From Raillietiella orientalis (taxonomy: Eukaryota), in NCBI GenBank assembly GCA_036172245.1, contig JAYWIR010000122.1, positions 62,001 through 102,055 on the forward strand: a DNA stretch of 40,055 nucleotides. The letters are read 5' to 3'. A model generated the notes under the pieces. That model was not told the DNA's origin. It ran no database searches and worked only from the letters and a program-made list of their open reading frames with translations. Both the position numbers and the translations under genes were made by a program. Positions 1 through 40,055 of this stretch are shown piece by piece (position 1 is the first letter of the stretch; the number at the start of each line of letters is the position of its first letter).

Positions 1-471
1 GGACTTTCTCGAATTCAAGTCCCTCAGAAGAAACTGCTGCAATCCTCTCTTACGAGCTGCCTTTCCATTACCACATCTAGACAGTCAGACAGCTAACAGA
101 TCTATCAACCTGGTGGAATCAAATAAGAGTAGGTGGGAAAGGTCTGCTCCCTGACAACAAAGCCTATTGAATGATTTGCATACAATGTTTCACGGAGGAC
201 TGGGGTCTTGCAGAATGTTCTTAAAGAAAATCATAAAGGTAGTGTTTTTCTGCTAGGCAAACACCACACACATCTGTCACAAGTAGAAAAAAATATTTTT
301 TTGGGTGGGATTAGATACCTAAGAAACGTGAATGACTGTCCACTGTCACTGTACGATGATAATTCATCCGATTCAACATGCACAAAAACGCAAAAACATC
401 GTGCATGCCACGGAAGAGCATCTCCTTGTCGAGAAAGGAAACTTCAGGGATGCTTGGAATCGTACATCCTA

Positions 472-567
472 AATTCTGAAAAAAAACAGCGTTTTTCTTT
501 TCAGAATTAGCGTTTTAGAGCTTTTCAGAACTTTTCGAATTAGCGCTTCTGAGAAAAGCTAAAATGC
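472..567. repeat. Two adjacent imperfect inverted repeats (potential hairpins)
   Basis: AATTCTGAAAA (472-482) pairs with TTTTCAGAATT (498-508); GCGTTTTAGAGCTTTTCAGAA (510-530) is a near reverse complement of TTCTGAGAAAAGCTAAAATGC (547-567). Function unknown. Confidence 0.55.
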
Positions 568-1653
568 TTCTGCTTTGAAATGAGTTTTATTTGCTCGTTT
601 CTACTTTTCTGTAGGCAGATATCCTCTCTTTCCATCAAATATTTTACTACAATAATCGTTGTTCTGAATATGCACTGAAGTTGATTTAAAAGTTCGGATT
701 AATGATGCCAAACTCACTCCTTGAACTCCATTAATTACCTGTTTGTTCTGTGTTATAAGTATTTCCAATGTATTGAACAAAAGACTTAAAGTAAACTACT
801 GCCCTGAATTGAAAGAAAAACTCAGATTAGGTGCAACGATATTTGCTATCATCAAGAATAATATGTATCGATGCCTCTTTTATAGATTGAATTCACCCAA
901 AGCAATAATATTTATGCTGCACATAGACAGTTTCGGCTTCTTATTCAGCTATATAGGCACTGAAAACTATTATGGTATAACATCATGTTGCCTCTGATTT
1001 GATGAATTAGGCTACATGGCTCCAATTGCTTGATCTTGACTCATATATTTATTTTCATTACATAGATTTTCGTTTTTAATGGAACACTGTTTAACCATGC
1101 AGATTTGTCTTTTTTTATTTAGTTCTTAAGGTTTGCGTCTAGGCAATGAAGAGCATCGTTGACTTGAATTTCAGACATGCAAACATAATTTGCTCCTTTT
1201 CCAAATGTTTATATTAATGTCCAATACGAAATGTATAAGTTACGAAATGTTTTGGAATTTCTGAAGGTTTAGATGTCCTATCATACTTTATCCATATCAT
1301 ATTAAGATTGGGTATTTGTTAAAAGTAATGTCAACATGTACAAATTTTTGCTTCATTTCACTTGCATTCTTGTTTCTTTCTATCGCTTTCTCTCAGAGTA
1401 TCACAATTTTTTATTCATGGATCAACAAGATTTCGATTGACGGTTTAAATTATTGATAGAGAGTATAATTCGTTAACTTGGCATAATTTTCGAAATTGCA
1501 TAAAAGCCCATTACAGGGAAAAACGAATTTACGGACGTCATGGAAACAGAAATCACAGGAAAAAAGAAAAACTGAGTTAGTATTTAAAATACAAAACCTG
1601 AAAAGACAAATCGAGGCACGACAAAAAATTCTCGAAACAACTCGAGAGTCCAG

Positions 1654-2750
1654 GTGACTGCGTTACTGGGCCAAGCAGGGGAATGGTCAGACATTGACCC
1701 CACTTGGAGAAGGAAGCAAGCACTAGTGCAAAAGCACCAAATCAAGATTGTGCCTAGAAGCAAGGAACTCTGGGAGGGAGAATCCATCCTGGTGATCCCC
1801 TGGATGCTTCCGATATCCAGTGACACAAGGATCTGGATCTACTACCAGCCCTACAAAGAATATAACAATGGAGAAGGAGTGGGTTCTTCCACCACGCCAG
1901 GATACTAAAATATGTCGACATGATGACGGGAAAGTTCACCCACAGGACCCGCGAAGTGCGGAAAGACCATGGTAACTACGCGTGGTCCAGGGTAACCAAA
2001 CAAAATCTGCTCCGCATCATAAGAGAACAAGACAAAGACACCAGTGCCCTCCAGGAAGCTGCGTATCGATACGAGGCTGACACAGCCGACCTGTTGGTGA
2101 TCCCGACGACGCTCTGGAGGAGTGACCTACTCCCGTACACCCAGGACAACCTCCTGATGTTCTATCATGGAAGAATTCTGAGCGGGTCCAAGATGAAATA
2201 CTTCACAGGAGCAAGAGAACACGAGGACTGCAAAGCATGTGGGGATGCGGACACCGGACTCCATGTCATGACCTACCCCACAATACATCAATACTGGCAG
2301 ACTCTGAAAAGGGTCACAGGGCTGCAGAACTACTCACCGGAGGAAATCTTGGCCAAGATGTTTCTAGGAAGCTGTAACGCTCCTTGTTACAATCCCATGG
2401 TTAGGACGACCATTACCCTGTTCGTCACGGCCATCCTTGTCAGATGGTGAAGATGAGATCCAACGGAACGGCTGTATCTCCTATGGAAATCCTGAAAGGG
2501 ATTATCCGAAAAAAGATAGACATACGGAACTGTGGCGGAGTGCCAGCATGGGCATACCGATATATACTGAAAAGAAATGAGGACAACATCCAAACCCACC
2601 CAAGCCCACCCTAGTGCAGAATCTTAGTGCAGTGACTCCCCGGAAGTAAACTTCAGTGAAAAAATAATGAACTTTGTTTGAAGTAGAATGAATGAGCTTG
2701 TAGAGTGAATGCAAAAAGAAATAAAATTATTCCACTCCTTGTGGGATTGG
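1654..2750 (+). mobile_element. 5'-truncated, decayed non-LTR retrotransposon (L1/Tx1-like): ORF2 C-terminal region plus 3'UTR
   Basis: Higher-GC island in AT-rich DNA. Broken ORFs 1654-1908 and 1920-2450; the latter has CKACGDADTGLHVMTYP..W, a degenerate CX2CX7HX4C (zf-RVT-type) finger with the last C replaced by Y, followed by a hydrophobic helix ending 'LVRW'. AATAAA at 2720-2725 then a small hairpin at 2730-2746. 5' boundary uncertain; no clear target-site duplication. Confidence 0.72.
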
Positions 2751-3680
2751 GGACATCCAAACAAGTTTTTTAGAGTCAATCTCCAATCCGTTTAGATTTG
2801 ATAACTGTAAAATGTTTGCAAATTCTTCTCATTTGAAATCTGTTGCGCTGTATGGTATCTGGATAAAACTGATTTTAGAATATGCAGTCGTAATTTTCAT
2901 TGATAGAACTAATCTTTGACCTACTAATATGGCATGATTTGAGAATCTTCGTCATAAACACCATTCTGTGTGCTCATTACATTCTTTTTAAAAATCTGTT
3001 GTATAAAACCATACTTCATGAGAAAATGCACCAATATTTAATTTAATTATCTTTTTTTTTTTGTCAGTATTATGACTACGAGCACTCTACTGCTCAGAAT
3101 GGTTTACAAGCGGCGTTTTGCAAAAAGTCTAGTGAAGTTTAAAAACTTGGATTCGTTTTTGAGGTCGGAGATTCGAACACAGAATATGAAATAACACAGA
3201 GAAATTTTTTTCCCGTATGGATACTTGGTTGTTTAAGTGTACTGTAAAAGCATATAAGTTTTACATGTTGACTTTAAAAGTGCTAAAATTCTGTTTCAGA
3301 AACAATACAGTTCTCAGTTGATCTCAAGTATAATCTAAATGCATAATGTTGCGAATGTTTTCATTAGGATGTTGAGAATACACCAGTTGATCACAGAATG
3401 GATCATAATTTGTTTTCCATGCAAACGTTGTAACAAAAAGGAATGCTTGAATTCGTGTTTCATGTTTCAGGTTTTTATGTTGTATTTGTAATGTAAAATT
3501 TGCACAAGCCATGAAATTTCGTGTCTTAAAGTTTTATGGTTCGTGGCATCGGTTCAGATTGAAATAGAAATTCGACAGAATTCAATTTTCCTTAGCCAGT
3601 TTCAGTCGTTTGCAAAACTGAGTTCCCAATACGCATATTCAATGTAGAATTGTTGCAAGAATCCATCATTTATGTTGCAG

Positions 3681-3714
3681 AAGTCTAATGAGCCAGAAAC
3701 AAGAATTATTATAA
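3681..3714 (+). promoter_or_regulatory. Candidate 34-nt 5'UTR exon of the GON4L gene containing a short uORF (MSQKQELL*)
   Basis: Flanked by TTTATGTTGCAG| and |GTAAGT consensus splice sites. Splicing to the acceptor at 4137 puts an in-frame TAA upstream of ATG 4154. uORF runs ATG 3688 to TAA 3714. Confidence 0.45.
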
Positions 3715-4153
3715 GTAAGTGTTTCCGAAGAAGAAATCTATAAATCTATAAAACTTGAGGTGTTGGTTCTGAAATGAGAATGGAAATTGAAAATTTTAGC
3801 GTTTAAATTTTTTTAAGTCCATGTGAAAGTCAGTGTAGAATGTGTGGAATTTGAAAATTCAATTTACATTTTCTGAACAAAATTCTCGTTAGTATTTGTT
3901 ACTTTCAGCTTAATGATTCAGTTATATTCTCGCAATTGCTTTTGTAAAGTAACCTAAGTCTCCTTTAATGTTCATAGTTTTGTTTCATATTGGCAGAATA
4001 TCAGTTTTAAGATAAACGATGTGTTAAAGAATTTATGTAATCTAGTTGATTCTTTTAGCTTTTATAAAGTAAGATATGTGATTGAGTCTTAGTGACGTAA
4101 AGTGGATAGAGTTTACTTTTCATTTTTGTAATTTCAGAAATCAAATTTTAGAA

Positions 4154-7100
4154 ATGAAAATGGATTCTCCAGAAGATGTGTTGAATGATATTGATTTTTG
4201 TATTGATGATATTCTTCATGAAAAGGCAAAAAAAAATAATTTAAGCATAACAAATGTGAAAAACATACTTAGGGTATGCAATATTTTCATAATTTTCTTT
4301 AAATAATATAGTGTTCATGATGTTGTAGTACATTATCACTAATCCTGAAGTCTTAAATATGGTAGAAATGAAAATGAAATTTGGAAACAGTAAACTCTGT
4401 GAAAATAATTTGTTTGAGATTGAAACTAAGCTTACTCGATCAAAAACAAGGTACAGTATTTTATGGAATTCAACATTGAATGCTTTCTTGATTACTTAGT
4501 GTTGGTTTTGTTTTGTAATCCTACAGCAGCAAAATAATTTTGAATTGAATTTTTCTTTATTGAGGTGATTAATTGACTATATTTCTGTAATATTATTTTC
4601 CATATTTGTCGTAACTGAAAGGTAACAAGCCAAAATCGGACTTATTTTTGTAACAGGTTATGTATGGATTCTGTTTTGCACTCTATTGCAGAATTCTAGA
4701 TTTTTATGGTATTTTATTTATGATATTTTCAAATTTAATGGTACATTGTTATTATCTTAGTTCATATCAGATGGTATCAAAACTTGGACTAGAAGATGCA
4801 TTATGATTGCCTGATTTTGCATCTGTTGAGTGTGTATCTTTTCACAGATTCATAAAATATTTTTATTTTTGTGTGGTAGAGCTGAGATCTTTTCAATGAA
4901 CATTGGTCATGAAAATGCAAAATTAATTTAACTTATTCATTTCTGCATTAATTATTTGTCAAGTAAACACTCATCCATTACCATCATATTTGTCCTTAAT
5001 CCCTTAATACAGCAGCCATTTTTTTCCAAAAATAAATTCTCATTTCAGTGAATAAACCCAACTTAATTTCTAAATAAAATCATTTCATGCTGATGTGTTT
5101 TACACTTAGAATCTTATTTTACACTAATTATTCCGAATAAGAATTGAGGATTTTTTGTGACCATCAGTATTGATAATATGTATTGATAATCCAAAAGAAT
5201 TGGAAACAGTGTAGAGTTTTTTCAAAGTATTCTATGTTGCCTATTTCTGTTTGTCTGTGGATTGCTGGTTTGCTAGTGATCTGAAAATGCATCAAATACA
5301 GAACTTACCTATTTTGCAAAATTTATAAATTGTTCCTTTAGGAAATAATGATATCTGTCATTAAAGAATTAAAATTTATTTTTGTTTTGGTTCCTGTTGG
5401 ATCTTTGAAGGTTTAAATTTTGAGCAGTGCTAAACAGGTTCTGTTTTTGGTGTGCATTTCCTGAATCTCTCTAGATTGTCGTTTCAAAGTATTAAGCCAG
5501 AAAATAAGTCAACTACTTTTAGTTATAATTATGGGAAAAGAACATCCCAAGTTACTTGCTAAAAGAGTAAAGCATAACTTAAGTCAAAAAATACGTATTT
5601 TCTTGGTTTATTGCAAATTTAGATGTTATCCAGAAAAGGCTCAAAATTTAATCCCATGTGAGAGTTTAACTTTATTGAGTTTCAAAGTAGTTCGATGTAA
5701 TTCTTATGATAATTGAATTTTGGAAAACTGAATTGAAAATGTGATTTCTCTGTATAAGTGAATTCCTAGTATCTTTATTTTATAAATTCTGGAAAGCAGT
5801 GGCTTTATAGTCTGTAAAGTAAGATACTAGGAAATTGACAGTTAAACGTTTTTTTTTTTTCCCCCCCAAAAAACAATGTTACCTGTTCATAAACTACAAA
5901 ACAGAACAAATTGAAAAAATTCTGAAAATATTGTGAAACAGAACGAAATTATAATTCTTCATAGAAAAAGGTGAAAAGAATTTGCAAATATGATATGTCT
6001 AACAAATCTAAATATAAGGACACTGAAATCTCAGTAATCATTCAAACTAAACATCACATCTAATAGTTTGAAAGTTCTCTTTATTTGTTGATTAAGATTT
6101 CCTTTTGGTAATGAGATTTATTTGTTCTTTTTGAAGTTTCCTTTGAATGTGATCAGAGCACCAGTGTCCTTATGATACAAAAATTTTTTTAATTGTACCA
6201 TAGTAAAAATATTTTCTATTTGATTATGCAATTTGTTGTCTGTTGTGTATTTCATATTTTATTTTTAATATCGTGTATTTTGAATTTGTAGTAAGTGTAA
6301 TTCCATTTTGATTTCTTAGTTTTGCAAAGTCATGTGGACATTCTAAAAATGGGCATTTTTGCTCATGTATTTTAGGAAGTTAATTGAGAATCATACAAAT
6401 GTTCCTTGGATTTTGACACCTTTGAAACATGTTGAATCTTGTGAGTCAGCTGCTCTAATTAACAATGAGTTTTCTGAAGAAAGTTCTAGTGATGAAGATT
6501 ATCTTCCAAAAGAATCTGAGAAAGAATTGGTAACTATATTATTCTTTGGGCATTGCAATTGTATCTCAGAAAGAAAAGATAATTCCTTTTTTATATTTAA
6601 AAGTTACAGAAACTGATTGATTTTCTTTCCAAAGTATTCAGCTTATTGTCTTTCTTCGTGGATACTAAGTTTGTTTTCAGTAGTAGAGATGAAATTTTTT
6701 ATTTTTAATGTTATAATTATAGTGATTAATTTTTTCACTCATCTGTGATTCTCTTCATATTTTTGATAGCTCTCAGAGACAAAGTAGAACTTTTTAAATA
6801 GTATCCTTAAATTATCAACTTATTTTTACAAGCTGCAGCATATTTGAGTTTATGCTCATTGTTTGTATATTCACTGAATAATAAATATTAACGCAATAAA
6901 TCATATACTAAGTGGAAATTCTGATGAACACATCAGAATACAATAGATGAACACATCAGCTTTAATAGCAAATACAGAAGCACGTTTGTGCTGCTGTATT
7001 TGCTATTAAAGCTACTGTACTAATTCCATGCATGGATTTATAAAATTTCAAAATGCCATTTTTTTTCTAATCACGTTTATTGTAGCATGTTTGGTTTGGT

Positions 7101-10100
7101 ATGAAAACAGGTCTATTCTCTAGTTTTGTAAATAGCATATTGTTATATATTTTATTGTTTTCTTTTATACTTCCGTTAGATCCTTCAGTGAGTGAAGGAG
7201 TTTGAGAATTTGGAAGACTGTTGCTCAAATCTGTTTTCAGTTGATTGTGATGTAGTATTGGTGGAATTATCATTCATTAGAAACATTTCATGAATGATGC
7301 AATTGAAAATTATTGGTATCGCAAAGATTTTTCTTTTCTCTATTTGAGCTCTCATATTTTTATCTTATATGAAAGGCTGTGTATATAAAAACGCAAGTGC
7401 TCAGTCTATATTAGCGTTTTTTTGATTTTCTTATAATTGTGTTGTGATTCAGAGTGATGAAGAAAGTAATACATCGATTGTCAGTGAAGATTCCAGCCAC
7501 ATTAACACAACTGGTGATTTTTTGGAAAATGAATCATCTGTATTCAAAACTCCATTACCATACCAGGTATTTTTTTTTTAAGGGCAATAAAAACTTCATT
7601 TCATAACTTTGTTACTTAACAGTTTTTTGCTTGATAATTGCTAGTTATTAATTCAGGTAAAATTTGTTGTGTTAATTGATTTTTATACGTAATTTATACT
7701 TTTTATTTAAGCAGTGATTTCATAAGATAAATCATTTCCTTTGAAATTTGTAGTAATAATAGGGTTTGGAGAAATTCAATTGTTCCATTAATATCAAAAG
7801 CACTTTACTCATAAGAATTGCAGCCTGTGATGTGGCAGATTCGTATATTCATTGCTCATAAAATTAACATTTTATGATTTGAAGTACTTTCTTTATGTCC
7901 TTTCAAAAAAGTTAAAGAACTTTCAGAAAATGAGTCCTGCCAAATCAGCATTTCCTGGATTTATTTGCATTTTTCTTTCATAAAATTCTCAAAAGTAACA
8001 TTAATGCTGAAATTTTAACATTTAAATGAAAATTTATTTTTTATGCTTTCTTTGTATAGTATCAATTAAGTCAGAAGCAAATAATTTTTATAAAGCATTG
8101 TTTCAACATTATGGTTTTAAAAATATTGCCTTATAAAAATTGGGAATTGAGTTTTGCAGTATAAATTTCCTGAGCATATTTATTCACAGTATATTTGAAG
8201 GTATCATGGGTCTTTGACAACATGATTTCAGTTTTTGCACTTTGGATTTTTTTAAAGTTAGTTAAATATGACTGTTATAATGACAGCTAGATAAAGCAGT
8301 ATCAGGTAAATGTTAGTTTAGGTTATTGTCTTTTTCAGGAAATTAATTTCGGTAATTATGACAACTGAACTCTAGGCTTGATATAAAAATTTCAGTATTA
8401 TTAATTTGTGTTAATTCAATTATAGTAAAATGATTGCATTAATCAGCATTAATGTAGCCGATGTATTGGTGACTGATATAAAAATCCGACCTTGCTAGGT
8501 GAAGTGCATGCATATTATAGTTTTCATATAGTTCAGAAATGCAGTGTAGAGAAATTACTGATAGTAATTGTTTTCGTAGTTATAGTTTTGATGCAAGTGA
8601 TTCCAAAGTTCTTCCAAAGTAAACTAATTTCATTTTTGTATTTACAACCTTAAGCAGATGTCCAAGAGTTTAGTATGTTTGGAATTGCTGCAAAAAGGGC
8701 CAAATAAGATTCAGGACAGGAACATTCACTTCAGTATATTGTCATCAAGAAATAAACATGGAGTTTTGTTTTTATTTGTTTTTGTTTTGCTTCAAATCGA
8801 CGGAGTCTTAATCTTGTTTTCAATAGAAATTATTTGTGTTGCTTATAAGACATGCTTTCAAATAAAAGGGTTGATTTCAAGATTGTCTGGAAACCACTTT
8901 GAATTGGAATTCCATTTATGGTGTATGATTAATCCTCTGTGTAATTTTGTGTTTTCTGGAAAGGCTTTATATTCCATTGCAGGTGCATGGTAATAAATTT
9001 ACAATGTACTGCTCTCCTCAACCATTTTACTTCCCAATACTTGTTGCACATTTTCTGTGCACTCGTGATTTCACCAGGATTCATAAATCCATAATTAAGT
9101 TTCAATTTTTAAATGAATGTACAGCTTCTGATGCTGATGACATGTGTAACGTCATCTGCATCATTCATGTGTTTTTGTTTGATCTTATTTTTATTGTTTT
9201 GACATCAAGAAATGTAAAAAAAATATTGGTCAGTGTGAAAATTTTTCTAATTTGAAAAATTAAAAGAATTGGAAATAGAAGGAAATAAAGCTAAAACTGT
9301 TCTTTGCTTTTGCTCCTTGTTGTACTTGTTCATAAATATAATACTGCATGTCTTTGTAAAAAATACGTTTAATGTTGAAATATTTTATAGTTGTTAACAT
9401 CTTTCTTTATATTCTGTGTGTAGACAAAACCACCTTATTTAACCAGGTCAAAACTACCGTTGAATAATGTACCTATTGAAGCACTTGAGCAGGCTTTTAT
9501 GCCACCTGATATCACTACTGATATGTATGACACAGATTGTGATGACGAAGAGTGGAAAGAATTTCTGAAACAGCTGACTTTTGAAAAAGGTAACTAATAA
9601 AATTCTTTCAATTTTATTAAATTTCATATTCAAAAATGAAGACATAGATGTGTTTGATGATGAAGAATCTGACCCTGAATATAATATAATGGAAGATGAG
9701 GATGATTATTTATCAGGTAATTGTTTGTTTGTTTTCTAGCATGTGCAGAACTTTAAAATGAGTCCTGGTAATTGGGTAGACCCATTCTTTATTGGTTCTT
9801 ACAGTCTTCTAAAGTCCAGTCCCCATTCCAACGCATAATTCTTTCTAAAGTAATTGGGAAAATTGTTTGTCGTAATATAAAGAATTAAAAGGACAAATTT
9901 CCACCTAAAGACTGCAAATTAATTTGATTAAATTCCAGTTATGTTCTTTTGTTAAAATCTAAAGAAAAAGGCTATGTTGATTTAATCACATCATATGTGC
10001 CACATCCCCTGAATTAGAATTTCTTTATGTACTATAGTGGCATTGTGATGTGTTTAAGTTTGTTATTGATATTCAGCATTTTTAATGATCATTGTAATTG

Positions 10101-13100
10101 GTAATCAGAATATTTGATTTCTGTCCATTTGACTGGCATGAAAATAAAGATTTAAAGAGGTTCCTTGAAAAGATTGTTATAAATTAATCGTTTGTGCATT
10201 TTTGAAGAAAATAATCATTAAGTTCTTGTGAATGTTTTCAAATAGTGGATCGAGAAGAAATGAGGAATGATCGCGCCGTAAAGATTTCTCAGAAAGAGAT
10301 CAACGAGCTTTTGGAAGAATTTTTCAATTATGCACAGTATGAAGATGATAAACAACCCATATTAGAAATAAAGCATTCTTCTACATCTATGGTTAAATTT
10401 TGTTGTTAGTTAATTAACTGATTATTTTTCTGTTATGCAGAACAATAGAAATCATATTCTTTCCACATATACAGAAAATATTTCCACAAGTGCCACATCA
10501 GATGTGAATTCTGAACCTATAACTACATTTTTGTTTACAACAGAACAACTTGCTGAAGTACAAAAGCAAATGGAATTGCATGTGCAACTTTTGACGCAAT
10601 CTTTTATAATGACTTCAGATATTCCAGCTCTATACAAGCAGCAGGGTATTGCCAGACAGTTATTGGTGCGTATATTAGATTCTGATGTTACTGTGTGATT
10701 TTTTGTTGCATTTTTTTTGTTTCTTTAATTTGTATTTTATCCACGAATAATAGGTCTAGCATACAAACTAAATTGGCATAATGAAATGTTAGCATCCAGT
10801 GATGTACTATCAATTGCTTTGTTGTTATTTCAGTTAGAAATCCATACACTTAGCATAGGAAGGCAAAATTCCTTTTTTAATGCTTGCAATCTATGTGATT
10901 GTGTGACTTTCATTCAAGAATTATCTACAGATCTTGCTGATCCTCGAGATCCAGTCTTAGAAGATGCCAAGTTGGAAAAAGATATTTTAAATAAAAAGTA
11001 AGTTAGTATTGATTTATCGGTTTTTGATGGCAGTAATTTGATTTAGCAGTTATTTGCCTGAAAGTTTATATAAAAAAATTCTTTCATGCAAAGGTTTTGT
11101 CTACCCTCAACTATTGCCAGCTCAAAAATTTGAAAGTGATTTTAAAGAAAAAAGGTTTAGCAAGTCAGAAAGCAGGTACGTGTCAAAGCAGTTGTAGAGA
11201 AAACAGATCTCATATTCAAACTATCTAACAGTATAAGTCAGGTTTTTGAAATATAGCTGTTAAGTCAACTTTATTGAAGGCAGTTTCCAATGTAATGTTT
11301 CCAGGAGTTAGATAGTCAGTCCGTGGTTTTAGTACTTTTGTTTTTATTATGCTCACTTCACAAAAATTTGACTTCTAATCATTGATGTATTCTTTACGTT
11401 GAGTCCTGCTCATTTTTAGGTTAATAGCTTATGGATTGGAGCAGCTTTTACCTATGGCTGAAGAAGAAGTTTCTAATAACCCTCAATGTGGTGGAAGACT
11501 GAGCATGGTTTCTAATTTGCTTCACAGATTTTTGATTCCGACAAGATCGCCAACACTGATTAAAAGACACATTCTTCTGCAAAGGGATCAAGATAAAAAC
11601 AATCCTATCAAAGTAAGTTTAAATGCTGAGAAATGGTAACTGTGTTTAATAGGATTTTTTTCTGAATAATAAAATAAAAGTACCTGATATTAGTCAGCTG
11701 TCCTTCAAGTTACAAATTGGTGGAACACCTGCTGATGTTCCACACAAACTGAATCCCATATATAAGAGGTACATCCCCAAAAAAAAAAGAGTAAGTTAAT
11801 TGCATTTTAGCTGGAACACATGCATCAACATCTGCAAATTTAGACAGCATAAATTTGATACTTTGTTTGTGTCTGATAATTTTAGTATTATTTTTTATTT
11901 CAATTTGTACATTACTGGAATTATAAACTGCATTCAGATATTTTAGTTCATTGTTTGCATTTTTATAAAGGATCCATATGGATCCTTTATAGAAATCATT
12001 GAAGAATTTAAATATCGATTACCTCAAACGTTAAAGCAACTTCCTAGCGATTTGAACTGCATTTCATTATTTTTGTCTTCAAGTTTTACCAGTTTTTGTT
12101 TCATCAGCCCATGTTATCATTTAATATTTAGTAGGCTCTTTGGTAGCTTTAAGTTGGGATGGTGTTTGTAAAAAGTACTGAAATCAGCGTAAATGATTTC
12201 TGCATTAGCAAGGCCATTACCAGATGGTTGCTGTAGTCAAAATCTGATTGTTAAAGTATGCCGTTTTTAAGAGATTGCCTTAAAGTTTCCATGTTTTTTG
12301 AACTTTAAGTTACGAACTGTGATAGCCTTATTCATACTGAAGCAACTTAATTTTGGAGAAATAAGTATTAGTTTTTGGTTGCAAACTACTACTTCATTTC
12401 TTTTGTCATGTATTTACGAAATTCTTTATCAATGCAATCAATTCCATAACTAGAATTCAAGAAAGCAAATAAAAACATGCATATTCAAGTGAGATGTAAT
12501 TTCAAAAAACGAATCCCAGAATTTTAAAGAAATGGATGTGTTGCTGCATTGTTAATTTTGGGTCTTATTAGTTATCATATTTATGGTGGTTACTTAATTT
12601 ACTAGCTATAATTGATTATTTTGCAAACTTGATTTGCGCTAAACCTTGTCTGTTTTCTATTGCATTTCCAAAGACTGTAATGAATTGCAAAAATTCAGTA
12701 ATTGTGTCCTTTTACCAAATGTCTGAAGGTGAAAAAACTGAATGGTAGGCCACTAGTTTAAAAAAAAGTGACTTCCTGTCTCCATTGACATCTATGCTAA
12801 TACTTTATAGAAAACTGATAGAGCTTGATGATATCATCAAATATCGAGTCAAGTTTTCCTGTTACAGGAAGGGTGTTTTCTGCTTAATACAGTATGTTTT
12901 TTTAACTTTGTTCCAGGTATGTTTGGACATTTTTGTGAAGAACAAAATGGCAAATGTTCAAATCAGTAGGAAAGCTGAAACCATGGCATCGAATCTGTAT
13001 TTCTTTTCATTGTTTCTGATGATTTCGTAAGAGTTTGTCATGATATTCTTTCTACCTTTGCAGAAAGAATGAAAAAATGTATTTTGTCTTTGAAAGCTTT

Positions 13101-16100
13101 GTTAGTACTTTTTTCAGTTGGTCAGAGATTAAATGCATTGTTAGAAATGTATCTTTAAGATATATATAGGTTGCATACACCAAAATGTAAATATTTTATG
13201 GGATTGCGCGTTGATAATTTATTCACATACAAATAAATGTAAGCTTTCCTGGAAAATTACTTGTATGGATAATTTTGAGAAAAGTTAATTTGTTTAATTG
13301 AAATTAAATAAATGCCCGAGAAAATGTACTGTTGTGGAGTTGTTTTTCGTTCCGAATGTTTGCCATGGTTTACATCCAAGATGTGAATCCAAGAATATTG
13401 TGGACCATATGCATGATGTAACTGGAAATTTTTTTAGTAAGCAGTAGTTAACAGATAAAAAATATAGGCGTTTCCCTGTTGATTTATTCTGGCGTTTGCG
13501 AAAATTTTGGTTTAAAATATTTCATGAGTGTGTTTCTACTTTTTGCTTTTTTTATTCGACATGGTATTCATTTAAACTCCTAATCAGTGAGAAGATAATT
13601 AATAATGGAAACTTGGAATCCATAAGTTTGTGAATGATTAATTTAAATGTAAGAATTGGTATTTTTTAGGTAATTACAATTTACTGCAATTCTGGTCACT
13701 CATCAAGAAAAACAAAAATGACTCGAGTTTTACTTAATTCCTCAAGTACATGTAGTAGTAATTCATTTGCGTACTGCCAAAATAAAGAAAACCTAGGAAA
13801 TTCAGCAAATAGAAAACAGTCATGCTCTGTAGAATTAATTTCGTTGAAAAAGACGCCTGATTTATGTTCCAATCTGCAAGTAAGAAATGCCTTTGCATAT
13901 CCCATATCTCTTGATCTGTATCTTCAAGATGAATGATCAACAAATTTTGACTAATCTTGTGAATGATTCAAAAATCCTTCATCCCATTCAAGACAATACA
14001 AGCACAACTGAGACAATGCTAGAGTTGCACTGTCAAAGCTACAAGTGTCATGAACTGGGAGGATGCTGGGATAAAGTACATAGTGCAATATTTCCTAGTT
14101 CTACTTTCAGACTTGAAAACCCTTGTGTCATGGATGAACAGCATTGTTCAAAAAATGCTTTAAACGATAAAAAAAAATCGAAACATTTAAATGCTGTATC
14201 AGTCAAAAAAGCAGAGATTTTAAAATCCCAAGTGCCACATTCTCCTCCTGTTCGCAACAAAAATTATGCTTTGCCTATAATTCGCAAATATTGTCGTGTG
14301 AAAAAAAGAACTTCTTCTTTCTCAAATTCTAGCATATCAGTAGAGTTAAAGAAAGTAAGTATGACTCTCTGTTAGCTAAGTATTATAAGAAAAAATGCTA
14401 ATTTCTTCTTTATAAGTCATATGTATGTTTTATTAACTTATGGTTTATTGTATTAGCAAGGGAATCCCACAAATAAAGAAGCCCAAAAAAAGGACTTCCA
14501 AATCTGTGGTACAGTTGAGAAAAAAAGTGAAGAATTTTTAGAAAATCGTGTAGAAGGAAAACAGTAACTATTTTTATTTCATTTTAAGTTAATGAATTTT
14601 ATTTATATTTAATAGCATTTGAGATTTGCATTATTTTTGTTTGCTTATATCAATAAATTGAAATGTGATACATAAAAATTAATACACATAATTTTCATTC
14701 CTTTGCTTATTAGGAACAGAAAGTTGTTGAAGGATCTAGAAATGTTGGCACACATGAATGAAGAAAACGTACACAAGGAAGATAAAGGAAATCTGGACAA
14801 GGTAACTCTTTCCTACTATAAAGTATTGGCATAGATGCTAATGATGTTAAAATGAAACAAATATTGCTCAGATATTTAAGAGTAATTCTATTCTGTGATT
14901 TAAAGATGAGTGAAGATCTGGAGAAATTGAAAGCTCTAATGCTTGCCAGTACTACTATACAGGCCTTGCCAAGTAGTAAATCACAACGTAATAATAAAAG
15001 ATCAAAAGCCACTGACACTTGCAAAGAAACTAAGCTTCGAAAAGTTATTGTAGAAAATGCATCTCCACAGCTTTTAGAAAAAAAAGAATGTTGTGATTCA
15101 AAAATATATAAAGGTAAATATATAAAGGTCATTCATGTGTTTTTTTGTTCATATTTTTTATTCATGTACTTTTCATAATAAAAACATTCGGATACGTATG
15201 TGTGATGTTATCTTATATAAAATAACATACATGTATTACATGGGATTATATCATAATGCATGTGTGTTTGTGTGTTAGTTTTTAACGTTTCCCTGAATAT
15301 TGAGCTCTGGCAAATGAGTATGAGACATATGCCCATTACATCAGTTTATGTTTTGATATTTAGGATGTACAGCTTTCATCATATGAGAGTTATGTGTCTT
15401 TATACATGTGTGAATAATGACTGTGTTAGAGATCAGCAAATCGTTTTTCACGTCGAACGTTATTCACCAAACAAGTATAAGTTCTGAAAAGTTCTCCTTT
15501 GAGGTGAAGAAGGACGATGTTAGAATTATGAAAGCATATTTTAGCATCACATATGCATACATACTAAAAATGTGGTATTTTCTCATACAACATTGATAAC
15601 ATCTGTTAAAGGTTGCACACAGATACAAAGGGATACATTTATCTTGAGAAGTGCCAAAGATGTAAAGCTTCATAGGTTATAATAAACAGATGAAAAGAAT
15701 CCAAAGCACGTTTGTGTTTCAGTTGCATTGCATTGTGGTAATTCAGAATTTGCAAAAATACTAAGACTTAGCGATTTTTCTATTTCAGATGTGTAGTTTG
15801 CATTAAAAAATTAAGTCTTATGTAAATTACTGTTACCATTCTGTAGTAAACTTTGCCTTCCCAAGCGAAAAGAAATATTAAAGCGGTTTATAATGTTATT
15901 TTGTGATACATTAAATTTGGAAATCTTTTGAATTTTTTTAAAGTTGTATAGTCTAATCTTTTATACATTAAAAACATCTGTAGCATTTGCAAAAGCATAT
16001 TTAAGAAAAGTGGAAGCAGCACTTGGTCAGTCAGGATATGCAAAGTTCCTCCAGCTTTTAATTGATTTTCGTGCATGCAACAGTGATGTCTTTGCATTGT

Positions 16101-18055
16101 TTGAAGATGTCAAAAAGGTTTGATGTCAATTACAAAGGCAATAGCAGTACTACTGTTTTTCTCTTTGGTAGATGCTTCACAATAATCCTGATTTGATAGA
16201 TGAGTTTGCTGGGTTCCTTACATTAGAACAAGCAGTTACAGTTAACAAGTATTCACAGTATATTCTATCATGGAGGCTGCGAGAGTTCTTCAAAAAATTT
16301 GAAGTATGTGCATAAGTGATTATTTGAGCTTACTTACGTTTAGAAATATATATTGAAGACTCCTGTTCAGCTGCAAAAGCTATTGAAAGGACTGAAGGAT
16401 TTGCTTCACAGAAATGCTGACATGACTGAGGTGAAAAAATTGTTGTTGGTTTCATTCAAAGGAAACACACAGTTGTTATCTCAGTTTTTGCAGCTGATTC
16501 CATCTGAAAAACCAAATGATAACAGGTAATGTTGATGTTTTTTTACTTAATTACATTACTTTTGTCTTAGCACTTGTGGTGAATTTGAAGAATTGCAATC
16601 TCCAGAACAGAGTAGATTATCCCCAGAGTTTGAATATTTAGATATGGTTTCTTCTGAAAAGGATGCATGTGATAATGGCCCCTGCCCCTGTAGTTGTCAT
16701 TTAGAAAATGCAAAATTGGTTAAAAACAAGCATTGTGGTCATTGTGGTATCAAGGTATATTTATAAACAACAAATTTTATTGTTCATGTTCTTATTTTTA
16801 TCTGTTCAATTAGTTTTCTCTCTTGATCACTTTTAAGTGAAAAGCTTATCCAATATAATTAAACAAACTTAATTAAATACAAGTGCTGTTGGATATAAAT
16901 TCTTCATTTTTTGTTATTACTGTTTCAGTTCACATACTGCAGTATGTTGAATGTCAGTTTGTTATGATAAACCTTTTTCAGTTCATTGATGGTAAAGTTT
17001 TTATGCAAAGTGGTAAAATTTTAAGACCAGCCAAGGTGATATATCACACTCAAAGCTCTAGTGATATTAAAGAGCATCCAAATGAAAAAAATGCATCATC
17101 AGATTATGTTAGTCTTAAGAATGAGGATCGTTTGAAAGTTGTCAGTAATAAGAGTGATGATATTTCCATCGAAGAAACTAATTTTTGTTCCCTTAATGAT
17201 AATGAAGAAGTGGTCGATGTGTTGCGAATATCAAACCAAATTGAACAATCAAGTGACTGTGCTGATTGCCCCATATCCAAATCCATGCCTATACTGGATG
17301 TTGATGAGTCACCGGATTCATTGCATCAAAGTAATTTCTCTAAATCCTTAATTTTGAAAAGGAATTAACGTTTGTTGCTTGTCAAAACTCGACCAATATT
17401 TCTCTAGGAAGTAATCTTGTTTGTTCAGCCATTGCTTCACCATGTAACCAGTGCTCATTTAGACCAGAAACCAATTGTGTTTCGATAGAAAAACATTTGA
17501 GAGCGTCCACTGCTCCAGAATCCTTTTTGCCAAAAGAATGGAATAAAGAAGAAGATCGTGCAATTCTACAGATGTGTAAACACATGGGATCTTCTGAAAG
17601 TACATTCCATAAAGTATCATCTGTACTTACTGACAGATCTTCAGAAGAGGTATTTTTGTGTTCATATCATATTGAATAGTTTTTAAATAAAATCTGGCTT
17701 TATATAATTATCATAGAAAAATGCTAACAACTTATTGATTGATGTCACTATTGTATATCAATAATATATTTGCATGTCAAGTTTAGTAAACAAACAAAAA
17801 TTTACCTTGTGAATCTTTTTTTTTTTTGCAAAAAGTATAAGCCAAAGCTGAACTATGGAAATTGCGAACTTAGAACTTTACTGAACAATTACAGTTAAAT
17901 GTGCATTACTTGTTTTCAATCAAATAAATATACTGCTGTGAAATTTCAGTTTTCAAGTTTATTGTACACAGATTTAATTCTTTCTTCTTCAGATTAAAGA
18001 AAGATTTTTGCATCTAATTTCCTTGCTGTCTGCTAAGAAATCTAACCTGGACTAG
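4154..18055 (+). CDS. GON4L: GON-4-like protein (GON4L/YY1AP1 family transcriptional co-regulator; PAH domains, C-terminal SANT/Myb-like domain), about 21 or more coding exons
   Basis: Manually spliced GT-AG exons in consistent phase: 4154-4273, 4329-4450, 6376-6529, 7453-7566, 9424-9589, 9648-9716, 10246-10391, 10441-10665, 10834-10997, 11047-11175, 11420-11612, 11653-11790, 13670-13879, 13929-14354, 14457-14563, 14714-14801, 14906-15113, [15114-15983 unresolved], 15984-16117, 16172-16303, 16344-16525, 16571-16754, 16982-17330, 17408-17649, 17993-18055 (TAG). Peptides match recalled GON4L blocks: AKKNNLSITNVKNILR-YIITNPEV, KLTRSK, SSDEDY, TRSKLPLNNVPIEALEQAFMPPDITTDMYD..DDEEW, DPEYN, RNDRAVKISQKEINELLEE, QMELHVQLLTQ, FVYPQLLP, PAH-type FAKAYLRKV...FAGFLTLEQA, CPCSCH..HCGHC, WNKEEDRAILQMCK...TF..VS..L.DRSSEE-IKERF. 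Confidence 0.92.
6958..7013. repeat. Intronic near-perfect hairpin (26-bp stem, 1 mismatch, 4-nt loop)
   Basis: AGCTTTAATAGCAAATACAGAAGCAC-gttt-GTGCTGCTGTATTTGCTATTAAAGCT. Preceded by a 9-bp hairpin (6918-6939) and a 14-nt direct repeat GATGAACACATCAG (6923, 6946). Confidence 0.85.
11964..11991. repeat. Perfect 28-bp palindrome in a GON4L intron
   Basis: TATAAAGGATCCAT|ATGGATCCTTTATA is its own reverse complement, with no spacer. Confidence 0.9.
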
Positions 18056-18332
18056 TCTACAGAAGACCACTGTTGATTGTTGTTAAATCGCAGCAATCAT
18101 TAATTTACTTAAGAATAGCGTATATGTGTATTTAAATTTAATTTACCGATTATATCTTAGTATTCTTATTTAAAACATGGATTTACTGATTTCTAATGTA
18201 ATTTATTTGTGAAAAATATTTTTAATATACAGATTCAATAATTTAATTTTTATTAAGTCAAGAAAAACGTTATAATTCTATCATTTTAATCTTTATGAAA
18301 AATGTATTATCATTTATGTGTTACTGTGAAAC

Positions 18333-20311
18333 ATGGAAGCTATGGCTGTTGCCAAAATCAGATCTAAAGGTTAGTCATCAGAAAGAAAATCTTTGTAGTG
18401 TATCTGATTTTGAAGGTTCAGGAAGAGATTTATTTATATCTGAATTTATTTCACAATATTCTGAATTAACTGAAGATACACAGCAAGAAATTATTGATAG
18501 TCTTCTGTACATTAGCCCTCCATCATTGTTGCTACACATAAGAGATGTTGTTTGTAGTATACTAAAGAAGGATATTTTGACTCTTATACCAGATCTTGTG
18601 AAGGAGAAGATTCTTGGTTATTTAGATGAAAAAACATTACTGATTTGTTCATTTGTATGTAGGAGCTGGAGCAGGTAATTTTAGATTTTGCATTTAAGAA
18701 AAACTAAAAAATTTTTGAACCATATTCTTGTTTTTGATGTGTGTTATTAAAAGTGGTTTTTGAGGTATAATCAAGCATTTTAATAGCATTTTGATGAGGA
18801 AAAGTAAGCAAATGTAATGAGGAAAAAAATTTGCTTCGAAAAACGTGCATCATAAAAATATTAGTGATACTTTTATTAAGATTTTCGTAATTCTGCAATA
18901 TTCTACTTTTAGAATTGTATCATCTCAGGAAAAACTTTGGGAAAAGTACTGTTTGAACTCTCCAGCAATAAATAAAGACTTTAAGAAAGTAACTGTAACT
19001 TGGCAGCATCTATTTCAAGAGATTTATTTCAGACAGTTGGCTATAAAAAATAGTGTAGCATTTGAAATTGTGGATGAAAACAAATATCCAGAGAATTTTC
19101 ATGATATTGTTGCACTTGATTATCATGAAGGATATCTAGCATTGGGTAGGCAGAAATGTGCTTTCTTTAAATATATTCTTTCTTAGCAAGAGAATCAAAA
19201 GAATCAACTTCTGTCCATGTACTGAAATGGAATGATGATCATTTTGTAGTTTTGTTTTTTATACAATTGCATTCAAATGCAACAAGGATTTCATGCATCA
19301 AATTATTTAGAAATCACTGGTTTGTCATTGGCCACTTCTCTGGCTTTATATCATTCTGGAACTTGAAACGAAATGAAGAATGTAGATCCTTCCCTGGACA
19401 TAGTAGTCCAGTGTTTAGCATAGATTTCTTGCCTGAACTCAATTTGGCTGTAAGTGGTTCTGCTGATAGGACTGTTCGTTTATGGGCTTTTCAATCTGGT
19501 ACAGCCTTGTGGACATTGCCAGAGCTAGAACACTGGGCAGTTAAAGTAAGGTACTTTTTTTGTTAATAAAGTTTTTTTATTTTCATTTATACAGGTAATG
19601 CTGAAAAGTAGTCGCCAATTACAAGACAACCCATTTTTGAGTAACCAAAATCTCCTTCTTATACAAACACGTTATAATATACATTTTTGGACATGGAATG
19701 CCATTGTGGATACTGCCATGGGCGATATTTCTTCTATGATTTCTATCCTACGTATCCCTATTAACCCCCACACAGAACTATTTTCTCCAGGGTGCATATT
19801 TGATGGGAAAGTATTGTCTTTTATCAAGCAAGAACTTCAAGGAACAGGTGAACTCTATCAAATTTCAATTCCTGATGGAACTCAGTTATCAAAGTACAAA
19901 CTACAAACAAAAGTAAAAAAATTGTTGGGAGTAGGAAAGTGTTTTGCATTTATTTTAACAACATCTAGTAATGTTTCTGAAAGTGCTGCAGTCATACTAA
20001 ATTTGCAGTCAGATAAAAACCAAGCATGTTCTTGGGGACAAATTCCGTTATTTCATATCAAGTAAGCAAAGAGATAATAAGTAATTTTGTGAATGTGACT
20101 TTTTAGAATGAAGACTCCGGATGGTTCTCAAATTGCTCTTTGTGACAGTGAATGGCTGGATGGTCTAAGTATGTGCAATACTCGAGGATTGATTTTGGCT
20201 GTTTCCGTAACTACTCCACCACACTATTCAGCAGTACTATGTGTAAAATGGGCTGATTTTCCATCAGATGAAGGCCGAAAAATTTTTTTCAATCAAAATA
20301 CCAAATTTTAA
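18333..20311 (+). CDS. FBXW2: F-box/WD repeat-containing protein 2-like (SCF substrate adaptor)
   Basis: Exons in consistent phase: 18333-18369 (aaacATGG start; alternatively an unspliced start at ATG 18295), 18416-18674, 18913-19145, 19187-19545, 19595-20061, 20107-20311 (TAA). F-box LKKDILTLIPDLVKEKILGYLDEKTLLICSFVCRSW; WD40 FPGHSSPVFSIDFLPELNLAVSGSADRTVRLW; C-terminal FDGK, LLGVG, GSQIALCDSEWLDGLSMCNTRGLILAVS, resembling recalled FBXW2-specific blocks. Confidence 0.88.
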
Positions 20312-21669
20312 CCATCACGTACTCATAATTGTCGAGATGAGTGAAATTATAACACGCCAAATTGTTATTTTGTGAAGATAATAAATTTCTAAACGAGCAG
20401 CTAGATACAAATGCGCAGATATTTCGCCATGAACTGTAAATGTTTTTCTCTCAATCTAATTATTTTTGAGCTAAATTAAATCACATGCCTATTAATAACC
20501 ACGAGTAGAGAGCATGATCGCAACTGTATTGATGCCTTCGTCATGCAATAAGGTTACATTTCGATAACGATGCTTTTGAGTCACGCTAAGATCCCACAAT
20601 CATGCAACTTAAGCAAGCAATTAACATTCCCGTGATATTGGTATTCTGAGTATATTTTCCAATTATGGGTCTGCATACACCAAATCGGCAACTAGATCTG
20701 AATTTGAGATTAGTTCAAATTCTGCTTTTAGTAGTAGTTTAGTCGTTTTACTAACTGCCAAAAATTATGTTTAACATCAGTTCGGAATTTTTCGACTGCA
20801 TTTCAGTTTTCCACTAATGAAAACAGAAGCAAAGATGGGTTTTATCTTTTAATACTTCGTAGCCAAAAAAAAAAAAGAAGAAAAACATGCTTATCTTTTG
20901 CATAATTATGCAGTGAATTACTACATGTTTCATATTCGTTTTATTCCTTTTCAAAAGTCAATTTCCATTTCTCATGAATTTTTACATTCTTTTCGATGGC
21001 TGTCTTCCTGAACTGATAGGAAGAATTTCTAAGATGACGTCATCAAGGTACTTTATTGCAATCAACTATGGTTGCCGATATTAGATGAAAATTTGTGACA
21101 TTTTCTTTGTTTTTTAGAAAAAATCATTTGCGAGAACAACTGAATTTCGAGAAAAAAAAAATCCACAGAAATCTGCTTCATTTTTTATGCTTTTGAATAT
21201 ATGGAACGTTGAAATTATGCGTGCTATTTCTTAGCGAACAGTTTCAGTTTCATATATAAAATGAATTTCCCGTTTATATATGGGACATGGTTATTTTTAA
21301 TAATTTTCTTTTCTATTCTAATTCTCTTTTCTATTCTAAAACTCTGATTGATTTCCTTGAAGAAAGCATAGGTGTTTTTGCAGCACATAAGGTATTGTAG
21401 GGACAGTCTGTGTTTATTGATGACTCAGAGTTTATAGGAAAAATCCAACAAACAGAGCGAGTAGAAGATTTAACTTGATCTTAACACTGGTTGTCACCAC
21501 TATTATTCGCGATAGATAACTTATCATCTTGAAAAAAAAATATCCTTTTTATGAAGGTTATACTTTAAGCGTCTGTCATGCATCTTGAAATCGATTTCCT
21601 TATATATGTATGCTTGTTATTATTTACATTCTTCAGTCGAATTATTTAGATGCACGAATAAATGAAATT

Positions 21670-22300
21670 TATCACCCGGATATGCCGGGGCATTTATTAT
21701 TCAATTTCTTACAAAATTAGATAATAAAGTCTATAGATATTGTCTGTCGTGGTAGAACACTTGGTTCTACCACGGTTAAAGACTTGTCGTGAGCCGGTGC
21801 TAAGACAGGCGAGGTCCTCTACCGAGGCTTAGGGGAAGGAGAAACTCAAACAAAAAGAAACAAAAAGAAGGATAATGGGGAGGGAAATAGTTTTATGGGG
21901 AGGGGAGGGCAGGGAAGGTATTACTGGGCTCTTGGATCGGTCCTCTGCATCCTATGCAGGATGCTGACAAGTTCTGTTTTTGTGTTGGATGGTAGGCGCC
22001 ACCTTGTCGCGGTCTCCAAAAAGACCGTCGTCCAGTGGATGGCGTCCCTGCTTCTTTAGTCTCTTCTAGCATTCCTCCTTTCCACGATGCCGCGCACGCA
22101 GCAGAGAACTGAAACACACGTGGCTGCTGGCAGGGCGTTCCGCATCAGGAGGCGAAGGAAAATTCCTTTTGTGTCGCCCACCGGAATGTTAACAATCGAC
22201 GAGAGTCGATCCCACATGGGCCGGAGGGGGACACACTCGATGAGTAGGTGGGGGAAGGTTTCCCTTTCCCCGCACCCTGCACAATTGGCATCCACATCCA
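21670..22300 (-). mobile_element. L1/Tx1-like LINE piece A: ORF2 C-terminus with CCHC finger and structured 3'UTR
   Basis: Minus-strand CAGCGERETFPHLLIEC (CX2CX7HX4C), premature TAA at 22056-22058, natural-looking stop at 21921-21923, pyrimidine-rich UTR, AATAAA (21693-21698) and terminal hairpin CCCGG-catat-CCGGG (21675-21689). Homology with piece B ends around 22296-22311. Confidence 0.85.
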
Positions 22301-22827
22301 CCACAATGTCCGGACGTGTTTGCGCATCGCTCCGCGGAATGGTCGTTAGGAAGTTATCTTTGTTGAGTACTTGTGGTGTGTAGGGTCGCCGGTATCCTAT
22401 GGCAGATATGCCTGAGGACACTGTGATGGAGACCGGGAAGGGAGAGGCCCGATCCACTCACCCACCCAAGACGGTGGGGACATCCAGCCCCACGGAATCC
22501 AAGGCACCCGCTCCATCCGAATCGGGGGCAGCTGCCCCCTCGAGACCCTCTTAGCCGACGGCGAGGAACTGGAGCAGCATGGTTTCTGCACCATCTGGCT
22601 ATAAGCCCAGCCTTATATATAAGGTAGACTGCGTATTCCAAGGGGATATCTCGCGTGCGATCGCGAGGGAATTCCAGTGACTGGACGGGAAGGAGGAAGA
22701 CCTTGAAGGACTGTCAGTTCTGACTTGCAAACAAGCAAATCTATCCCAGCGCTTGTTAAGGAGCCCCATCGTGATCAACGGTAGCAAGGTTTTTCCCTCC
22801 TCACAAGATCAATCGACGGTGTTGCAC
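22301..22827 (+). mobile_element. LINE ORF1 N-terminal fragment 'a' (pseudogenised; absent from the ORF track)
   Basis: From ATG 22399, reading through TAG 22552 and TGA 22678: MADMPED...PTARNWSSMVSAPSGYKPSLIYKV...EEDLEGLSVLTCKQANLSQRLLRSPIVINGSKVFPSSQDQSTVLH, colinear with ORF1 'b' (MPDD...ARAWSKVAA...GYNPPLLYKV...DEEITCFSV...LICRDAALTHKLCTPVPFEGRNLLPHTVDHSIVIH). Confidence 0.8.
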
Positions 22828-24534
22828 GGGAGGAGATTTTCTCCCCACAGAGCGTTTCTAAACAGGCTGCGTGCCTGGAGCTTGGCCGAGTAGGGGGGCG
22901 GACAAATAAAAAACCGGGGATGTAAGAAGGGGGCAGCGAAGGTGTTCCAAACGGCGGCTCACCTGTGCTGGTGGTCGCACGCGTTTTTGGCGAGCTCCAG
23001 TGAGCGAAGCCAACTAGCAGTTCGTGTGAGTGTGGAAGGGCGGCCGTTGGAAGGCAGAAATGCCTGATGACGCCGCAAAACCTGCGACGGGAGACGTGAG
23101 ACCCACGTCTCGCCAAAATCTCCCCCGCCGTCCCGGCGAGGGCTTGGAGCAAGGTGGCTGCGTCGGCGACGCCCGACGTGGCCGCCGAAATTTCAGCCTA
23201 CATCAAGGAGGGCTACAATCCACCCCTTCTTTATAAGGTAGGCAACTTGTATTCTGCAATCACAACTCGCAAATTCGGGCATTACCGATGAGGAGATCAC
23301 GTGTTTTTCGGTCCGTAGCGAAGGGCAGTTTGCGGAGCTCATCTGCAGAGATGCAGCACTCACGCATAAACTCTGCACGCCCGTGCCTTTCGAGGGACGT
23401 AATCTCCTACCGCACACTGTGGATCACTCTATCGTGATCCACCTAACTGGAACAACTGTGCGGATGGACGAAGAATCCATTCGCACAGATCATAACAAGT
23501 TCGCGGAGATTTACGCGATGTGGAGTAAGCCTTCAGTTTCAGAGGCGCATTTAGTGGGCGCATGGCCGCGCGATAACATTGATCTTCCCCACAAACTGGA
23601 AGTCAACGATGAGCTCGTTGATATCTGGTTCGTTAAGAAGCAAAAATATCGCGGGCAATGCATGACTTTCGGGCATCTACGGAAGAGATGCCGGATGCAA
23701 CGTGCCCAACCTGCGGCGAAAAGGGTCATACTAGCGTCGTGTGCCCAAAGAACGTCGCTACACCGCCAGAGAACCCGGAAAAAAATAAGGGGGAGAAGGC
23801 GGAAGCCCCCCCCGAAAAAATAAACAAACAAGCAAAGGACCAACTGCCAGCAAACAAGGCAGTCGTACAGCCTAGCACGGAATCGCAAGAAGCGATTCCT
23901 TAACAGGCAATCGATGAGGATGGCTGGAAGCTGGTCCCAATCAAAATCAAACCCCCCCCAAAAAAAAACAATTAAAAACGCGAAAATTTCGAGAACATCC
24001 TCGAAACCGAAAGTGAAATCTTCGCCGTGCGATGCTACGAAGGAATGCCGCGTTACAATCGAGCGCGTGCCGTCGATGGAACTTCGATCGGCAAACGCGA
24101 AAGCCACAGTCGTCGTTGACGCCGAGCAGGCGCCGCAGGAATCCCGCGACACGTGCGTTAGCAGCCACGACAAGAATTCCGCGAAGGCATCGGAGGAACT
24201 GGCGGTCAGCTTCCAGCAGCCCCTCAAGGCTGTCAAGAAAGATGTGAGGCGGCCGGCGGAAGCCAAAGGCCCGGAGACATCCGAGTCCGAAGCGGAAGCC
24301 GGAAGCGCTCCCTCCATCGCCCTCCCGAAAAGGAAGGCGGGGCGGAAGTCCCAGAACCCTGAGCGCGTCGTTCAACCTCAGTTAGAGGAGGAGGAAATGC
24401 ACTCAGGGAACGAGGAAGCAATGTCCGCGAGGTCACGCGACTCCTCGGTAGAAAAAGCACCGCCAAACGAAACGACCGAACGACGTCCAGGAATTGACGA
24501 GACTCCTTTAGCCGAAGCGATGCCCGTCGACTAG
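22828..24534 (+). mobile_element. LINE 5'UTR plus near-complete frameshifted ORF1 'b' (gag-like, two CCHC zinc knuckles)
   Basis: ATG 23060; several frameshifts and stops. Knuckles (R<C)GQCMTFGHLRKRC at 23650-23691 and CPTCGEKGHTSVVC at 23703-23744 (CX2CX4HX4C), separated by a 1-nt frameshift. IDEDGWKLV motif after 23903; charged low-complexity tail to TAG 24534. This architecture is typical of L1/Tx1-clade ORF1. Confidence 0.85.
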
Positions 24535-26454
24535 GACAACGGCCAGCCGCCTCCCGAACAGGAGGAGATTCTTGCCCAGTGGATGGCATTCCGACTGGCA
24601 TGTCCTCTCCTTGACGCGGTCCACTTGTCCAATATCCCGCGTATGCAACAGAGCACTGCTACACACCCGGAAGCTGGCAAGGCGTCCCGCATCAGGAGTC
24701 GAAAAATGTTCTTCGGGTCGCCCCGCGGAATGTTCAAGATCGACGAGAGTCGGTCCCACATATCGCGAAGGGCAACGCACTCAATGATTGAGTGAGGAAA
24801 GGTTTCTCTTTCCCCACAGTCTGGGCAATTAGCATCCACACTCCCCTTTGTCCAGTGAGACAAGCGCGCTCTGTTTAACAGTTCCCATTGGAGCAGAAGC
24901 AACGCCGTCTCCTGCCACTGTAGGGGAGAGGTGCCGTTATCCTACGACGCCGGAGGCCACTTCACCTCCTCCGGAGGTACTTCCAGCAGCTCGCCCCAGC
25001 GTGAAAGTCCATTCGGCGGGACACTCGGGGTACTAGCGTCAGCTAGTTCCCGGAACGTCCACGCCTTCAATAATTTTTTCCTGCCTCCGATGAGGCAGGA
25101 CACTTCCCACGATGCCTCCTGGTGGCTGTCCCGAACTTCCCTGAGGGAGGGCAGTACTGGGGCAAAGGGGGTAAAGGAGGTCCACAGAAGCTTCTGTGGG
25201 TTGCTGACGATCTCCTGCAGTGGCTGAATAGCGCACCTGCTCCTACGGAGGCAGGAGAAGTCCTCATCGCTGGAGCCGTTGATTTTATCCCAAGCGGAAA
25301 CGGATTACTGGAGCCAGGTCGTCCAGTCCGCAGGGATGCAGGAGATCCACGGATTGTCTCTCAGCAGGGCAACCAATTCCCGCAGCTAAAAACCACAGTG
25401 GTTAAGGCTGCGGTCGTTGGTTACTAGGATTGAGGTCAATCCATGGCAGCCGGTTGCCTGTGAGCCAGGAGTCTTGAAGGTGCACACCAGGGTGCGGTGC
25501 AGTACTTTGCCACGAGGGCAAGCTTACGGAATTGGAGGTGTCGCTCCATGCGCTCCAGCGTCAGGACACCAAGTCCACCGTCCCTGCGTGGAGCGCACAA
25601 GTCTTTAAGACGAACGCGGGGCCTCCGATTGCCCCAGAGGGCTTTTCTAATGAGGCCCCTTGTCCTTTGTCGAAATTGGGGTGGTATGGGGCATACAAAA
25701 AGCAGGTGGCGGAGGAGGGGGGTCGCAAAAGCGTTCCACACCGCGGTTCGTTCCTGCAAGTAAAACTTGCCGTCCCAGAACGGGCCGATCGCCAACTCCA
25801 CCTTTTGTAGACGGTCGGACCAGGCTTCTGCAGCGCAGGAGTCCCTCAACGGAACGCCGAGGTACTTAAAGTACCCGCCCGTGGGCATCCCCAAGCGGAT
25901 CCAGTCCGACCGTCCTGCCCGCGACGAGTCCGTTGAAACGATCAACGACTTCGCCCTGTTTACCTCGAAGCCCGTCGTACGGTTCAGCACCTCAAAAAAA
26001 TCTTGGAGCGCCGATGCCAGGGTGGACCCGGGAAGCAGAAGCAGAAGCTCGTTGGCATAGGCCGACAAGGCAGGCGTGCCGGGACATGAGCTTGCAGGGA
26101 TTCCAAAGTCTCCCTGTATGCACTCAGCACCAACTCAAAGTAGATGCTGAAGAGCAGGGGACTCAGGCTGTCACCCTGCCGGATGCCGCGACGAACCGGC
26201 ACGCCGTACACGTGCCGGCCGCTGAAACTGATGTCAATTAGCGCGAAGTGCCAGCAGGAGCGCAGTTACGCCAGGAAGACGGCCGGAAATCCCAAGAGTT
26301 CCAAAAGCTCCTGGAGGAGCTCATCGTCGACGCAATCGAAAGCTTTACGCAAATCGACTGCGACCGCAAGGGCTCCGGGCGCCGCATCATCCCCCCGGCT
26401 TCCCTCCCCCCGGTCAGTGGAGAGTCCAGGACTCTCCCGACCTAGCTGAGCCAC
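24531..26454 (-). mobile_element. L1/Tx1-like LINE piece B: decayed ORF2 from the reverse transcriptase through the C-terminal CCHC finger
   Basis: RT motifs AVDLRKAFDCVD..LLELLGFP, RRGIRQGDSLSPLLF, SAYANEL (YADD box mutated), GFEVNRAKS, FKYLGVPL, PRRDGGLGV; finger CPDCGERETFPHSIIEC. Multiple frameshifts; no endonuclease domain or 3'UTR present. Confidence 0.93.
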
Positions 26455-29400
26455 GAATGCGGTTCGGCTCTCCCTAACGGTAATTTACACTTTATAGCAA
26501 ATGGAGGCGTCGGTAAGAGGCGCTTCAGCGCAATAGTGAAATCTGCTGATTTCGATTTGAATCTAAAACCAAAAGAGCTGCAAATTTGGAAATCACCATG
26601 AAATTGAGCGTAACAAAACATTCCCTATATAATTCCGACACAGGTTACTATGAAAACAACACTGGGTCCAAAGTAGTGAGCCGTAATGAAGTGTCGATGT
26701 CTTCTCAATATTACCCTGAATCCTGTAAATTGGAATGCTGTGCGGCTATCCTCGTCGGGAATTTTCCACTTACTACAAATGGATGCGTCGGGAAGAGGCG
26801 CATCAGTGCAGTGGTGGAATCTGATGATATCAAATTGAATATCAAACACAAAGAGTTACAAATTTGGAATTCATCATAAGATTGTGCGTAGCAAAATGTT
26901 CCCTATATAATTCCCACACTAGGTACCATGAAAATAACACTCAGCACAAAGTAATGAGCCGTAATGAAGTGTCGATCTCTTCTCAATATTACCCTGTATA
27001 CTGGAAATAGGAATAAGGTTCGGCTTTCCATAACGGTGATTTCCCATTCACTGCGAATGGAAGAGTCGGTAAGAGGGGAAGCGGAGCAAAGCGGAAATCT
27101 GCTGATTCGGAATTGATTACAAAACACAAATTGTGTAAAATTTCGACCACATCACGAATGATAGTGATGGGAAACAATCATTATATAATTCCGACACTGG
27201 TTACCATGAAAACAGCACTAAGCCCAAACTACTAAGCCGTAATAAAGTGTCGAACTCTTCCTATTGTCAAACTGAATCCCTGAAATTAGAATGCTGTGCG
27301 ACTATCCATGTCGGGGATTTGCCGCTAACTACGAATGGAGGCATTGGTAAAAGGCGCTTCGGGGCAATACTGAAATAAGCTGATTTCCATTTGAATAGAA
27401 AACACAAAGAGTTGCAAATTTGTAATTCGCCTTGAAATTGTGCGTAGTAAACCATTCGCTATATAATTCCGACACTGGTTACTAGGAAAACAACACAGAG
27501 CCCAAAGTTACCTGCCCTAATGATGAGTCGAACAATTCGCAATCTTTCTAACAATCCTGAAAATTGGAATGCTGTACGGCTCTCCACATCGGGGATTTGC
27601 GATTCACTGCAAATGGAGGCGTCGGTAAGAAGCGGCTCAGTGCAATGGTGCAATCTGTTGATTTCGAATCGACTATGAATCAAAAAGAGTTGCAGATTCG
27701 GAACACATCATCGAATTGTGCGTAGCAAAACATTCCTTATAGATGTCTGACACTGGTTACCATGAAAACAACACAGATCCCAAAGTACTTAGCCGTAATG
27801 CAGTGTCGATCTCTTCTCAATGTTACCCTGAATCCTCGTAATTGCAATGCTGTTCGGCTATCCATGTCGAGAATTTTGCACTTACTGCAAATGGATGCGA
27901 CAAGAAGTCTCCTAACAGTGTAGTGAGTAAATCTGCTGATTTGGTATCGATTACAGAACACAAAGAGTTGAAAATTTGGACAACATCATGAATGATTGCG
28001 ATGGGAAACATTCACTATATATATCCGACACTGGGTACCATGAAAACAACACTGACTTCAATGTACTAAGCCGTAATGCAGTGTTGATCTCTTTTCAATG
28101 TTACACTGAACCATCGAATTCGGAATGCTGTTCGGCTCTCCATAACGATAATTTGCCCTGTATTGCAAATGGAGGTGTCGGTAAGAGGCGTGAAGCATTC
28201 CCTATATAATTCCGAAACTGATTACCATGATAATAATTGTGAGTCCAAAGTCCCGTGCATTGGTGGAACTTTTCTCACTGTTAGTCTCAATCTAGTAAAT
28301 TGGAGTGCTGTACGGCTCTCAATAAGGGGAATTTGCACTTAACTGCAAATGGAGGCGTCGGTAAGAGGCGCTTCAGTGGAATACTGAAATCTGCTGACTT
28401 CGAATTGAACATAAAACAAATGGAGTTGGAAATTTGGAACACATCATGAAATTGTGCGTGGAAAAACATCCCCTATAGATATCCGACACTGGTTACCTAG
28501 AAAACAACTCTCAGCCAAAAGTACTAAGCCGAAATGAAGTTTCCATCTCTGCTGAATTTTAATCTGAATCCTGTTAATTGGAATGAGGTTTGGATCTCCA
28601 TAACTGTAATTTTCTTTTCACTGCGAATGGTGGCCTCGGAAAGACGCGTCAAGGTGCAACCCTGAAATCGGCTGATTGGGAATTGATTACAAAACAGAAA
28701 GTGTTTAAAATTTGGACCACATCACGAATAATTGTGATGGGAAACATTCATTATATAATTCCGAAACTGGTTACCGTAAAAAAAACACTGAGCCCGAAGT
28801 ACTGAACCGTAATGCAGTATCGAACTCTTACTGAAGTCAATCTGAATCCTGGAAATTAGAATGCTACGCAGCCGTCCATGTCGGGAATTTGCCACTTATT
28901 GCAAATAAACGCATCGCGAAGAGGCGCATCAGTGCAATCGGGCAATCTGCTGATATCGAATAGATCATAAAACACAAAGAGTTGAGGATTTGGAACACAT
29001 CATAAAATTGTGCGTAGCAAAGCATTCCGTATATAATTAGGACACTGGATACTATGGAAATAACACAGAGCCCAAAGTACTAAGCCGTAATGCAGTGTTG
29101 ATCTCTTCTCAATGTTACTCTGAATCCTCGAAATCGGAATGCTGTTCGGCTCTCCATAACGGTAATTTGCAATTTACTGCAAATAGAGGTGTCGCTAAGT
29201 GGCGTGAAGCATTCCCTATATTATTCGGACACTGGTTACCATGAAAACAAGACGGTGTCCAAAGTCCCCCCCCCTAATGATGCGTCAAACTTTTCTGACT
29301 GTTACTCTCAATCCAGTAAATTGGAAAGCTATTCGGCTCTCCATAACGGGAATTTGCCACTAACTGCAAATGGAGGCGTCGGTAAGTGGCGGCTCAGTGC

Positions 29401-30250
29401 AATGGTGCAATCTGCTGATATCGCATACATTATAAAACACGATGAGTTGCAGATTTGGACACACCATAAAATTGTGCGTAGCAAAACAATCCGTATATAA
29501 TTAGGACACTGGTTACCATGAAAACAACACTGAGTTCAAAGTACGAAGCCGTAATGCAGTGTTGATCTCTTTTCAATGTTGCACCGAACCCTCGAATTCG
29601 GAATGCTGTTCGGCTCTCCATAACGGCAATTTCCTGTTTATTGGAATGGAGGTGTCCGTAAGAGACGTGAAGCATTCCCTATATAATTGCTACACTGACT
29701 AACATGATAATAATTGCAAGTCCAAAGTCCCTTGCCCTAATGATGTGTCGAACTTTTCTCACTGTTACTCTCAATCCAGTAAATTCATGTGCTGTACGGC
29801 TCTCCATAGCGGGAATTTGCACTTTACTGTAAATGGAGGCGTCGGTAAGAGGCGCTACAGTGGAATACTGAAATCTGCTGACTTCGAATTGAACATAAAA
29901 CAAATGGAGTTGGAAATTTGGAACACATCATGAAATTGTGCGTCGCAAAACATTCCCTATATAATTCCGTCACTGGTTACCATGAAAACAACACGGAGTC
30001 CAAGGTCCATCGCCCAAATGATGTCTGGAACTTTTCACAATGCTACTCTCAATCTAGAAAATTGGAATGCTGTAAGGCTCTTCACATCGGGGATTTGCCA
30101 ATCACTGCGACTGGAGGCGTCGGTAAGAAACGGCAAAGTGCAATGGTGAATCTGTTGATTTCGAATCGATTATGAATCAAAAAGAGTTACAGATTCGGAA
30201 CACGTCATGAAATTGTGCGTACCAAAACATTTTCTATATAAATCCCACAT
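26455..30250 (+). repeat. Tandem satellite array S1, ~278-bp diverged monomers (11 near-full-length plus 3 short 186-187 bp units, plus partial ends)
   Basis: TATATAATTCC-like anchor at 26626, 26904, 27182, 27460, 27738, 28016, 28203, 28474, 28752, 29030, 29217, 29494, 29680, 29958, 30235. Confidence 0.96.
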
Positions 30251-33200
30251 ATTGTACCCTATTAAAAGTCATTTGGAACCACGAAACACTGTAAACTTAG
30301 ACCACAAAAGAAATTTCCCGTTCAGAAAACTTGATCTCCGTGTTACAAAAATGGTTGCCATTAAAACAACTCAAAGTCCAGTGAGCCTATACCTGAAGTA
30401 GTTTGCACTTGTTGTGATTTATTCACTTTTAGTGAAAAATGGGGTGGGAATGGGCATGTGATAAACGTTAATTTGCATCCCCGTGAAGAGGGACCAATGA
30501 CAATGCTCCGAAGGAGTGCAATGGCCGAGTGGACGTAATTAGAATTCATCTGTAACCACCAAACACTGGAAATTTAGCCCACAAAAAAAAAATCCAGGTC
30601 CAGAAACTTGATCTCCGTATTACAAAAATGGTTGCCATGAAAGCAACTCCAAGTCTAGTCTGCCGAATCCTGAAGAATTTCGCACTTGTTGTGATTTATT
30701 CACTTGTTGAGAGGGATGGAGTTGCAATGGGCATGTGATAAACCTGCATTTGCATTACCGTGGAGAAACACCCGAGAGAATGCTCCGAAATAGGCAATGG
30801 TTGATTGGAAGCAAGCAGAATTCATTTGCAACCACCAAACCCAAGAAATTTAGAGCACAAAAGGAATTCCGCGGTCATAAGACTTGATCTCCGTATTACG
30901 AAAATGGTTGCCATTAAAACAACTCAAAGTCTAGTGTGCCTATCAATGAATAAGTTTGCGCATGTTATGATTTATTCACTAGTTACAAGGGATGGCTTTG
31001 CGATGGGCATGTGATAAACGCGAATTTGCATCACCGTTGCGAAACCCATTTAGGATACTCCGAAGGAGTGCAATGGCGGATTGGACGCAATTAGAATTCA
31101 TTTGGAATCCCGTAACACTAAAAATTTTGACCACAAAAGGAATTTCGCGATCAGAAAACTTGATCTCCGTACTACAAAAATGGTTGCAAAAAAAACAACT
31201 CAAAGTCCTGTGTGCCTATTGCTGAAAAAGTTTTCTCTTTTTGTGGTTTATTTACTGTTTGCAAGGGATGGACTTGCAATATGCATGTGAGAAACTTGCA
31301 CATGCACAACCGTGGAGAGTAAACCGTCAGAATGCTCCGAAGGAAGAAATGTTTCATTGGACACAATTAGAATTCATTTGAAACAACCAAACCCTAGAAA
31401 TTGAGACCACAAATGGAATTTCCCGGTCATAAAACTTGATCTCCGTATTAGATAAATGGATGCCATGAAAGCAACTCAAAGTCCCTTGTGCCTATCCCTG
31501 AACAACCTAGCGCTTGTTGTGATTTATTCAGTTGTTACAAGGGATAGCGTTGCAATGGCCATGTCATAAACGTGAATTTGCATCCCCGTGGAGAGGGACT
31601 TTTAAGAATGCTCCGAAGAAGTGCAATGGTTGATTGGACGCAATTGGCATTCATTTCCAACCACAAAACACTAAAAATTTAGACCACAAAAGGAATTTCC
31701 CGGTCAAAAAACTTGATTTCCGTATTACAAAAATGGTTGCCGTCAAAGCAACTCAAAGTCCAGTGTGCCGATACCTGAAGAAGTTCGCACTAGTTGTGAT
31801 TTATTCACTTGTTCCAAGGGATGAGGTTGGAATGGGCATGTGATAAAGAAGCATTTGCATAACCGTGGAGAGACACCCGAGAGAATGCTCCGAAGGAGGC
31901 AATGGTTGATTGGACGCAAAAAGAGTTCATTTGGAATCACCAAAAATTTGGAAATTTAGACCACCAAAGGAATTTCCCGGTCATCAAACTTGATCTCCGT
32001 ATTACACAAATGGTTGCCATGACAACAACTCAAAGTCCAGTGTGCCTATGCCTGAATCAGTTTGCGCTTTTTGTGATTTATTCACTTGTTGCAAGGGATG
32101 GGGTTGCAATGGTCATGTGGCAGAAGTGCATTTGCATTACCGTGGATGGGGAACCGTGAGAATGCTGCGAAGGAGGAAATGTTTGATTGGACACAATTCA
32201 AATTCGTTCTGAACCACCAAACCCTTAAAATTTAGACCACAAAAGGAATTTCGCGGTCATAAAACTTGACCTCCGTAGTACAAAAATGGTTGCCATGAAA
32301 ACAACTCAAAGTACAGTGTGCCTATGCCGGAATCAGTTTGCGCTTGTTGTGATTTGTTCACTTGTTGCAAGGGATTGGGTTGAAATGGGCATGTGGTAGA
32401 CGTGCACTTGCATTACCGTGGAGAGGCAATCTTGAGAAAGCTCCGAAGGAGGAAATGTTTCATTGGACACAATTGGAATTCATTTGGAACACCGAAACAC
32501 TGGAAATTTTGACAACAAAATGAATTTCGCGTTCATAAAACCTGATCTCCGTATTAGAAAAATGGTTCCCAAGAAACCAACTCAAAGGCCAATGTGCCTA
32601 TCCCTTAATAAGTTTGCCCTTGTTGTGATTTATTCACTTGTTGCTACGGATGGGGTTGGAATGTGCATCTGATAAACGTACATTTGCATCACCTTGGATA
32701 GAAATCATTGAGAATTCTCCGAAGGAGTGCAATGTCTGATTAAACGCAATTGGAATTCATTTGCAACCAGCAAACACTGAAAATTTTGACCACAAAGGGA
32801 ATTTCGCGATCATAAATCTTGATCTCCGTATTAGAAAAATGGTTGCTAAGAAAAGAACTCAAGGTCCATTGTGCCTATCCCTGAATAACTTTGCTCTTGT
32901 TTTGTTTTATTTACTAATTGCAAGGTGTGTTGCGACAATGGCCATGTTGTAAACGTGTACTTTCATTACCGTGGATAGGGAACCGTGAGAAAGCTCAGAA
33001 GGAAGAAATGTTTGATTGGCACAATTAGAATGCATTTGGAACCACCGAACACTACAAATTTGTACCACAAAAGGAATTTCACGGTCATAATACTTGATCT
33101 CCGTATTAGATAAATGGTTGCCATGAAAGCAACTCAAAGTCCAGTGTGCCTATACCTGAAGAAGTTTGCAGTTGTTGCTATTTGTTCACTTGTTGAAAGG

Positions 33201-36200
33201 GATTCGGTTGGAATGGCCATGTGGTAAACGTGCATTTGCATAAACTTGGAGAGACACCCGAGAGAATGCTCCTAAGGAGTGCAATTACTGATTGGACGCA
33301 ATTAAAATTCATCTGGAACCACCAAATACTAGAAATTTAGACCACAAAAGGAATTTCACGGTCCTTAATCTTGATCTTCGTATTAGAAAAATGGTTGTCA
33401 TGAAAGCAACTCAAAGTCCAGTGTGCCTAATTTTGAATAAGCTTGGGCTTGTTGTGATTTATTCACTTGTTACAAGGGATGGCGTTTCAATGGGCATGTG
33501 ATAAACGTGCATTTGCATCACCGTGGAGAGGGACCATTGAGAATTCCCCGAATTAGTGCAATGGCTGATTGGACGCAATTGAAATTCATTTGCAACCACC
33601 AAACACTAAAAATTTTGACCACAAAAGGAATTACGCGATCATAAATCTTGATCTCCGTTTTAGAAAAATGGTTGCCAAGAAAGGAACTCAAAGTCCAGTG
33701 TGCCTATCCCTGAATAACTTTGGGCTTGTATTGTTTTATTTACTTATTGCAAGGTATGTTGTGACAATGTCCATGTTGTAAACGTGCACTTTCATTACCT
33801 TGGAGAGGGAACCGTGAGAAAGCTCCGAAGGAAGCAATGTTCGATTGGCACAATTAGAATGCATTTCGAAGCACCAAACACTACAAAGTTGTACCCCAAA
33901 AGGAATTTCGCGGTCATAATACTTGATCTCCGTATTAGAAAAACGGTTGCCATGAAAAAAACACCTCAAAGTCCAGTGACTTTATCCCTGAATAAGTTTG
34001 CGCTTGTTGTGATTTATTCAGTTGTTACAAGGGATAGCGTTGCAATGGGCATGTCATAAACGTGAATTTGCATCCCCGTGGAGAGGGACTTTTAAGAATG
34101 CTCCGAAGAAGTGCAATGGTTGATTGCACGCAATTGGCATTCATTTCCAACCACAAAACACTGAAAATTTAGGCCACAAAAGGAATTTCCCGGTCAAAAA
34201 ACTTGATCACCGTATTACAAAAATGGTTGCCATGAAAGCAACTCAAAGTCCAGTGTGCGTATCCCTGAATAAGTTTGCGCTTTTTATGATTTCTTCCCTT
34301 GTTACAAGGGATGGCGTTGCAATGGGCATGTGGTAAACGTGAATTTGCGTTCCCGTGGAGAAGGAATTTTGAGAATGCTCCGAAGGAGTGCAATGGCTGA
34401 TTGGACGCAATTGGAATTCATTTGGAACCACCAAACACTAAGAATTTAGACCGCAAAAGGAATTGAGAGGTCGTGAAACCTGATCTCCGTATTAAATAAA
34501 TGGTAGCCATGAAAGCAACTTAAAGTCTATTGTGCCTATACCTGAAGAAGTTTGCAGTTGTTGCGATTTGTTTACTTGTTGAAAGGGATGCGGTTGGTAT
34601 GGGCATGTGGTTTACGTGCATTTGCATAACCGTGGAGAGACACCCAATAGACTGCTCCGCAGGAGGCAGTAGTTGATTGGACGCAATTAGAATTCATTTC
34701 GAATCACCAAACATTATAAATTTAGGCCACCAAAGGGATTTCGGGTGCATAAATCTTGATCTCCGTTTTAGTAAATTGGTTGCCAACAAAGGAACCCAAA
34801 GTCCAGTGTGCCTATTCCTGAATAACTTTGCGCTTGTTTTGTTTTATTTACTTATTGCAAGGTATGTTGTGACAATGTCCATGTAGTAAACGTGCACTTG
34901 CATTACCGTGGAGAGGCAACCGTGAGTAAGCTCCGAAAGAAGAAATGTTCGATTGGCACAATTAGAATGAATTTCGAAGCACCAAACACTGCAAATTTGT
35001 ACCCCAAATTTATTTCGCGGTCATAATACTTGATCTCAGTATTAGAATAAGGGTTGCCATGAAAACACCTCGAAGTCCAGTGACTTTATCCCTGGATAAA
35101 TTTGCGCTTGTTGTGATTTATTCAATTGTTGCAAGGGATGACTTTACAATTGCTATGTGAAAAACGTTTATTTGCATCCCCGTGGAGGGGGACCATTGAG
35201 AATGCTCCGAAAAAGTGTAATGGCTGATTGGACGCTATGAGAATTCATTTGGAACCAGCATGCACTGGAAATTTAGAACACAAAAGAAATTTCCCGGTCA
35301 TAAAACTTGAACTACGTCTTTCCAAAATGCTTACCATGAAAAGAACTCAAAGTGAAGTGTGCCTATACCTGAATAAGTTTGCAGTTGTTGCGATTTGTTC
35401 ACTTGTTGAAAGGTATGAGGTTGGAATGAGCATGTGGTAAACCTGCATTTGCATAACCGTGAATAGGGAACCGTGAAAATTCTCCGAAGTGGGAAATGTT
35501 TGATTGCACACAATTCCAATTCATTCTGAACCACGAAACCCTTCAAGTTTAGATCACAAAAGGAATTTCGCGGTCATAGAACTTGATCAATTTATAACAA
35601 GAATGCTTGCCATGAAAGCAACTCAAACTCCAGTGTGCGTATCCCTGAATAAGTTTGCGCTTTTTATGATTTCTTCCCTTGTTACAAGGGATGGCGTTGG
35701 AATGGGCATGTGATGAACGTGCATTTGCAGCACCGTGGAGAGGGAGCATTGAAAATTCTCCAAAGGAGTGCAATGGCTGAATGGACGCAATTGGAAATCA
35801 TTTGGAACCACCAAACACTGAAAATTTTGAAAACAAAAGGAATTTCGCGATCATAAATCTTGATCTCCGTTTTAGAAAAATGGTTGCCAAGAAAGGAACT
35901 CAAAGTTCAATGTGCCTATCCCTGAATAACTTTGCTCTTGTTTTGTTTTATTTACTTATTGCAAGATATGTTGTGACAATGTCCATGTTGCAAAAGTACA
36001 CTTGCATTACCGTGGAGAGGGAACCGTGAGTAAGCTCCGAAGGAAGAAATGTTCGATTGGCACAATGAGAATGCATTTCGAAGCACCAAACACTGCAAAT
36101 TTGTACCCCAAAAGATATTTCGCGGTCATAATACTTGATCTCCGTATTAGCAAAACGGTTGCCATGAAAAAAACACCTCAAATTCCAGTGAATTTATCCC

Positions 36201-37932
36201 TGAATAGGTTTGAGGTTGTTGTGTTTCATTCACTTGTTGCAAGCGATGACGTTACAATTGGCATGTGAAAAACCCAAATTTGCATCACCGTGGAGAGTCC
36301 AATTGAGAATTATCCGAATTAGTGCAATGGCTGATTGGACGCAATTAGAATTCATCTGGAACCAGCATACACTGGAAATTTAGACCACAAAAAGAATTTT
36401 CCCGTTCACAAAACTTGATCTCGGTATTGCAAAAATTGTTGCCATTAAAGGAACTCAATCTCCAGTGTGCCTATACCTAAAGTAGTTTGCACTTGTTGTG
36501 ATTTTTTTACTTGTTGAGAGGAATGGGGTTGAAATGGGCATGTGATAAACGTTAATTTGCATCCCCGTAAAGAGGGACCATTCAGCATGCTCCGAAGGAG
36601 TGCAATGGCTGATTGGACTCAATTAGAATCCATTTAGAACCCCGAAACACTGAAAATTTTGACCACAAAACGAATTTCCCGGTCATAAATCTTGATTTCC
36701 GTATTAGAAAAATGGTTCCCAAGAAAGCAACTCTAAAGCAAGTGTGCCTATCCCTGAATAAGTTTGCGCTTGTTCTCATTTATTCAATTGTGGCAAGGGA
36801 TGGGGCTGGAATGGGAATGTGATAAACGTCCATCAGCATAACCGTGGAGAGACACCCGAGAGAATGCTCCGAAGGAGGCAATGGTTGATTGGACGCAATT
36901 AGAGTTCATTTGGAATCACCAAACTTTGGAAATTTAGACCACCAAAGGAATTTCGCGGTCATAAATCTTGATCTCTGTATCCCAAAAATGGTTGCCATGA
37001 AAACAACTCAAAGTCCAGTGTGCCTATTCCTGAATAAGCTTGCCCTTCTTGTAGTTTATTTACCTTTTGCAAGGAACGGGTTCAGAATAGGCATGTGGGA
37101 AACGTGCACTTGCATAACCGTGGATAGGGAACCGTGGGAATGCTCCGAAGTAGGAAATGTTTCATTGTACACAATTCGAATTCATTCTGAACCTCGAAAA
37201 CCTTCGAATTTAGACCACCAAACGAATTTTGCGGTCATAAACTTGATCTCCGTAGTACAAATATGGTTGCCATGAAAACAACTCAACGTCCAGTGTGCCT
37301 ATGCCTGAATCAGTTTCGCTTGTTGTTATTTATTCACTTGTTGCAAGGGATTGGGTTGCAATGGGCATGTGGTAGACTTGCACTTGCATTACCGTGCAGA
37401 AGCAACCGTGAGAAAGCTCCTAAGGAGGAAATGTTTCATTGAACACAATTGGAATTCATTTGGAACAGCGAAACACTGGAAATTTTGGCAACAAAATAAA
37501 TTCGCGTTCATAAAACTTGATCTCCGTATTAGAAAAATGGTTCTCAAGAAAGCAACTCTAAGGCCAGTGTGCCTATCCCTAAATAAGTTTGCGCTTGTTG
37601 TGATTTATTTACTTGTTGCTACGGATGGGGTTGGAATGTGCATGTGATAAACGTGCATTTGCATCACCGTGGATAGAAACCATTCAGAATTCTCCGCAGA
37701 AGGCCATGTTTGATTGGACGCAATTAAAATTTATTTGGAACCAGCACACATTTTAAATTTAGACCACAAAAGAGAGTTCCCCGTCATAAAGCTTGAACTA
37801 CGTCTTTCCAAAATGCTAACCATGAAATAAACTCAAAGTCTAGTGTGCCTATACCTGAAGAAGTTTGCAGTTGTTGCAGTTTGTTCACTTGTTGAAAGGG
37901 ATGCAGTTGGAATGGGCATGTGGTAAACGTGC
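30251..37932 (+). repeat. Tandem satellite array S2, ~276-277-bp monomers, about 28 copies
   Basis: TTGATCTCC-like anchor at 30331, 30608, 30884, 31160, 31436, 31713, 31990, 32266 ... ~37793 (27 intervals, mean ~276.4 bp). Core TTGATCTCCGTATTACAAAAATGGTTGCCATGAAAGCAACTCAAAGTCCAGTGTGCCTAT. Confidence 0.96.
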
Positions 37933-40055
37933 GAAGCATCCATTTTCTATGAGTGGGAAATTCCCTTCATGGACACCCGCACAACCTTCCAATTTCCTTG
38001 GTGCAGAAGAACATTGAGATGAGTTCGAAGTTTCATTAGGGTGGGGTACTTTGACCTCGGTGTGGTTTTCATGGTTACCAGTGTCGGAGTTATAAAGAGA
38101 ATGTTTCCCTTCGCTCTGATTCATTATATGGTCCAAATTTGCAACTATTTGGGGGTTGTAACCACTTCAAAGTCATCAGATTTCAACATTGCACTTTTGC
38201 GCCTCTTCACGAAGGATTCATTTGCAGTGAGTGGCAAATTCTTGTTATGGAGACCCGCACATCCTTGCAATTTCCTTGTTTAAGAAGCACATTGAGATGA
38301 GTTCGAAGTTTCATTAGAGTGAGGCACTTTGTCCTCTGCGTGGTTTCCATGGTAAACAGTATCGGAGTTATAAAGAGAATGTTTCCCTTCGCTCTGATTC
38401 ATTATATAGTCCAAATATGCAACTTTTTGGAAATTGTAACCACCTTGAAGTCAGCAGATTTCACCATTGCACTTTTGCGCCACTTCACGAAGCATCCATT
38501 TCCAGTGAGTGGCAGATTCCCGTGATGGAGACCCGCTCATCCGTGCAATTTCCTTGGTTCAGCAGCACATTGAGAAGAGTTCGAAGTTTCATTAGGGTGG
38601 GGCACTTTGTCCTCTGTGCGGTTTCCATGGTAACCAGTGTCGGAGTTAGAAAGAGAATGTTTCCCTACGCTCTGATTGAGTATATGGTCCAAATTTGCAA
38701 CTTTTTGGGGGTTGTAACCACTTCGAAGTCATCAGATTCCACCTTTGCACTTTTGCGCCTCTTCGCGAAGGAACCATTTGCAGTGAGTGGCAAATTCCCG
38801 TTATGGAGACCCGCATAACCTTCGAATTTCCTTCGTTCAGAAACACATTGAGATGAGATCGAAGTTTCATTAGAGTGAGGCACTTTGTCCTCTGTGTGCT
38901 TTTCATGGTAAGCACTGTCGGAGCAAGAAAGAGATTGTTTCTTTTCGCTCTGATTCATTATATGGTACAAATTTACGACGTTTTGGGGGTTGTGATCACT
39001 CCGAAGACAGCAGATTTCACTAATGCACTTTTGCGCCTCTTCACGAAGCTTCTATTTGCAGTGAGTGGCAATTTGCCGACATGGAAACCCGCACAACCTT
39101 CCAATATCCTTGGTTCAGAAGAACATTAAGATGAGTTCGAAGTTTCATTAGGGTGGGGCACTTTGGCTTCTGTCTGGTTTTCATAGTAACCTGTGTCGAA
39201 GTTATAAAGAGAATGTTTCCCTTTGCTCTGATTGATTATATGGTCCAAATTTGCAACTTTTTGGGGGATGTAATCACTCCGAAATCAGCAGACATCACCA
39301 TTGCACTTTTGCGCCTCTTCAAAAAGAATCTCTTTGCAGTGAGTGGCAAATTCCATTCATGGACGCCCGCATAATCTTCGAATTTCCTTGGTTCAGGGGA
39401 ACATGGAGATGAGTTCGAAGTTTTATTAGGATGGAGCACTTTGGCATCTGTGTGGTTTTCACGGTAACCAGTGTCCGAGTTAGAAAGACAATGTTTCCAT
39501 TCGCTCTGATTCATTATATTGTCCAAATTTGCAACTTTTATGGGGTTGTAATGACTTCGAAGTCAGCAGATTAACCATTGCACTTTAGCGTTTCATCCGA
39601 TAGCATCCATTTGGTGTGGGAGGGAAATTCCATTCATGGACAACCGCAGAACCAACCAATTTCCTTGGTTCAGAAGAACATGAAGAGAAGTTCGATGTTT
39701 CATTAGGGTGTGGCAGTTTGGCCTCTGTGCAGTTTTCACGGTAACCAGTGTCAAAGTTAGAAAGACAATGTTTCCATTCGCTCTGATTCATTATATTGTC
39801 CAAATTTGCAACTTTTATGGGGCTGTAAGCACTTCGAAGTCAGCAGATTTCACCATTGCACTTTTGCGCCTCTTCACGGAGCATCTATTTGCAGGGAGTC
39901 GCAAATTTCCTTCATGAACACCCGCACAACCTTCCAATTTCCTTGGTTCAGAAGAACATTGAGATCAGGTCGAAGTTTCATTAGGATCGAGCACTTTGGC
40001 GTCTGTGTGGTTTTCACGGTAACCAGTGTCCGAGTTAGAAAGACAATGTTTCCAT
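37933..40055 (-). repeat. Tandem satellite array S3, ~278-bp monomers, reverse-complement subfamily of S1; runs off the window
   Basis: GAGTTCGAAGTTTCATTAG anchor at 38021, 38299, 38577, 38855, 39133, 39411, ~39687, ~39966. The reverse complement reads ...CTCCATAACGGGAATTTGCCACTCACTGCAAATGG...AAGAGGCGC...AGTGCAATGGTGAAATCTGCTGACTTCGAA...CCGACACTGGTTACCATG, as in S1. Confidence 0.95.

What the first reader, a model, noticed from the sequence alone, without database searches (positions are those of the whole stretch)
26455..40055. Three different-looking ~277-bp satellites form one layered superfamily with conserved boxes at identical spacing
Seen: S1, S2 and reverse-complemented S3 share box A TGGTTRCCATG(A/G)AA, box B AGTGCAATGG at +163 and box C AAATTTRGA at +218. 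Examples: S1 27476->27639 and 27198->27416; S2 30352->30515->30570; S3 on minus 38636->38473->38418. The sequence between boxes is strongly diverged between S1 and S2. Established: centromeric/pericentromeric satellites such as primate alpha satellite form layers of related subfamilies, and conserved boxes can be protein-binding sites. Inference: unit length and box spacing are under constraint (binding protein or chromatin phasing), making this a candidate undescribed centromere-associated satellite system.
Basis: partly seen in the sequence, partly recalled or inferred. Interest (0 to 1): 0.7.

Follow-up and report, generated by a model that had tools for sequence, protein, structure and literature searches.

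The report
Old diverged 278-bp satellite superfamily
The last 13.6 kb of this animal-genome window holds three adjoining tandem-repeat arrays that are diverged relatives of one old 278-base repeat, but the supposed conserved "boxes" are barely better conserved than the rest of the unit, so this looks like an ordinary ageing satellite block.

Summary
The three arrays are real: S1 at 26455-30250 (+), S2 at 30251-37932 (+), and S3 at 37932-40055 (inverted). They are homologous. The S1 and S2 consensuses align colinearly at 157 of 268 positions (z=14; 0 of 500 shuffles reach it). The match appears in only one register, and profile HMMs cross-hit in register.

Unit length is the same, 276-278 bp, so equal box spacing follows directly from colinear, indel-poor homology.

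The boxes are not clear conservation peaks:
- Site rates are nearly uniform (gamma alpha 6.0).
- Box A evolves at 0.80 of the mean rate (p about 0.05). Boxes B and C evolve at 0.94 and 0.88.
- Three S1 units share a 91-bp deletion that removes boxes B and C.

The arrays meet at abrupt, out-of-register junctions, one of them an inversion. They are old, with mean pairwise identity of 72-83% within an array and no homogeneous higher-order repeat.

My reading is an ageing satellite DNA superfamily at the gene-proximal edge of a repeat block, beside decayed LINE fragments. A centromere role is untestable here.

The parts
22000..26454 (-). Decayed GC-rich (57%) non-LTR retrotransposon (LINE) fragments. 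Their truncated 5' side abuts the first satellite unit.
   Evidence: A frame at 25987-26265 (-) matches RVT_1 (E=9e-4, below the Pfam cut-off) and the reverse transcriptases of R2 (8ibw, E=5e-4) and LINE-1 ORF2p (E=4e-3 to 5e-3). Two C-terminal Cys/His-bearing frames at 22056-22457 and 24531-24941 are 76% identical over 224 bp.
26455..30250 (+). Array S1: 15 units of a 278-bp monomer. One is a boundary partial that starts at consensus position 92, eleven are full or near-full, and three are deleted units. This is the most diverged array.
   Evidence: nhmmer map. Mean pairwise identity is 0.72 among 9 full monomers. TRF gives period 278 at 72% matches, plus 187- and 464-bp periods.
28032..28219 (+). 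Short S1 unit (188 bp) with a 91-bp deletion of consensus positions about 159-249, which removes boxes B and C. The same deletion is present at 29046-29232 and 29510-29699.
   Evidence: Identical breakpoints in all 3 short units. nhmmer shows hmm 1-160, then 250-278. Paired with a full unit, it gives TRF's 464-bp period.
29046..29232 (+). Second copy of the deleted S1 unit (187 bp).
29510..29699 (+). Third copy of the deleted S1 unit (190 bp).
30251..37932 (+). Array S2: 27 full units of 274-279 bp plus two partials. It starts at S2 position 176 and ends at position 119. It is the distant subfamily.
   Evidence: nhmmer map. Mean pairwise identity is 0.785 over 351 pairs. It is separated from S1+S3 by 0.62 changes per site with 100% SH-aLRT support. 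Patchy relic higher-order structure: lag 4 (units 13, 17, 21 at 92-93%) and a lag-18 duplication (units 6-9 vs 24-27).
37933..40055 (-). Array S3: inverted, 7 full units of 277-278 bp plus two partials. It runs off the window end. It is sister to S1.
   Evidence: nhmmer map. Mean pairwise identity is 0.83 over 21 pairs. S1 vs S3 consensus matches at 226 of 278 positions. The clade has 99% support.
30249..30252 (.). Abrupt S1/S2 junction, about 100 bp out of register (S1 position 277 joined to S2 position about 176). There is no filler and no hybrid unit.
37931..37933 (.). Inversion junction. S2 position 119 (+) is joined to S3 position 149 (-), with 1-2 nt of overlap.
27198..27211 (+). Example of box A (TGGTTACCATGAAA). 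This is the only box with a faint sign of slower change.
   Evidence: Exact match. Relative site rate is 0.80. Within-array diversity is 0.10, 0.14 and 0.15, against array means of 0.28, 0.22 and 0.17.

Best explanation
This is a block of old satellite DNA. A single ancestral tandem repeat of about 278 bp diverged into two deep lineages, S1+S3 and S2, about 0.6 substitutions per site apart. The arrays of these lineages were then brought side by side by illegitimate breaks and one inversion.

Shown:
- The arrays are homologous and colinear, with equal unit length.
- The junctions are abrupt.
- Divergence within each array is high.
- Site rates are nearly uniform.

Inferred:
- The arrays grew and were maintained by in-register unequal exchange and block duplication. 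Evidence is the relic 4-unit and 18-unit repeats and a propagated deletion dimer.
- The arrays then stopped being homogenised and have decayed roughly neutrally.
- They sit at the gene-proximal edge of a larger repeat or heterochromatin domain bordered by LINE debris.
- The boxes are simply the longest runs of unchanged bases expected at about 56-59% identity. Box A may be a weak exception.
For: - Homology: consensus alignment z=14-15, with 0 of 500 shuffles as good. There is a unique register peak of 127 matches against a mean of 70. nhmmer cross-hits fall in register, down to E=6.5e-7, and there are none in 1-26454.
- Subfamily structure: three clean clades among 45 monomers.
- Uniform rates: gamma alpha is 6.0 to 6.2. 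Clumping of S1=S2 matches is no greater than in permutations (variance p=0.54).
- Old arrays: mean pairwise identity is 0.72, 0.785 and 0.83. Higher-order structure is only patchy.
- Rearranged, not graded: the junctions are S1 pos 277 | S2 pos 176 and S2 pos 119 | inverted S3 pos 149.
- Box loss is tolerated: 3 of 15 S1 units share one deletion that removes B and C.
- No other signal: no coding signal, no Rfam family at E<=1 except one chance miRNA hit at E=0.92, no excess fold energy (z -0.4 to 1.2), no internal subrepeat.
Against: - Mild rate heterogeneity exists. Lag-1 autocorrelation of site rates is 0.157 (p=0.004), and box A is the lowest 14-bp window (p=0.047).
- Columns identical in all three consensuses are slightly less diverse within S1 and S2 (p about 0.02), though not within S3 (p=0.49).
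- Indels are rare. Substitution-to-indel ratios are 70:1, 31:1 and 186:1 within arrays, and there is essentially one indel in the first 240 columns between S1 and S2. This could reflect a constraint on unit length.
- The only in-window comparator is two LINE fragments with 51 mismatches to 2 gap openings. It is similar but tiny, and the fragments were formerly coding.
- The chromosomal position is unknown. No genome is held for this window.
- The abrupt junctions could be assembly errors. No reads could be examined.
Confidence: 0.8

Rival explanations
1. This is a functional, centromere-associated satellite system in which unit length and three boxes are held by a binding protein or by nucleosome phasing.
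For: - Unit length of 276-278 bp is kept across about 0.6 substitutions per site, and indels are scarce.
- Box A matches at 13 of 14 positions between the S1 and S2 consensuses and has the lowest rate of any 14-bp window (0.80, p=0.047).
- Divergence within arrays falls from the gene side outward. Substitutions against the consensus are 16.9%, 13.2% and 9.6%; this is my arithmetic from the counts. An age gradient toward a younger core beyond the window would give this pattern.
- Unchecked earlier notes of this scan report large satellite and LINE-nest domains in the same genome.
Against: - Boxes B and C evolve at 0.94 and 0.88 of the mean rate, and three propagated units have lost them.
- Exact boxes are present in only 11, 16 and 17 of 43 monomers.
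- Most of the commonest k-mers lie outside the boxes.
- There is no homogeneous higher-order repeat.
- There is no match to the core CENP-B-box pattern, a motif I recalled from memory.
- There is no dyad-symmetry excess.
- The arrays start 6 kb from an F-box/WD40 gene.
- 278 bp is not an evident nucleosome multiple (my own reasoning).
Confidence: 0.1
2. The S1/S3 and S2 arrays were seeded independently from diverged copies of one mobile element (a SINE, MITE or Helitron-type internal repeat). On this reading they do not descend from one ancestral tandem array.
For: - The arrays lie against LINE debris.
- Transposon-seeded satellites are common (general knowledge; compare the review PMC10048060, which I saw only in a search listing).
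- The last about 35 columns of the unit are the least conserved: 13 of 36 are identical in all three consensuses.
Against: - Both lineages have the same unit length and are colinear around the whole circle of the monomer. Independent seeding would not be expected to reproduce this.
- There is no similarity to the 26.4 kb of non-satellite DNA in the window.
- There is no tRNA, 5S, 7SL or snRNA signal.
Confidence: 0.07
3. The S1-S2 resemblance is chance similarity between unrelated repeats of like composition.
For: A single S2 monomer finds no S1 or S3 monomer by blastn at E<1e-3. Individual monomers are only 41-51% identical.
Against: - 0 of 500 shuffles reach the consensus alignment score (z=14).
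- The register peak is unique: 127 matches against 70 +/- 7.6.
- Reciprocal profile hits fall in register.
Confidence: 0.01

Closest known systems
Satellite DNA superfamilies as defined in satellitome studies (Ruiz-Ruano et al. 2016, PMC4935994; I read the passages on superfamilies, methods and Table 1)
   Same: - Tandem families of similar unit length share detectable homology below 80% identity.
- They sit next to each other on a chromosome. That paper's SF2 is an example, with 273- and 278-bp families at one location.
- S2 vs S1/S3 at 56-59% consensus identity fits the superfamily rank. S1 vs S3 at 81% sits on that paper's family/variant border.
   Different: - This family is not any family I could find in print. 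Four k-mers gave no paper, and the LmiSat16-278 primers are absent from the window.
- The depth of the split with unchanged unit length, about 0.6 substitutions per site, is large.
Layers of old alpha satellite flanking primate centromeres (Shepelev et al. 2009, PMC2729386; I saw only the title and the start of the abstract in a search listing)
   Same: Adjacent arrays of related monomer subfamilies differ in age and are no longer homogenised. Divergence decreases across the three arrays in one direction.
   Different: - No active homogeneous core is visible, and no symmetry can be checked.
- The junctions are out of register and one array is inverted.
- The unit is 278 bp, not 171 bp.
- No CENP-B-like box was found (recalled motif).
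- Centromere location is unknown.
Library model of satellite DNA evolution (recalled from general knowledge; the term occurs in the papers listed)
   Same: Several related satellite variants coexist in one genome and are amplified to different extents in separate arrays.
   Different: The model concerns copy-number shifts among species. Only one window of one genome was available here.

Membership tests
Satellite DNA superfamily (sensu Ruiz-Ruano 2016) | Head-to-tail tandem arrays of a unit longer than 100 bp | tested here: met
   TRF gives periods of 277-278 with 6.1, 27.8 and 7.6 copies. nhmmer maps 53 units or part-units in all.
Satellite DNA superfamily (sensu Ruiz-Ruano 2016) | Families share detectable homology at less than 80% identity | tested here: met
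   S1 vs S2 matches at 157 of 268 positions and S3 vs S2 at 167 of 264, each with 0 of 500 shuffles as good. S1 vs S3 matches at 226 of 278 (81%), which is borderline same-family. The criterion is quoted from PMC4935994.
Satellite DNA superfamily (sensu Ruiz-Ruano 2016) | Non-coding | tested here: met
   The two longest ORFs inside the arrays have no Pfam family at E<=0.01. There is no Rfam family at gathering score.
Centromeric satellite with layered subfamilies (alpha-satellite type) | Occupied by CENP-A / located at the primary constriction | not testable with these tools
   No genome is held and no sequencing run was listed.
Centromeric satellite with layered subfamilies (alpha-satellite type) | Homogeneous higher-order repeat core | tested here: not met
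   The highest pairwise identity in S2 is 0.938, and the mean by lag is 0.776-0.803. Only patchy lag-4 and lag-18 relics are present. The window ends inside S3, so a core further on is not excluded.
Centromeric satellite with layered subfamilies (alpha-satellite type) | Age gradient of layers, symmetric about the core | tested here: inconclusive
   Divergence from the consensus is 16.9%, 13.2% and 9.6% for S1, S2 and S3 (my arithmetic). This is monotonic, but with only three arrays and only one side visible.
Centromeric satellite with layered subfamilies (alpha-satellite type) | Short protein-binding box conserved above background (CENP-B-box-like) | tested here: inconclusive
   Box A has a relative rate of 0.80 (p=0.047). 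Boxes B and C are at 0.94 and 0.88. The core CENP-B-box pattern, recalled from memory, has 0 matches.
Transposon-derived tandem array | Unit matches part of a mobile element, or dispersed copies with termini exist | tested here: inconclusive
   There is no similarity to window 1-26454 and no small-RNA-derived signal. The rest of the genome could not be searched.

The most novel reading that the evidence does not exclude
Unit length (276-278 bp) and the near-palindromic box A (TGGTWRCCA...) are actively maintained across two satellite lineages that are about 0.6 substitutions per site apart. On this reading the family is the sequence substrate of a chromatin or kinetochore-related binding factor in this animal. 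The window would then show the decayed outer layers of a centromere whose younger core lies beyond its right end.
Probability: 0.1. Interest if true: 0.55.

Novelty: new member of a known kind. Interest (0 to 1): 0.22.

Why it matters
The finding is useful mainly for annotation. It shows that arrays which look unrelated by BLAST belong to one deep satellite superfamily. It fixes their boundaries, subfamilies, a diagnostic 91-bp deletion variant and two rearrangement junctions. These can serve as markers when the repeat domains of this genome are mapped.

It also gives a worked negative control. Shared 'boxes' at equal spacing between diverged satellites are what colinear homology at about 56-59% identity produces by itself. 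They should not be read as binding sites without a rate test.

The one open point of wider interest is the scarcity of indels. If it proved specific to the satellite, it would bear on why monomer length is so stable.

Tried and rejected
- Whole genome: none is held for this window.
- Public sequencing runs for 30352-33391: none was listed.
- Homologues of the F-box exon, to place the organism: none scored. The protein atlas returned only generic WD40 clusters.
- Earlier-findings look-ups by sequence for S2, S3 and S1 stretches: nothing. I could not link this family to the 278-base repeat noted elsewhere in the genome.
- Literature: '278 bp' and '277 bp' satellite searches gave nothing relevant. 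'conserved box' with subfamilies gave 0 papers. Four k-mers of the units gave 0 papers. The supplement of PMC4935994 holds none of three box-containing k-mers, and the LmiSat16-278 primers are absent from the window.
- Metagenome scans with two 20-mers: 0 loci and 4 loci. None of the 4 contains the satellite by nhmmer at E<=10, so they are chance matches.
- Rfam at E<=1 over 26300-31500: only a miRNA hit at E=0.92.
- Single-strand DNA folding: consensus z-scores were -0.05, -0.43 and +1.18. Monomer means (7 monomers per array) were -0.26, -0.08 and +0.17. There is no dyad-symmetry excess.
- Internal subrepeat of about 90 bp: the best self-shift z-scores were 1.8-2.4, which is not convincing.
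- PDB search with the 232-aa LINE frame: no hit.
- In-window calibration of the neutral substitution-to-indel ratio: only one 224-bp LINE pair was available, which is too little.
Full report
**Context**

The window is a piece of an animal genome.
- Bases 3-22 kb are AT-rich (about 30% GC). They carry intron-split exons with a Myb_DNA-binding_7 domain (17344-17676), an F-box (18247-18675) and WD40 repeats (19171-19563).
- Bases 22.0-26.45 kb are GC-rich (53-59%) and consist of decayed non-LTR retrotransposon pieces on the minus strand. A frame at 25987-26265 matches RVT_1 weakly (E=9e-4). It also matches the reverse transcriptases of R2 (E=5e-4) and human LINE-1 ORF2p (E about 5e-3) among solved structures.
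- From 26455 to the window end there is nothing but tandem repeats.
- No rRNA, tRNA or other Rfam family is present.

**Anatomy of the arrays**

I built profile HMMs from 9, 27 and 7 full monomers. The partial units, the three deleted S1 units and two near-full S1 units were left out of these first sets; the two near-full units were added for the tree. The profiles give the following map.
- S1 runs from 26455 to 30250 on the plus strand. It starts at consensus position 92, directly against the LINE debris. It holds 15 units.
- S2 runs from 30251 to 37932 on the plus strand. It starts at position 176 and ends at position 119. It holds 27 full units of 274-279 bp.
- S3 runs from 37932 to 40055 in inverted orientation. 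It starts at position 149, holds 7 full units, and is cut by the window end.
- Three S1 units (28032-28219, 29046-29232, 29510-29699) share one 91-bp deletion with identical breakpoints, at consensus positions about 159-249. Paired with a full unit, this variant gives the 464-bp period reported by TRF.
- Both inter-array junctions are abrupt, without filler or hybrid units, and out of register. They are S1 pos 277 | S2 pos 176, and S2 pos 119 | inverted S3 pos 149 with 1-2 nt of overlap.

**Is S2 really related to S1 and S3?**

Single-monomer blastn says no. An S2 monomer hits only S2 (29 HSPs), whereas S1 and reverse-complemented S3 find each other at 64-75% identity.

At the consensus level the answer is yes.
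- S1 vs S2 aligns at 157 of 268 positions, almost without gaps (z=14.2; 0 of 500 dinucleotide shuffles as good).
- S3 vs S2 aligns at 167 of 264 (z=14.8). S1 vs S3 aligns at 226 of 278.
- I ran an alignment-free control that compares the S1 and S2 consensuses ungapped in every circular register. It gives 127 matches at register 0 and 111 at register -1, which reflects one 1-bp indel near column 165. All other registers average 70 (sd 7.6). The reverse-complement control peaks at 91.
- nhmmer profiles cross-hit in register. The S1 profile hits 18 S2 units (best E=6.8e-7). The S2 profile hits 3 S1 units and 5 S3 units (best E=6.5e-7). Nothing in 1-26454 is hit.
- An ML tree of 45 monomers gives three clean clades. 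S2 is separated from S1+S3 by 0.62 changes per site.

The finding's first refutation criterion, that the alignment is no better than shuffles, is therefore not met. The three arrays are one superfamily.

**Are the boxes special?**

In a joint alignment, 132 of 276 shared columns are identical in all three consensuses. At that density, long identical runs are expected.
- For S1=S2 matches, the best 10-, 14- and 20-bp windows and the longest run (10) are reached by 25-30% of permutations. The variance of window counts is ordinary (p=0.54).
- For columns identical in all three consensuses, the figures are marginal: p=0.045 to 0.18, and variance p=0.04.
- Within arrays, box A is less diverse than average (0.10, 0.14 and 0.15 against 0.28, 0.22 and 0.17). 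Boxes B and C are below average only in S3. The lowest 12-bp window overall is matched in 56% of permutations.
- Site-specific rates on the ML tree are nearly uniform (gamma shape 6.0; relative rates 0.54-1.66). Box A runs at 0.80, B at 0.94 and C at 0.88. The lowest 14-bp window is box A (p=0.047). The lowest 10-bp window is ordinary (p=0.42). There is mild lag-1 autocorrelation of rates (0.157, p=0.004).
- Exact boxes are present in 11 (A), 16 (B) and 17 (C) of 43 full monomers. From average per-site retention, my own arithmetic on the counts gives about 6-8 expected for box A.
- The commonest 14-20-mers in the arrays mostly lie elsewhere in the S2 unit. Of the top six at each of four word lengths, one 20-mer contains box A.
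- The propagated deletion variant lacks B and C altogether.

The second refutation criterion, uniform conservation with no box peaks, is therefore essentially met. Box A is a weak possible exception. Equal spacing of the boxes is not separate evidence. It follows from colinear homology with almost no indels.

**Length stability**

Indels are scarce.
- Substitution-to-indel event ratios against the array consensus are 422:6 for S1 (full units only; deleted and partial units were dropped), 986:32 for S2 (all 27 full units) and 186:1 for S3.
- The S1 and S2 consensuses differ by essentially one indel over the first 240 columns.

This is the best remaining argument for a constraint on unit length, but I could not calibrate it. 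The only other paralogous pair in the window is two LINE fragments, which show 51 mismatches to 2 gap openings. The three 187-190-bp units show that length is not inviolable.

**Age and organisation**

- Mean pairwise identity within arrays is 0.72 (S1, 36 pairs), 0.785 (S2, 351 pairs) and 0.83 (S3, 21 pairs).
- S2 has only patchy relics of higher order. Units 13, 17 and 21 are 92-93% alike at lag 4, and units 6-9 resemble units 24-27 at lag 18 (85-94%).
- These are old arrays that are no longer homogenised.
- Divergence falls from the gene side outward (S1 > S2 > S3). This fits an age-layer picture but rests on three arrays only.
- S2 is flanked on both sides by members of the sister lineage. 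However, the orientations, the register and the ages of the flanks do not fit a simple expansion of S2 inside an S1/S3 array.

**Other tests**

- No coding signal in the longest ORFs inside the arrays.
- No excess of single-strand fold energy.
- No internal subrepeat.
- No match to the core CENP-B-box pattern, a motif I recalled from memory.
- No relatives in metagenome contigs.
- No trace in the searchable literature.

**Comparison with what is known**

By the criteria of Ruiz-Ruano et al. 2016 (PMC4935994, passages read), S2 and S1/S3 are different families of one superfamily, and S1 and S3 sit at the family/variant border. That paper describes the same kind of thing, for example its SF2 of 273- and 278-bp families at one chromosomal site.

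The primate 'layers' model (PMC2729386, listing only) is a looser analogy. It has no visible core here, its symmetry cannot be tested, and the junctions here are rearrangement breakpoints.

**Verdict**

This is a genuine but ordinary old satellite superfamily at the edge of a repeat domain. The functional box and centromere reading is unsupported by the sequence and untestable here. Earlier notes of this scan report a 278-base tandem repeat of 231 copies, and satellite/LINE-nest domains, elsewhere in the same genome. I could not verify that they are the same family.

Noticed in passing
window 3001-40055: CpG observed/expected is 0.44 in the AT-rich genic part. It is 0.96 in the LINE debris, 0.95 in S1, 0.72 in S2 and 0.68 in S3. 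The old repeats are much less CpG-depleted than the gene region. This suggests that germline methylation here targets gene bodies more than these repeats.
   Followed up: no
window 17344-20065: Plus-strand exons encode a Myb_DNA-binding_7 domain (17344-17676), an F-box (18247-18675) and WD40 repeats (19171-19563). They lie about 6 kb from the satellite block. The F-box exon found no homologue in the word-indexed protein search.
   Followed up: partly
window 22056-22457 and 24531-24941 (minus): Two LINE C-terminal frames with Cys/His motifs lie in the same orientation and are 76% identical over 224 bp. At least two LINE copies therefore lie head-to-tail or nested between the genes and the satellite.
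   Followed up: partly
window 1866-2450 (+): A 194-aa open frame with a Cys/His-rich tail has no Pfam family.
   Followed up: no
window 6958-7013 and 11937-12016: Two short palindromic stretches of 56 bp (89% self-complementary) and 82 bp (80%) lie in the AT-rich genic region.
   Followed up: no
window 33392-36435: A local four-unit (about 1.1 kb) periodicity occurs inside S2: units 13, 17 and 21 at 92-93%, units 18 and 22 at 84%. I did not test whether that satellite is a four-unit repeat of this family.
   Followed up: no
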